DNA from: a virus
Direction: 5' to 3' (one strand)
IMG/VR virus record: IMGVR_UViG_3300012347_000070
Coordinates: 1 to 30,782 of that record
DNA length: 30,782 bases
Shown here: positions 1-30,782 of the stretch, one piece after another
Numbering within the stretch: position 1 is the stretch's first letter
Layout of the letters: each line of letters starts with the position of its first letter
Translations under genes and position numbers: made by a program
The notes under the pieces: model-generated
Databases searched by the model: none
What the model was told of the DNA's origin: nothing
Seen by the model: the letters and a program-made list of their open reading frames with translations, nothing else

Positions 1-55
1 GCAACTATTTGCACACCAAATCAACACTATCCAGATGAAAATTATTATAACGAAA
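1..55. repeat. 55-bp exact terminal direct repeat, copy 1 (identical to 30728..30782)
   Basis: Base-by-base comparison: gcaactatttgcacaccaaatcaacactatccagatgaaaattattataacgaaa occurs at both window ends. This implies a circular or circularly permuted unit of 30727 bp. Confidence 0.95.
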
Positions 56-78
56 CTTATAGAAAAACTAATATTTAA
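1..78 (+). CDS. C-terminal end of the wrap-around family-A small protein that starts at 30572 (...ATICTPNQHYPDENYYNETYRKTNI*)
   Basis: The frame of 30572 continues through the 55-bp overlap to TAA at 76..78. The C-terminal YYNETY motif is shared with the paralog at 29890..30114. Confidence 0.7.
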   Translation, partial: ATICTPNQHYPDENYYNETYRKTNI

Positions 79-193
79 CAAATGGCAAGAGCATATAGCT
101 AAAGAGCTAAGTAAAGATTATAAAAAGCTCTACTACTCAGCTAAATACGTGAAGAAAAAAGATGTAAAAAAAGTTTTACTTTCTAAAAATTAG
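35..193 (+). CDS. Possible small Lys-rich protein, 52 aa (MKIIITKLIEKLIFNKWQEHIAKELSKDYKKLYYSAKYVKKKDVKKVLLSKN)
   Basis: ATG-to-TAG ORF below the 60-aa cutoff of the track. It fills the space between the wrap-around gene and the boundary terminator and overlaps the upstream gene by 44 nt. Confidence 0.3.
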   Translation: MKIIITKLIEKLIFNKWQEHIAKELSKDYKKLYYSAKYVKKKDVKKVLLSKN

Positions 194-202
194 TTATATT
201 TG
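170..202 (+). promoter_or_regulatory. Bacteroidota-type promoter candidate (-7 box TATATTTG at 195..202, T-rich -33-like gttttac at 173..179)
   Basis: Exact match to the TAnnTTTG -7 consensus of Bacteroides/Flavobacterium primary-sigma promoters. The -33 TTTG is imperfect. Confidence 0.4.
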
Positions 203-207
203 TAGAA

Positions 208-304
208 CAATAAGCCTAGCGGGTCGTAGCGGTAGGGTTATTTTAAGGGTTAAAACAACCTAAAGCCAGTTTTGCACTACGACGCAAGCTGGCTTTTCTT
301 TTTT
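208..304 (+). ncRNA. Candidate small structured RNA or attenuator leader, about 95 nt, no ATG
   Basis: Lies between the promoter candidate and the terminator. Contains a locally GC-rich 5' segment with TAGCGG twice 10 bp apart (217..222, 227..232), a possible 5' hairpin and a 3' intrinsic terminator hairpin. There is no start codon before 313. Confidence 0.25.
262..304 (+). terminator. Rho-independent terminator at the early/middle boundary
   Basis: aaagccag (262..269) pairs with ctggcttt (289..296). The stem extends by ttgc/gcaa (272..275 with 284..287), loop actacgac, followed by ttttcttttttt. Confidence 0.65.
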
Positions 305-312
305 ATAATAAT

Positions 313-525
313 ATGAGTTTTGACTTTGTAATGTTAGAAGCACAAGTACCAAATGAAATTTATTGCAAGGCAATGGGTATCATTTATTCAAATTTATCAA
401 TAAGCAATATTAAAACAGATTTTGAATTAAAAACAGATGAAAGTATTCATCATTTTAAATTATCTGAATGTAATCCAATTTCAGGAGTTGTTGCTTATAT
501 CAACGATTATAATGTAAAATTATAA
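313..525 (+). CDS. Hypothetical protein, 70 aa
   Basis: ATG ORF. Its stop overlaps the next start as TAATG (translational coupling). Confidence 0.55.
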   Translation: MSFDFVMLEAQVPNEIYCKAMGIIYSNLSISNIKTDFELKTDESIHHFKLSECNPISGVVAYINDYNVKL

Positions 526-1244
526 TGAAATACTTTTTACACGATTCCAATTCGTTTAATGACGAGAAAATAACTGAGCTTTATTTAGAGTTCGGCTATG
601 AGGGTCTTGGATTGTTTTATACTATACTTGAAAAGCTTGCCTTACAAGAGAAACCTATTAAGACAATAGTATTAAAACATCAGTTAAACGTAGGCAAAAA
701 ATTAGAAAAATGCTGGACGTTTATGGAAGAAATAGATTTAATTTCTTCAAACAATGGTGAAACTTTCAACAAACAATTGCTAAACTTTAGTGAAAAGTAC
801 CAAGTTAAAAAAGAAAAAAACGCTAAACGAATTGCAGAATGGCGTGAAAATCAACAAGTTAGCGAAGATGTAACGCGTTACGAACACGTTAGTAACACTC
901 CTAAAGTAAATAAAAGTAAAGTAAAAGAAAGTAAAGTAAATAATATAGAAGATTTTGAGTACTTCTGGACTACGTATAATAAAAAAATTGATAGAGTTAA
1001 GTGTGAAAAGATTTGGAATAAATTATCTTTAGACGAAATTCAAAAAATTACTAGCACGGTCTCACAATACGTAAACGCTAACTCAGATTTACAATACAGA
1101 AAAAATCCTTCTACGTATTTAAATGGCAAGTGCTTTAATGACGAAATAATAATTACAATTCCTAGACCTCAATACAATGGAACTAACGACAAACAACCGC
1201 TCGGAACATCTGCCGCAAGAATGGAAGCCATTAAAAACTGGTAA
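525..1244 (+). CDS. DUF4373 (Lin1244/Lin1753-like N-terminal domain) protein, putative replication initiator/replisome organiser
   Basis: The N-terminus MKYFLHDSNSFNDEKITELYLEFGYEGLGLFYTILEKLA resembles the DUF4373 signature as I recall it. There is a basic KVNKSKVKESKVN linker, and the gene sits at the head of the replication/recombination module. Confidence 0.6.
   Translation: MKYFLHDSNSFNDEKITELYLEFGYEGLGLFYTILEKLALQEKPIKTIVLKHQLNVGKKLEKCWTFMEEIDLISSNNGETFNKQLLNFSEKYQVKKEKNAKRIAEWRENQQVSEDVTRYEHVSNTPKVNKSKVKESKVNNIEDFEYFWTTYNKKIDRVKCEKIWNKLSLDEIQKITSTVSQYVNANSDLQYRKNPSTYLNGKCFNDEIIITIPRPQYNGTNDKQPLGTSAARMEAIKNW
904..940 (+). repeat. GTAAA-unit direct repeats inside the DUF4373 gene (AAGTAAAGTAAA at 914..925 and 929..940, AAGTAAA at 904..910)
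   Basis: Read directly. GTAAA starts at 906, 916, 921, 931 and 936 (spacings 10, 5, 10, 5 bp). Confidence 0.8.
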
Positions 1245-1935
1245 CGCTTCCGCTAATATCATACTACAAGCACAGAGCACTCAAAGCTTACGTTTAAGAC
1301 ACGAAGAGGACTTAAAGCAAGTGTTACGTTACTCAATGGTTTTAGTAGGTCTTAGAGGCAATAATATGCCTACCGAAGAAGAGAAGTTTGTATTACTTAA
1401 TTTTATACGCTCAAACTTTGGAAACCAAACACCAGAAGAGATAAAGTTAGCTTTTGAATTAGCGGTAAGTGGTAAATTAGAAATCGATGCTAAATGCTAC
1501 GAAAACTTCTCTTGTGAATACTTTGGTCGAATTATGAAAGCTTACATTGATTACGCTAGACAAGAGACTATAACGGTAGTAAAAGAGATAGAAGTAGTTA
1601 AAGAAATTCCAAGCGATGCGGATTTAAAGATAGCAGCGATTAACTCAGCTAATATGTACGCTCAAGAAATGATTAGATGTCACGAGCGTAATATAAAAAT
1701 GAATTGGTTAGCCGGAGGTTTGCACGTTCTTTACGATTACATTGTAAAATTTGGTATTTACGAGGCTAGTCCAGAGGATAAAAAAAGGATTTACTCTACT
1801 CTTGTAAACAAATTTGATAACAAAGACGAGTTAATTATTGCTTGTAAAGCGGCTTGTTATAGAGAGTTTATCGAAAACCTTGCAGACTTTAACGCTTATT
1901 TAGATGAGAACGGAAATATTAAACCTATTGACTAA
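1177..1935 (+). CDS. Hypothetical replication-module protein; start uncertain
   Basis: Long ORF. ATG 1177 overlaps the upstream gene by 68 nt; in-frame ATGs at 1336 and 1366 are alternatives. The stop overlaps the next start as TAATG. Confidence 0.7.
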   Translation: MELTTNNRSEHLPQEWKPLKTGNASANIILQAQSTQSLRLRHEEDLKQVLRYSMVLVGLRGNNMPTEEEKFVLLNFIRSNFGNQTPEEIKLAFELAVSGKLEIDAKCYENFSCEYFGRIMKAYIDYARQETITVVKEIEVVKEIPSDADLKIAAINSANMYAQEMIRCHERNIKMNWLAGGLHVLYDYIVKFGIYEASPEDKKRIYSTLVNKFDNKDELIIACKAACYREFIENLADFNAYLDENGNIKPID

Positions 1936-3098
1936 TGAAAACAATTCAGCACAAATCAAATATAGTAAACGACAATTATACAAAATACGTATATGAGTCA
2001 TACGATATTCAAAATAAAGAATTTACCTCTGTTGATATTAATTACCAATTAGATAAATTAGATTCTTTTGAATGGAATATTATAGTAATTTTTGGAGGGT
2101 CTGGAAGTGGTAAGACTTCTATTTTAAAAAATATTGGAGATATTAAAACACCTGCTTTTAAAAACGACATTTCTTTAATATCTAATTTTGATTGGTTAGA
2201 GCCTAAAGATGCAACTCACTTACTTACTTCAGTAGGTTTATCTTCAGTTCCTACTTGGTTAAGACCTTTTAGTTCATTATCAAATGGGGAGCAATATAGA
2301 GCAACAATAGCTTATTTAATTAGCAAATCAAAAGATGGAGAAATTATTTTAATTGATGAGTTTACATCTGTTGTAAATAGAGACGTAGCTAAATCTATGT
2401 CTTTTGCAATTCAAAAATATATTAGAAGGCAAAATAAAAAGGTAATTTTTGCTTCTTGTCATTATGATATATTTGAATGGTTAATGCCTGATTATGTATT
2501 ATCACCAGAAAAGGGAGGCGCACTTGAGAAAGGCGAATGGCTTAGGCAAGGAAAACCAAGTATTAAGTTATCAGTTTACAGATGCAAACCTAAAGTTTGG
2601 GACTTGTTTAAAAAGCATCATTATCTAACAGAGGAAGTAAATGAAGCCTATATCTTTCTTTTGTTTGAATTAAATAATAAACCAATTGCGATAAATGTTA
2701 TGGGTATTCAGGTAGGAATAACAAATTGTTCAAAAAGTTATCGAGAGTCTAGGATTGTTGTTTTGCCAGATTACCAAGGTATGGGATTAGGTAGTAAAAT
2801 TTCTGAATTTTGCGCTGGGATTTCTAAGTTTTCTGAATCAAATTATTATACAAAAACTAGCAATCCTGCTTTAGGTGAGTATAGGAATAAAAGTAATAAA
2901 TGGATTGGAACTGGTCACAATGGAAAACTAAGAAATCAAAAAATAAATTCTAATAATTTATATGTTGGATTAAGAGATTCAGTACATTATTGTCACAAAT
3001 ATATAGGTGAATCAATAGAAGGTTATAGTGATTTATTATTACCTATTGATAAATTACGTTATAATGAAGAACATAAATTTCAATTAAATCTATTCTAA
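1935..3098 (+). CDS. Fusion protein: N-terminal ABC-type ATPase domain + C-terminal GNAT N-acetyltransferase domain (387 aa)
   Basis: Walker A GGSGSGKTS (nt 2094..2120). ABC-signature-like LSNGEQ (2277..). Walker B IILIDEF (2343..). H-loop-like ASCHYD. GNAT acetyl-CoA motif VVLPDYQGMGLGSKISEF (QGMGLG at nt 2775..2792). Confidence 0.7.
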   Translation: MKTIQHKSNIVNDNYTKYVYESYDIQNKEFTSVDINYQLDKLDSFEWNIIVIFGGSGSGKTSILKNIGDIKTPAFKNDISLISNFDWLEPKDATHLLTSVGLSSVPTWLRPFSSLSNGEQYRATIAYLISKSKDGEIILIDEFTSVVNRDVAKSMSFAIQKYIRRQNKKVIFASCHYDIFEWLMPDYVLSPEKGGALEKGEWLRQGKPSIKLSVYRCKPKVWDLFKKHHYLTEEVNEAYIFLLFELNNKPIAINVMGIQVGITNCSKSYRESRIVVLPDYQGMGLGSKISEFCAGISKFSESNYYTKTSNPALGEYRNKSNKWIGTGHNGKLRNQKINSNNLYVGLRDSVHYCHKYIGESIEGYSDLLLPIDKLRYNEEHKFQLNLF

Positions 3099-3100
3099 TA

Positions 3101-3328
3101 ATGGCACACCACAATAAAATACTAGAACACAAAACGACTTGCTTACATTGTGGGCATAAATGGAATCCCGAGATATTGCAAAGCATAATGTACGAGCAAA
3201 ATAAAGAATCTGTTAATATGAAATGCTTTTGCGGTTCACGTTATAGACTATTTGAAAACATAAACGGATTTATGGTATTTAGAAAATACATAATGAAAAA
3301 AGACCAAGTTAAACGAAAGACAAAATGA
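3101..3328 (+). CDS. Small zinc-ribbon-like protein, 75 aa
   Basis: CLHC ... CFC cysteine pairs. ATGA overlap with the next gene. Confidence 0.5.
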   Translation: MAHHNKILEHKTTCLHCGHKWNPEILQSIMYEQNKESVNMKCFCGSRYRLFENINGFMVFRKYIMKKDQVKRKTK

Positions 3329-3675
3329 TAACTATACTTGGGCAAGTACCTAGCAAATCGAATGGCTACAAGATTGGAAACAATAGGCTTTACAAATCTA
3401 AAGAGCTAATTGAATACGAGAATAAGTTTAAATGGTTACTAGCTCTAGCTAAAGGTAAACCAAGCGAACCTATTAAAGATAAATTTAGCATTGAAATTTT
3501 TGTCTATTTTCAATCGAATAGAAGCGACTTAGACAACGCAGCAAAGATAATCTTGGATTGTTTACAAACTAGCGGAGTAATAGAGAACGATAGGCTATGC
3601 CATCGGTTACTAATGTATAAATTCATAGACAAAGAAAATCCAAGAATAGAATTTAAAATTAAGGTAATATCCTGA
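3325..3675 (+). CDS. rusA: RusA-family Holliday junction resolvase
   Basis: GQVPSKSNGY N-terminal motif and the SDLDNAAKIILDCLQTSGVIENDRL acidic catalytic block are typical of RusA. Size is 116 aa. Confidence 0.8.
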   Translation: MITILGQVPSKSNGYKIGNNRLYKSKELIEYENKFKWLLALAKGKPSEPIKDKFSIEIFVYFQSNRSDLDNAAKIILDCLQTSGVIENDRLCHRLLMYKFIDKENPRIEFKIKVIS

Positions 3676-3706
3676 TTTTTTAAAAACAATTTAAGGTTAT
3701 ATCCTT

Positions 3707-4069
3707 ATGAATTTTAACAATGATTTTAAGTTTGATTTAGAGTTTGGGGTATTAGATGGCGAGACTTGGTTTCACGAGCTAGTAACTAACAAGAAAGTAG
3801 AGGTTAAAAGCGATAGAAGAACAAGCGAAACAGGTAACGTTTATATCGAGTATTGGTCACGAGGTAAGCCTAGCGGAATATCAACAAGCCAAGCGGACTT
3901 TTACGTTTATAAAGTTGGAGAAGACAAAGCTATTTTAATATCGACTAGCCAATTAAAGAAAAGGATAAAGCAATTAGTAGAATTAGGCAATGCTAGAATG
4001 AATGTAAAAGGGGGAGATAATAATACAAGTTTGGGAATTTTATGTAAACTAACGGATTTAATAAATTAA
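3707..4069 (+). CDS. Hypothetical protein, possible PD-(D/E)xK nuclease fold
   Basis: D17 ... E32-V-K34 (VLDGE...VEVKSD) spacing is compatible with the D-x(n)-E-x-K motif. Weak, by eye only. Confidence 0.6.
   Translation: MNFNNDFKFDLEFGVLDGETWFHELVTNKKVEVKSDRRTSETGNVYIEYWSRGKPSGISTSQADFYVYKVGEDKAILISTSQLKKRIKQLVELGNARMNVKGGDNNTSLGILCKLTDLIN
3817..3845 (+). promoter_or_regulatory. ECF-type bipartite motif copy 1 (aaGAAC-N15-CGTTTATA), intragenic
   Basis: GAAC ends at 3822 and CGTTTATA is at 3838..3845. Same architecture as the five other copies. Confidence 0.35.
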
Positions 4070-4070
4070 T

Positions 4071-4376
4071 ATGGAAAAGAAACAAACGGCAATAGAATGG
4101 CTAATAGACAAAGTAGAAGACCATTTCTGTTTATTACCAGTAGATTTAATTCAACAAGCTATGAAAATGCAAGAAGAACAATTTAAAGATTTTTTTATGG
4201 TAGGTGGTGATTGGGATGAGCTTCCGAATTCGAGGTTCAATAGATACTTTGATTCAAATTATAACAAGTTTGATTATATAAATTTATCTAATGAAAATAG
4301 TTGCAATAGATATAGTACTTTAGAATCCTTAAAAGCTAAACAACAAGACAATGAAAAAAAAACAAACGGCAATTGA
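4071..4376 (+). CDS. Family-A small protein, paralog A1 (MEKKQTAIEWLI...)
   Basis: The N-terminal KKQTAI(E/D)xLI motif and the nucleotide block aaacaaacggcaat (4080..4093) are shared with A2 (4360..4373). A3 shares aaacaaacggca (29899..29910). Confidence 0.7.
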   Translation: MEKKQTAIEWLIDKVEDHFCLLPVDLIQQAMKMQEEQFKDFFMVGGDWDELPNSRFNRYFDSNYNKFDYINLSNENSCNRYSTLESLKAKQQDNEKKTNGN

Positions 4377-4632
4377 CTCATTAATTAAAAGATGTAATGA
4401 TTCATTAGATAAAGAACCTATTAATCCTACTCAGCAAAAGATTGTATATAGCAAAGCTTTGTGTCACATAATTATTCTATTAGAAGAAGCCAAAGAAATG
4501 GAAGAAAAGCAGATAAAAGATGCTTTTGTTGAATGTTGGAAATCTAATATACCAGAAGGTATAGAATGCAAACTATCAGCAAAAGAATATTACTATAAAA
4601 CATACGGAAATGCTAACGACAAACGAAACTAA
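4351..4632 (+). CDS. Family-A small protein, paralog A2 (MKKKQTAIDSLI ... AKEMEEKQIKDA ... KEYYYKTY)
   Basis: Shares the N-terminal, central EKEQI(K/L)DA and C-terminal YY-x-x-TY motifs with 29890..30114 and 30572..78. Confidence 0.7.
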   Translation: MKKKQTAIDSLIKRCNDSLDKEPINPTQQKIVYSKALCHIIILLEEAKEMEEKQIKDAFVECWKSNIPEGIECKLSAKEYYYKTYGNANDKRN

Positions 4633-4831
4633 AGCTATCGAGTGGATAGAAGTTCAATTACTTAAACCTAACGAACGATTTATGCTCAAGGATGGAATAT
4701 ATATCAACGACTTACATTCGTCTCTTAAAACGCAAAAGGAACGTATTCTATTTGGGATAGACCCGCTAAGAAGATTAGCATTTTTGAGAGTGAGAGAAAT
4801 TAAAGACTATCTAAACAATAAATACAAATGA
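4610..4831 (+). CDS. Hypothetical small protein with a family-A-like N-terminus (NETKAIEWIE)
   Basis: ATG ORF with ATGA coupling to the next gene. Only the N-terminus resembles family A. Confidence 0.55.
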   Translation: MLTTNETKAIEWIEVQLLKPNERFMLKDGIYINDLHSSLKTQKERILFGIDPLRRLAFLRVREIKDYLNNKYK

Positions 4832-5184
4832 GCAATATAGAAGACATAATTAAGACACAATACATAAGTTTGGATTCAGCAAAATTAAGAGTTTTTGTAG
4901 ATGACATAAAAAAATTTGAGCCAATATTTAATTTACATAAGCCGGAAAATATAAATGAAGGCTTTAATGAAGATTTTATACCGATACTTATTCCAGACAA
5001 AGAAAAGAGAGCAAAATATAATATACCGAGTTTTGTTGAAGATATAGCAATTTCAAGTGATAAGACTTATGATAATTGCCTAATTATATCGGTAAATGAT
5101 TGGTATGATATAAATTTACTTCACGATTGGATTCAAGATTATCTAAACCAAAAATACAATGACACCAAAAGAAAAAGCTTATGA
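4828..5184 (+). CDS. Hypothetical protein, 118 aa
   Basis: ATG ORF tiled in the operon. Confidence 0.6.
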   Translation: MSNIEDIIKTQYISLDSAKLRVFVDDIKKFEPIFNLHKPENINEGFNEDFIPILIPDKEKRAKYNIPSFVEDIAISSDKTYDNCLIISVNDWYDINLLHDWIQDYLNQKYNDTKRKSL

Positions 5185-5365
5185 GCTATTTAGTAAATTT
5201 TATTATGTTATTCCATCATTTGAATTACCAATAGATGACCAAGTAGCTAAAGAATGTTCACTAATTGCAATAGATGAGATAATGAAAGTAGTATCATTTT
5301 ATAACGATACACAAGCAGAATATTATTATTGGGAAGAAGTACAAGAAGAAATAGAAAAACTATGA
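5159..5365 (+). CDS. Family-B small protein, paralog B1 (MTPKEKAYELF...YYWEEV)
   Basis: The N-terminal MTPK(E/Q)KA-x-EL motif and C-terminal YW-x-(E/A)V are shared with 30382..30570 and, more loosely, with 6255..6431. Confidence 0.65.
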   Translation: MTPKEKAYELFSKFYYVIPSFELPIDDQVAKECSLIAIDEIMKVVSFYNDTQAEYYYWEEVQEEIEKL

Positions 5366-5535
5366 GACATATTAAGCTTAGAAAAATTGTAAGAAAGCAA
5401 AAGGCAATAGAGCAAGCTAAGAAAAACGCACCAGACCAAGGTAATAGTATTATTTATTTTGGTTTAGATACATACAATGAAATAAATGAAATGTTGAAAA
5501 ATAATTATAAAAAGGTTGAAAGATTTAAATTATGA
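5362..5535 (+). CDS. Hypothetical basic protein, 57 aa
   Basis: I prefer ATG 5362 (ATGA overlap with the upstream stop) to the TTG at 5329 used by the track. Confidence 0.5.
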   Translation: MRHIKLRKIVRKQKAIEQAKKNAPDQGNSIIYFGLDTYNEINEMLKNNYKKVERFKL

Positions 5536-5885
5536 GCCTAAGCCAAGAAGATAAAGACAAAGCACTAACCTATTTCACAATGTGTCAAGCATTAATTCAT
5601 ATTATTGAAGATGAGTGGATAGGAAACCCAGCGAATAGACAAAGAGTAAAGTCTATAACGAATCAACAACTTAAAGAGCTTGAAAAAGTAGTAGAGATTC
5701 TTTTACCAAGAGGAGATTACACCGAGCAAGGTATGAAAGTTACCGAGCAATTTATAGAAGCAGCTGAGGCAATGCTATTCTTTTACAAAATCGGAGTGCA
5801 AATGTCCCGACTAGATGATACTAAGAGAGAGACTTTGAATACACAAATGAATATTTTGTTAAAATCCTATGAAATAAATACTTAA
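5532..5885 (+). CDS. Hypothetical protein, 117 aa
   Basis: ATG ORF with ATGA overlap to the upstream gene. Confidence 0.6.
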   Translation: MSLSQEDKDKALTYFTMCQALIHIIEDEWIGNPANRQRVKSITNQQLKELEKVVEILLPRGDYTEQGMKVTEQFIEAAEAMLFFYKIGVQMSRLDDTKRETLNTQMNILLKSYEINT

Positions 5886-5889
5886 AAAT

Positions 5890-5921
5890 TTTGTTTAATC
5901 GATTTTTTTCATTAAACTTTG
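5890..5921 (+). promoter_or_regulatory. Bacteroidota-type promoter candidate (TTTG 5890..5893, N20, AAACTTTG 5914..5921)
   Basis: The -33 TTTG is present and the -7 box has one mismatch to TAnnTTTG. Spacing falls within the 19-21 nt range. It lies in the 51-nt gap before the DUF3310 gene. Confidence 0.35.
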
Positions 5922-5936
5922 CAAAAGTCAAACGAT

Positions 5937-6164
5937 ATGAACTACGTAGAACCTCACGAAAAACTTAGTTTAGTTAATCACCCACAACACTACCAAGGAA
6001 ACGGAATCGAAGTAATAGATATAATTGAAGCATTCAGTTTAAACTTCTCTCTAGGAAACTCAATAAAGTATATTTTAAGAGCAGATAAGAAAGGGAATAA
6101 GAAGCAAGACCTCGAAAAAGCGATTTGGTATCTTAACAACGAGCTAAAAAAATTCAATGGATAA
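5937..6164 (+). CDS. DUF3310-family protein
   Basis: VNHPQHYQGNGIEVIDIIEAF ... NSIKYILRADKKGNKKQDLEKAIWYL matches the DUF3310 pattern as I recall it. I chose ATG 5937 over the upstream TTG 5919. Confidence 0.7.
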   Translation: MNYVEPHEKLSLVNHPQHYQGNGIEVIDIIEAFSLNFSLGNSIKYILRADKKGNKKQDLEKAIWYLNNELKKFNG

Positions 6165-6175
6165 ATTAGTATTAC

Positions 6176-6218
6176 AAGCTATTTGGGTAGGAATTGCCGA
6201 GATAGCTTTTATTATTTA
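6176..6218 (+). terminator. Hairpin plus T-rich tail, possible terminator after the DUF3310 gene
   Basis: aagctat (6176..6182) pairs perfectly with atagctt (6202..6208), 19-nt loop, followed by ttattattta. Confidence 0.35.
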
Positions 6219-6254
6219 TATGAGCTACTTGATAGTTCAAGAATCAAAGAAGCG

Positions 6255-6431
6255 ATGAAACCAGACGAAAGAGCTAAATCGATTTTAAACAACGCTTTTT
6301 ACTTTACTGGTAATAAGAACCTAGCTAAAGAGCTTGCGCTTTGGATATGCGAACTAATAGGCGAAACAAAGCCTAAGATTGACGATAAGATTTACTGGAA
6401 GTTAGTAGCCGAAAACATTTATTTACTTTAG
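6255..6431 (+). CDS. Family-B-like small protein B3 (MKPDERAKSILNNAFYF...IYWKLV)
   Basis: ATG 6255 gives an N-terminus that aligns with MTPKEKAYELF of B1. The track's TTG 6183 start would run through the hairpin at 6176..6208. Confidence 0.5.
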   Translation: MKPDERAKSILNNAFYFTGNKNLAKELALWICELIGETKPKIDDKIYWKLVAENIYLL

Positions 6432-6907
6432 TGCAAGACATAACTATTCTAACTGATAAGCATAAGCACTGGGTCAAAATTGTAGAAGGTTTTGGCGAAA
6501 AGAATTACGCTCAAGATGTTGTTCAAGAGGCTTATATAAAAGTCTTAAAGATGAACAAAGATATTAATTATGCTTATTTCTACTACACGCTTAGAAGTCT
6601 TACGATGGACTTGCACTCAAAGAAAGTAGTTAAATGCGAGATTACAAGAGACATAGAGTATATGCTTCGAGAGGACGATAGCAACGAACTAGCGGAAGAA
6701 CTTGCACAACCTTATTTAGAATTTATAGAGACTTGGAATTGGTACGATAAGAAGATGTTTTTACTATGGGTAAACAATAACATCTCAATACGTAAGCTTT
6801 CAAGAGAAACAAAGATTAGCTTTAAAAGTGTTTACAATACAATTAGAAAGTGTAAAGAAAGAATCAAACAATGGCAAAAAGACCAATTAAAAGAAGAGTT
6901 ATTGTAG
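6431..6907 (+). CDS. Phage-encoded sigma-70 family (ECF-like) sigma factor
   Basis: Region-2-like YAQDVVQEAYIKVLKM ... YFYYTLRSLTMDLHSKK. Region-4 HTH-like WYDKKMFLLWVNNNISIRKLSRETKISFKSVYNTIRKCKERIKQ. 158 aa. GTG start overlaps the upstream stop (TAGTG). Confidence 0.6.
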   Translation: MQDITILTDKHKHWVKIVEGFGEKNYAQDVVQEAYIKVLKMNKDINYAYFYYTLRSLTMDLHSKKVVKCEITRDIEYMLREDDSNELAEELAQPYLEFIETWNWYDKKMFLLWVNNNISIRKLSRETKISFKSVYNTIRKCKERIKQWQKDQLKEELL

Positions 6908-7305
6908 AGCCTAAAGAAGAGGTAGCTACATTCTCGAACGCTCAGGGGTTAGGAGATACTATCGAAGCGTTTACTACCGTTATCGGAATTAAGAAAGGGG
7001 TAGAGTTATTATCTAAAGCACTAGACTGGGATTGTGGTTGTGACGAACGCAAAGAGAAGTTAAATAAGCTATGGTCGTATCGCAAACCTAAGTGTTTAGT
7101 ACAAGAGGATTACGAGTACTTAAAAGAGTTTTTCTCTAAGCCTCAGAACTCAATTACTCCTAAGGTGCAATGGGATTTAACCGACATCTACTATCGAATC
7201 TTCGATATTAGATTAGAGGCTTCGTCTTGTGCTTCGTGCTGGCGAGATTACATTTCACAAATTAGACAAGTTTATAACGTATTTGAAGAAGAAAATAATG
7301 GATAA
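6871..7305 (+). CDS. Hypothetical Cys-containing protein (GLGDTIEAF...CGCDERKEKLN...CASCW)
   Basis: ATG ORF overlapping the sigma gene by 37 nt. Confidence 0.65.
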   Translation: MAKRPIKRRVIVEPKEEVATFSNAQGLGDTIEAFTTVIGIKKGVELLSKALDWDCGCDERKEKLNKLWSYRKPKCLVQEDYEYLKEFFSKPQNSITPKVQWDLTDIYYRIFDIRLEASSCASCWRDYISQIRQVYNVFEEENNG

Positions 7306-7561
7306 GGTAGACAAACGAGGAGGAGCCAGAGAAGGGGCTGGCCGTAAATCTAAAGCTGAAGAACAATCTTTAGTAGAGAAGCTAACACCATTAGAGCCTA
7401 AAGCATTTGCGGTACTAGCTCAAGCGTTAGAAGACCATAAAGACTGGGCAGTTAAGCTATTCTTTCAATATCAGTTTGGTATGCCTAAGCAAGTGGTAGA
7501 CCAAAACACTACGCATACGATTAATGACTTTGACATTAAGGACATTGTAAAATTTAAGTGA
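7298..7561 (+). CDS. terS: Putative small terminase subunit
   Basis: Lies immediately upstream of terL and is coupled to it by a GTGA overlap. Basic N-terminus MDKVDKRGGAREGAGRKSK. ATG 7298 preferred over the track's GTG 7229. Confidence 0.45.
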   Translation: MDKVDKRGGAREGAGRKSKAEEQSLVEKLTPLEPKAFAVLAQALEDHKDWAVKLFFQYQFGMPKQVVDQNTTHTINDFDIKDIVKFK

Positions 7562-8769
7562 TAGAGCTAAATAGGAAATATGTACCTTTATTTGAAAGCG
7601 GAAGTAGGTACTTTGTAATTACGGGTGGAAGGGGTTCGGGCAAATCGTTTGCTTTGAACTCCTTTCTTTTGCTTCTAACGTACGAAGTAGGACACGTGAT
7701 ACTATTTACTAGATATACGCTTACTTCGGCTCATATCTCAATTATACCCGAGTTTGTAGAGAAGATAGAAATGGCTGGTCTTGAATCAGACTTTTACATA
7801 ACCAAAGACGAGATTATTAACACTCGTACAAATTCAAAGATTTTATTTAGGGGGATTAAAACCTCGAGCGGAACGCAAACCGCTAATCTCAAATCGTTAC
7901 AAGGTGTTACGACTTGGATACTAGACGAAGCCGAGGAGCTAACAGATGAAGACATCTTTGACAAGATAGACTTCTCTATTCGTAATAGCCAAAGACAAAA
8001 CCGAGTTATCTTAATTCTTAACCCGACTACCAAAGAGCACTTTATTTATAATCGATTCTTTGAAGAAAAGGGTGTTCAATCTGGACAATCCACAACGCAA
8101 GGCGATACGACTTACATACATACCACGTATAAGGATAATATTGATTACCTAAGTGAATCCTTCTTAAATCAAATCGAAGCCTTAGAGCGTACAAATAAAC
8201 GCAAATATGAGCATACGATTCTTGGAGGGTGGCTAGACAAAGCCGAAGGTGTAGTATTTACTAACTGGTCTTATGGGCAATTTAATCCCGACAACTTACA
8301 AACCTCATTCGGTCAAGACTTTGGTTTCTCGATTGACCCTACCACGCTAGTAGAAGTGGCGATAGATAAGACTAAGCGTAAGATATACGTTAAGGAGCAT
8401 CTTTATAAGCCCAAGCTAACTACAAGTGAGATAGCCCATATTAACAAGCGTGTTTGCGCTAAAGGATTAATTGTAGCGGATAGTGCCGAGCCTAGACTAA
8501 TAGCCGAGCTTCAGTCTCAAGGATGTAATATAATTGCGACAGAAAAAGGAGCGGGAAGTATAACGGCTGGTATCGCTTTAATACAAGATTACGAATTGAT
8601 TGTAGAATCTAACTCGCAAAACATTGGAAAAGAACTCAACAATTACATCTACTCAGATAAAAAATCTGGGCTTGTGGTCGATAACTTTAACCACGCTCTT
8701 GATGCGCTACGTTACAACGTCTTCTACCAGTTATCAAATCCAAACCAAGGAAAGTATTTCGTGTACTAG
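7558..8769 (+). CDS. terL: Terminase large subunit (PBSX-like family)
   Basis: Walker A ITGGRGSGKSF, Walker B-like TWILDEAEE, and a C-terminal RNase-H-like nuclease region (FGQDFGFSIDPT ... ADSAEPRLI ... HALDALRY). Confidence 0.9.
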   Translation: MIELNRKYVPLFESGSRYFVITGGRGSGKSFALNSFLLLLTYEVGHVILFTRYTLTSAHISIIPEFVEKIEMAGLESDFYITKDEIINTRTNSKILFRGIKTSSGTQTANLKSLQGVTTWILDEAEELTDEDIFDKIDFSIRNSQRQNRVILILNPTTKEHFIYNRFFEEKGVQSGQSTTQGDTTYIHTTYKDNIDYLSESFLNQIEALERTNKRKYEHTILGGWLDKAEGVVFTNWSYGQFNPDNLQTSFGQDFGFSIDPTTLVEVAIDKTKRKIYVKEHLYKPKLTTSEIAHINKRVCAKGLIVADSAEPRLIAELQSQGCNIIATEKGAGSITAGIALIQDYELIVESNSQNIGKELNNYIYSDKKSGLVVDNFNHALDALRYNVFYQLSNPNQGKYFVY

Positions 8770-8796
8770 TACAAAAAACAACAAATAACGTTTATA
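8767..8796 (+). promoter_or_regulatory. ECF-type bipartite motif copy 2 (tAGTAC-N16-CGTTTATA), 4 nt before ATG 8801
   Basis: CGTTTATA at 8789..8796. The -35-like element ends at 8772 (AC only, weakest -35 of the set). Confidence 0.45.
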
Positions 8797-8800
8797 CATT

Positions 8801-9478
8801 ATGAAGCTAGAGATAACTATTCCAACTAGTTTAAGCGAAATTAAGCTTAGCCAGTATTTAAAGTTTTTAGCCATTGCTGAGCAAAACGAAGAATCAGATT
8901 TTTTGCACCATAAAATGATTCAAATCTTTTGCAATGTAGAGTTGAAATATATTGACCAGTTTAAAAGAACTCAATTAATAGAAATAGTAAATAGTATTAA
9001 TTCACTATTTGAGAACGTGCCAGAGTTTAAGAATCGATTTGAGTTAAACGGAGTAGAGTACGGATTTATTCCAAACTTAGAGGATATAACGCAAGGGGAA
9101 TATATTGACTTAGATAACTATTTGCCAGTTAATAGCGATATGAATAAAGCTATGGCGGTAATGTTTAGACCGATAAAGCAAAGGTTTAAAGACAAGTATA
9201 TTATTGAGGATTATGCCGGCTCGAGTTTATATGCTGAAAAAATGTTAGATGCTCCATTAGATGTTGTTTTAGGAGCAAGGGTTTTTTTTTATCATTTAGG
9301 CAACGAATTATTGAAAAGTACGCTGACTTATTTGGAGGAGAAAGTGCCGAAAACGATTTTAGCGAACAAGCCCAATTTGGGAAAAGATGGGGATGGTATA
9401 GCTCTATCTATGCTCTCGCTCAAGGGGATGTTAGAAGATTTGATGAAGTTACCAGACTTCCGCTTAATCAATGTCTAA
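8801..9478 (+). CDS. Hypothetical structural-module protein (possible tail assembly chaperone-like), frame-0 product of 225 aa
   Basis: ATG ORF. Contains a T9 tract at 9282..9290, after which the -1 frame is also open. See the 9238..9543 feature. Confidence 0.65.
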   Translation: MKLEITIPTSLSEIKLSQYLKFLAIAEQNEESDFLHHKMIQIFCNVELKYIDQFKRTQLIEIVNSINSLFENVPEFKNRFELNGVEYGFIPNLEDITQGEYIDLDNYLPVNSDMNKAMAVMFRPIKQRFKDKYIIEDYAGSSLYAEKMLDAPLDVVLGARVFFYHLGNELLKSTLTYLEEKVPKTILANKPNLGKDGDGIALSMLSLKGMLEDLMKLPDFRLINV

Positions 9479-9543
9479 TGTTTTTAACATTTGAAAAGCA
9501 AAAGAACGAACTAGAAGTTAAATTAATTAATAAGCAAAAATAA
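9238..9543 (+). other. 101-codon stop-free -1 frame overlapping the 3' end of 8801..9478, entered at a T TTT TTT slippery site (9283..9289) and ending TAA 9541..9543 (TAATG with the next gene)
   Basis: Translated by hand: ...GFFLSFRQRIIEKYADLFGGESAENDFSEQAQFGKRWGWYSSIYALAQGDVRRFDEVTRLPLNQCLMFLTFEKQKNELEVKLINKQK*. The only ATG in this frame is at 9478 (a 21-aa micro-ORF, TAATG-coupled at both ends). Confidence 0.5.
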
Positions 9544-9998
9544 TGAACGGATATTATTACGTTGTAAATACTTTAAAGGATTATCTTAATAATACCGGTT
9601 TTATTAACACCGTTACAATTGGGGATATTTCAAGAGTAGATTTAGAGAAACAAACCATATTTCCTTTATCTCATATTATTGTTAATACCGCTCAATTGTC
9701 CGAGGTAACGACTTCTTTAAATATCTCTATTCTTTTAATGGATATTGTAGACGATAATAAGCAATTGGTTACTAATATTTGGGATGGCAATGACAACGAG
9801 CAAGACGTTTTAAACACGCAATTAACAATAGCTCAAAGACTTGTTAGTGATTTAATGAGAGGTAGCTTGTACTCTAACTTAGTTCAAGTTTTAGAGAGTC
9901 CAAACGCTGAGCCATTTATGGATAGATTTGAAAATAAAATAGCTGGTTGGACACTAACGTTCGACGTTATTATACCAAATGATATTACTATTTGCTAA
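9543..9998 (+). CDS. Hypothetical structural-module protein, 151 aa
   Basis: ATG ORF tiled in the late operon. Confidence 0.7.
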   Translation: MNGYYYVVNTLKDYLNNTGFINTVTIGDISRVDLEKQTIFPLSHIIVNTAQLSEVTTSLNISILLMDIVDDNKQLVTNIWDGNDNEQDVLNTQLTIAQRLVSDLMRGSLYSNLVQVLESPNAEPFMDRFENKIAGWTLTFDVIIPNDITIC

Positions 9999-10540
9999 TG
10001 GAGTTAAAAGCTAGTACAAAACTTTTAGAGAAATACAAAAACTACGTTATTCAGCAGGCTAAAGCAAACTTGTCTAAAGGACGTAATAATATGTCTAAGA
10101 CTTTATACAATAGCTTAAAGGGAGAAGTGGTTACCGATACTGGTTACGCTATTGTCGGTTTTCGTATGGAGGAATACGGACAATTTCTAGACGAAGGGGT
10201 TAAAGGAGCATTTCCTAGCTCGGTTAAGAATGGTAAGCAAAAAGCCCCAAACTCTCGCTTTATGTTTACCAACAAAAGACCGCCAGCGGATGTAATAGCG
10301 GATTGGGCTAAACGTAAAGGAATAAGATTAAGAGATAGCGAAGGAAAGTTTAAGAAAGGAAACTATAAAACTTTAGGATTTATAATAGCTAATAGAATTT
10401 ATGCACAAGGGGTAAAGCCTACATTATTCTTTACAAAGCCTTACGAGGCCGGATTTAAGAAATATATTCTAGGACAAATGCCTAATGAAGTTGTAATAGA
10501 TGTAGACAGAATAATAGATTTAAATTTAATTAAGAAATGA
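9998..10540 (+). CDS. Hypothetical virion protein, possibly HK97 gp10-like head-tail joining
   Basis: ATG 9998 (TAATG overlap) preferred over TTG 9992. The EEYGQFLDEGVKG block loosely resembles the gp10-family Y-x-x-(F/V)-E-x-G motif. Confidence 0.6.
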   Translation: MELKASTKLLEKYKNYVIQQAKANLSKGRNNMSKTLYNSLKGEVVTDTGYAIVGFRMEEYGQFLDEGVKGAFPSSVKNGKQKAPNSRFMFTNKRPPADVIADWAKRKGIRLRDSEGKFKKGNYKTLGFIIANRIYAQGVKPTLFFTKPYEAGFKKYILGQMPNEVVIDVDRIIDLNLIKK

Positions 10541-11604
10541 TAATTTACGCAAGAAGTCCTTATTTTGTTGAGGTAAACGAATCTTTGCAATTAGGCTCAA
10601 AGGTTGAATTGTTTATTTGGAATAATCCAGATAGCGAGCCTTTAACACCTACTTATACGTTTACTAAGTCTATTGCTTCAACTGTTAATCGTAAAAACGT
10701 TTATAACATAGCTCCATACATTAAAGAGTATATTGAAGCTATTACTCCGAGTGATTCTACGGATTCTATGTTAGCTTTAGTAAAAGTAAAGCGTTACAAA
10801 GAAGCTACGCTAGGTACTTACACGCTATTAGATACTACTACATACTATTCTACAAACGGATATACTGACTACTCAGGTGGTTATAATCAAGCTGGCTCAA
10901 CGGCACAACCTTTAGTTTTAGCTAACACGTCTTTAGAATATCGCTACGAAGAAGGGATTACCGATTACCCATTTGTAAACGTGTGGGCAGATAATTCTAG
11001 CCCTGCTACGCTAACCGTTACCTACAAAGATTTAAGAGGTCGTAACGAGGTTACAAACACTATTACAAGAGATGGAGCTAAGTTATACAAAGTGCCTTTG
11101 CGTACTTCATCAATAAAATACGACAAGGGTAATACTTGTACTATTAACTGGAAACCAACTGGCGAGTATATAGACGATACTTACACTATTAATGTAATGC
11201 CTATTTGTGAGCCTAGATATAACCCGATTGTTTGTCAGTTTATTAATCGTTTTGGAGGATGGCAATTCTTGACTTTCTTTAAAGGGCAAACTACTAATAT
11301 TCAAACGCAAGGGACTACGTATAATTTACTTCCTGATGCGGTAGACTACAACACTTCAAGAGCACAAACAAAGAGCTTTAATATTAATGGAGCTAAAAGC
11401 ATACGTTTAAATACGGGATGGATTCCAGAGAACTACTCGGAGCTTATCCAAGACTTACTTCTATCCGAGACGATTCTTTTAGATGGAGTGCCGGTAGAAG
11501 TTAAGACTTTATCAACAGATTTAAAGACCTCGTTAAAAGATAGAAATATTAATTATGAGGTAGAGTTTGCTTACGGGTTTAACCTTATTAATAACGTAGT
11601 TTAA
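10537..11604 (+). CDS. Hypothetical tail/virion structural protein, 355 aa
   Basis: ATGA overlap upstream. Ser/Thr/Asn/Tyr-rich beta-type composition. Confidence 0.7.
   Translation: MIIYARSPYFVEVNESLQLGSKVELFIWNNPDSEPLTPTYTFTKSIASTVNRKNVYNIAPYIKEYIEAITPSDSTDSMLALVKVKRYKEATLGTYTLLDTTTYYSTNGYTDYSGGYNQAGSTAQPLVLANTSLEYRYEEGITDYPFVNVWADNSSPATLTVTYKDLRGRNEVTNTITRDGAKLYKVPLRTSSIKYDKGNTCTINWKPTGEYIDDTYTINVMPICEPRYNPIVCQFINRFGGWQFLTFFKGQTTNIQTQGTTYNLLPDAVDYNTSRAQTKSFNINGAKSIRLNTGWIPENYSELIQDLLLSETILLDGVPVEVKTLSTDLKTSLKDRNINYEVEFAYGFNLINNVV
10677..10705 (+). promoter_or_regulatory. ECF-type bipartite motif copy 3 (TTCAAC-N15-CGTTTATA), intragenic
   Basis: AAC ends at 10682 and CGTTTATA is at 10698..10705. 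Confidence 0.3.
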
Positions 11605-13592
11605 TGATAAACGTACTATTATATATTTACGATACCGATAATAGCGAGCCACAAAGGATAGAGTTATTCAATGACGAAACTATTAGCGTTACTTCTAGTA
11701 TTCAAGACGTAAACGACATTTCTAAAATATTTACCGATTTTAGCCAGTCTTTTACTATCCCAGCTACACCTTATAATAATAAGATATTTAAACACTGGTA
11801 CGAAAACTCTATCGATAGTGGATTTGATGCTAGAAAAAGAAAGACTGCTTATATTGAGTTAGACTATGTACCATTTAGAAAGGGTAAAATTCAATTAGAG
11901 AAAGCAAGTATTAAAAACGGGCAAATCGAAAGCTATCAAATAACGTTTTTTGGGTCTTTAATATCTCTAAAAGATGCTTTTGCGGGTAAATATTTAAAAG
12001 ACTTAGACTTCAGCTCGATTAATTTTACTTATTCAGGAGCTGACGTAGTATCTAGGGTTTCAACAACTAATGATAGTACGGTTAAATTCCCTTTAATTAC
12101 TTCTTATAGAGTTTGGAAATATGGAGGCTCGGGTACTAGCGTAACAAATTGGGACATTTCTAAAAACGCATCTCCTATTTACCATACGGATTTATTTCCA
12201 GCGGTAAAGCTAAAAGGGATGTTAGATGTAATTGCGGATAACTTAGGTATTACTTTCGAGGGCTCTATCTTAGAAAACACAACAGAAACGGCTAAACATT
12301 TTCATCACGCTTATTTGTGGGCTAAAAATGCAAATAATTTTGAAATTAAGGTAGAAAGCCAATTAGTAGTATTTCAAACTAAATACTCTACTACTGGGTC
12401 TGAGGATTTATTCGATTTGCCTACTAGTACTTTAAATTATGTAGATGAAGGGGGAAGTACATTTATTGAAACGCAAACTTTTGATATTACTTGTACCGCT
12501 AATGGTATTGCCTCCGTATTTTATGTTTATCGTAATGGTGTTAAAATCTATGCTTTAAACTTTACTTCTTCAACAACTACGCAACAATTCGAACTTTTAA
12601 TTAGAGGTTCTGGTGCTTATACTTTCAAGATAAGCGCAGCAAGTACTTTAACCTATACCTCGGAGCTAAACTTTGCAATATCGGATGGCACAAGCGTTAT
12701 AAAAGATGTTGAAGTGATTCAAAGCACCTCACAAACTACTAACACTCTTATAGATTTGGCTAATTATATGCCAGAAATTAAGACCGAAGATTTTTTTGCA
12801 GGTGTTTTAAAGATGTTTAATCTTACTTGCTACTCAGATAGTCCCGGAGTATTTAAGATAGAGCAACTAGAAGACTGGTATAACGCTGGAGCAATTAGAG
12901 ATATTACTAGCCACGTTCATAGTGATAGTTTAGATATTGAAAGAGTTAAGCCTTACAATATGCTCAATTTTACTTACGAAGATAGCGAGGCTTTATTGAA
13001 CGTAGGATATAAGCAAAATTCTCCTATTCCTTATGGGAATTTGAATTACTCGTTAGATAACGATGGGGACGAGTATAGCGTAGCTTTACCTTTTGAGAAT
13101 ATGCTATTTAGCAAGTTTACCGGTACTAATTTGCAAGTAAGCTATGCTTTAAAGACCGATTATCAACAATATATACCAAAGCCGGTAATTTTATTCGACT
13201 ACGGAACGCTTCAATCTTGCTCAGCTTATTATATTAATGACGGTTCTACTACAACTTCAAAGACAAACTATAATGTTTTTGGACAAGATAGCTTAGTAAC
13301 TCCCAATGTTAATACGCTTAACTGGGGCTTAGAGCTTTCATCGTTTACGGGTAACGTTGAAAATAACACTTTGTTTAATGAATACTACTTAGCGTATTTA
13401 GATAATATTTACACGCTAAAGGCAAGAACTTTTAAGCTTAAAGCTTCTCTACCTATTAGCGTAATATCTAGTCTTAAAATGAACGATAGGCTAGTTATTC
13501 GGGACAAAAGATATATTATTAATTCGTTTACTACTAACCTTACAAGCGGGGAAGTAGACTTTACATTGTTACACGATTTTAGGGCGATATGA
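11604..13592 (+). CDS. Large tail structural protein, 662 aa
   Basis: TAATG overlap upstream. Size and composition are typical of tail hub, tubular or baseplate proteins. No specific family recognised. Confidence 0.7.
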   Translation: MINVLLYIYDTDNSEPQRIELFNDETISVTSSIQDVNDISKIFTDFSQSFTIPATPYNNKIFKHWYENSIDSGFDARKRKTAYIELDYVPFRKGKIQLEKASIKNGQIESYQITFFGSLISLKDAFAGKYLKDLDFSSINFTYSGADVVSRVSTTNDSTVKFPLITSYRVWKYGGSGTSVTNWDISKNASPIYHTDLFPAVKLKGMLDVIADNLGITFEGSILENTTETAKHFHHAYLWAKNANNFEIKVESQLVVFQTKYSTTGSEDLFDLPTSTLNYVDEGGSTFIETQTFDITCTANGIASVFYVYRNGVKIYALNFTSSTTTQQFELLIRGSGAYTFKISAASTLTYTSELNFAISDGTSVIKDVEVIQSTSQTTNTLIDLANYMPEIKTEDFFAGVLKMFNLTCYSDSPGVFKIEQLEDWYNAGAIRDITSHVHSDSLDIERVKPYNMLNFTYEDSEALLNVGYKQNSPIPYGNLNYSLDNDGDEYSVALPFENMLFSKFTGTNLQVSYALKTDYQQYIPKPVILFDYGTLQSCSAYYINDGSTTTSKTNYNVFGQDSLVTPNVNTLNWGLELSSFTGNVENNTLFNEYYLAYLDNIYTLKARTFKLKASLPISVISSLKMNDRLVIRDKRYIINSFTTNLTSGEVDFTLLHDFRAI

Positions 13593-13741
13593 TAGAACAA
13601 ATTTTAAAAATGCTTTCAAGTTTTGAGCATTATAATAGAAGCGAGGTAATAGAAATTGCTAAAGGCAAATATGAATTACCAAAAACATTTAAAAAGGGCT
13701 GGAATCAAATAAAACGTAATTACAAATGGCAAAATCAATAG
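13589..13741 (+). CDS. Small hypothetical protein, 50 aa (MIEQILKMLSSFEHYNRSEVIEIAKGKYELPKTFKKGWNQIKRNYKWQNQ)
   Basis: Below the track cutoff. ATGA overlap with the upstream stop. It fills an otherwise 133-nt gap and overlaps the next start by 16 nt. Confidence 0.45.
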   Translation: MIEQILKMLSSFEHYNRSEVIEIAKGKYELPKTFKKGWNQIKRNYKWQNQ

Positions 13742-15330
13742 AAGTAGATATTAACGTTAATAATAATATTGAAGGCTCTATATCTCAATTAAAGGCACTT
13801 AAAAGAGAGTTAAAAAACACGGCGGTAGGAACTGAAGAGTTTAAGAACTTATTTAATCAAATTGATGACTTAGAGGACAAGATTAAGTCAGCTAAAAACG
13901 TTTCTAGCGATTGGATAGACTCTTTAGAATCCGCTGGCGGGCCAATTGGTATGCTAGGAGGGGCTTTAAATAAAGCTAAAGTAGCTACTCAATCTTGGGG
14001 AGCGGCATTAAAAGCGGCTGGTATTGGTTTAATCGTTGCGGCGGTAGGTGGTTTAGTTGCGGCTTTCTCAGAATCTGAGTCCGCAATGAAAAAACTTGAG
14101 CCATTATTTATTGGGTTAGAGAAGATTTTAGGTGGTATTATGAAAGTATTTGAGCCTTTGCTAGATGCTTTTATTAGTCTTGCTTTAAACGCTTTGCCTT
14201 ATATCACAAAAGGTATAGGTGTATTCTATTCTAGCTTATTTGCTCTATTTACTTTAATTAAAAACGTAGGATTTGGAGCGGGTAAAATTCTTAAAGGGAT
14301 ATTTACTTTAGATTTCAAGTCTATTAGCGATGGATACGAGCAACTAAAAGGAAGTTGGGGCGAAGCAGTTAAAGATTTTGAGGCTACAAATAAGCGATTT
14401 AATGAAGGCACAAAGGAATTAACTAAAACCGAAAAGGAAAACTCTAAGAAAAGAGTAGAAAATAGAAAGACAGAAAAGAAAGAGAAAGATAAAGTTATTG
14501 ATTCGGAGCTACAAGCTATGCGAGAGTTTCAAACTGAATACGAAAACTATCTAAAGCGTTTAACTGATATTCAAAAGCAGTATAATACTGAAATAGAAGA
14601 CTTACAAGCGGTAACTGAACAACAAAAGCTAGATTTGTGGTATAAGCGTAGAGCGGAAGAAATAGACGCTATTACAAAAGACGCAGGCGAGAAGAATGAT
14701 TTATACGCTTTATTAGAAACTGAAAGAGCGATTAAGCAAGCCGAAATTGAAAAGAAAAAAGAGGATGAACTAACTAAGATTAGGCAAGAAGGTGAAGAGG
14801 CACGTACAAAATATGAAGCTGAGCAATCGGATGCTAGAAAGAAAATAGCGGAATTAGAAGTTAAAGCAAAGCAAGAATTATTACAAATTGGAGCAAATGC
14901 TTTAGGAGTAGCGGCAAGTCTTTTAGGAGAATCAACGGATGAAGGTAAAGCGGCAGCAATTGCTTCTACTACCATTTCTACTTACTTAGCAGCTCAACAA
15001 GCTTATGCTTCACAACTTGCTATACCTACACCTGATGCGCCTTTTAGAGCGGCTTTAGCGGCTGGGGTTGCGGTAGCTTCTGGTCTCGCAAACGTGCAAA
15101 AGATTTTATCGGTACAAACTCCAAATGGAGGTGGTAATGGTGGTGGAGTTCCTAGTGGAGGAGCACCGCAAGCACCATCTTTCAACGTAGTAGGCACTAG
15201 CGGAGCTAACCAAATTGCACAAACATTAGGACGAGAGCAAGCCCCATTAAAAGCTTACGTAGTTGCTCAAGACGTAACAACACAACAAGCTCTTAATAGA
15301 AATATTGTTACCTCGGCAAGCCTTGGATAA
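13726..15330 (+). CDS. Tape-measure-like or internal virion protein, 534 aa
   Basis: N-terminal coiled coil, hydrophobic Gly/Ala-rich membrane-like segments (AAGIGLIVAAVGGLVAAF), a long charged coiled coil (KKEKDK...EIEKKKEDE), and a C-terminal Gly-rich NGGGNGGGVPSGG. Confidence 0.5.
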   Translation: MAKSIEVDINVNNNIEGSISQLKALKRELKNTAVGTEEFKNLFNQIDDLEDKIKSAKNVSSDWIDSLESAGGPIGMLGGALNKAKVATQSWGAALKAAGIGLIVAAVGGLVAAFSESESAMKKLEPLFIGLEKILGGIMKVFEPLLDAFISLALNALPYITKGIGVFYSSLFALFTLIKNVGFGAGKILKGIFTLDFKSISDGYEQLKGSWGEAVKDFEATNKRFNEGTKELTKTEKENSKKRVENRKTEKKEKDKVIDSELQAMREFQTEYENYLKRLTDIQKQYNTEIEDLQAVTEQQKLDLWYKRRAEEIDAITKDAGEKNDLYALLETERAIKQAEIEKKKEDELTKIRQEGEEARTKYEAEQSDARKKIAELEVKAKQELLQIGANALGVAASLLGESTDEGKAAAIASTTISTYLAAQQAYASQLAIPTPDAPFRAALAAGVAVASGLANVQKILSVQTPNGGGNGGGVPSGGAPQAPSFNVVGTSGANQIAQTLGREQAPLKAYVVAQDVTTQQALNRNIVTSASLG

Positions 15331-15338
15331 TTTGAAAA

Positions 15339-15367
15339 TGTAACAAAAAAAACTTTAAACGTTTATA
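15339..15367 (+). promoter_or_regulatory. ECF-type bipartite motif copy 4 (TGTAAC-N15-CGTTTATA), 4 nt before ATG 15372
   Basis: AAC ends at 15344 and CGTTTATA is at 15360..15367. It lies in the intergenic gap ahead of the protease-scaffold-capsid block. Confidence 0.5.
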
Positions 15368-15371
15368 GGAT

Positions 15372-15950
15372 ATGCGAATCGTAGAATTAGTAATAGAAAA
15401 GGATTTAGACGGAATAGAAGCCGTAAGTCTGGTAGATGCGCCGGCAATAGAAGAGAATTTTATTGCTCTTAACAAAGAGTATAGAATGGACTTAGCCGAA
15501 GTAGATTCAGATAAGCGTATTCTTATGGGTGCTGCTTTAGTTCCTAACAAACAAATTTATCGAAGAAATGGTAAGGACGAGTTTTACGTATTCTTTAGCG
15601 AAGCAACGGTTAAGCAAGCGAGCGAGTTATTCTTAAAGAATGGAAACCAATCTAACGCAACTCTTGAGCATAAGAATAAATTCGAAGGGGCTACGGTTGT
15701 AGAATCTTGGATTATTGACAACCCAGAAATGGACAAGTCTAGGGCTTACGGATTCGATTTACCTAAGGGTACTTGGATGATTTCTATGAAGATAGAAGAC
15801 GAGAAAGTTTGGAAGGAAGTTAAAGAGGGTAAATACAAGGGCTTCTCTATCGAAGGATATTTTGCGGATAAATTAGAGATGTCTTTACAAGAGCTAGAAG
15901 AGGAAGAGTTAATTAATCAAATCATAAATATTTTACAAGATGGCGAATAA
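15372..15950 (+). CDS. XkdF-like putative prohead protease
   Basis: VSLVDAPAIEENFIAL ... ILMGAALVPN ... FFSEATVKQASELFLKNG ... NATLEHK resembles the PBSX XkdF family. It sits directly upstream of scaffold and capsid. Confidence 0.55.
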   Translation: MRIVELVIEKDLDGIEAVSLVDAPAIEENFIALNKEYRMDLAEVDSDKRILMGAALVPNKQIYRRNGKDEFYVFFSEATVKQASELFLKNGNQSNATLEHKNKFEGATVVESWIIDNPEMDKSRAYGFDLPKGTWMISMKIEDEKVWKEVKEGKYKGFSIEGYFADKLEMSLQELEEEELINQIINILQDGE

Positions 15951-16122
15951 AAAAACAAGCCCACAAGACTCTAAAAGAGCTTGTCTTTGCGAAGACGGGA
16001 CTTACTCTAAAGAATGTTGCAAAGGCGAAGAAATTAATCAGGGAATTGGAGCTACCGAAGGGCAAGCTACCTCGATTATTATTAATACAAATGAAGCACG
16101 AGTAATTATAAGAGAAAATTAA
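15940..16122 (+). CDS. Small Cys-rich hypothetical protein, 60 aa
   Basis: ATG ORF with 11-nt overlap upstream. Contains CLCEDGTYSKECC. Confidence 0.5.
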   Translation: MANKKTSPQDSKRACLCEDGTYSKECCKGEEINQGIGATEGQATSIIINTNEARVIIREN

Positions 16123-16136
16123 ACAAATAAATAAAT

Positions 16137-16736
16137 ATGGAATACAAGAACAAGTTAAACAAGATTAAAGCTGTTCTTTCTATGGAGATTAAACTAGCAC
16201 AAATGAAGTTAGAAGACGGAATTACCGTTATTGAAGCTGAAGAGTTTGCGCCAGAGTTTTCTGTAGGAATTGTAACAGAAGATGGTATTGTAGCTTTGCC
16301 AGTAGGCGAGTACAAGTTAGAGGACGGTATGATTTTAGTAGTAGCCGTAGAGGGTATTATTGCTGAAATTAAAGAAGCTGAAGCTGAAGCTCCAGAAGTG
16401 GAAGTAGAAGTAGAAGTAGCACCGGAAGAGGTTATTGAGCCGGAGATGGCAGCCGAAGCTCCTAAAGCTAAGCGTATTGTAGAATCAGTATCTAAAGAGA
16501 CTTTCTTTGCTGAAATCGAAAAATTACGTTCTGAGTTTTCTTTGATTAAGCAAGAGAACGAAGCATTAAAAGCGGAGAATGAATCGCTTAAGGTAGAGAT
16601 GTCTTCTATTGAAGCAGGCGCTGAGCCTTTAGCTCACAATCCAGAAGCGGGAATCGCTCCAAAACCTTTTAGAATTAGTAAAAACAAAACGTCTTCAATT
16701 GAAGATTCAGTATTTAGTAAAATCTTTTCAAAATAA
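16137..16736 (+). CDS. Scaffolding protein
   Basis: Located immediately upstream of the capsid gene. Acidic low-complexity EAEAEAPEVEVEVEVAPEE and a C-terminal coiled coil (EKLRSEFSLIKQENEALKAENESLK). Confidence 0.6.
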   Translation: MEYKNKLNKIKAVLSMEIKLAQMKLEDGITVIEAEEFAPEFSVGIVTEDGIVALPVGEYKLEDGMILVVAVEGIIAEIKEAEAEAPEVEVEVEVAPEEVIEPEMAAEAPKAKRIVESVSKETFFAEIEKLRSEFSLIKQENEALKAENESLKVEMSSIEAGAEPLAHNPEAGIAPKPFRISKNKTSSIEDSVFSKIFSK

Positions 16737-16756
16737 TTAACAAACAAATTTAAAAA

Positions 16757-17716
16757 ATGGCTACTACAACTAGTATTACAACAACTTACGCTGGCGAGTA
16801 TAAGAATCAGATTATCTCGGCTGCTTTATTATCTTCTCCTACTATCGATGCGGGTGGTATCACGGTTAAACCGGGTATCAAGTACAAAGAAGTGGTTAAG
16901 AAATTATCTACGGATGCAATCTTAAAAGATGCTTCTTGTGATTTTACGGCTACGTCTACAGTTACTTTAACTGAGCGTATTTTACAACCAGAAGAATTTC
17001 AAGTTAACTTACAATTATGTAAGAAAGACTTTCATTCTGATTGGTTATCAGCTCAACAAGGTTACTCAGCATTTGATGTATTGCCTTCTTCTTTCGCAGA
17101 CTTCTTAGTAGCTCACGTAGCGGCTAAAGTAGCAGCTAAGAACGAGACAAACATCTGGACTGGTGTAACTGCTAACGCAGGTGAGTTCAACGGATTCTCT
17201 ACATTATTAGCGGCAGATGCTGCTTTACCAGCTGCTCAAGAGGTTGCAGGTACAACGGTTACTGCTTCTAACGTAGTAGCTGAATTAGGTAAAATTGTAG
17301 ATGCTATCCCAGCTGCTCTTTACGGACAAGACGGTTTACATATCTACGTATCTCAGAACATCGCTCGTGCTTACGTTCGTGCTTTGGGTGGGTTTGCTGC
17401 TTCTGGCTTAGGTGCTAACGGTACTAACGCAATGGGAACTCAATGGTATAACAACGGTTCTTTATCATTTGACGGAGTAAAAATCTTCGTAGCAAATGGT
17501 TTAGCGGCTAACACTGCAATCGCTACTTTGAAAGAGAACTTGTACTTCGGTACTGGTGTTCTTGCAGATATGGATGCTTCTTCTGTAAAAGTTATCGATA
17601 TGGCAGACGTAGACGGTTCAGAAAACGTACGTGTAGTAATGCGTATGACAGCTGGTGTTCAGTACGGTTCGGTAGAAGATATCGTAACTTACGGAATCAC
17701 TAACGCAGCTAACTAA
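16757..17716 (+). CDS. Major capsid protein
   Basis: 319 aa, follows the scaffold, and is followed by a strong terminator. Ala/Gly/Thr-rich with strongly biased codon use (GCT, GGT, ACT, GTT). Confidence 0.7.
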   Translation: MATTTSITTTYAGEYKNQIISAALLSSPTIDAGGITVKPGIKYKEVVKKLSTDAILKDASCDFTATSTVTLTERILQPEEFQVNLQLCKKDFHSDWLSAQQGYSAFDVLPSSFADFLVAHVAAKVAAKNETNIWTGVTANAGEFNGFSTLLAADAALPAAQEVAGTTVTASNVVAELGKIVDAIPAALYGQDGLHIYVSQNIARAYVRALGGFAASGLGANGTNAMGTQWYNNGSLSFDGVKIFVANGLAANTAIATLKENLYFGTGVLADMDASSVKVIDMADVDGSENVRVVMRMTAGVQYGSVEDIVTYGITNAAN

Positions 17717-17730
17717 TTAGCTTATAAGAT

Positions 17731-17761
17731 AGCACCTCGTTAATTCGGGGTGCTTATTTTT
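17731..17761 (+). terminator. Rho-independent terminator after the capsid gene
   Basis: agcacctcg (17731..17739) pairs with cggggtgct (17746..17754). 9 bp including one G-U pair, loop ttaatt, then tattttt. Confidence 0.8.
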
Positions 17762-17781
17762 CATCTTTTAAATTAATCAAT

Positions 17782-18309
17782 ATGTCTTGTGATATTTCCT
17801 TAGGTAGAATTGAGCCTTGCAAAACGAGTAACGGGGGGTTAAAAGCCGTTTACTTCGTGAATTGGGGCGATGCTACGGGGGTTACTTATGATGCTACAAA
17901 CACGGATGCTATCTCGGCTGTAACTGGGACTCCGGTAGCTTATAAGTACGACCTAAAGGGTAATAGTTCTTTCGAGCAAACTATTACTTCTTCTCGTGAG
18001 AATGGTACTACCTTCTTCGAGCAAACGTTAAACTTAACGTTAAAACAATTGTCTATTGTAGACCATAAGCAAATTAAGCTTTTGTCTTACGGACGTCCTC
18101 AAGTTATCGTAGAAGATAACAACGGAAACTTATTCTATTGCGGTCTTCAGCACGGTATGGAAGTATCTGGCGGTACTATCGTTACTGGGGCTGCAATGGG
18201 AGATTTAAGCGGTTATACTTTAGTCTTATCTGGTCAAGAGCCAGTACCGGCTAACTTCTTAACTACTACTTTAGTAGCGGCTGGATTCACCGTAACTCCG
18301 GGCGCTTAG
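17782..18309 (+). CDS. Abundant virion protein candidate (possible major tail/tube protein), 175 aa
   Basis: Bracketed by two terminators. The N-terminal C-x-x-x-NGGLKAVYFVN block resembles tail-tube proteins of Bacteroidota phages as I recall them (weak). Confidence 0.65.
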   Translation: MSCDISLGRIEPCKTSNGGLKAVYFVNWGDATGVTYDATNTDAISAVTGTPVAYKYDLKGNSSFEQTITSSRENGTTFFEQTLNLTLKQLSIVDHKQIKLLSYGRPQVIVEDNNGNLFYCGLQHGMEVSGGTIVTGAAMGDLSGYTLVLSGQEPVPANFLTTTLVAAGFTVTPGA

Positions 18310-18335
18310 TCTTTTGTTGTTTGAGGTTTGAAATT

Positions 18336-18361
18336 GGGGGAGCAGATGTCTTCCCCTTTTT
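18336..18361 (+). terminator. Rho-independent terminator
   Basis: gggggag (18336..18342) pairs with cttcccc (18350..18356), loop cagatgt, then ttttt. Confidence 0.7.
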
Positions 18362-18370
18362 CGTTTAAAA

Positions 18371-18399
18371 GAAACAAAACCTATAAAATAACGTTTATA
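18371..18399 (+). promoter_or_regulatory. ECF-type bipartite motif copy 5 (GAAAC-N16-CGTTTATA), 5 nt before ATG 18405
   Basis: GAAAC at 18371..18375 and CGTTTATA at 18392..18399. It lies immediately after a terminator. Confidence 0.55.
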
Positions 18400-18404
18400 G
18401 AATA

Positions 18405-18731
18405 ATGATAGTTTTAAGAGAATCCAATTTAGCGCAAAGTGTAAGATTCGTTCCTACTCGTAGAAATGCGGGGAATAAGCTATTTTTGCGAAACGAAACT
18501 ACTAACGTAGAAGTAGAATACGATATTACTTGTACTCAAACGTCTTACTATCTTACTTTCTCAAAGGTATTAACTTTAGAAGAAGGACACTTTTACACAA
18601 TGACTATAAAGCAAGATGCCGAGTTAATCTTTAGAGATAAGGTATTTTGCACGAATCAAACAATAGGAGCGTATAGCGTTAATAATAACGAGTACGTACA
18701 AAACGACCAAAATATAATTTTCTATGAGTAA
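18405..18731 (+). CDS. Hypothetical virion-module protein, 108 aa
   Basis: ATG ORF with 8-nt overlap with the portal gene start. Confidence 0.65.
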   Translation: MIVLRESNLAQSVRFVPTRRNAGNKLFLRNETTNVEVEYDITCTQTSYYLTFSKVLTLEEGHFYTMTIKQDAELIFRDKVFCTNQTIGAYSVNNNEYVQNDQNIIFYE

Positions 18732-20463
18732 CGTTCACGTTTTTAACTTTGAATCTCATAAGCCCCCGCAATCCGTAGAATCTAACAAAGAAGCTTGGGT
18801 TAATTTCGGAGACGATAACGACTACTTCAAGTACTTAATTGATAGATATAATAACTCGACTACTAATAACTCGGTTATTAATTCTATTAATAAGTTAATC
18901 TATGGTAGGGGATTAGATGCAACGGACTCAAACAAAAAGCCGAACGAATACGCTCAGATGAAAATGTTATTTCGTCCTGAGGTATTAAAGTGCGTTATTA
19001 CCGACTATAAATTACTTGGACAAGGATACTTTCAATTAATCTATAACAAGGCTAAGAATGCGATTATTAGAGTAGAGCACGTGCCAGCTCAATTAATCCG
19101 CTCCGAGAAATGCAATGAGAAAGGCGAAATTACTGGTTATTACTATTCTGATAACTGGCAAGACATTAAGAACTTTGTGCCAAAGCGTATTAGTGCATTT
19201 GGTTATGGCGATAAAACGTTAGAGATTCTTTGTGTTAGAGATTATAGCGTAGGACAAAAATACTATTCTAACGTAGATTATATCGGGGCTTTGCCTTACG
19301 CTAAGTTAGAAGAAGAGATTGCTGACTATTTGATTAACGATGTTCAAAACGGGTTTTCCCCTACTAGCGTTATTAACTTTAATAATGGTGTACCAGACGA
19401 AGAGAAACAAGGTTTAATTGCAGCAGACGTAAAGCGTAAATTAGCGGGTTCTAGCGGTGCTAAAATTGTTGTAGCGTTCAATAGTGACGAGACAAAGAAA
19501 ACGACTATTGATAGCGTACCTTTAAACGATGCTCCGGCACACTATACATATTTAAGTGAAGAATCGAGAGGCAAGATTTTATTAGGTCACTCTATTACTA
19601 GTGGCTTGCTATTTGGTATCCCTTCTAACAATGGATTTAGCTCAAACGCTGACGAGTTAAAGAATGCTTCTATCTTGTTTGATAATATGGTAATTCGTCC
19701 TAAACAAGGAACGGTTTTAGATGCTATCGACAAGATTTTAGCGTTTAACAATATTAGCTTAAATCTTTACTTTAAGACTTTACAACCTTTGGAATTTATT
19801 GACCAGAATCCGGCAATGAATACCGAGCAAGTAGAAGAAGAGACTGGTTTGAAGCTTTCTTCTCAATTAGAGGAGCTAGAAACTTACGGAGAAGAGTTAG
19901 ACCTTAACGAGTGGGAGTTAATCGATTCTAGGGTAGTAGAAAGCCTTGAGGAGGAAGAGAAATTAAACGCTGAGTTAGAATTATTAAACAATCCTAAAAA
20001 ATCGGTATTTAGTAAGATTTGGGAGTTAGCAACGGTATCTACCGGAGTGGCTAGACCAGACTTAAAATCTGCTTTAGATGGTAAGTTATTTATTTCTCGT
20101 TATCGTTATAGCGGTAACCCTACTCCCGAAAGAGCATTTTGTAAAAAAATGATGCAAATGAATAAACTATATCGTAAAGAAGATATAGATAAGATGAGCC
20201 AAAAGAATGTTAATCCCGGCTTTGGTATGGCTCCTAACCCAAATGCTCCTTACGATATTTTTCTTTGGAAGGGAGGCGGTAAATTAAGCAATGAGTTTCA
20301 GTTTGGGACTTGTAAGCATTTTTGGACGAGAGAAACTTATAAGAGATTCACAGACCCAAGAAAGAAAGGAACGGTAGAGATTACCCCGGCACAAGCTCGC
20401 AAGGCTGGCGAAATTTTACCAACGGTAGACAAGAGAGCGTATATTGCGCCTCACGATATGTAA
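18724..20463 (+). CDS. Portal protein with an extended Cys-containing C-terminal domain
   Basis: 579 aa. The N-terminal two thirds look portal-like (size, YYSDNW, acidic stretch EEETGLKLSSQLEELE). The C-terminal ~140 aa carry ERAFCKKM ... GTCKHFW. Confidence 0.6.
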   Translation: MSNVHVFNFESHKPPQSVESNKEAWVNFGDDNDYFKYLIDRYNNSTTNNSVINSINKLIYGRGLDATDSNKKPNEYAQMKMLFRPEVLKCVITDYKLLGQGYFQLIYNKAKNAIIRVEHVPAQLIRSEKCNEKGEITGYYYSDNWQDIKNFVPKRISAFGYGDKTLEILCVRDYSVGQKYYSNVDYIGALPYAKLEEEIADYLINDVQNGFSPTSVINFNNGVPDEEKQGLIAADVKRKLAGSSGAKIVVAFNSDETKKTTIDSVPLNDAPAHYTYLSEESRGKILLGHSITSGLLFGIPSNNGFSSNADELKNASILFDNMVIRPKQGTVLDAIDKILAFNNISLNLYFKTLQPLEFIDQNPAMNTEQVEEETGLKLSSQLEELETYGEELDLNEWELIDSRVVESLEEEEKLNAELELLNNPKKSVFSKIWELATVSTGVARPDLKSALDGKLFISRYRYSGNPTPERAFCKKMMQMNKLYRKEDIDKMSQKNVNPGFGMAPNPNAPYDIFLWKGGGKLSNEFQFGTCKHFWTRETYKRFTDPRKKGTVEITPAQARKAGEILPTVDKRAYIAPHDM

Positions 20464-20466
20464 TTT

Positions 20467-20985
20467 ATGATACAATCAGGAATATATAAAATAACAAGTC
20501 CGACTGGCAAAATATATATTGGTCAATCTTCAAATATTAATAGAAGAATGATTGAACATAAATATAACTCTAAGACAAAAAATTTAAAATTATATTCTTC
20601 AATACGAAAATATGGTATTGAAAATCATAAAATAGAAATACTTTTTTTGTCAAATAATAATGATGAAAAAAATAAAATGGAAAGTTTTTATATTAATGAA
20701 TTTAATGCTATTGAAAAAGGATTGAATCACACAGATGTAACAACTAATACTCTTGGATTTTTAGGAAAAAAACATACTAAAGAAAATGTTTTAAAAATTA
20801 AAGAAAGAATGAATGGTTATAAGCCAATTAATGCGATAAAAAAAAGAATGAAAAAAGTATTTTGTGGTTATACCAATAAATTTTATGATAGCGTTTCAGA
20901 TTGTGCAAGAGATTTGAATGTTTCTCATTCTTATATTTCAAACCAATTAAATGGTAAGATTTTTAATAAATATAATATTATTTAA
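20467..20985 (+). CDS. Free-standing GIY-YIG homing endonuclease (mobile element)
   Basis: GIYKITSPTGKIYIGQS ... NRRMIEHK ... FYINEFN catalytic motifs. NUMOD3-like GKKHTKENVLKIKE. C-terminal HTH-like ARDLNVSHSYISNQLNGK. Very AT-rich: I counted 14 G+C in 20521..20580 against 28 in 20401..20460. Confidence 0.85.
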   Translation: MIQSGIYKITSPTGKIYIGQSSNINRRMIEHKYNSKTKNLKLYSSIRKYGIENHKIEILFLSNNNDEKNKMESFYINEFNAIEKGLNHTDVTTNTLGFLGKKHTKENVLKIKERMNGYKPINAIKKRMKKVFCGYTNKFYDSVSDCARDLNVSHSYISNQLNGKIFNKYNII

Positions 20986-20986
20986 T

Positions 20987-21484
20987 ATGCAGGCACTTTT
21001 TGTAAGTAGAGAGGATATTGTTAAGTTTACCGCTATTAGTGGTAACATCGATGTTGATAAATTCGTTCAGTGGGTTAAGGTAGCTCAAGACACGCATATA
21101 CAAGGATATTTAGGTACTAAGTTATTTAACAAAATTAACGATGGTATCGTAAATGCTAACTTGAATAGCTCTTATACAATGCTTTTAAACGTGTATATTA
21201 AGCCTATGGTTATCCATTGGACGATGGTAGAGTTCTTGCCCTTTGCAGCGTATACAATCGCAAGTAAAGGGGTATTTAAGCATAATAGCGAGAATAGTAC
21301 TAACGTAGAAAAAAGCGAGGTAGATTACCTAGTAGAGAAAGAGCGGTCAATCGCTGAGCATTATACTCGTAGATTTATCGATTATATGAGTTTTAATCAA
21401 TCTTCATTTCCAGAATATAACACGAATAGCAATGCAGATATGTACCCAGACAAGCAAGCGGACTTCGGTGGCTGGTACCTCTAG
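20987..21484 (+). CDS. Hypothetical protein, possible head-tail adaptor
   Basis: ATG 20987, one nt after the endonuclease stop, preferred over ATG 20951 inside the endonuclease gene. Confidence 0.6.
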   Translation: MQALFVSREDIVKFTAISGNIDVDKFVQWVKVAQDTHIQGYLGTKLFNKINDGIVNANLNSSYTMLLNVYIKPMVIHWTMVEFLPFAAYTIASKGVFKHNSENSTNVEKSEVDYLVEKERSIAEHYTRRFIDYMSFNQSSFPEYNTNSNADMYPDKQADFGGWYL

Positions 21485-21549
21485 GGGTAAATACACTCCT
21501 AAAGCGTCTAACATTAAAAAACTAAAGGTTTACCTTAACAAAATAGAAA

Positions 21550-21888
21550 ATGGCTCTTAATTTCACGCATACAAAAGGCGATACATTTAACGAAGTAGCT
21601 TTTGAAGTAAAGAAGAACTCGGTAGCAATTGATTTAACCGGTGCAACAATTCGAATGCAACTTCGTAAATGCTACTCGGATGCAAGTGCGGTCTTGTCTC
21701 TTACTTCGGTAGCTTCGGCTGGCATTACAATCACAAACGCAACTAGCGGACAATTTAAAATCAATGCTCAAATAATCGACATTGAAGTATTTAATTACGT
21801 TTACGACATTCAATTTACTTTAGCAAGTGGCGAAGTAAAGACATACGTAAAAGGAGGATTCAATGTAACACCAGAAGTAACACGCTAA
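21550..21888 (+). CDS. Small Ig-like/BppU-N-like tail-associated protein
   Basis: TKGDTFNEVAFEV ... IDLTGATIRMQLRK resembles the N-terminal domain of baseplate upper proteins. It lies directly upstream of the fibre gene. Confidence 0.45.
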   Translation: MALNFTHTKGDTFNEVAFEVKKNSVAIDLTGATIRMQLRKCYSDASAVLSLTSVASAGITITNATSGQFKINAQIIDIEVFNYVYDIQFTLASGEVKTYVKGGFNVTPEVTR

Positions 21889-21891
21889 GAA

Positions 21892-24800
21892 ATGGAAGAT
21901 ATTATAGACATCATAGTTACCGAAACGACCAATTTAATCGAGATTACGTCTCAACCTACGGATGAGATTATCGATGTCAATATAATAGACAATAGAGAGG
22001 ACATTACGCTTAACGTAACACCTTCTGTAGTAGAGATTAATATAAACTCTTTAACGGGTAACTTTGGGGTTAATTGGGGCGATATCGAAGGTACACTTGC
22101 CGACCAAACCGACTTACAAAACGTTTTAAACGCAAAGGCAGATTTAGTAGATGGAAAAGTACCTTCGTCTCAATTGCCTAGCTATGTAGATGACGTAATA
22201 GAAGTAGCTAATTATGCAGCACTTCCGGTAACGGGAGAAGTAGGTAAAATCTATATTACGTTAGATACTAATTTTATTTATCGCTGGAGCGGTTCAACAT
22301 ACATTGAGATTAAAGATTCAAGTGCCGTATGGGGTGCGATAACTGGAACGTTAAGCTCTCAAACCGATTTACAATCTGCTTTAGACGCAAAAGTACCTTA
22401 TACTGGTGCTACTGGAAACGTTAATCTAGGCGAATACGGAGCAACGGTAGGTTATTTAGGATTTGATACTACACCTACTAGCACACCAACTGGAATTGGT
22501 ACTACTTATTGGGATTCTTTTTATAGAACGTTATCATTAATAGATGGCGATGGAGATACTACTTTACAAATAGGTCAAGAACAAAGAGTTTTAGTTCACA
22601 ATAATACGGGCTCTACTTTAACCGATGGGCAAGTAGTTTATGTAATTGGCTCAACTGGCGAGCTTCCAAGCGTAGCTTTGGCTTCAAATACAAGTGAAAC
22701 TACTTCAAGCGTTACTTTTGGTATCGTTACCGAATCTATCGCACACGGAGCAAATGGATTTATTACTACTAGTGGAATTATTCACGGGTTAAATACAAAT
22801 GCTTATGACGAGGGAGCAGCAATTTACTTAGGTTCTACGGCTGGAACGTTTACTCAAACAAAACCGGTAGCACCTGCTAATAGTGTTTTAGTAGGATATA
22901 TAATCAAGAAATCGGGGGGTAATGGTTCTATCTTTGTTAAGATTCAAAATGGTTATGAATTAGAAGAGCTTCACGATGTTTTAATAACTTCAAAAGCTAA
23001 TAACGATGGATTATTTTACGAATCATCAACAAGCCTTTGGAAGAATAAAAGCATTGCAACGGTTTTAGGAGGTACTCCGATTACCGGCTCAGGAGCAACT
23101 GGATACTATGCTAGATTTACTTCGAGTAATGTTATTTCTGATGGATTTATTCAAACTACTAGCAACATTACCTATGTTGAAGGTATGGGTTTATCTACTG
23201 GTAGCGGTTTAGACATTGAAGGTAGTTTTGGAGGTGGTAGCGATGGACTTAAATTACGTTCTTACGATGAAACTACGGGTAAGGCATATATTGAATTCTT
23301 CAATACTAGCGGAAACTTTCGCTTAGGATTAGAAGGCTCAACTGGTGGAGGTATTCTTCCCGGTTCAACTGCTTACGCTACGGTTTTAACAAGTGGATTA
23401 ACTGCTAAAAATTTAGAGTTTGGTACTAATAATACTAAACGTTTAACATTAGACGGAACGACTGGAGCGGCTACGTTTACTTCTTCAGTTACTACTTCAG
23501 CTTTATACGTCACTGGAATGACTGCGGGAAGCGGTGCGATTTATCACACTGGCTCACGTTTGACTTTTGCAAACTACAACACTAGCGGAACTTTACATTT
23601 TGAGGTAAATGGAGGGGTAGGAGCTTTAACTTTAAACGCAGATAAAAGCGCAACTTTTGAAAGTACATTAAGTGCAACTGGAGCAACATTAACGGGAGCT
23701 TTAAGCGGTACGAGTGCTACGTTTACGGGTACAAGTGCTTCTTCAGTTTTAACTTTGGCAAATTCAAGCGGAGGAACAAAGGCAGATTTTACAATTACCG
23801 AAAATACGGGATTAATAATTAATTCCTACGAAGGTGCTTCAGCTAGAAGTATTAATTTACAAGTAGGAGGTGCTTCGGCTTTATCTATTGCTACATCTGG
23901 TGCAGCAACATTTTCGAGTAGTGTTACGGCAAGCGGAGGAGTAAACGCAGGAGATTCTAAATTCTTTAATTCAGTACAATTAACAGATAGTTTAGGTGGA
24001 ACTTGTCAAGGATTCTTATGGACAGACGCAGCTAATACTTTAAAAATAGGTACGGGTACGGTTGCAGGTGGTAATGTTAAGATGACTATCACTTCCGCTG
24101 GCAACGTAGGCATCGGAACGACTTCGCCGAGCGAACTATTACACCTATCAAAAGCGACTTATCCATTTATTAAGTTAACCGAAACAACTTCAAATACAAG
24201 TGGTCAGTTTGGATATGACACTCCAACTGCTGAATGGAGAATGAGAACTTTGACAAGTACACCTTTGACTTTTGGTACTAACGATACCGAACGTATGCGG
24301 ATTGCTAGCGGAGGGAATGTGTTGATAAATAAAACAACTGCTAGAGGAAACGAATACTTAGGAATTGAATCTGGGGGTAATGAATTTTGCAATTTCCAAA
24401 GTACTGGTGGAGTTAGGGCTTTTAGAGTTAATAATGTTGATGTAGAAGGATTTAATACAACAGGTACTACAATTTTTGTAGGTAAATTAAACTCTAGCGG
24501 TCGCTCAATTAATGCAGGGGGAACTATTAATGCAATGGGTTTAGATTATGCTGAATATATGACTAAATCAACTTCCGAAAATATCAACAAAGGGGATATT
24601 GTAGGAATAGATTCAAATGGTTTATTGACAGATTTATTTGAATTGTCCATATCTTTTGGCATTAAATCTACAAATCCTTCTTTTGTTGGTGGCGATGAAT
24701 GGGGTGCAAATAAAGATGATACAAATTTATTAGAACAAGAAAGACAAAAAGTAGATAGAATAGCTTTTTCTGGTCAAGTTCCTTGTAATGTTTTAGGAGC

Positions 24801-24957
24801 TAATGTAGGAGACTATATTATTCCAGTAAATGACAATGGAAAAATCAAAGGTATAGCAGTTTCTAATCCAACTTTTGAACAATACCAAATTTCAGTCGGT
24901 AAGGTTTGGAAAATAATGGAAGACGGAAGAGCTTGGGTAGCAGTTAAAATAGGATAA
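21892..24957 (+). CDS. Tail fibre/spike, 1021 aa, with a C-terminal Peptidase_G2-like intramolecular chaperone domain
   Basis: Duplicated N-terminal motif WG(D/A)I-x-GTL-x-(D/S)QTDLQ-x-(V/A)L(N/D)AK. Then GKVPSSQLPSYVDDV...GEVGKIYITLD...YRWSGSTY. Many S/T/G/A-rich repeats (GAATFTSSVT, GAATFSSSVT, SAGNVGIGTTSP). GLDYAEYM near the C-terminus. Confidence 0.8.
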   Translation: MEDIIDIIVTETTNLIEITSQPTDEIIDVNIIDNREDITLNVTPSVVEININSLTGNFGVNWGDIEGTLADQTDLQNVLNAKADLVDGKVPSSQLPSYVDDVIEVANYAALPVTGEVGKIYITLDTNFIYRWSGSTYIEIKDSSAVWGAITGTLSSQTDLQSALDAKVPYTGATGNVNLGEYGATVGYLGFDTTPTSTPTGIGTTYWDSFYRTLSLIDGDGDTTLQIGQEQRVLVHNNTGSTLTDGQVVYVIGSTGELPSVALASNTSETTSSVTFGIVTESIAHGANGFITTSGIIHGLNTNAYDEGAAIYLGSTAGTFTQTKPVAPANSVLVGYIIKKSGGNGSIFVKIQNGYELEELHDVLITSKANNDGLFYESSTSLWKNKSIATVLGGTPITGSGATGYYARFTSSNVISDGFIQTTSNITYVEGMGLSTGSGLDIEGSFGGGSDGLKLRSYDETTGKAYIEFFNTSGNFRLGLEGSTGGGILPGSTAYATVLTSGLTAKNLEFGTNNTKRLTLDGTTGAATFTSSVTTSALYVTGMTAGSGAIYHTGSRLTFANYNTSGTLHFEVNGGVGALTLNADKSATFESTLSATGATLTGALSGTSATFTGTSASSVLTLANSSGGTKADFTITENTGLIINSYEGASARSINLQVGGASALSIATSGAATFSSSVTASGGVNAGDSKFFNSVQLTDSLGGTCQGFLWTDAANTLKIGTGTVAGGNVKMTITSAGNVGIGTTSPSELLHLSKATYPFIKLTETTSNTSGQFGYDTPTAEWRMRTLTSTPLTFGTNDTERMRIASGGNVLINKTTARGNEYLGIESGGNEFCNFQSTGGVRAFRVNNVDVEGFNTTGTTIFVGKLNSSGRSINAGGTINAMGLDYAEYMTKSTSENINKGDIVGIDSNGLLTDLFELSISFGIKSTNPSFVGGDEWGANKDDTNLLEQERQKVDRIAFSGQVPCNVLGANVGDYIIPVNDNGKIKGIAVSNPTFEQYQISVGKVWKIMEDGRAWVAVKIG

Positions 24958-24972
24958 TAAAAAATAAATAAT

Positions 24973-25284
24973 ATGGCATTCACTTGGGTAATCAGTTCAT
25001 TAGATTCTATCCCATCCCTTGACGGAATGGATAAAGTAATTTCTACAATTCATTACAGAGCGCAAAAGCAACACGAAGACTTTACTGCAGATACGTACGG
25101 CGCGCTCAGTGTCGATGCACCACACGAAGCGAGCTTCACTCCTTACGATGAAGTTACGAAAGAAATGGTAGAAGGATGGCTAGAGGCTGGACTAGATACC
25201 GAAGCGATTGAGGCTAACCTAGATGCACAAATAGAGAACTTTTTAAACCCTCCCCTGGTGGCTTACGTGCTACCTTGGTCGTAA
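24973..25284 (+). CDS. Hypothetical acidic protein, 103 aa
   Basis: ATG ORF after the fibre gene. Confidence 0.6.
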   Translation: MAFTWVISSLDSIPSLDGMDKVISTIHYRAQKQHEDFTADTYGALSVDAPHEASFTPYDEVTKEMVEGWLEAGLDTEAIEANLDAQIENFLNPPLVAYVLPWS

Positions 25285-25287
25285 TTA

Positions 25288-25316
25288 GAAACAAAAAATA
25301 CTAAATTACGTTTATA
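25288..25316 (+). promoter_or_regulatory. ECF-type bipartite motif copy 6 (GAAAC-N16-CGTTTATA), 20 nt before ATG 25337
   Basis: GAAAC at 25288..25292 and CGTTTATA at 25309..25316. Intergenic, ahead of the lysis cassette. Confidence 0.55.
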
Positions 25317-25336
25317 AGCAAACAAACAACAAAATA

Positions 25337-25606
25337 ATGAAAATTGATTTAAACTTTAACTTAGTAGACTTAGATGGTAAGTCTATTGAAAATGCAAACG
25401 CTGGTAAGCTAGTAGCTAGTGCATTAGTTCAACAATCTAAAGGCGATGCCTTGAAGTTTTGGGATTGGGCGGTAGCACTAAACAAAGGCGAGGTATTAGA
25501 CTTAGATTCTAGCGACCAAGAGACATTTAAAAACTTTGTAAAGGATAACGAGAACTTCGCTATTATTGCAAAGGCGCAAATTTTACACAAATTAAAAAAA
25601 GACTAA
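25337..25606 (+). CDS. Hypothetical protein, 89 aa
   Basis: ATG ORF, first gene after motif copy 6. Confidence 0.6.
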   Translation: MKIDLNFNLVDLDGKSIENANAGKLVASALVQQSKGDALKFWDWAVALNKGEVLDLDSSDQETFKNFVKDNENFAIIAKAQILHKLKKD

Positions 25607-25607
25607 C

Positions 25608-25934
25608 GTGTTAAACTCCCTTCCCGACTGGCTTACTAATATTTTAGCTGCTTCAATTGCATCACTTGCAACTTATTTTAGCACACGAAAAAAAGAGAAC
25701 GTAGACATACAAGGAGGGGAGTTATCAAATACACAAGAAGCCATTAAGATATGGCGAGAAATGGCGCAAGAAATGAGCGATAAAGTAAAAGAATTAAGTG
25801 ACAAAATCGACAATCTAACCGCTGAAGTACATAGTCTTAAAAGCGAGAACTCTTCGCTTAAATCTAAACTAAATCTTCTTGATGAAAATAACGAAGTTAA
25901 GCCAAAAAGGGTTAGAGCTAATAAAGCAGTTTGA
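25608..25934 (+). CDS. Membrane protein of the lysis cassette (holin or i-spanin-like)
   Basis: GTG start. One N-terminal TM segment (WLTNILAASIASLATYF) followed by a charged coiled coil (KVKELSDKIDNLTAEVHSLKSENSSLKSKL). Confidence 0.5.
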   Translation: MLNSLPDWLTNILAASIASLATYFSTRKKENVDIQGGELSNTQEAIKIWREMAQEMSDKVKELSDKIDNLTAEVHSLKSENSSLKSKLNLLDENNEVKPKRVRANKAV

Positions 25935-26337
25935 AGGCTTGAGCCTTACTCCCTATGTATGCGCTGGGGGTATAAATACGATAGGTTACGGGAACACCTA
26001 CTATACGAACGGTAAGAAAGTTACCTTAAAAGACCCAAAGATTACACTACAACAAGCCGAAGAGCTTTTAAAACATTCTCTTTCTACGTATGAAAAAGCG
26101 GTTGATTCATTTTGCCGTGATGACATATCTCAAAGCAACTTCGATGCACTCGTTTCTTTTGCTTATAATCTAGGCACGGGGGCATTACAAAAATCCACAC
26201 TTATCAAAAAAGTAAACGCTAACCCTAAAGACGTTACCATAGCGGATGAGTTCCTTAAATGGAATAAAGCTAACGGACGTGTTTTAGCGGGACTTACTAA
26301 ACGTAGACAAGCGGAAGCTAACCTTTACTTCTCATAA
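25882..26337 (+). CDS. Endolysin, GH24 (T4/P1-type) lysozyme
   Basis: LIKQFEGLSLTPYVCAGGINTIGYGNT catalytic region. ATG 25882 (track used TTG 25879). Confidence 0.85.
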   Translation: MKITKLSQKGLELIKQFEGLSLTPYVCAGGINTIGYGNTYYTNGKKVTLKDPKITLQQAEELLKHSLSTYEKAVDSFCRDDISQSNFDALVSFAYNLGTGALQKSTLIKKVNANPKDVTIADEFLKWNKANGRVLAGLTKRRQAEANLYFS

Positions 26338-26338
26338 T

Positions 26339-26794
26339 ATGCGAAAATTACTTATTCTTTTGGCTTGTGTTAGCTTATTATCTTGTAAGCATACAAAGAC
26401 CTTAACCGAGTATAAAGAACTCGTTAGAATCGATACTATCAAAAGTGAAAAGATAGTAGAAAGATTCAAAGCTATACACGATACAATTACAATTGTAAAC
26501 CCTTGCGATTCGAGCGGGGTGCTAACTAGATTCTACTCTAAGCTAATTATCCCACAAGGTAACATTACTATAAAATCAGATGGGACTAGTATTAAAGCTC
26601 AAGTAGATTTAGATTCTACTAGAAGCGAGATAGAGAATAACTATCGTAACTCTCAGGTTAAATGGATTGAGTATCGAGACAAAGAGGTTATTAAGTACCA
26701 AGTACCTACTTGGGTAGTCGTATTATTGTTAGTAGAGTTCTTAGCACTTGTAGCTTGGTTATACCTTAAATTTGGACTAAATGGCATTAAGTAA
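26339..26794 (+). CDS. Lipoprotein with a C-terminal TM helix: unimolecular spanin candidate
   Basis: Signal peptide plus lipobox MRKLLILLACVSLLSC, and a C-terminal TM segment VPTWVVVLLLVEFLALVAWLYLKF. Located directly after the endolysin. Confidence 0.5.
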   Translation: MRKLLILLACVSLLSCKHTKTLTEYKELVRIDTIKSEKIVERFKAIHDTITIVNPCDSSGVLTRFYSKLIIPQGNITIKSDGTSIKAQVDLDSTRSEIENNYRNSQVKWIEYRDKEVIKYQVPTWVVVLLLVEFLALVAWLYLKFGLNGIK

Positions 26795-27770
26795 AAAGTG
26801 GGAAGCGATTAGAGACCATTTCTATTCGACCAATTTAACAAGAGTAGACTTTGAGCGTGAGAACTATCAAAGCTATGGCTTTAGTAGCCAAGAAATATTT
26901 CACGGGCTTATGAGTCGTAATAACATTGGGGTTAAATCTCGAAGCGAATACTTTAAGAATACAAGACCAGCCGCTCAAATAGAATCATTTGACGTAGACG
27001 AGCTAGACAATTTCGGTATTGAAGAAAGCATAGGTAAGGAATACACAAGCCACAAGATAGCATCCGAATTCAAAAAGGTTGGAATAATGAGTGATGTTCA
27101 CGTTCCGTTTCACTCGATGTCTGCTTTAACTTGTGTAATTAAGTACTTTAGAGAAGAAAAAATAGATTGTCTTATTATGAATGGCGATATATTCGACTTC
27201 TACTCTATATCACGACACGAAAAGGAAAAGGATTTACGAGACTTTGCTAAAGAAATAGAGATGGGTCGTAACTTCTTACAAAAGATTAGAGACCTATTTC
27301 CAACTATACCCATATATTATAAGATGGGAAATCACGAGGCAAGATGGCAAAAATATCTTAATGAGCAAGCGGAAGAATTTGCTGCACTTCACGAGATGCA
27401 ATTTGAGCAATTTTTCAGGCTAGATAAATTAAATATGATTTATATACCTGACTGGCAAGGAATAGAATTAGCTGACTTATTGATACTTCACGGCCAAGAA
27501 TTGATGGCAGGTGGAATGAATCCCTCTCAAAGCACTTTTAACAAGACATTTTGTAACACTTTAATAGGCCACGTACATAGAACTACTAGCACTATTAAAA
27601 AAGATGGATTTAAAAACTTTATACACTCTTATTCTACTGGTTGCTTAACTCAATTATCGCCTAAATACTATCCTTTTGCTCAGCATAACTGGGGAGCTGC
27701 TTTAGTAAATATTGTAGATGGTAAGACAAAAGTTAATAATTTTGTTATAAAAGACGGAAAAATAGTTTAG
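26781..27770 (+). CDS. Calcineurin-like metallophosphoesterase with an ~95-aa N-terminal extension
   Basis: Ordered motifs DVH (MSDVHVPFH), GDIFD, GNHE, LHGQE, GHVH. Confidence 0.8.
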   Translation: MALSKKWEAIRDHFYSTNLTRVDFERENYQSYGFSSQEIFHGLMSRNNIGVKSRSEYFKNTRPAAQIESFDVDELDNFGIEESIGKEYTSHKIASEFKKVGIMSDVHVPFHSMSALTCVIKYFREEKIDCLIMNGDIFDFYSISRHEKEKDLRDFAKEIEMGRNFLQKIRDLFPTIPIYYKMGNHEARWQKYLNEQAEEFAALHEMQFEQFFRLDKLNMIYIPDWQGIELADLLILHGQELMAGGMNPSQSTFNKTFCNTLIGHVHRTTSTIKKDGFKNFIHSYSTGCLTQLSPKYYPFAQHNWGAALVNIVDGKTKVNNFVIKDGKIV

Positions 27771-27820
27771 ATTTGTAAGATTTGTTTCATAATAGATAGG
27801 TTTAGAATTGTTTATAATAA

Positions 27821-27852
27821 AGCTCTAGGATATTGTTCTAGGGCTTTTTTGT
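27821..27852 (+). terminator. Rho-independent terminator ending the late operon
   Basis: aagctctag (27821..27829) pairs with ctagggctt (27839..27847), 9 bp with one G-U pair, followed by a T6 tract. Confidence 0.75.
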
Positions 27853-27903
27853 GTTAAAAACATACCGTTAAATAAATAATTATAAAAAAAGATTAAAAAA
27901 GAT

Positions 27904-27934
27904 TTTTTTATTACAAATCATTCCCCTATCTTTG
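27904..27934 (+). promoter_or_regulatory. Bacteroidota-type early promoter (-7 box TATCTTTG at 27927..27934, T7 tract at 27904..27910, upstream A/T tracts)
   Basis: Exact TAnnTTTG match 40 nt upstream of the first early ATG, located between the late terminator and the early genes. Confidence 0.5.
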
Positions 27935-27973
27935 ATTCATCAAACAAGGCAAACAATTCTAAACAACAAAAAA

Positions 27974-28231
27974 ATGGCAAATCAGAAGCAACACTTGAAA
28001 GATTTTAGATTGAAATTAGGAGAAAATGATAAAGTATTAGTTAAGTATTTATCAGGAATTACTTGCGGGACTACACATAGCCTAACATTTTTTCCAGTAA
28101 ATGTTTCAGAAAAAGTAAATTATTTCAGAGAATTTCCAGAAGAATTAAAATGCAAAAAATGTATGGCAATTTTAAATTCTAGAATTGCAGAAATTAAAGA
28201 GATTAGAAACGACATTAGAAATCAAAGATAA
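27974..28231 (+). CDS. First early gene, hypothetical, 85 aa
   Basis: ATG 27974 preferred over the track's TTG 27932, which would overlap the promoter box. Confidence 0.6.
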   Translation: MANQKQHLKDFRLKLGENDKVLVKYLSGITCGTTHSLTFFPVNVSEKVNYFREFPEELKCKKCMAILNSRIAEIKEIRNDIRNQR

Positions 28232-28260
28232 AAGTCTCACAGTATTCGTACAGAGCCAGA

Positions 28261-28280
28261 GCGGAGGCTGATTCCTCCGC
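28261..28280 (+). other. GC-rich hairpin gcggagg-ctgatt-cctccgc in an early intergenic gap
   Basis: Perfect 7-bp stem. It is followed by aaatttta (a weak T-run), so it may be an attenuator, an RNA stabiliser or a weak terminator. Confidence 0.4.
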
Positions 28281-28310
28281 AAATTTTAATCAATTCTAAA
28301 CACAAACAAA

Positions 28311-28421
28311 ATGAGAGAACATCTTAAACAAATCGACAAAAACGACATCGCAGGAGCTATTCTAGTATCTTCATTCGTTTATCTTACTTACTACGTAATT
28401 TACTTCATTTCTAATATCTAA
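28311..28421 (+). CDS. Small hydrophobic peptide, 36 aa (MREHLKQIDKNDIAGAILVSSFVYLTYYVIYFISNI)
   Basis: Below the track cutoff. One predicted TM segment. Fills the gap in the early operon. Confidence 0.4.
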   Translation: MREHLKQIDKNDIAGAILVSSFVYLTYYVIYFISNI

Positions 28422-28425
28422 ATCT

Positions 28426-28587
28426 ATGTCTATCTTAAAAGCACAATTCGAAGACTCGGCTGGTTTCTACACTATGTCTTGGTCGTTTAATCCCGAGCTA
28501 TGGAGCGTAAGAGATTTAATCTCGCACGAATGCCAAAAATCTAATTCTAAACTTGTAACAATTATTTCAAATGAAAAACTTAATTAA
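28426..28587 (+). CDS. Small hypothetical protein, 53 aa (MSILKAQFEDSAGFYTMSWSFNPELWSVRDLISHECQKSNSKLVTIISNEKLN)
   Basis: Below the track cutoff. Overlaps the ERF start by 17 nt. Confidence 0.4.
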   Translation: MSILKAQFEDSAGFYTMSWSFNPELWSVRDLISHECQKSNSKLVTIISNEKLN

Positions 28588-29086
28588 AGCGTTATCGGAT
28601 TTTCAAAACGAATGCCCGATTATTCACAAGGACACTAAGGGACATAATTACACCTATGCGGACTTGCCTCAAATCTTTAGCGTGATTAATCCGCTACTTA
28701 AAAAGCACAAGCTTTGTTTTACTCAGCTACTGCAAGACAATGGGATTAAGACTATTCTTTTCCACGTAGAGAGCGGAGAACAACTAGAAAGCTTTACTAG
28801 TATTCCACTTGTAAAACTAGGCGCTATGAACGATTACCAGAGTTACGGAGCGGGTGTAAGTTACTTTCGTCGTTATGCACTTTCGAGCTGCCTCGGTATT
28901 GTGACGGACAAAGATACAGATGCAGCGGGAGCACCAGTTGCTCAATCACCTAAGTTCCGTTTAGATATGTTAGCTAACGTACACACAGAAGACGAACTAG
29001 CATTACTTTACAATTCATTTAAAAGCTCACTAACTCCAAGCGACTTAGAAGCATTCAAAACTCGTAAACAACAAATAAATAAATAA
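28571..29086 (+). CDS. erf: ERF-family single-strand annealing recombinase
   Basis: LSDFQNECPIIHKDTKGHNYTYADLPQIFSVINPLLKKHKL ... QSYGAGVSYFRRYALSSCLGIVTDKDTDA are classic ERF motifs. Confidence 0.85.
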   Translation: MKNLIKALSDFQNECPIIHKDTKGHNYTYADLPQIFSVINPLLKKHKLCFTQLLQDNGIKTILFHVESGEQLESFTSIPLVKLGAMNDYQSYGAGVSYFRRYALSSCLGIVTDKDTDAAGAPVAQSPKFRLDMLANVHTEDELALLYNSFKSSLTPSDLEAFKTRKQQINK

Positions 29087-29088
29087 CA

Positions 29089-29388
29089 ATGGGACAATTA
29101 ATTAACGCTCAAATCAACAAGTCAAAATTACAAGGCTTGGTTCACTACACGAACAAACGCACAAACGAAGAATCGGTAAACATTACTATCTCTTTAAACG
29201 ATGCACCCGACCAGTACGGAAACAATGCTTCTATCTGGATTTCACAAACAAAAGAGGAACGTGATGCAAAGACTCCAAAGGTTTACTTAGGTAACGGGAA
29301 AGTTATTTACGATTCTAATATGCCTAAACAAAATGCTCCCGAGTTCCCTAAAGAAGCTCCAGTATTACCACAAGATTTGCCCTTTTAG
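29089..29388 (+). CDS. Small SSB-like protein with a C-terminal DLPF tip
   Basis: Lies directly after erf. The C-terminus ...PVLPQDLPF mimics the SSB C-terminal D-(I/L)-P-F interaction tip. The ~70-aa N-terminal part has a beta-rich pattern. Confidence 0.45.
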   Translation: MGQLINAQINKSKLQGLVHYTNKRTNEESVNITISLNDAPDQYGNNASIWISQTKEERDAKTPKVYLGNGKVIYDSNMPKQNAPEFPKEAPVLPQDLPF

Positions 29389-29389
29389 T

Positions 29390-29716
29390 ATGTATAAGCA
29401 AGACCTAACTTTTACTTTCTTTAAAGCGCCTTCTAACACTTGGAAGGTTACAAGAAGCTTAAAGACTGAATCGGAGTATAACTCGTTTATTAGTCAATGG
29501 GCTAAGGATGGCTTTGAGTTAATATCAGAAGAACCAGTTAAGCAACTAGCTAACGATTACCCACAGGTATTAAAGCTAGATTTAAAAGGCGAACGAGATG
29601 GTTATTACTCAACGGTTCAACGCTTTGCAACTAGTCACGATTATACAAGATATTGTGACGAGCGATTAATGGAAGGTTTAAAAGTTATTGGGTCTGAGCC
29701 GTATAAAAATTTATAA
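29390..29716 (+). CDS. Hypothetical protein, 108 aa
   Basis: ATG 29390, one nt after the upstream stop, preferred over ATG 29333. Confidence 0.6.
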   Translation: MYKQDLTFTFFKAPSNTWKVTRSLKTESEYNSFISQWAKDGFELISEEPVKQLANDYPQVLKLDLKGERDGYYSTVQRFATSHDYTRYCDERLMEGLKVIGSEPYKNL

Positions 29717-29717
29717 A

Positions 29718-29900
29718 ATGAAAGTAAAGAAAATGAGTATTTATCAGCTATGCGCTGACCGTCTAAACGCTAAGGGGGTAAAGCCCTTTAGTGCTAGACA
29801 ATGGAGTTTACCTTTGATACAACAAACCGTATATGGTAAGGTAAATTATCCAGAAGTAATGGAAGAACTTAAACTTATAATGCAAGAATATGAAAGATAA
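29718..29900 (+). CDS. Hypothetical protein, 60 aa
   Basis: ATG 29718, one nt after the upstream stop, preferred over TTG 29688. Confidence 0.55.
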   Translation: MKVKKMSIYQLCADRLNAKGVKPFSARQWSLPLIQQTVYGKVNYPEVMEELKLIMQEYER

Positions 29901-30114
29901 ACAAACGGCAGTAGATTTTTTAATACACGAAATAAGTGATATTATAGGAATTATAGCTCCAGATGCTTTTAGCTCTGCGTTAATAAGGATTAAATACGAC
30001 AAAGCCAAAGAAATGGAGAAAGAACAGATACTTGATGCTTGTCATCACGGTGTAGATTATGATAAATCACCTTACAAAAATGCAGAAGAATATTATAACG
30101 AAACTTATGAATAA
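29890..30114 (+). CDS. Family-A small protein, paralog A3 (MKDKQTAVDFLI ... AKEMEKEQILDA ... AEEYYNETYE)
   Basis: Shares all three family-A motifs. The 18-nt block tattataacgaaacttat (30091..30108) is identical to 43..60 in A4. Confidence 0.7.
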   Translation: MKDKQTAVDFLIHEISDIIGIIAPDAFSSALIRIKYDKAKEMEKEQILDACHHGVDYDKSPYKNAEEYYNETYE

Positions 30115-30385
30115 TAGAGAAATAGTAGACATCTTAAAAGCCGAGAGCGGTAGAGAGATTAGAATTTACGAAACGAAGACTAGCACGTTTAAGCATAGAG
30201 ATATAACCTTTGGAGCTTACTACTCAGTGCATTATATCTTAGGTAATAAAGTGGATATTTACGAGGGGTATTTAATCGAAACAACTCCCGAGAATAGAAC
30301 TCTTATCTTTTGCCAAGATAGAGAAGGTAGAGGCAAGCGTGTAGGTATTCCGATTTACAATATTATAAACTATTCTAAGATATGA
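30107..30385 (+). CDS. Hypothetical protein, 92 aa
   Basis: ATG 30107 (8-nt overlap) preferred. ATG 30059 and 30080 are alternatives. Confidence 0.55.
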   Translation: MNNREIVDILKAESGREIRIYETKTSTFKHRDITFGAYYSVHYILGNKVDIYEGYLIETTPENRTLIFCQDREGRGKRVGIPIYNIINYSKI

Positions 30386-30570
30386 CACCAAAGCAAAAAG
30401 CAACCGAATTAATTAAACATTTTACTAATTGTCAAGTACGCAATAGTAAAAGCAAACAAGAGGCAATTGCTGCCGCAATACTACATATAGATTTACTCGT
30501 AGGAGTTACGCTAGGAGAAGACCTAGATTACTGGGAAGCGGTACAAGATGCCATAATAAATACTAACTAA
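30382..30570 (+). CDS. Family-B small protein, paralog B2 (MTPKQKATELIKHF...DYWEAV)
   Basis: ATGA overlap upstream. Shares N- and C-terminal motifs and the atgacaccaaa start with B1. Confidence 0.65.
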   Translation: MTPKQKATELIKHFTNCQVRNSKSKQEAIAAAILHIDLLVGVTLGEDLDYWEAVQDAIINTN

Positions 30571-30571
30571 T

Positions 30572-30782
30572 ATGAAAAAGAAAATTACTGCAATGATGCA
30601 ATTTATTGAATGGGTTGATGAATTTGAATATACATTGCCTTTAGAATTACAGGTTAAGGCACTAGAATGTTTGACAATTGAAAAAGAGCAGATAAAAGAT
30701 GCTTGGTTAAGTGGTCAAGATGATGGGGCAACTATTTGCACACCAAATCAACACTATCCAGATGAAAATTATTATAACGAAA
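30572..30782 (+). CDS. Family-A small protein, paralog A4, truncated by the window end; continues at 56..78 of the circular unit
   Basis: MKKKITAMMQFIEWV ... IEKEQIKDAW ... The frame runs through the terminal repeat. Confidence 0.7.
   Translation, partial: MKKKITAMMQFIEWVDEFEYTLPLELQVKALECLTIEKEQIKDAWLSGQDDGATICTPNQHYPDENYYNE
30728..30782. repeat. 55-bp exact terminal direct repeat, copy 2
   Basis: Identical to 1..55. It lies inside a coding sequence, as expected for an assembly overlap rather than a packaging end. Confidence 0.95.

Follow-up and report, generated by a model that had tools for sequence, protein, structure and literature searches.

A phage-encoded ABC ATPase-GNAT fusion protein as a candidate ATP-dependent nucleic-acid acyltransferase

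What purpose might be served by a phage gene that joins an ABC-type ATPase to a GNAT acetyltransferase in a single polypeptide and sits among genes for DNA replication? The question is raised by a stretch of viral DNA of 30,782 nucleotides (IMG/VR record IMGVR_UViG_3300012347_000070, positions 1 to 30,782; the window), in which a complete open reading frame on the plus strand, as are all features given below, encodes such a protein (1935..3098; ATG start, 387 amino acids plus stop). An original prediction made from the letters of the DNA described the two-domain architecture, placed the gene in a replication/recombination module, did not recognise it as a characterised phage function, and offered two hypotheses: a one-protein exclusion or counter-defence module, or an enzyme for acyl modification of DNA or nucleotides. 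The placement is borne out. Upstream there is a gene resembling a replication initiator, RusA is encoded downstream, the upstream stop codon overlaps the ATG (TAATG), the following reading frame begins 2 nt past the stop, and the gene belongs to a DNA replication/recombination operon. A scan for promoters and terminators revealed nothing exceeding chance. No near relative of the window was found in INPHARED; Bacteroidota MAG contigs come closest to it at the genome level. Separate acquisition had also been suggested from AT-richness; the counts given (14 and 17 G+C per 60 nt) are exact, but the suggestion itself is rejected. The G+C fraction of the gene (0.284; the early region, positions 1-6000, has 0.304) falls within the range of the adjacent early genes (0.24-0.36), so that the gene is no composition outlier, and its low GC3 of 0.165 is equalled in three other early reading frames.

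Searching by fold, as had been proposed, gives an ABC nucleotide-binding domain (NBD) at the N terminus and a GNAT at the C terminus, the underlying AF2 models being reasonably confident (pLDDT 81.8 and 81.5, the latter for residues 201-387). The ABC-type domain (residues ~1-205; 1935..2549; pLDDT mostly 80-93) scores above the cut-off of Pfam ABC_tran (28.6 against 25 bits), and its best Foldseek matches are the NBDs of PotA, MsmX, MacB, MalK and MJ0796 (E 1e-8 to 1e-6). All of the motifs originally quoted are present, namely GGSGSGKTS (residues 54-62), LSNGEQ (115-120), IILIDEF (137-143), CHYD (175-178) and the CoA-binding motif VVLPDYQGMGLGSKISEF (275-292), and a comparison with 179 non-identical relatives, reaching down to ~30% identity, shows their residues to be either invariant or conserved to at least 90%. 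In the Walker A motif or P-loop, G54-G-S-G-S-G-K-T61 (2094..2117), residues G54, S56, G57, G59 and K60 are invariant in the set of relatives designated A1 and at least 90% conserved among the 179 sequences. An invariant P106-x-W-L-R-P111 precedes the variant ABC signature L115-S-N-G-E-Q120 (2277..2294). Walker B, I137-ILIDE142, has its catalytic Glu and is followed by the D-loop S145-V-V-N148 (2343..2378 for both), and at the H-loop, C175-H176-Y-D178 (2457..2468), S174, C175, H176 and D178 are invariant. Fold and ATP-binding motifs are thus held in common with the NBDs of ABC transporters and ABC-F proteins (MJ0796, MalK, MacB, VmlR/ExpZ); unlike these, the ABC-GNAT proteins have no transmembrane partner, carry the LSNGE signature variant and a P-x-WLRP motif of their own, and are fused to a GNAT, and they score far under every curated transporter model. 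Sequence searches of solved structures, with the single sequence and with the family profile, returned weak ABC NBD matches only and no member of the family.

The GNAT acyltransferase core (residues ~206-325; 2550..2909) runs b1-a1-a2-b2-b3-b4-a3-b5-a4-b6 in the AF2 model. Its Pfam matches, Acetyltransf_7 and Acetyltransf_1, are individually below cut-off (23.8 against 27 for Acetyltransf_7); the fold is confirmed despite this, because the model of residues 201-387 matches GNATs in the PDB, where the best 50 of 209 matches at E <= 1e-3 are all GNAT-type acyltransferases. A search with the GNAT alone gave, among the matches listed, generic members of the superfamily (RimI, Ard1, PaiA, SpeG and GCN5; TM ~0.5-0.6). 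Given that the domain resembles neither Mom, the DNA modifier of phage Mu, nor any one solved GNAT specifically, the acceptor is not readable from the fold. With regard to the donor, GNAT motif A consists of strand b4, R273-I-V-V-L-P278, and the CoA-pyrophosphate loop Q281-G-M-G-L-G286 (2751..2792), with R273, V275, P278, Q281, G282 and G286 invariant, and the invariance of this Q-G-x-G-x-G loop suggests an acyl-CoA. An invariant triad, H228-H229-Y230 (2616..2624), lies in the a1-a2 substrate-binding region and is a candidate acceptor-site motif. A non-significant hhalign alignment, kept as a lead only, places H58-Y59 of Mom on H229-Y230, and H58 and Y59 are active-site candidates in Mom (PMC13219725). 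A C-terminal extension (residues 326-387; 2910..3095), modelled in part with low confidence, completes the protein.

The architecture is not new. By sequence, the window protein is a further member of a large, computationally predicted ABC-GNAT family: the phrog_11143 profile aligns with residues 3-362 of 387 over its positions 2-354 of 357 (E = 3.7e-118), the two domains and the invariant motifs are the same, and homology to the published exemplar is direct, with 38% identity (tblastn, E = 8e-56) at the ASfcp2_2 locus of Aeromonas phage AsFcp_2 (protein QAX98348.1). Identity to the homologue of Tenacibaculum phage pT24 reaches 54% (E = 3e-127). At JGI the family is called 'ABC-type ATPase with predicted acetyltransferase domain', and we take COG2401 to be the same ABC-ATPase-GNAT family. 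The survey of homologues that had been recommended finds this fusion at no fewer than 585 IMG/VR loci (about 399 clusters at 50% identity) in phages of Bacteroidota, Proteobacteria, Actinobacteria, Firmicutes and Spirochaetes, often misnamed 'ABC transporter' in database records, and finds a clean split form in P335, where Orf24 is the ABC and Orf25 the GNAT protein. Since clean split forms occur, the two domains can be taken to act as one module. QAX98348.1 has been presented as an ABC-GNAT predicted to put an uncharacterised acyl modification on a DNA base (Iyer et al. 2021, PMC7824862), a prediction that is credited there to Iyer, Zhang, Burroughs & Aravind 2013. The view that this is not a characterised function therefore stands insofar as no experimental study of any family member was found in the literature searched, but the architecture itself had already been recognised (phrog_11143, JGI, Iyer et al.).

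The company kept by these genes in other phages is the most instructive evidence as to what they may modify. A direct three-frame scan upstream of 74 betaproteobacterial Mu-like loci found a Com homologue within 700 bp of the ABC-GNAT gene in 69, its identity indicated by Pfam Zn_ribbon_Com (3.2e-16) and by 43% identity to Mu Com (E = 2e-8). The ABC-GNAT gene comes after the tail-fibre genes in phiE255, and in 50 of the 74 loci no more than 2 kb separates it from the end of the contig; the gene order thus mirrors com-mom of Mu. The mom slot holds Mom in Mu and unrelated m6A methyltransferases in FluMu and Pnm1 (PMC3299994); experiment has marked it as a slot for DNA modification in Mu-like phages, and by analogy the position behind com would be one here as well. 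Non-homologous DNA modifiers at the mom position downstream of a com homologue in Mu-like prophages (Hin1523, Nma1821 and Hia5; PMC3299994) are non-specific, SAM-dependent m6A methyltransferases, unrelated to ABC-GNAT in sequence and fold, and with this precedent 'com-X' can be read as a DNA-modification cassette. Mom itself belongs to the GNAT superfamily, and its chemistry, worked out in 2026, proved unexpectedly to depend on tRNA: the enzyme moves glycine from Gly-tRNA(Gly) onto adenine N6 in double-stranded DNA (PMC13219725). The ABC-GNAT proteins share with it a phage-encoded GNAT fold and, in Mu-like phages, a Com-controlled slot after the tail-fibre genes, usually close to the contig end; unlike them, Mom has no ATPase domain and takes a charged tRNA as donor. 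Membership of the Mom family is rejected, since a comparison of the family profile with Mu Mom by hhalign gave no significant match (probability 0.35%, E = 0.17); Mom is also absent from the best 50 of the 209 structural matches to the GNAT half. A Mom-like role, restriction evasion through acylation of a base amine, is nevertheless likely by analogy.

Similarly, in other branches of the family the gene is tied to a ParB-fold protein, encoded directly upstream in 43 of 48 loci of the actinobacterial type and 16 of 17 of the streptococcal type, and fused to the N terminus of ABC-GNAT in six representative clusters. The assignment of this partner was checked: 19 of 23 members match Pfam ParB_N, and the profile matches the structures of ParB, Spo0J and Noc at ~1e-12. 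Adjacency and fusion together suggest that these enzymes may depend on the ParB-fold protein. A phage ParB-like protein activates a post-replicative DNA base modifier in experiments, in a group that also has a stand-alone subclass (PMC13229309). In this group, the 5mYOX thymidine dioxygenases, one subclass depends on a ParB-like activator encoded next to it and the other stands alone, and the genes are often found near terminase genes (PMC13229309); being Fe/2OG dioxygenases, the enzymes differ entirely from ABC+GNAT proteins in fold and chemistry. A ParB-fold neighbour is in itself no proof of DNA base modification, because conflict systems also employ ParB/Srx-fold proteins as nucleases or NTPases (PMC10853773). 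Downstream of ABC-GNAT in the partner-bearing subfamilies there is often a formyltransferase (PF00551) or ASCH gene, ASCH/DUF3850 being present in 11 of the 17 streptococcal loci, which are closely related prophages whose counts are not independent. An ASCH-like DUF3850 gene also lies downstream in 7 of 78 sister loci of the window's own subfamily. ASCH proteins are N4-acylcytosine amidohydrolases, with activity so far shown for nucleosides and tRNA (PMC6972931). The contexts of Com, ParB fold and formyltransferase/ASCH therefore support a role in DNA modification for the family, and favour the second of the two original hypotheses; the Com, ParB and formyltransferase contexts all come from subfamilies only ~30% identical to the window protein.

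On balance it is probable, if by no means assured, that ABC-GNAT is a self-contained ATP-dependent nucleic-acid acyltransferase that modifies DNA bases after replication and thereby aids escape from restriction. By what is known of ABC ATPases, two copies would pair head to tail, with ATP held between the Walker A motif of one and the LSNGE of the other, and the paired domains could form an ATP-gated clamp or engine on DNA. Binding and hydrolysis of ATP might then expose a target base, or deliver it to the C-terminal GNAT, much as the ATPase domain of TmcA does for C34 of tRNA(Met). The CoA-pyrophosphate loop suggests that the GNAT would acylate an exocyclic base amine, most probably with the acetyl group of acetyl-CoA; N4 of cytosine is the leading guess for the site, and phage DNA so modified would withstand restriction. 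In other subfamilies the enzyme would act with its ParB-fold partner and often with a formyltransferase. A more specific version, which we hold only tentatively, is an enzyme of one polypeptide that uses ATP to write N4-acyl (acetyl) cytosine into double-stranded DNA, with the ASCH/DUF3850 neighbours as readers or erasers, the formyltransferase-linked cousins making a formylated hypermodified base, and the window's subfamily as a minimal, partner-independent form. We know of no dedicated enzyme for N4-acyl cytosine in phage double-stranded DNA.

Some of the same evidence can be turned towards RNA. A TmcA-like writer of ac4C, or of an acyl mark on aminoacyl-tRNA, might act on host or phage tRNA or rRNA, so that translation is tuned or protected while the phage infects the cell. 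PF00551, to which the formyltransferase neighbours belong, is a family that includes Met-tRNA formyltransferase, and among the best ABC matches at sequence level are ribosome-binding ABC-F proteins (ExpZ, 1.2e-4; Msr and ABC-F models). The family of the ASCH neighbours is reported as erasers of tRNA ac4C (PMC6972931). TmcA (PDB 2zpa) is the sole annotated P-loop ATPase-GNAT fusion in the best 50 structural matches (E = 1.9e-7 over ~427 columns that span both halves), and it acetylates a nucleobase amine with acetyl-CoA and ATP (PMC13219725). Like ABC-GNAT, TmcA/NAT10, the tRNA(Met) cytidine N4-acetyltransferase, combines a P-loop ATPase and a GNAT in a single polypeptide, but its ATPase is a RecD-like helicase module where the window protein has an ABC domain, it has extra tRNA-binding domains and a tRNA substrate, its specific Pfam families do not match the window protein, and the model of the window protein superposes poorly on 2zpa (TM 0.24/0.16); the likeness is one of mechanism by analogy and not of membership. 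Resemblance to ABC-F proteins, which carry two NBDs in tandem, is weak. No tRNA gene is present in the window, and the Com-controlled mom slot, the ParB-fold partner or fusion and the terminase or replication gene neighbours indicate DNA instead, which leaves an RNA target unlikely. Slightly less likely again is an enzyme that acetylates proteins to take over the host or counter its defences, its ABC domain serving for ATP-gated targeting or regulation; the phiKMV Rac acetylase of RNA polymerase and an Acr-type acetylase of a defence protein would be examples. Acetylation of host proteins by phage GNATs is documented (PMC7824862), an 'acr candidate' annotation adjoins the homologue of a Porphyromonas phage, and the closest solved GNAT folds among the matches listed are protein N-acetyltransferases (RimI, Ard1), weakly so at TM ~0.6 and 10-17% identity. 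Such fold similarity is generic to all GNATs, however, and neither ParB-fold linkage or fusion, nor replacement of mom behind com, nor formyltransferase/ASCH partners would be expected of a protein acetylase.

The other original hypothesis, that of a one-protein abortive-infection, superinfection-exclusion or toxin module in which an ABC sensor is coupled to a TacT/AtaT-like GNAT that acetylates aminoacyl-tRNA, found no specific support and appears improbable. PARIS, Septu and Gabija do use ABC ATPases as sensors, and PADLOC gave weak matches to mads_3 (1.6e-7), AbiLi (3.3e-6), AriA (1.6e-4) and PtuA (1.9e-4), but these are partial, covering the P-loop or a segment of signature and Walker B, with at most 30 bits (best 29). 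Membership of the defence systems considered (OLD, PARIS AriA, Septu PtuA, AbiL, TacT/AtaT) is rejected, no model having matched over its full length. No antitoxin-like, Toprim or nuclease partner was seen at the window or at the loci of close relatives examined, and in hundreds of phages the family lies within replication or late operons of the lytic cycle, not in moron or defence islands. Deregulated mom-like genes are toxic (PMC3299994), so toxicity alone would not discriminate. As for an auxiliary metabolic gene that supplies an ABC transporter with its ATPase subunit, the idea accords with source annotations ('ABC transporter ATP-binding protein', 'hemin importer', 'iron siderophore transporter') and with the transporter NBDs that are the closest solved ones among the matches listed. 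It is effectively refuted by context, and its probability is negligible: NCBIfam transporter models score ~20-33 bits against cut-offs of 130-750 (best 32.8 against 254.85), no permease or substrate-binding gene adjoins ABC-GNAT in any locus examined, and an invariant fusion or coupling to a GNAT makes no sense for a transporter.

To return to the DNA acyltransferase that we favour, the window's own subfamily would represent it in its simplest form: small Bacteroidota phages carry ABC-GNAT as a stand-alone gene in their replication module. Genes for DnaB, ERF, NinG, primase and PD-(D/E)XK proteins neighbour its close relatives, in keeping with the module first proposed. Clustering of the four neighbours on either side at 79 loci yielded no fixed partner, the largest neighbour cluster covering 18 loci and all clusters being replication or recombination genes. 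A ParB-fold gene within 700 bp upstream was found at none of the 79 loci, which, like the window, also lack Com and formyltransferase partners, and no reading frame of the window matches ParB-like, mini-module, formyltransferase, ASCH or Com profiles even at E <= 10. We propose that this subfamily has dispensed with the ParB-fold partner and the formyltransferase. A subfamily-specific insert was considered as the source of such independence and rejected, the one difference seen being a C-terminal extension ~10 residues longer in the window protein than in the ParB-linked subfamilies.

Acylation of DNA bases has, to our knowledge, hardly been explored, and Mom is the sole worked-out case. The ABC-GNAT family is far more widespread than Mom and is still routinely mis-annotated. 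Should its members prove to be DNA acyltransferases, they would constitute a new class of phage anti-restriction modification, with consequences for the sequencing and restriction-based handling of such phage DNAs, and possibly a programmable, ATP-gated tool for acetylating DNA. The window copy has no partner gene and is therefore a convenient, compact single-gene test case in the search for an unknown DNA modification; if the marked base were indeed N4-acyl cytosine, its subfamily would be the easiest to reconstitute. In one position the window protein departs from the motif set of the family, its D-loop having Asn148 where 176 of 178 compared relatives have Asp, a substitution that could change ATPase coupling in this copy.

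The gene under study, which encodes an ABC-type ATPase fused to a GNAT acyltransferase (ABC-GNAT), occupies 1935..3098 on the plus strand (ATG start, 387 residues). Given that its ATG and the upstream stop codon have one base in common (TAATG) and that its own stop lies 2 nt before the next ORF start, it belongs to a tightly packed operon; a scan found no promoter- or terminator-like signals above chance. The motifs named in the original prediction are all present, namely Walker A GGSGSGKTS (residues 54-62), the signature LSNGEQ (115-120), Walker B IILIDEF (137-143), an H-loop-like CHYD (175-178) and the GNAT motif VVLPDYQGMGLGSKISEF (275-292). The proposed division into an ABC-type N-terminal half and a GNAT C-terminal half likewise holds, since Pfam ABC_tran scores 28.6 bits against a gathering cut-off of 25 and the models of both halves have matching folds in the PDB. 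Modelled whole with AlphaFold2 (pLDDT 81.8, pTM 0.68), the protein matches the ABC nucleotide-binding domains PotA, MsmX, MacB, MalK and MJ0796 (E 1e-8 to 1e-6), and residues 201-387 modelled alone (pLDDT 81.5, pTM 0.79) give 209 matches at E <= 1e-3, the best 50 of which are all GNAT-type acyltransferases. Pfam GNAT models fall slightly short of their cut-offs (Acetyltransf_7, 23.8 vs 27), and sequence and family-profile searches of solved structures returned no member of the family.

Alignments of 51 sequences, and then of 179 non-identical sequences from three subfamilies at ~30% identity, identify residues that are invariant or at least 90% conserved. In the ATPase these comprise Walker A G54, S56, G57, G59 and K60, the block P106, W108, L109, R110 and P111, the signature L115-S-N-G-E119, Walker B D141-E142 with its catalytic Glu, the D-loop S145-V-V and the H-loop S174-C-H176-x-D178. 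Similarly, H228-H229-Y230, the GNAT b4 and CoA-pyrophosphate loop (R273, V275, P278, Q281, G282, G284, G286) and T308, P311 and W323 are conserved. Conservation of these motif residues indicates that the ATPase and GNAT active sites are both under selection. At D-loop residue 148 (2376-2378) the window has Asn, versus Asp in 176 of 178 compared relatives.

ABC-GNAT is a recurrent family rather than a one-off fusion. The window protein is matched end to end by phrog_11143 ('unknown function', E = 3.7e-118); a word-indexed protein search scored 6,291 matches among 8,000 candidates, an exhaustive search of 50%-identity representatives gave 399 clusters at E <= 1e-30, and IMG/VR holds at least 585 loci. 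Annotated phages with homologues include Tenacibaculum pT24 (54% identity, the best annotated match) and Nonlabens P12024S (48%), with others in phages of Vibrio, Aeromonas, Leptospira, Gordonia, Arthrobacter, Burkholderia, Pseudomonas, Pasteurella, Porphyromonas, Lactococcus, Oenococcus, Enterococcus and Streptococcus. The pT24 homologue (BPT24_038/037, record 3001-4173) is annotated as two CDSs, both 'ABC transporter ATP-binding', and tblastn aligns it in one piece, implying a frameshift or an annotation split; an intein with Hint and LAGLIDADG homing-endonuclease parts interrupts the ATPase half of the 715-aa member P0365. That no characterised function had been recognised is correct insofar as no experimental work on the family came up in the literature searched, but it had already been recognised computationally. 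A passage in Iyer et al. (2021, PMC7824862) names pT24 and QAX98348.1 as examples of ABC-GNAT proteins predicted to acylate a DNA base and credits the prediction (its reference 136) to Iyer, Zhang, Burroughs & Aravind 2013. Because pT24 and QAX98348.1 (ASfcp2_2, E = 8e-56) are both homologous to the window protein, it is, by homology, a member of that predicted family. Several JGI records read 'ABC-type ATPase with predicted acetyltransferase domain'.

Gene neighbourhoods were compared in four subfamilies using crude gene calls, local profiles seeded from annotated partners and a three-frame scan of 700 bp upstream. In the Mu-like betaproteobacterial, phiE255-like subfamily (74 loci), an ORF resembling Com, the phage Mu regulator, lies upstream in 69 (Pfam Zn_ribbon_Com, 3.2e-16; 43% identity to Mu Com over the zinc finger, E = 2e-8), a ~50-aa mini-module in 70, and a formyltransferase directly downstream in 39 of the 56 with a downstream gene. 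No more than 2 kb separates the gene from the contig end in 50 of 74 loci, and it follows the tail-fibre genes in phiE255, whose gp28 (54 aa) is the mini-module. Upstream of its ABC-GNAT, gp29, an unannotated Com-like zinc-ribbon ORF (~4500-4995; ...CGHCRRKLATGRYIELSIKCPRCGVINHLKAE...) stands just before gp28. The streptococcal prophage subfamily (17 loci) has separate ABC and GNAT genes, with a ParB-fold gene upstream in 16 loci, and large terminase follows downstream in phage 315.4. The actinobacterial, Gordonia Axumite-like subfamily has a ParB-fold gene upstream in 43 of 48 loci, a formyltransferase at +1 in 35 of 47 and terminase at +2 or +3. Split versions, which the original prediction sought, do exist: in P335 the stop codon of Orf24 (ABC) overlaps the start codon of Orf25 (GNAT, Pfam 3e-7). 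The same patterns occur in annotated records of phiE255, Axumite, P335, LE3, 315.4, a Porphyromonas phage and EastWest. Axumite gene 3 (record 1805-2452) shares a Formyl_trans_N match (1e-8 in Axumite) with phiE255 gp30 and the Porphyromonas phage neighbour, and its label 'tRNA-methyltransferase' is probably wrong.

The upstream partner is, on profile evidence, a genuine ParB/Srx-fold protein: Pfam ParB_N matches 19 of 23 partners (best 5.5e-12), and the partner profile finds solved ParB, Spo0J and Noc at ~1e-12. It consists of a ParB-N domain and a C-terminal module of ~50 residues; Mu-like phages retain only the latter, to which alone gp28 is homologous. In six representative clusters (576-623 aa; E 6e-14 to 1e-39) the whole partner is fused N-terminally to ABC-GNAT, which ties the two together independently. 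By contrast with these subfamilies, the 79 loci of the window's own Bacteroidota phage subfamily showed no ParB-like gene or Com upstream and no formyltransferase downstream. Around the gene in these loci lie replication and recombination genes (DnaA-C HTH, DUF6291, DnaB-like helicase, ERF, NinG, primase, PD-(D/E)XK), none in more than 18 loci, with DUF3850 at +1 in seven.

Of the two functions first proposed, context favours acyl modification of DNA, while a one-protein exclusion or counter-defence module is not supported, and an exclusion or toxin role seems improbable. In Mu, com is followed by mom; FluMu, Pnm1 and a related island have in its place an unrelated gene for an experimentally proven non-specific m6A DNA methyltransferase (PMC3299994). 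This makes 'com-X' readable as a cassette for DNA modification, and X is ABC-GNAT in 69 of 74 Mu-like loci. Likewise, phage ParB-like proteins activate a post-replicative DNA base modifier in experiments (PMC13229309), and that modifier family has a ParB-independent, stand-alone subclass, a division that the ABC-GNAT subfamilies parallel. Profile searches of the window found no ParB-like, mini-module, formyltransferase, ASCH or Com partner, no subfamily-specific insert explaining partner independence was found, and the subfamilies with strong context evidence are ~30% identical to the window protein. Nevertheless, homology with full conservation of catalytic residues, the replication/recombination operon and the stand-alone precedent lead us to favour, by a modest measure, an ATP-dependent acyltransferase of DNA bases that would serve to evade restriction. 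The worth of the window copy is that, being compact and having no partner gene, it offers a candidate through which a novel type of DNA modification might be found. The usual annotation of phage homologues is 'ABC transporter' or 'hypothetical'; a transporter subunit, which the ABC fold matches might recall, is scarcely credible beside the conserved GNAT site.

The invariant Q-G-x-G-x-G loop suggests an acyl-CoA donor, whereas Mom, the Mu DNA-modification enzyme, uses Gly-tRNA(Gly) (PMC13219725). Mom has no significant similarity to the family profile (hhalign, E = 0.17); that single top alignment places its candidate active-site H58-Y59 on invariant H229-Y230, a lead only. According to PMC13219725, acyl groups on adenine N6 are unstable, and TmcA is an earlier example of a GNAT that acylates an aromatic amine (N4 of cytosine). 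TmcA (2zpa) aligns across both halves of the window protein (E = 1.9e-7), the only such solved ATPase-GNAT fusion among the best 50 matches, but superposes poorly overall on the model; the likeness is one of mechanism, not of kinship. N4-acylcytosine amidohydrolase activity is known for ASCH proteins (PMC6972931), and since ASCH genes recur beside ABC-GNAT (at +2/+3 in 11 of 17 streptococcal loci, which are closely related, the known ASCH activity being on nucleosides and tRNA), N4-acylcytosine is, on thin evidence, the leading guess for the product. ASCH proteins are also proposed tRNA ac4C erasers, a role that would suit RNA acetylation by ABC-GNAT; the cassette context points to DNA, and we hold RNA unlikely as the substrate and protein acetylation, which a GNAT fold could also serve, slightly more so.

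Large terminase, portal, tape-measure-like and tail genes mark the window as the genome of a tailed phage; no near relative was found among deposited phages, its closest genomic relatives being Bacteroidota MAG contigs. The one exception, PBPJ01000031.1 (35.8 kb, 47%-identical homologue), is binned in a 'Candidatus Woesearchaeota' (archaeal) MAG and is probably a mis-binned phage contig. AT-richness had been taken as a hint of separate acquisition; the counts (14 and 17 G+C per 60 nt) are exact, but the gene's GC of 0.284 lies within the early-gene range of 0.24-0.36 (late region 0.36), so composition is no good sign of such acquisition. Upstream on the plus strand are a replication-initiator-like ORF (525-1244) and a 252-aa ORF of unknown function (1177-1935, phrog_26016), which share 68 nt in the ORF listing; the second may in fact start further downstream. 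The ORF 2 nt past the ABC-GNAT stop (3101-3328, +; 75 aa) is Cys-rich and zinc-ribbon-like (CxxC ... CxC), not Com-like by local profile, and has a weak DUF7340 match only. Adjacent small ORFs at 4071-4376 and 4351-4632 (+) start almost identically (MEKKQTAIEWLI... and MKKKQTAIDSLI...) and appear to be tandem paralogues. Large terminase (7558-8769, +) and portal (18724-20463, +), ~10 kb downstream, flank a tape-measure-like gene (13726-15330), an unusual head-tail module order, and the late region includes a metallophosphoesterase-family gene (26781-27770, +; phrog_221, 6.6e-36).

Follow-up and report, generated by a model that had tools for sequence, protein, structure and literature searches.

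Phage-encoded sigma factors are common, with a sigma gene present in 13.4% of the phage genomes in VOG (PMC9429907). The pairing of such a factor with the phage's own middle or late promoters is established for phiEco32 and 7-11, where the phage sigma succeeds early transcription by the host sigma and drives structural genes from phage-specific promoters (PMC4331800). In bacteria the sigma factors of the ECF type recognise a published promoter signature of AAC at -35 and a group-specific -10, often CGT, across a spacer of about 16-17 nt, SigW for example reading TGAAAC-N16-CGTA (PMC5758882). The Bacteroidota are rich in ECFs, with approximately 22 per genome, and the reclassification of the superfamily ('ECF classification 2.0') could not capture phage ECFs because these were too divergent (PMC7826278). 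In Bacteroidetes, Shine-Dalgarno-led initiation of translation is not used, AT-rich initiation signals are unexplained and few leaderless genes are predicted (PMC3160421).

The DNA considered here, hereafter the window, is the whole 30,782 nucleotides of an IMG/VR virus record (IMGVR_UViG_3300012347_000070). On its + strand, at 6431..6907, there is a divergent ECF-type (group 4) sigma gene that encodes 158 amino acids from a GTG start. The bacterial ECFs B. subtilis SigW, E. coli sigmaE, P. aeruginosa AlgU and M. tuberculosis SigH and SigL are proteins of about 160 residues in which sigma-2 is followed by sigma-4, as is the case here, and they have in common with the window sigma a D-x-V-Q-E block and a C-terminal helix-turn-helix (HTH). 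The window protein differs from them in being phage-encoded, in a shorter sigma-2 loop and in its low sequence identity, 10-20%. The candidate promoters in the window combine AAC and CGT across a spacer of 15-16 nt, close to the SigW sequence TGAAAC-N16-CGTA (PMC5758882). Unlike the bacterial ECFs, the window sigma has no recognisable anti-sigma partner and no autoregulatory promoter was found for it, and its extended -10 element, CGTTTATA, lies so near the ATG that leaderless transcripts are implied. In comparison with phiEco32, 7-11 and Kuravirus-type phages, the window represents a different phage type, host phylum and promoter consensus, and the sigma proteins are 10-18% identical. The phiEco32-type phages also encode an inhibitor of host-sigma transcription; none was found in the window.

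Bases 1-55 of the window are identical to bases 30728-30782, which indicates a complete genome, terminally redundant or circularly assembled, of 30,727 bp and 34.9% G+C. All plausible genes are on the + strand. The nearest relatives of the terminase large subunit (TerL, 7558..8769, +) are those of Nonlabens phages P12024L/S, with 58% identity, then those of Riemerella phages with 47%. This kinship supports a host in the Flavobacteriia (Bacteroidota) and agrees with the initial annotation, which had spoken of a small Bacteroidota phage. Genes for a replication initiator (525-1244), an ATPase (1935-3098) and RusA (3325-3675), all on the + strand, lie upstream of the sigma gene, an Erf-like annealing protein (28571-29086, +) is also on its upstream side, and many small ORFs occur there as well. 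TerL follows two small ORFs after the sigma gene. The first is a Cys-rich ORF of 144 residues (6871..7305, +), hereafter ORF 6871, that overlaps the 3′ end of the sigma gene by 37 nt. The second is a TerS-like ORF (7298..7561, +; MDKVDKRGGAREGAGRK...), which overlaps the TerL start and is weakly similar to P12024L gp38; it gave no family match and the call rests on position and on the gp38 similarity. The downstream late region includes genes for the head protease (15372-15950, +) and the portal (18724-20463, +). Tail genes and a metallophosphoesterase are further components of this region.

Intrinsic-terminator-like hairpins were identified on the + strand at 17731..17754, after an ORF (16757-17716) that matches a PHROG without function, at 18336..18356 and, marking the end of the late region, at 27819..27847. 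From 313 to 9000 the + strand has no terminator, and the block of early genes continues unbroken through the sigma gene, ORF 6871, the TerS-like gene and TerL. The initial annotation had assigned the sigma gene to the middle/late junction. It does lie just 5′ of the terminase genes, but the strong late promoters begin after TerL, and since the terminase genes precede the first of these, 'late' is not cleanly apart from the unit to which the sigma gene itself belongs. Scans of the window for Rfam families and tRNAs returned nothing and sigma-70 consensus promoters were not above chance. The Bacteroidetes -7 box TAnnTTTG occurs 51 times genome-wide against 41.5 expected, a count reached in 3 of 100 shuffles; this is marginal, and early promoters could not be mapped.

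Is the ORF at 6431-6907 a gene? Its GTG start shares one nucleotide with the stop of the upstream ORF 6183-6431 (TAGTG). A word-indexed search of 5.8 billion proteins gave 111 homologs of similar length, with 35-100% identity and mostly on contigs of about 30 kb, and IMG/VR holds more than 500 relatives. On these sequence comparisons the ORF is a real, conserved gene. The peptides singled out in the initial annotation, YAQDVVQEAYIKVLKM, YFYYTLRSLTMDLHSKK and ISIRKLSRETKISFKSVYNTIRKCKERI, are all present in its translation. A large share of the homologs carry the JGI pipeline label 'DNA-directed RNA polymerase specialized sigma24 family protein'. Near-identical copies have thus been named sigma24 automatically, and the gene call itself is no discovery. 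A megablast search with positions 5500-9500 and a tblastn search with the sigma protein against 50,697 phage records gave no match. The family is essentially missing from 185,579 representative bacterial genomes, with two marginal matches only in a contig scan. The sigma lineage is confined to phage genomes.

The sequence of the window protein taken alone falls short of every curated family cut-off. Against Pfam Sigma70_r2 it scores 13.9 bits (E 0.049) where the cut-off is 24, and against the sigma70-ECF model TIGR02937 it scores 23.5 bits (E 3.4e-5) over the full length where the cut-off is 42.9. In NCBIfam the whole ECF model PRK12527 is spanned with E 6.4e-7 and the Bacteroidetes ECF subfamily TIGR02985 is matched with E 9.5e-4, both under the curated cut-offs; the PHROG 'RNA polymerase sigma factor' gives E 0.086. 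A search of the PDB with the single sequence produced spurious arginine kinase matches only.

The family is more informative. An alignment of 31 sequences was constructed, and 29 of its members match TIGR02937 at E<=1e-3 (best 6.1e-12) while 13 of the 31 match TIGR02985 (best 2.6e-10). Sigma70_r2 is a weak match, found for three of the 31 in per-member Pfam scans. TIGR02985 and SigZ provide the nearest NCBIfam subfamily signals. Searched against the PDB, the alignment profile finds, in the right order, sigma-2 of SigW (E 0.022) and SigR (E 0.046) and sigma-4 of SigH (3mzy, E 0.0045). The sigma-2 domain is assigned to residues ~5-64 (6443..6622, +), with helices at 11-20, 27-39 and 47-64. It contains a region 2.1/2.2-like block, D29-x-V31-x-E33-x-Y35, and a region 2.3/2.4-like segment, YFYYTLRSLTMDL; the loop between its helices is shorter in the alignment than in canonical ECFs. 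The sigma-4 domain, residues ~84-157 (6680..6901, +), contains the HTH ISIRKLSRETKISFKSVYNTIRKCK, which follows the pattern S-R...E..I...S...T. Invariant residues in the alignment are Asp29, Val31, Glu33 and Tyr35, in the 'AEDIVQEAY' block, and Ser119 and Arg121 in the HTH. A YlxM/UPF0122 HTH protein (PF04297, a single domain of about 100 residues) was considered and rejected, as only residues 107-150 match and the sigma-2 half lies outside.

In an AlphaFold2 model (pLDDT 82), residues 5-64 and 84-157 each make up a helical bundle, with a low-confidence linker between the two. At 158 residues, with two bundles and a short linker, the model has no added domain and regions 1.1 and 3 are absent. 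A Foldseek search of the PDB places ECF sigmas at nearly all of the top ~35 positions, with about 150 aligned columns and a probability of ~1.0; AlgU, sigmaE, SigL, SigH, SigW, CnrH and SigK are among them. The whole-chain TM is low because the relative orientation of the domains differs. Isolated sigma-4 structures (2h27, 3vep) superpose on the model with TMt 0.7 and an rmsd of 1.6-2.7 Å. The BFVD matches come from phages, carry ECF or sigma-70 annotations and reach E 6.7e-8 at best; they include the annotated sigmas of Citrobacter phage CVT22 and Cronobacter phage GAP52. We take these two phages to belong to the phiEco32-like group.

The initial annotation had recognised region 2 and region 4 blocks in the minimal two-domain layout of ECF sigmas. 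The profiles support the two blocks at the level of the family, with the single protein sub-threshold, and the model with its Foldseek matches upholds the layout, a sigma-2 and then a sigma-4 fold in one chain. Neither the profile nor the structure searches overturned this reading, and we are highly confident in placing the protein, as a divergent member, in the ECF-type sigma superfamily.

What might such a factor read? A repeated motif had been reported separately for this DNA and it withstands a count, with seven copies of the exact sequence ACGTTTATA on the + strand and none on the - strand, where 0.38 are expected. The bipartite pattern AAC-N15-17-CGTT[AT]AT has six + strand and no - strand occurrences, with 0.31 expected and none of 500 shuffles reaching this number. 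There are four intergenic + strand sites of the form (G/T)AAC-N15/16-CGTTTATA, each just 5′ of a late operon, and a two-block position weight matrix (PWM) trained on other loci only finds these four strongly and none on the - strand. The layout, -35 AAC, a CGT -10 and a spacer of 15-16, matches the ECF signature.

Candidate promoter P1 (8768..8796, +; AGTACAAA-N-ACGTTTATA, TAC-N16-CGT) lies directly after the TerL stop, its box ending 4 nt before the ATG of ORF 8801-9478. P2 (15340..15367, +; GTAACAAA-N-ACGTTTATA, AAC-N15-CGT) has its box 4 nt short of the head protease ATG, and the unit it begins is ended by the hairpin at 17731..17754. P3 (18371..18399, +; GAAACAAA-N-ACGTTTATA, AAC-N16-CGT), directly 3′ of the hairpin at 18336..18356, has its box 5 nt before the ATG of ORF 18405, which is followed by the portal gene. 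P4 (25288..25316, +; GAAACAAA-N-ACGTTTATA, AAC-N16-CGT) is 20 nt before the ATG of ORF 25337-25606. Three exact motif copies are intragenic, at 3838, 3904 and 10698. Of the bipartite form, a weaker intragenic copy, AGAAC-N15-CGTTTATA, is at 3818..3845 (+) within ORF 3707-4069, and TCAAC-N15-CGTTTATA is at 10680..10705 (+) within ORF 10537-11604.

No strong motif copy was detected 5′ of the sigma gene, and a sign of the autoregulation usual among ECFs is therefore lacking. Two candidates within coding sequence were set aside, namely GAAACAAA-N18-TGTTTACA at 6805-6835, a possible internal promoter near the 3′ terminus of the sigma gene, and GAAACAAA-N15-CGATAAGA from ~6363, which is weak and lies within the ORF that precedes that gene. 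Both have off-consensus spacing or box, and conservation at these positions is confounded by protein constraint.

Comparisons with related phages were made at orthologous positions. Flanking proteins with 50-90% identity border about 50 non-identical orthologous spacers 3′ of TerL and 10 located 5′ of the protease, and in these spacers both boxes persist at the same distance from each other; the variants TGTTTATA and GGTTTATA occur in relatives. That the boxes are kept while the spacer sequence varies supports a function for the motif. Across 80 loci there are 86 motif sites on the gene strand and 12 on the opposite one, and in 32 of the 66 distinct contexts CGTTWAT is followed by an ATG at a distance of exactly 5 nt, with distances from box to ATG of 8-21 nt also found. 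The loci with distant sigma homologs (L082-L087, 35-37% identity) gave no PWM match within limited late sequence and therefore no informative covariation. At one of these, L082, the region 3′ of TerL has only TAC-N16-TGTTTATA-N5-ATG. Some of the distant homologs are on integrase-bearing contigs.

Of particular value for comparison is the cultured Nonlabens (Persicivirga) phage P12024L. Its gp35 (YP_006560434), 159 residues and described in GenBank as 'hypothetical protein, containing Sigma-70 region 2', is likewise encoded a few small genes upstream of TerL, in a phage whose TerL is 58% identical to that of the window. The two sigma proteins share only ~21% identity. The family profile nevertheless aligns with gp35 end to end (hhalign probability 95.6%, E 1.2e-8), and gp35 passes the Pfam Sigma70_r2 gathering score with 25.2 against 24. 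Beyond the reach of tblastn, the protein came to light only by way of TerL synteny.

P12024L carries six intergenic sites of the form AAAACAAA-N16/17-CGTTAAT(A/T), all on the + strand, that end 3-4 nt before the ATGs of the structural-module genes gp05, gp08, gp37, gp42, gp45 and gp46. The -10 box is one fixed base apart in the two lineages, CGTTTAT in that of the window and CGTTAAT in P12024L. The position of one site also differs. ORF 6871 and the TerS-like ORF have their P12024L homologs in gp37 and gp38, and in that phage a promoter between sigma and gp37-gp38-TerL puts the terminase genes under the motif. In the window, where the sigma gene and ORF 6871 overlap, ORF 6871 has no strong site ahead of it. 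Riemerella phage RAP44, with the same type of TerL and no annotated sigma gene, has no motif site on either strand. The sole RAP44 candidate for a hidden sigma that was compared, gp34, is unrelated (hhalign probability 0.9%). From sequence comparison, then, the putative link between sigma factor and motif consists of co-occurrence in two lineages and one negative genome, a small sample that is suggestive rather than proof. We found no study of gp35, of the motif or of sigma-driven late transcription in Flavobacteriia phages, in a literature coverage that was incomplete.

The best explanation of these observations, and in our judgement a probable one, is a two-domain phage ECF-type sigma factor that redirects the host RNA polymerase (RNAP) to four late promoters. 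Host RNA polymerase would transcribe the long rightward early and replication block, in which the sigma gene would be the last regulatory gene; ORF 6871, the TerS-like gene and TerL would apparently be transcribed with the same block, and translation of sigma may be coupled to that of the upstream ORF. The sigma factor would bind the RNAP core of the host, of Flavobacteriia type, and steer the polymerase to (G/T)AAC-N15/16-CGTTTATA at 8768, 15340, 18371 and 25288. P1 to P4 would then stand at the front of the structural, morphogenesis and lysis-side operons, with intrinsic terminators delimiting the units, and transcription would begin on the start codon or a base or two away from it, to give leaderless or near-leaderless late mRNAs. 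We infer each of core binding, the timing of expression, the transcription starts and the role of this particular sigma as reader of the motif.

The initial annotation envisaged a self-contained reprogramming system comprising the sigma factor and the motif set. The motif set exists, but no anti-sigma factor or inhibitor of the host sigma was recognised in the genome. ORF 6871, the homolog of P12024L gp37, might be a new partner or regulator of sigma. Its family comprises more than 940 uncharacterised clusters, in which GLGD, five Cys and WRD are invariant, and in about 60 relatives its start sits inside the sigma-4-coding end of the sigma gene. The ORF returned no family match, and its poor model (pLDDT 65) returned no fold match.

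There are other ways to read the data. The protein could be derived from a sigma factor and yet act as an ordinary DNA-binding transcription factor through its C-terminal HTH, leaving a host ECF sigma to read the AAC-N16-CGTTTATA promoters. The YlxM/UPF0122, Mga, HTH_11 and 'positive control sigma-like factor' PRK06930 matches cover the C-terminal HTH only, Bacteroidetes have ECFs in abundance (PMC7826278) and the promoter is of the generic ECF class (PMC5758882). However, the most conserved block of the family is N-terminal and aligns with the core-binding region 2.1/2.2 of SigW and SigR, and the matches to full-length ECF models and structures extend beyond sigma-4. A host factor also sits uneasily with a motif that is one fixed base apart between two phage lineages with different sigmas and hosts, and that is missing from RAP44, a Flavobacteriia phage without an annotated sigma gene. 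We regard this explanation as unlikely.

A little less likely still is that the protein is a genuine sigma factor acting elsewhere, on host genes or on unrecognised phage promoters, and that CGTTTATA-N4-ATG is a signal for translation initiation, an mRNA signal or the site of some other regulator. The distance from box to ATG is unusually fixed, at 4-5 nt in three of the four window sites and constant in the 32 of 66 contexts noted above, in a group of bacteria that do without Shine-Dalgarno-led initiation and have poorly understood AT-rich signals (PMC3160421). A signal confined to translation is difficult to reconcile with the bipartite nature of the motif, in which the conserved AAC is exactly 15-16 nt upstream while the spacer varies freely. 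Moreover the motif precedes only those genes that come first after a terminator or an intergenic gap and not every late gene, distances to ATG of 8-21 nt also occur, P4 included, and the layout equals the published ECF consensus (PMC5758882). Highly improbable is a degenerate mimic of a sigma factor, as in PhyR, or an HTH protein of packaging that resembles a small terminase and is encoded beside the terminase genes for that reason. PhyR sigma-like domains are among the weaker Foldseek matches and the sigma gene is two ORFs 5′ of TerL, but true sigma factors provide the best matches in both structure and profile, the protein has neither a receiver nor another partner domain and a separate TerS-like ORF is present at 7298-7561.

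Returning to the preferred explanation, a phage sigma that reads P1 to P4, we consider what the promoter geometry may imply. In ECF promoters the C of CGT is at -12. In three of the four promoters this C is put exactly 12 nt ahead of the A that begins the ATG; with the C placed at -12, that A would be position +1 for P1 and P2 and +2 for P3, and most related sites are alike. The -10 box being 4-5 nt from the ATG in most sites would suggest leaderless late mRNAs.

The analysis provides a new, concrete and testable candidate regulon, comprising the sigma factor, four consensus promoters and terminator-bounded late operons, for widespread uncultured Flavobacteriia-type phages of about 30 kb. The same logic is apparent in a cultured phage-host pair, that of Nonlabens phage P12024L, where it is directly testable. 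Orthogonal pairs of sigma factor and promoter that function in Bacteroidota would be useful genetic tools. The spacing of promoter and ATG is a hint of late mRNAs without leaders in Bacteroidota, where the signals that start translation are poorly understood. We suggest, tentatively and with more doubt than conviction, that the sigma factor and its promoters constitute a dedicated late module making leaderless mRNAs, conserved from the metagenomic lineage to P12024L. If this is true, Bacteroidota phages would couple the choice of sigma factor to the way in which translation is initiated.

The cultured Nonlabens phage P12024L, whose sigma homolog gp35 is sited upstream of TerL as in the window, carries six intergenic sites of the form AAAACAAA-N16/17-CGTTAAT(A/T), at 2999-3026, 5380-5407, 22059-22086, 24740-24766, 25979-26006 and 27580-27607. 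Each ends 3-4 nt before an ATG, the genes concerned being gp05, gp08, gp37, gp42, gp45 and gp46. Together the six resemble a set of late promoters that has gone unannotated in this phage, which encodes a homolog of the sigma factor. Three further exact copies of CGTTTATA, the -10-type box of the proposed ECF-style late promoters, occur on the + strand of the window inside ORFs 3707-4069 (3838-3845 and 3904-3911) and 10537-11604 (10698-10705). AAC is found 15 nt upstream in two of the three, and these copies could be promoters within the ORFs or could have arisen by chance.

The sigma gene (6431-6907) overlaps by 37 nt a Cys-rich ORF of 144 aa at 6871-7305, of which P12024L gp37 is a homolog. 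In about 60 relatives the ATG of the homologous ORF likewise falls inside the 3' end of the sigma gene, where sigma-4 is encoded. The family comprises more than 940 homolog clusters, every one labelled 'hypothetical', with GLGD, Cys55, Cys57, Cys75, Cys120, Cys123 and WRD invariant. Family and fold searches with this ORF gave no matches; its product may be a partner of the sigma factor or a protein involved in packaging.

Identical copies of a 55-bp direct repeat occupy positions 1-55 and 30728-30782, so the window holds the whole 30,727-bp genome of the phage, either terminally redundant or assembled as a circle. Region 195-305 opens with TATATTTG (195-202), a -7 box of the host Bacteroidetes type. 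The non-coding stretch of approximately 100 nt that follows it folds well, with an MFE of -33 kcal/mol (z -3.4), a stability equalled by none of 200 shuffles, and has at its 3' end a hairpin and U-run directly before the first early ORF (313). The stretch has no match in Rfam and may encode a small RNA or act as a leader/attenuator.

Small early ORFs at 4071-4376, 4351-4632 and 29890-30114 are paralogous (repeat families D1/D2), sharing an N-terminus of the type MxKKQTAI(E/D)WL and, as a further block of conservation, …AKEMEEKQI…DA…, a resemblance which points to a small early gene having been duplicated. The 81-aa ORF at 5919-6164 strongly matches (E 3e-28) the profiles of PHROG 236 and of kindred families that carry the annotation 'nucleotide kinase', in the C-terminal part of those profiles only. 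A gene for a GIY-YIG-type homing endonuclease (20467-20985; PHROG 314, E 5e-26) is inserted immediately 3' of the portal gene.

Essentially no copies of the sigma family turned up when 185,579 bacterial genomes were scanned. Its most distant homologs (approximately 36% identity) lie on two contigs, L082 and L083, that also carry an integrase and a divergent repressor-like module (3339-4526 and 2261-3448, respectively), and the sigma family therefore extends to apparently temperate phages.

Follow-up and report, generated by a model that had tools for sequence, protein, structure and literature searches.

The viral DNA analyzed here (the window, i.e., the whole stretch of 30,782 nucleotides) raises a question concerning one of its genes, hereafter gene X: what is the meaning of a run of nine consecutive T within a coding sequence, when the -1 frame across that run is open for a long distance and closes exactly at the start of the next gene? 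A first inspection of the letters and of their open reading frames (the sequence-only reading) had listed programmed -1 ribosomal frameshifting, transcriptional slippage, a homopolymer length error, and an independent micro-ORF as possible answers, and we examined them mainly through the comparison of this locus with its relatives.

The Tract and the Two Reading Frames of Gene X

The features of the locus and of its surroundings are the following:

8801..9478, + strand: frame-0 ORF of gene X (from the ORF list), 225 aa, consisting of an N-terminal domain (residues 1-163) and a 62-aa frame-0 tail
9282..9290, + strand: T9 homopolymer read from the sequence, the candidate recoding site, with the phased slippery heptamer T_TTT_TTT at 9283..9289
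9289..9543, + strand: -1 extension (from the translation), 84 codons plus TAA, with a helix segment, a Gly/Ser/Glu linker, and a conserved C-terminal WGWY domain
9290..9340 in frame 0 and 9289..9339 in the -1 frame, + strand: dual-coded segment, i.e., the first 17 codons past T9, reading YHLGNELLKSTLTYLEE in frame 0 and LSFRQRIIEKYADLFGG in the -1 frame
9297..9299, + strand: TAG of the +1 frame, three codons past T9, within an invariant TTTAGG
9388..9399, + strand: WGWY motif of the -1-frame domain, TGG GGA TGG TAT
9541..9545, + strand: TAATG junction read from the sequence, in which the stop of the -1 ORF overlaps the ATG (9543) of the downstream gene 9543..9998 (151 aa)
9543..15330, + strand: conserved downstream block, with g151, g182, g355, g662, g50, and a tape-measure-like gene (13726..15330)

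Across the tract, the zero-frame codons are GTT TTT TTT TAT. No stop interrupts the -1 frame over 9238..9543 (101 sense codons, closed by the TAA at 9541..9543), and the frame-0 stop at 9476..9478 leaves a 64-nt gap ahead of the next gene. The position of the tract within gene X, its zero-frame heptamer, the extent of the open -1 frame, the TAATG overlap, and the gap are all as the sequence-only reading had described them, and the lengths that it had given for the two frameshift products, 225 and 247 aa, are also those predicted here, the longer one (163 + 84 = 247 aa) being obtained by joining 8801..9289 to 9289..9540, with the junction ...GARVFFLSFR. From a U8 (or U11) transcript, a product of 165 aa is predicted, ending in ...VFFII at the TAG 9297..9299; in every scored locus the +1 frame closes after 2-3 codons. 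Further downstream, a 21-codon ORF in the -1 frame starts at ATG 9478, which a second TAATG (9476-9480) links with the frame-0 stop. The string GTTTTTTTTTAYNNTTTAGG spans the tract.

This pattern of T9 and an open -1 frame exceeds chance, on account of the off-frame stop density and run lengths, of the scarcity of A/T runs, and of its recurrence in about 250 related loci. In the genes of the window, off-frame stops occur at 0.094-0.114 per codon, and the longest off-frame open run is 55 codons among 7955, only the +1-offset frame having been scanned for run lengths. A/T runs of 9 nt are two in the window versus 6.7 expected from shuffles, and long A/T runs are otherwise depleted. The idea that such a long open frame is unlikely to have arisen by chance is thus borne out.

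Conservation of the T Tract

The equivalent arrangement, with T9 or T10 at the same position, was found in about 250 related loci drawn from JGI, TARA, ENA, MAGs, isolate genomes, and two cultured phages. T9 occurs in the identical register in 80/80 IMG/VR relatives (53-99% identity); the Nonlabens phages P12024L/S, at about 30% identity, carry T9 followed by an identical ATCATTTAGG; and every one of a further 52 more distant loci has T9 or T10. Overall, the run length is 9 or 10 in 134/134 scored loci, which comprise four length/register configurations with a minimum of 9. The genome collection returned 11 loci, 10 of which were assessed (L149 was left out), and all 10 carry T9, including two Flavobacteriaceae prophages, of the isolates Flagellimonas onchidii XY-359 and Maribacter sp. 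2210JD10-5. An unbiased metagenome scan allowing T7-T11 gave 117 matches, namely 115 T9, one T8, and one T10. Among cultured phages, tblastn with distant fused variants matched the Nonlabens phages only, and no match was obtained by megablast of 7500-11700; the genome scan with P0244 as the query also gave no match.

In 119 unique sequences, none of the Phe codons within the run is TTC, versus 27% TTC elsewhere in gene X, and this also holds for the last Phe codon of the run (9287-9289). Since TTC is absent within the run and the minimum length is 9 across four configurations, these sequences indicate that selection acts on the T run itself, whose length is kept beyond coding need, a conservation that dual-frame amino-acid constraints explain in part. 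Such constraints can be recognized at the flanking T's: the codon that precedes the run is a hydrophobic NTN, and the run is followed by Tyr/Trp in frame 0 and by Leu in the -1 frame. A TTC at 9287-9289 would be synonymous in both frames and still compatible with X_XXY_YYZ.

Might the tract simply be an artefact, or a variable site? If the true sequence were T10 or T7, then a single gene would span 8801..9543; similarly, replication slippage might cause T9/T10 phase variation in the DNA. Homopolymers are hypermutable (PMC1088944), and fused proteins do occur in the databases, even though rarely (8 of the best 120 matches, each in the smallest contig-count class), their DNA carrying T10 (L083, L085) or T7 (L084) at the exact site; T8-type truncated proteins occur too, and rare database proteins of 163-165 aa have an FFII end. 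This reading nevertheless appears extremely improbable to us: the consensus assembled for about 250 independent loci is T9, or else a T10 for which a -1 shift remains necessary, just 2/117 matches deviate in the unbiased scan, and an error would neither be reproducible across 30-99% identity nor be the source of a 62-codon open frame-0 tail. For the window itself, the length error that the sequence-only reading had considered can be excluded on the T9 counts of the metagenome matches, of the IMG/VR relatives, and of the isolate prophages. We also considered the rare fused proteins as ancestral unsplit genes, an idea that was rejected in view of their junctions (VFFL..., VFL..., GFFD...) and of their DNA, which are those of T10/T7 variants of the tract.

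Coding Signature of the -1 Frame

The comparison of the -1 extensions revealed a variability of codon positions in the order pos3 > pos1 > pos2 (codons 29-84) and a between-clade identity of 0.51 versus 0.46 for the N-domain, in agreement with the earlier impression that the -1 peptide looks like a real protein. Residues W197, G198, W199, and Y200 are invariant in the alignment of the fused variants. By motif search of the IMG/VR relatives and of the genome-collection loci, WGWY was found in the -1 frame of most of the former and of all 10 of the latter, in some loci in the variant forms YGW, FGW, or WGY, and never in frame 0 or +1. In every assessable locus, the WGWY domain can be accessed solely via a -1 shift; an ATG upstream of WGWY in the -1 frame is present in only 14/200 unique loci, and the -1 stop overlaps or abuts the next ATG in 165/173 unique loci, the frame-0 stop lying a median of 64 nt upstream. 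This coding signature, the rarity of an own ATG, and the coupling of the stop to the next ATG indicate that the -1 ORF is a real coding frame, corresponding to the best-conserved part of the protein, and that its expression requires recoding.

The opposite possibility, i.e., that a separate gene, translated by independent initiation or by termination-reinitiation, is formed by the -1 ORF or by only the 21 codons that start at ATG 9478, must be compared with these data. It is the organization adopted by the databases: RefSeq lists gp40 and gp41 of the P12024 genomes as two CDSs, the gp40 stop being overlapped by an ATG, and gene X belongs to PHROG 32199, while its second part forms the distinct PHROG 38404, both PHROGs being families without an assigned function. 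In the window, moreover, the TAATG at 9476-9480 couples the frame-0 stop to a -1-frame ATG. However, the -1 frame of the window has no ATG, GTG, or TTG before 9478, as can be deduced from the absence of any listed ORF of at least 40 aa there; the scarcity of upstream ATGs among the unique loci points in the same direction; and the 17 -1-frame codons after the run are conserved as protein and must therefore be translated. Most relatives have Thr in place of the Met at 9478, and a stand-alone 21-aa micro-ORF, as suggested by the sequence-only reading, would leave the 63 conserved codons upstream of it unexplained. On the whole, we consider two separate genes very improbable.

The Frame-0 Tail and the Dual-Coded Helix

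A shift to the -1 frame raises the issue of the tail encoded by frame 0, which the sequence-only reading had treated as the mere annotated end of the gene. Synonymous resampling in the window assigned a P of about 0.004-0.006 to a frame-0 tail free of stops for 62 codons. The tail is longer than expected in 16/18 clade representatives (P 0.001-0.083), the difference not being significant in the other two, and its median length is 62 aa among 100 representatives of 50%-identity clusters. Both frames are open longer than chance given the other protein, as is required of overlapping genes, and these sequence comparisons indicate that the frame-0 tail is kept open by selection, far beyond chance. 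In the first 17 codons past the run, all three positions are constrained (position entropy 0.50/0.47/0.33), and hydrophobic residues fall in both frames at the same positions (1, 3, 7, 8, 11/12, 14, and 15 of the dual-coded segment). The AF2 model has one helix over residues 153-188, which crosses the shift site; according to this model, the first 17 codons encode the same amphipathic helix in both frames, continuing the helix begun at residue 153. The relatives that the sequence-only reading proposed to align have kept the T tract and conserved the -1 frame and have also kept open the frame-0 tail, whose first 17 codons are predicted to be dual-coded, so that it is not just an annotated end. 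The frame-0 "GDGI" motif was considered as independent support for the tail and rejected, as it is forced by the WGWY of the -1 frame.

It is conceivable, with chances that we place slightly below even, that recoding is real and that, past the shared helix, the frame-0 tail serves no function in itself. Stops would then be absent only so that unshifted ribosomes translate close to the next gene, the benefit being the lack of polarity, or an unfolded mRNA, in a host not reliant on Shine-Dalgarno sites. Overlap codons 18-62 exhibit no extra synonymous-site constraint (position-3 entropy 0.80 vs 0.80 outside the overlap), the pLDDT of residues 181-225 is 39-57, the between-clade identity of the tail past the shared helix is merely 0.35, and a frame-0 tail of just 25 codons suffices in the Nonlabens phages. 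A tail devoid of function fits less well with a length tightly kept (225/226 aa, with the median tail given above) across clusters less than 50% identical, and with a usual end that lies about 64 nt short of the next gene, not at it.

Protein Family and Genome Context

Gene X has more than 2000 homologs, mostly of exactly 225 aa; clustering of the family at 90% identity gives more than 2000 protein clusters, clustering at 50% gives 3312, and the range of the family includes marine and freshwater phages and prophages of Bacteroidota. The AF2 model of the frame-0 product has a mean pLDDT of 79.5 (85-93 in the N-domain), and the predicted N-domain is alpha/beta. Searches for known families with gene X, the fused product, and five neighbours gave no Pfam match at E <= 0.01 and no relevant one at E <= 1; in NCBIfam, the sole match was ICE_Mbov_0392, irrelevant and sub-threshold (E 0.003, 17.3 bits vs a cut-off of 40). 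The profile of the fused variants had 0 matches at E <= 10 in a sequence search of the PDB, the PDB sequence searches with g151, g182, g355, and g662 returned nothing meaningful, and Foldseek searches of the PDB, run on both the fused model (pLDDT 67.5) and the frame-0 model, gave no match with E < 1. The BFVD matches are uncharacterised phage proteins only.

Gene X, with its -1 extension, ends at 9543, and the tape-measure-like gene, which codes for a 534-aa protein matching PHROG tape-measure families, starts at 13726, with five genes in between. The order of the block after gene X is kept in distant relatives; its adjacency to TerL is not. The best explanation is that a conserved virion/tail-module block of a Bacteroidota (Flavobacteriia-type) phage begins with gene X.

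Polymerase Slippage or Ribosomal Frameshifting

Programmed recoding, at either level, is supported by the conserved run, by a -1 frame that bears a coding signature and lacks its own start, and by a -1 stop coupled with the next gene, and as a class of explanation the -1 frameshifting or T9 transcriptional slippage of the sequence-only reading is upheld. At the sequence level, the comparison of the loci documents a conserved tract, coding in the two frames past the tract, the lack of an independent start, and the downstream coupling; the level of the shift (transcription versus translation) and the ratio of the products are what we infer.

Our proposal, to which we assign about an even chance, is that a conserved programmed -1 recoding takes place at T9, so that one gene gives two (perhaps three) proteins, mainly via RNA-polymerase slippage. 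Standard decoding would yield the 225-aa protein, with the N-domain and the 62-aa frame-0 tail. The host RNA polymerase would slip on the nine-base-pair rU:dA hybrid and add one U, and the U10 mRNA would be read normally; this shift to the -1 frame would yield the 247-aa protein, with the same N-domain, an equivalent helix segment, the linker, and the WGWY domain, whose stop would be coupled to the start of the next gene. If one U were lost instead, a third and truncated product of 165 aa would result, ending at the conserved +1-frame TAG. As a point against slippage, Baranov et al. remark that homopolymer runs of this kind may be tolerated in some AT-rich organisms.

We favor polymerase slippage, with ribosomal -1 frameshifting on T_TTT_TTT as a close rival: none of the four length/register configurations has a run below 9, and no conserved RNA structure emerged. 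A slippage site is expected where the frames join, in a run of A or T about as long as the hybrid (9 or more) whose length is conserved beyond coding need, with mRNA of mixed run length made from homogeneous DNA; the tract of gene X lies at the junction and has this length, its conservation exceeds coding need, with the partial explanation given above, and the DNA is T9 in 115/117 matches. Bacterial RNA polymerase slips efficiently at runs of 9 A or 9 T, its RNA-DNA hybrid being 9-10 bp (PMC5009743); the T run of mxiE and the A9 run of Thermus dnaX are sites of transcriptional slippage (PMC1088944), and programmed transcriptional realignment has been linked with T runs of n > 8 (PMC3711429). 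For 21 diverse sequences around the site, RNAalifold, applied to structures of the non-pseudoknotted kind, found 0 consensus pairs, and single-sequence RNA folds around the site had z-scores of about 0, no better than shuffles. Just upstream of the U-run, the window contains a hairpin, GCUCC...GGAGC (9250-9275), which was considered as a conserved stimulator (terminator-like or Roseiflexus-IS-like) and discarded, being broken or absent in most relatives.

According to the translational alternative, ribosomes on the U9 mRNA would slip by one base at U_UUU_UUU (9283..9289), polymerase slippage being negligible or incidental. This is a serious possibility, albeit one that we consider clearly less than evenly probable. 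All configurations seen contain an X_XXY_YYZ heptamer in phase, a phased T_TTT_TTT being part of any T9 whatever its register, and the architecture is the classic phage one, with short and long products sharing the N-terminus in a structural module that includes a tape-measure-like gene. A stimulatory element, which is common and not obligatory at such sites, was not found here, neither downstream nor upstream, in the form of a conserved RNA structure; phage chaperone frameshifts are often unstimulated and of a few percent, the GeneTack paper having measured 6-7% (PMC3711429), and lambda requires a 30:1 ratio of its two products (PMC5009743). However, seven T's would be enough for ribosomes, yet the run is of at least 9 in all scored loci; the Z position of the heptamer is never C, though TTC would be synonymous in both frames; and T9 is expected to cause RNA polymerase slippage anyway (PMC5009743, PMC1088944). 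Other points count against polymerase slippage: the missing RNA structure is compatible with ribosomal frameshifting, many phage chaperone frameshifts being unstimulated, and the preference for UUU over UUC at the A site may merely reflect greater ribosomal slipperiness.

Returning to polymerase slippage, a broader scenario may be tentatively put forward, with a confidence somewhat short of even. Gene X might be subject to a family-wide programmed transcriptional slippage, in which the hybrid-length tract sets the ratio of the 225-aa, 247-aa (U10), and 165-aa (U8) isoforms; the DNA past the tract would have come to encode one and the same amphipathic helix in both frames, thereby leaving the N-domain intact in all isoforms; and, in a very large group of Bacteroidota phages from marine and fresh waters, gene X would be a non-canonical assembly chaperone that has escaped recognition.

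Significance and Comparison with Known Systems

The gene X family is annotated everywhere as one or two hypothetical genes, as exemplified by the RefSeq gp40/gp41 and the two PHROGs, so that the best-conserved domain is absent or orphaned in every catalogue. With about 250 loci, four length/register configurations, and a run that is never shorter than 9, the site represents an unusually clean natural data set for the length and context needs of programmed homopolymer slippage, in hosts belonging to a phylum whose translation initiation and polymerase behaviour are unlike those of E. coli. The 17-residue helix, with the same hydrophobic pattern in two frames, would also be a compact example of dual coding compatible with folding. 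Lastly, if gene X were the missing tail assembly chaperone (TAC) of these siphoviruses, then the annotation rule according to which the "TAC adjoins tape measure" would fail for this group.

The closest phage model is that of lambda, whose tail assembly chaperone pair gpG/gpGT reportedly arises, from the work of Levin in 1993 and of Xu in 2004, by -1 programmed ribosomal frameshifting. Like gene X, it has a short and a -1-extended product with a common N-terminus, encoded in a structural module, with a phased heptamer and no obligatory RNA stimulator. The differences concern the location (between the major tail and tape-measure genes in lambda, whereas gene X is the first of its block), the site (a 7-mer such as G_GGA_AAG versus a strictly conserved run of 9 or more T), and the overlap (a few codons versus a shift two-thirds into the ORF followed by a 62-codon dual-frame overlap); in addition, gene X resembles no TAC family in sequence or fold. 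Of the features of a G/GT pair, which the sequence-only reading had cited as a parallel, the frame arrangement stands, two frames joined by a -1 shift being predicted from the sequence in about 250 loci. The position between the major tail protein and the tape measure does not, as 4.2 kb and five genes separate gene X from the tape-measure-like gene downstream, nor does a relationship to a TAC family, for which Pfam, NCBIfam, PHROG, PDB, Foldseek, and BFVD gave no sequence or structure similarity. Gene X may be called assembly-chaperone-like, with two C-terminal isoforms, only by analogy. Literature searches on TAC frameshifts of flavobacterial phages and on homopolymer slippage in phages found nothing.

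Other morphogenetic proteins with two isoforms differing at the C-terminus through frameshifting are T7 10A/10B, SPP1 gp17.1*, and the Cps/Tsh of the Listeria phages A118/PSA; these are major capsid or tail-tube proteins with recognisable folds, whereas the predicted N-domain of gene X matches no solved structure. The potyvirus P3N-PIPO shares with gene X a conserved overlapping ORF without its own start, first detected by comparative genomics, and is expressed by polymerase slippage at GAAAAAA, a mechanism proposed for gene X as well; it differs in belonging to an RNA virus, with a viral RdRp, an A6 motif, and an unrelated biology.

The systems most similar in terms of the site are bacterial. 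In Shigella flexneri mxiE, transcriptional slippage on a T/U run is reported to fuse two ORFs (Penno, 2005). As in gene X, the run of T is on the sense strand (a run of Us, PMC1088944; T with n > 8, PMC3711429), the longer conserved product needs one extra U, and the overlapping ORFs were annotated separately. In contrast, mxiE is a bacterial regulator on a virulence plasmid and not a gene of a phage structural module, and its upstream ORF alone is short, whereas the unshifted product of gene X has a full domain and a tail of conserved length, and its slippage is putative. The same outcome can be reached by either route, as dnaX illustrates, through transcription in Thermus thermophilus (A9 slippage) and through translation in E. 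coli (-1 programmed frameshifting). Thermus thermophilus dnaX resembles gene X in having a nine-base homopolymer within the coding sequence and two isoforms with a common N-terminus, in dnaX at a fixed ratio; its alternative frames end almost at once, giving the truncated gamma subunit, whereas the alternative frame of gene X would lead into a conserved 84-aa domain.

Results and Discussion

A nine-T tract with two open frames

Comparative sequence analysis indicates that the nine-T run (T9) of gene X, i.e., the ORF 8801..9478 plus its -1-frame extension to 9543, is a genuine site of programmed recoding, deeply conserved, unannotated and very widespread in Bacteroidota phages and prophages, in marine as well as freshwater samples. 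The features concerned are listed below.

Features of gene X and its neighbours
7558..8769, large terminase gene (Pfam Terminase_3), upstream of X
8801..9478, frame-0 ORF of X (225 aa), after the large terminase gene
9282..9290, nine-T run in X, frame-0 codons GTT TTT TTT TAT
9283..9289, heptamer T_TTT_TTT, phased by this frame-0 reading
9238 to TAA 9541..9543, open stretch of the -1 frame
9476..9478, frame-0 stop of X, 64 nt short of the next gene
9543..9998, ORF 3' of X, whose ATG overlaps the -1-frame stop as TAATG

The T9 run, the heptamer, the open -1 frame, the TAATG coupling and the 64-nt gap, all described in the sequence-only reading, are thus present where it placed them. Translated conceptually with a -1 shift at the tract, X yields a product of 247 aa (163 + 84 aa) whose junction reads GARVFFLSFR. 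With a GC of 0.29-0.39 the window is rich in A and T, and the earlier claim that so long an off-frame opening is rare holds: stops occur at 0.094-0.114 per off-frame codon of the window genes, and the longest off-frame open run is 55 codons in the +1-offset frame, the one scanned (7955 codons of the window). Long runs are themselves scarce, with two 9-nt A/T runs observed vs 6.7 expected, and 29 T7 runs vs 51.5.

Besides T9, the window has a single homopolymer of nine nucleotides, an A9 run (4354-4362), which encodes Lys-Lys-Lys right after the ATG of ORF 4351..4632 and sits in the 26-nt overlap of this ORF with ORF 4071..4376. The two ORFs have paralogous N-termini (MEKKQTAIEWLIDK and MKKKQTAIDSLIKR), and a slip in this A9 run would leave both products truncated or altered.

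Conservation of the tract in relatives

The conceptual fused protein was searched (tblastn) against 50,697 cultured phage records, and the only matches were the Nonlabens (Persicivirga) phages P12024L and P12024S, at about 30% identity and in two pieces lying in different frames. These are annotated as separate hypothetical proteins, gp40 (175 aa) and gp41, the latter in the -1 frame; the DNA reads CTT TTT TTT TAT CAT TTA GG, that is, T9 in the same register as in the window, with the identical ATCATTTAGG directly 3' of it and a KWGWY motif in the -1 frame common to both phages and the window.

All 80 IMG/VR loci (53-99% identity) have exactly T9 in the same register; their +1 frame ends after three codons and, where the contig permits, their -1 frame is open for 82-85 codons, with the sole exception of locus L054 (IMGVR_UViG_3300020050_002714). 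Moreover, T9 or T10 occurs in 52 of 52 more distant loci, and T9 in all ten loci examined of the 11 that bacterial genome collections returned (L149 was left out); among these are prophages carried by large scaffolds of two isolates, Flagellimonas onchidii XY-359 and Maribacter sp. 2210JD10-5. With run lengths from T7 to T11 allowed, a pattern scan of metagenome contigs gave, among the matches listed, 115 T9, one T8, one T10 and three unrelated sequences. A homopolymer sequencing error, which had been among the explanations offered initially, is therefore excluded as the source of T9, this being the consensus in relatives, isolates and metagenome contigs. The alignment of related phages also revealed that the tract and the downstream -1 frame are conserved and that frame 0 is kept open as well.

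"Fused" database proteins of 244-251 aa are rare (8 among the best 120 matches) and come from versions of this tract with T10 or T7, while the likewise rare proteins of 163-165 aa with an FFII terminus are of the T8 type. Both may represent homopolymer errors or real minority genotypes; neither is the consensus. Such contigs (L083, L085 and L277 with T10, L084 with T7, L200 with T8; the database proteins P0131 and P0212 end in FFII) have X fused or truncated at the DNA level, and could carry traces of slipped transcripts if any sample is a metatranscriptome. L054 is the one relative that diverges completely right after T9 (locus position ~3480), past which the open stretch measures 4 codons in frame 0 and 12 in the -1 frame and the WGW motif is absent; this may reflect a recombination or assembly breakpoint exactly at the homopolymer.

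Both frames downstream of the tract

Codons 29-84 of the -1 frame carry a coding signature when 70 unique sequences are aligned by codon, the entropy at positions 1/2/3 being 0.6/0.3/0.8 inside the overlap and 0.5/0.3/0.8 past the frame-0 stop. Between clades whose N-domains share less than 60% identity, no part of the protein is better conserved than the -1 domain (0.51 vs 0.46 for the N-domain). No ATG, GTG or TTG precedes 9478 in the -1 frame of the window, and an ATG anywhere in this frame upstream of WGWY, the motif of the C-terminal domain, occurs in no more than 14 of 200 unique loci. In 165 of 173 unique loci the -1 stop either overlaps the ATG of the gene that follows or directly adjoins it (ATGA 122, TAATG 25), the frame-0 stop lying a median of 64 nt upstream. 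Taken together, the coding signature, the rarity of an own ATG and the coupled stop point to a real coding region that is not expressible on its own and behaves as the true 3' end of X within the operon. In the window the frame-0 stop also overlaps a -1-frame ATG as TAATG (9476-9480), so that ribosomes terminating in frame 0 might in principle restart there, translate the final 21 -1 codons and be handed on at the TAATG of 9541-9545; this relay is not conserved, since the Met is replaced by Thr in most relatives.

The frame-0 tail is maintained too. Most homologs of X are exactly 225 or 226 aa long, and among the 100 of 150 representatives of 50%-identity clusters in which the tail was recognisable its median length is 62 aa, with at least 50 aa in 94. 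When synonymous codons of the -1 protein were resampled, an opening of at least 62 frame-0 codons had P = 0.004-0.006 in the window; of 18 clade representatives, 16 gave P = 0.001-0.083, and only L121, open for 40 codons, and the Nonlabens phages, open for 25, fell outside. A frame-0 "GDGI" motif was discarded as independent evidence, since the WGWY codons of the -1 frame dictate it.

In the 17 codons directly 3' of the tract, constraint extends to every codon position (0.50/0.47/0.33). Here the residues differ between frames and the hydrophobic pattern is alike: Y/W1, L3, L7, L8, I/L12, Y14 and L15 in frame 0; L1, F3, I/V7, I/V8, Y11, L14 and F15 in the -1 frame. An AlphaFold model of the frame-0 protein, built from a 77-sequence alignment (mean pLDDT 79.5; 85-93 in the N-domain, residues 1-163), predicts a single helix over residues 153-188, which would thus pass straight through the shift site (163/164). 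In our reading, both isoforms would have to complete the last N-domain helix, and the DNA would be shaped for either frame. The codon alignment gave no extra synonymous constraint in codons 18-62 of the overlap, and residues 181-225 are modelled with low confidence; the remainder of the tail may be loosely constrained or disordered, or its openness may serve solely to carry ribosomes on towards the next gene.

Polymerase or ribosome?

The T9 tract is compatible with both polymerase slippage and ribosomal -1 frameshifting. We give slippage by the polymerase about an even chance of making the shift, and consider the ribosome a somewhat less likely agent; the two may also act together. A 7-mer is enough for ribosomal slippage, yet the tract is never shorter than nine in the four configurations below, which favours the polymerase.

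Loci per tract configuration (length, register)
(9,1), 118 loci
(10,0), 7 loci
(9,2), 6 loci
(10,2), 3 loci

The same is suggested by the absence of TTC among Phe codons inside the run (0 vs 27% elsewhere in X), the heptamer Z position included, although TTC there would be synonymous in both frames and legal in X_XXY_YYZ, and by the absence of any conserved RNA structure found flanking the tract. On the other side, the flanking T's are dictated in part by the amino acids of both frames, UUU is possibly just a more slippery A-site codon, and phage chaperone frameshifts often run at a few percent without a stimulator. Efficient slippage by bacterial RNA polymerase occurs at runs of nine, a length that matches its RNA-DNA hybrid of 9-10 bp (PMC5009743), which again favours slippage in transcription. 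Shigella mxiE uses a T run in this way and Thermus dnaX an A9 run (PMC1088944), and T runs with n > 8 have been associated with programmed transcriptional realignment (PMC3711429). A polymerase slip losing one U would yield a U8 transcript and a 165-aa product ending at TAG 9297..9299. This TAG lies inside a TTTAGG hexamer, invariant among closer relatives (TTTAA in some distant clades), and the +1 frame ends after 2-3 codons in every locus scored.

A hairpin, GCUCC(N16)GGAGC (9250-9275), lies five nucleotides 5' of the U9 tract and gives it a terminator-like look in the window. It was rejected as a conserved element: some relatives have a compensatory GCACC/GGUGC, but in many the pairing is broken by a U-U mismatch or the 3' arm is missing. 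ORF 6431-6907 (158 aa), without a Pfam match, bears a weak resemblance to P12024L gp35 (21% identity, pairwise E = 3e-5), to which a RefSeq note assigns Sigma-70 region 2. If it is a phage sigma factor, host core RNA polymerase transcribes the late genes, X included, and this would bear on the slippage hypothesis.

Gene context and comparison with known systems

Searches of Pfam, NCBIfam and PDB sequences with X returned nothing, and Foldseek gave no PDB match at E < 1 with either model; BFVD matches are limited to uncharacterised proteins of uncultured phages and of P12024S, and PHROGs splits X into two unknown-function families (32199 and 38404). X belongs to a conserved block with genes g151, g182, g355 and g662, a tape-measure-like gene and then the prohead protease, whereas its adjacency to the large terminase gene (TerL) is not conserved.

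The module order (7558-20463) is unusual: TerL, X, four unknown structural-size genes, the tape-measure-like gene, prohead protease (Peptidase_S78_2), then putative scaffold and capsid genes and the portal gene last, so that the portal gene is downstream of the capsid gene and tail-like genes are upstream of head genes. P12024L has the same order, read across the record ends. The portal gene (18724..20463) is directly followed by a GIY-YIG/NUMOD homing-endonuclease gene (20467-20985; Pfam GIY-YIG, PHROG 314), which has the appearance of a mobile element inserted into the structural module.

No other gene of the block has a two-frame architecture, and no chaperone-like pair lies directly 5' of the tape-measure-like gene in the window; for these reasons an assembly-chaperone-like role of X is a reasonable analogy. 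The initial comparison with the lambda-type G/GT tail assembly chaperone pair stands for the two-frame architecture and fails for both adjacency to the tape-measure gene and similarity of family or fold; as both are defining features of the G/GT family, X is not filed as a member. The phenomenon belongs to a known kind and is thus not categorically new. The site is nonetheless a distinct variant, with its obligatory run of at least nine T, long two-frame overlap, helix encoded in both frames, probable polymerase-level mechanism, non-canonical gene position and fold without a PDB match. These traits make it worth an experiment, and one is feasible with the cultured Nonlabens phages and the prophages of the two isolates.

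Follow-up and report, generated by a model that had tools for sequence, protein, structure and literature searches.

A divergent ECF-like sigma factor and the four candidate late promoters that it very probably reads in a small phage genome

T4 gp55 and SPO1 gp33/34 are late sigma factors encoded by phages. T4 gp55 has a sigma2-like part only and needs gp33 and the sliding clamp; T4 late promoters carry the word TATAAATA and have no -35 element. The promoter of the Bacillus subtilis ECF sigma factor SigW is TGAAAC-N16-CGTA. Leaderless mRNAs are exemplified by lambda cI transcribed from PRM and by many actinobacterial genes. The sigma factors of phiEco32 (gp36) and phage 7-11, both with Enterobacteria hosts, use a single -10-like element, tAATGTAtA, without a -35, and each sigma is accompanied by an inhibitor of the host holoenzyme (PMC4331800). 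Phage ECF sigma factors escaped the survey on which the ECF re-classification is based, as its authors state (PMC7826278).

We analyzed a 30,782-nt stretch of viral DNA (positions 1 to 30,782 of IMG/VR record IMGVR_UViG_3300012347_000070; referred to here as the window). An earlier note, made from the sequence alone, had described in it six copies of a bipartite motif resembling ECF promoters, four of them just upstream of late-gene starts, and had proposed the product of 6431..6907 as the sigma factor that reads them. The results below bear on the motif, on its conservation among relatives, and on this candidate reader.

Genome context and probable host

The two ends of the window share an exact 55-nt overlap, indicating that the assembly is circular and represents a complete genome of about 30.7 kb. 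The genome is densely packed, with all genes on one strand. ERF and RusA genes lie in the early region, and the large terminase is annotated at 7558-8769. An XkdF-type protease (15372-15950; Pfam PF14550, E=2e-17) is followed in the same block by a probable scaffold (a coiled-coil protein) and a probable capsid (319 aa). The portal (18724-20463; phrog_33693, E=1e-88), tail and tape-measure-like proteins, and an endolysin (25879-26337; phrog_7, E=1e-55) are found in the late region, and a metallophosphoesterase is also annotated in the window. These assignments agree with the earlier note, which had placed a protease start at 15372, a portal block from 18405, and a lysis cassette from 25337. 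A megablast search of the window against GenBank phages returned one 149-nt crAss-like match and no more, and Rfam and tRNA scans of the window gave no match.

Shine-Dalgarno-like words precede only 3 of 51 open reading frames (ORFs), compared with 12.5% of random windows, and A makes up 48% of the 20 nt before ORF starts. Members of the Bacteroidota do not use Shine-Dalgarno sequences and have A-rich upstream contexts (PMC6847099; PMC9723704). The closest cultured phages are the Nonlabens (Persicivirga) phages P12024S and P12024L, which have flavobacterium hosts (portal identity, 33%; E=1e-80). The absence of Shine-Dalgarno use and the host of the closest cultured phage point to a probable host among the Bacteroidota. 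A genome scan for prophage relatives gave one match, a 20.7-kb contig binned with a Flavipsychrobacter metagenome-assembled genome (portal identity, 47%).

Four intergenic sites with paired boxes

The 8-mer CGTTTATA occurs seven times in the window, always on the + strand (3838, 3904, 8789, 10698, 15360, 18392, and 25309), and a search of the - strand found no copy. All six positions listed in the earlier note were correct, as was its statement that the - strand has none; the copy at 3904 had been overlooked. The near-miss 7-mers that it reported at 718, 28376, and 29484 are all present, and three further ones lie on the - strand of the window. The earlier note had proposed that the 8-mer and the full bipartite pattern be counted on both strands against shuffled sequence. 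For the 8-mer tally, the outcome was marginal: dinucleotide shuffles contained 2.74 +/- 1.76 copies, compared with 7 in the window, and a count of 7 was reached in 2 of 100. The tally by itself is thus weak evidence, and the real signal is where the copies sit, not how many there are. Intergenic DNA totals about 1.0 kb, and four copies are found there, each in a separate gap, compared with 0.10 expected from the density in coding DNA. When all intergenic 8-mers were counted de novo, CGTTTATA ranked first, followed by overlapping words and AACAAAA-type words. The bipartite pattern was clearly enriched: the window has six matches to ACAA-N13-19-CGTTTAT, each of them on the + strand, where 0.26 would be expected, and none of 100 shuffles reached 6.

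A two-block weight matrix was built from relatives only, with sequences identical to the window left out. The sites at 18392, 15360, 25309, and 8789 scored 29.1, 28.3, 27.2, and 23.5 bits, respectively. The intragenic site at 3838 scored 18.3 bits, the next best match in the window 10.9 bits, and the best - strand match in the window 7.1 bits; the maximum in 100 shuffles was 19.5 bits. The genuine feature is the set of four intergenic sites sharing (G/T)(A/T)AACAAAA-N12-CGTTTATA, i.e., AAC-N15/16-CGT. Among the six bipartite copies originally proposed, the four intergenic ones stand as functional candidates and the intragenic ones do not. The AAC named as their upstream element is likewise present, but as part of a longer conserved -35 box (AACAAAA), and the first of the four sites has TAC in its place.

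We considered whether the copies at 3838, 3904, and 10698 might be internal promoters and rejected this. All three share one reading phase, xxC GTT TAT Axx, and encode Val-Tyr. In relatives, the sequences at 3838 and 3904 show synonymous drift (AAT GTT TAT, AAC GTG TAC, and TAT GTT TAC) and the upstream "AAC" is not kept. The codon phase and this drift identify the intragenic copies as coding coincidences. The copy at 10698 has no usable -35.

The four intergenic sites, designated P1 to P4, are all on the + strand. In P1 (8769..8800), the -35 box gTACAAAA (C at 8772) overlaps the stop codon of the large terminase gene; a 16-nt spacer leads to the -10 box CGTTTATA at 8789-8796, and the bases catt separate this box from an ATG at 8801, the start of a block of tail-type genes (8801-15330). 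P2 (15340..15371) has the -35 box GTAACAAAA (C at 15344), a 15-nt spacer, and CGTTTATA at 15360-15367, followed by ggat and the ATG at 15372; it heads 15372-18309, with the protease, probable scaffold, and probable capsid genes. P3 (18371..18404) has the -35 box GAAACAAAA (C at 18375), a 16-nt spacer, and CGTTTATA at 18392-18399, which gaata separates from the ATG at 18405; it heads a block (18405-25284) that contains a 108-aa ORF, the portal gene, and tail genes. P4 (25288..25336) has the same -35 box, GAAACAAAA (C at 25292), and a 16-nt spacer before CGTTTATA at 25309-25316, and there a 20-nt A-rich stretch intervenes before the ATG at 25337, the start of the lysis cassette (25337-27770). 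The intergenic gaps containing P1, P2, and P4 are 31, 41, and 52 nt long and hold little besides the candidate promoter. The annotation thus bears out the proposal that the four intergenic copies head late blocks, with tail, head, portal/tail, and lysis contexts.

A terminator scan found a hairpin at 18336-18356 on the + strand, confirming the terminator reported ahead of 18405. The sequence GGGGGAGCAGATGTCTTCCCC is followed by a T run, and the element as a whole (18336..18362) ends the head operon just upstream of P3. Compensatory changes were observed in five of the six predicted stem pairs across 15 relatives. With its G+C-rich hairpin, T run, and conserved structure, 18336-18362 has the features of an intrinsic terminator, as predicted from sequence. 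Two more terminator-like hairpins lie on the + strand. One, at 17731..17760, has 9 pairs (6 G-C) and a T run and is located after the probable capsid gene, inside the P2 unit; the other, at 27819..27853, has a 13-pair stem followed by TTTG and ends the lysis (P4) unit.

Conservation in related phages, another check that the earlier note had suggested, was assessed in IMG/VR, where at least 599 stretches carry relatives of the portal and at least 514 carry relatives of the 6431-6907 product. In the relatives compared, the downstream gene shows 40-100% protein identity. Ahead of the orthologs of the genes starting at 8801, 15372, 18405, and 25337, AAC(A)AAA and CGTTTAT persist, with spacer and flanks free to vary. 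P1 is kept upstream of the orthologous gene in every sigma-bearing relative in which that ortholog was found; P2 is present, with a variable spacer, upstream of 52 orthologous protease genes; P3 is kept upstream of 75 orthologs; and P4 is kept in 13 unique orthologous sites, where the C of CGT lies 28-29 nt from the ATG. Information content over 148 unique sites peaks at A-C-A-A-A and at C-G-T-T-T-A-T-A. The A-C of the -35 box is found in about 98% of these 148 sites in one of two registers (consensus, AAAACAAAA). In the -10 box, C is present in 87% of sites; the G and T were fixed by the anchoring used, and the next T and A are conserved in 94% and 80% of sites. In one sub-clade, (G/T)GTTTA(A/T) replaces CGTTTAT. 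The AAC-to-CGT spacer is 16 nt in 94 of 140 sites and 15 nt in the other 46. Both boxes and their spacing are thus kept in more than 100 divergent relatives in which the spacer sequence varies, and the sites show the AAC in the -35, the CGT in the -10, and the spacer of predicted ECF-type promoters, in line with the ECF logic that the earlier note had put forward.

The matrix was also applied, with a threshold of >=15 bits, to 164 related loci totaling 1.9 Mb. It gave 239 matches on the gene (+) strand and 2 on the - strand; some of these sites had gone into training the matrix, which makes the count of 239 partly circular, whereas the strand and position statistics are free of this circularity. 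Among 175 unique contexts in these loci, 151 immediately precede an ORF start. No matrix match was found in a distant relative (L165) with syntenic late genes; in the part of the Flavipsychrobacter-binned contig that was covered, which does not extend to the sigma region, AACAAAA...TTTATAA-like sequences stood in place of a match.

The -10 box abuts the start codon at most sites, a feature not remarked on in the earlier note. Counted from the C of CGT, the start codon begins after 12, 12, 13, and 28 nt at P1 to P4, respectively. Among 151 unique sites in relatives, this distance is 12 nt in 121, 13 nt in 16, 28-29 nt in 12, and another value in 2, so that 137 of 151 have 12-13 nt; GTG occupies the start-codon position in 8 unique sites. 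ECF -10 elements lie around -14 to -7, and in SigW and sigmaE promoters the C of CGT is at -12 or -13. In Mycobacterium tuberculosis SigL promoters, the shared C-G of the -10 is numbered -14/-13 (PMC6372665). By these numberings, transcription would be expected to start 12-14 nt after the C, that is, on the ATG itself. The simplest explanation for the tightly kept C-to-ATG distance is that transcription initiates at the A of ATG, and on this geometry the late mRNAs from P1 to P3 are probably leaderless. Several points count against this reading, the 8 GTG sites among them. SigL-like numbering puts +1 on the G of ATG, not the A, and since the C of SigL promoters is at about -14, leaderless transcripts would need a discriminator 1-2 nt shorter. 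Moreover, leaderless mRNAs make up only about 5.5% of Flavobacterium psychrophilum mRNAs (PMC9723704).

The candidate sigma factor and its relatives

The gene at 6431..6907 (+ strand) encodes a 158-aa protein that is proposed to be the reader of the motif, a divergent ECF-like sigma factor consisting of sigma2 and sigma4 only. Searches with the single sequence found no Pfam or PHROG match at E<=0.01 and no PDB match, and comparison with about 50,700 GenBank phage records also gave no match. In Pfam, the product gave only sub-threshold helix-turn-helix and Sigma70_r2 signals, the latter with 13.9 bits against a gathering cut-off of 24. Sigma70_r2 was matched by 16 of 27 homologs, only at E<=1 (best E, 0.003). 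Profiles were more informative. A 72-sequence profile matched SigL in the PDB (6dv9_F) with E=1.4e-4, aligning query residues 4-150 with residues 15-159, and also matched SigR sigma2 (4e-4), SigH (7e-4), SigW (8e-4), and RpoE (4e-3). A shallower profile of the family pointed in the same direction, to ECF sigmas.

The AlphaFold model of the product has a pLDDT of 80.8. Foldseek matches 1-30 in the PDB were nearly all ECF sigmas (sigmaE, AlgU, SigL, SigH, SigW, and RpoE) with probability of about 1 and modest E-values (1e-3 to 1e-1). The predicted C-terminal domain superposes on the complex of sigmaE region 4 with -35 DNA (2h27) with a TM of 0.69-0.71. The whole-chain TM of the model is low (about 0.3-0.4), which is unsurprising for a protein whose two domains are connected by a flexible linker. 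The predicted fold is thus that of a two-domain helical sigma2 plus sigma4 protein without regions 1.1 and 3. Taken together, profile and predicted fold lead us to conclude that the 6431-6907 product is a divergent ECF-like sigma factor, in line with the earlier note, which had this product read ECF-type promoters. It has 111 close homologs, several labelled "sigma24 family" by JGI, and the family comprises 3,475 cluster representatives at E<=1e-3 in a library of 1.8 billion proteins. No sequence similarity was found between it and the phiEco32 and 7-11 sigmas.

The sigma gene closes the early region, with the terminase genes following shortly after. It is overlapped by a downstream 144-aa ORF with four cysteines (6871-7305), which is conserved beside the sigma gene and has no family match in Pfam or PHROG. 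An anti-sigma factor made from the same transcript is typical of ECF sigmas, though not universal, and the 4-Cys protein may be an anti-sigma, a co-factor, or a packaging protein. Relatives with as little as 23-36% sigma identity still have the gene order sigma, 4-Cys protein, terminase, late genes. No matrix match in the window lies ahead of the sigma gene, so the sigma is presumably made by the host polymerase. Genome-wide, the TAnnTTTG box of the Bacteroidota primary sigma had 51 matches against 41.5 expected, a bare enrichment by which no early promoters were found. A sigma-70 scan of the window, with the consensus of E. coli, gave 35 matches against 46.6 expected.

The Nonlabens phage P12024S provides a cultured counterpart. 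Its gp33, annotated as a "hypothetical protein containing Sigma-70 region 2," aligned with the window's sigma family by hhalign with a probability of 94.8%, E=5e-8, and 23% identity. P12024S shares the gene order sigma, 4-Cys protein, small terminase-like protein, large terminase, and it shares the site architecture, in the form AAAACAAA-N16/17-CGTTAAT-N4/5-ATG. It has at least six sites of the form AAAACAAA-N-CGTTAAT-N5-ATG, with the ATG 11-12 nt after the C, and a seventh, looser site at 179. Six exact matches to ACAA-N13-19-CGTTAAT were found, all on the + strand, against 0.38 expected, and none of 100 shuffles reached 6. P12024S differs from the window in its -10 word, CGTTAAT instead of CGTTTAT, in a spacer one nt longer, and in having at least 6-7 sites, one of them ahead of the terminase genes; its 4-Cys ORF lies, together with those genes, behind its own sigma-type promoter.

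Other contigs that carry distant sigma homologs (35-36% identity) have GTTTATA-N5-ATG or ACAA...GTTATA-N5-ATG directly after the terminase gene. The counterparts in P12024S and in these distant contigs indicate that the design is older and wider than the phage in the window. By sigma lineage, the -10 word is CGTTTAT in the window, CGTTAAT in P12024S, and GTTATA in L170. Such variation with sigma lineage is consistent with the phage sigma being the reader, although differences between hosts may play a part too. We found no description of these promoters or of P12024S transcription in the literature; our coverage was incomplete, and a prior description is possible.

Alternative readings and comparison with known systems

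P1 to P4 are very probably late promoters read by the phage's own divergent ECF-like sigma, a reading based on motif, conservation, position, and the sigma-like sequence and predicted fold. In the proposed sequence of events, host RNA polymerase would transcribe the early and replication region, which ends with 6431-6907 and is followed by the terminase genes. The product of 6431-6907, acting as a minimal ECF-like sigma, would read AACAAAA at -35 through its region 4 and CGTTTATA at -10 through its region 2, across a spacer of 15-16 nt. It would thereby redirect the host core polymerase to P1 to P4, and so to the tail, head, portal/tail, and lysis blocks. At P1 to P3, transcription would start on, or 1-2 nt from, the A of ATG and yield leaderless mRNAs; at P4, the transcript would have an A-rich leader of about 16 nt. 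We regard the full model, with the phage sigma directing host core polymerase to all four sites and with P1 to P3 leaderless, as likely. Against it count the TAC of P1, the failure of the sigma to reach the Pfam threshold or to find matches in single-sequence searches, and L165, in which the matrix found nothing despite syntenic late genes.

The alternative that survives best is that a host ECF sigma reads the motif and that the 158-aa phage protein has some other role. Candidates would be plentiful, with about 22 ECF sigmas per Bacteroidota genome on average (PMC7826278). AAC/CGT is generic ECF logic, CGT-box promoters occur in flavobacteria (PMC9723704), and the link from the phage protein to the sites is indirect. 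This alternative is nevertheless unlikely: the phage protein is itself ECF-like in profile and predicted fold, its gene is syntenic with the late region in all relatives, and lineage-specific -10 words are what would be expected of a phage-borne specificity. Placing all structural genes under a stress-gated host sigma would also be unusual for a phage.

Somewhat less probable still is that the boxes are the site of a late activator or another DNA-binding protein of the phage that works with the host primary-sigma holoenzyme, with the 158-aa protein being a helix-turn-helix regulator. The sites do not have the elements of Bacteroidota primary-sigma promoters, TTTG at -33 and TAnnTTTG at -7 (PMC9723704), and no TAnnTTTG match overlaps P1 to P4. 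Their 15-16 nt spacing and AAC/CGT words are instead an ECF signature. The sub-threshold status of both the helix-turn-helix and Sigma70_r2 signals in Pfam and the modest Foldseek E-values (1e-3 to 1e-1) speak for such a regulator, against which stands the collinearity of the protein with SigL, SigW, and SigH over sigma2 and sigma4.

A third alternative, that the conserved sequence is an RNA or translation signal (a Kozak-like context in the absence of Shine-Dalgarno use, or a processing site) and not a promoter, would account for the 8-mer ending 4-5 nt before the start codon at three sites and would suit the A-rich upstream contexts used by Bacteroidota (PMC6847099). At P4, however, the bipartite unit is intact and its internal spacing is kept although it lies 16 nt farther from the ATG. 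The conserved AAC box precedes the ATG by 29 nt, the upstream regions of some 47 other genes in the window are A-rich without having the motif, and there is no Rfam match. We consider this explanation very improbable. Finally, the idea that the sites merely reflect chance or the composition of an AT-rich genome coded on one strand, for which the marginal 8-mer count (2 of 100 shuffles reach 7) and the three coding coincidences could be cited, is effectively refuted by the footprints in relatives as far as cultured P12024S, by the intergenic concentration and the matrix outliers, and by the strand bias (239:2) and precise positioning seen over the 164 loci.

The preferred reading, late promoters read by the phage's own sigma, would have several consequences. 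It would supply a transcription map (one sigma, four promoters, and three terminators) for an abundant, uncharacterised phage group, and it would mean that curated models have missed a sigma family with 3,475 metagenome cluster representatives. Leaderless late mRNAs, if they are made, could give the phage a distinct translation-initiation route in a phylum that ignores Shine-Dalgarno sequences, and the conserved 12-nt promoter-to-AUG spacing offers a natural test of leaderless translation there. The promoter/sigma pair is also compact and a candidate orthogonal expression part for Bacteroidota, a phylum with few genetic tools. Because cultured P12024S has the same design, the model is testable in the laboratory. 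A broader claim extends it to a large, mostly uncultured group of Bacteroidota siphoviruses including P12024S, in which one sigma family, missing from both Pfam and the ECF classification, would drive every late operon through leaderless promoter-start fusions; we see this claim as evenly balanced.

Compared with canonical ECF (group 4) promoters, including the CGT-box "SM6" of F. psychrophilum (PMC9723704), the sites described here share the AAC in the -35, the CGT in the -10, and a spacer of 15-17 nt, and the proposed reader is likewise a two-domain sigma2 plus sigma4 protein. They differ in that the candidate sigma is phage encoded and too divergent for Pfam, with no obvious anti-sigma, that the boxes are longer (AACAAAA and CGTTTATA), and that most sites are fused to the start codon. 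As in leaderless systems, the promoter appears, from its geometry, to be placed such that +1 coincides with the start codon; here, this is apparently the rule for the first genes of late operons across a whole phage group.

The proposed scheme resembles that of phiEco32 gp36 and phage 7-11 (PMC4331800), in which a small phage sigma redirects host core polymerase to structural-gene clusters and the promoters were found as over-represented intergenic words. With T4 and SPO1 it would share a phage-encoded late sigma and a short AT-rich late promoter word; the promoters of those phages have no start-codon coupling, unlike those described here. A phage-encoded late sigma is thus a familiar scheme, combined here with textbook ECF promoter logic. 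What sets the proposed system apart from the known phage late sigmas is a promoter with a -35 as well as a -10, the host phylum, the extreme divergence of the sigma, and the coupling of promoter to start codon.

Promoter variants among relatives and intragenic motif copies

The AAC/CGT motif, the probable late promoter proposed to be read by the phage's ECF-like sigma factor, is not uniform among related phages. In L032, L034, L035, L038, and L072, the motif is absent before the holin-like gene, upstream of the lysis cassette, and these five loci share a different conserved sequence upstream of the cassette, tttagtacatttacaacac...aaaacaaaa. The pattern suggests promoter replacement at the lysis unit alone. 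A second variant was found in the sub-clade with a sigma factor ~55% identical (L063, L065, L068, L073, L074, L078, L108-L110, L118, L120, and L136). Here, the -10 element is (G/T)GTTTA(A/T) rather than CGTTTAT, and one -35 element reads AGACGAAA. This is a putative natural specificity variant, and it could be used to locate the sigma residues that read the C of the -10 element.

Within genes, an early 120-aa protein (3707-4069) contains a Val-Tyr-encoding word twice, 66 nt apart (NVYIEYW and FYVYK), which accounts for the two intragenic copies of CGTTTATA.

Genome ends, long intergenic regions, and mobile insertions

Positions 1-55 and 30728-30782 of the window overlap exactly over 55 nt, indicating that the genome (~30.7 kb) is complete and was assembled as a circle; the junction is crossed by an ORF whose start lies at 30572. 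Early promoters are probably located in the three longest intergenic regions (27771-27931, 28232-28425, and 194-312), within which lie terminator-like hairpins at 27819-27847 and 28261-28280. Candidate early-promoter boxes, TAnnTTTG, occur at 195 and 27768, but this sequence showed no overall enrichment in the window.

Directly 3′ of the portal gene, within the late operon headed by candidate promoter P3, is a homing-endonuclease ORF with GIY-YIG and NUMOD domains (20467-20985; Pfam PF01541, E=9e-8). The large terminase of a near-identical relative, L083 (2766-4571), carries an intein (Intein_splicing/Hint) and is 601 aa long, compared with 403 aa in the window.

Temperate relatives and the protein encoded beside sigma

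Two relatives with a sigma factor ~36% identical, L166 (3339-4526) and L167 (2261-3448), encode an integrase and also have divergently oriented small genes, indicating that part of the sigma-bearing phage group is temperate.

Overlapping the sigma stop codon is a gene (6871-7305) whose 144-aa product has four conserved cysteines in the pattern GLGD...CGCDERK...C...CxxC. Searches of Pfam and PHROG found no family for this protein; it may act as a partner of sigma, as an anti-sigma factor, or as an accessory in packaging. The protein is conserved beside sigma in every divergent relative, and the cultured Nonlabens phage P12024S has it as gp35; BLASTP E-values for these matches range from 2e-4 to 6e-35.
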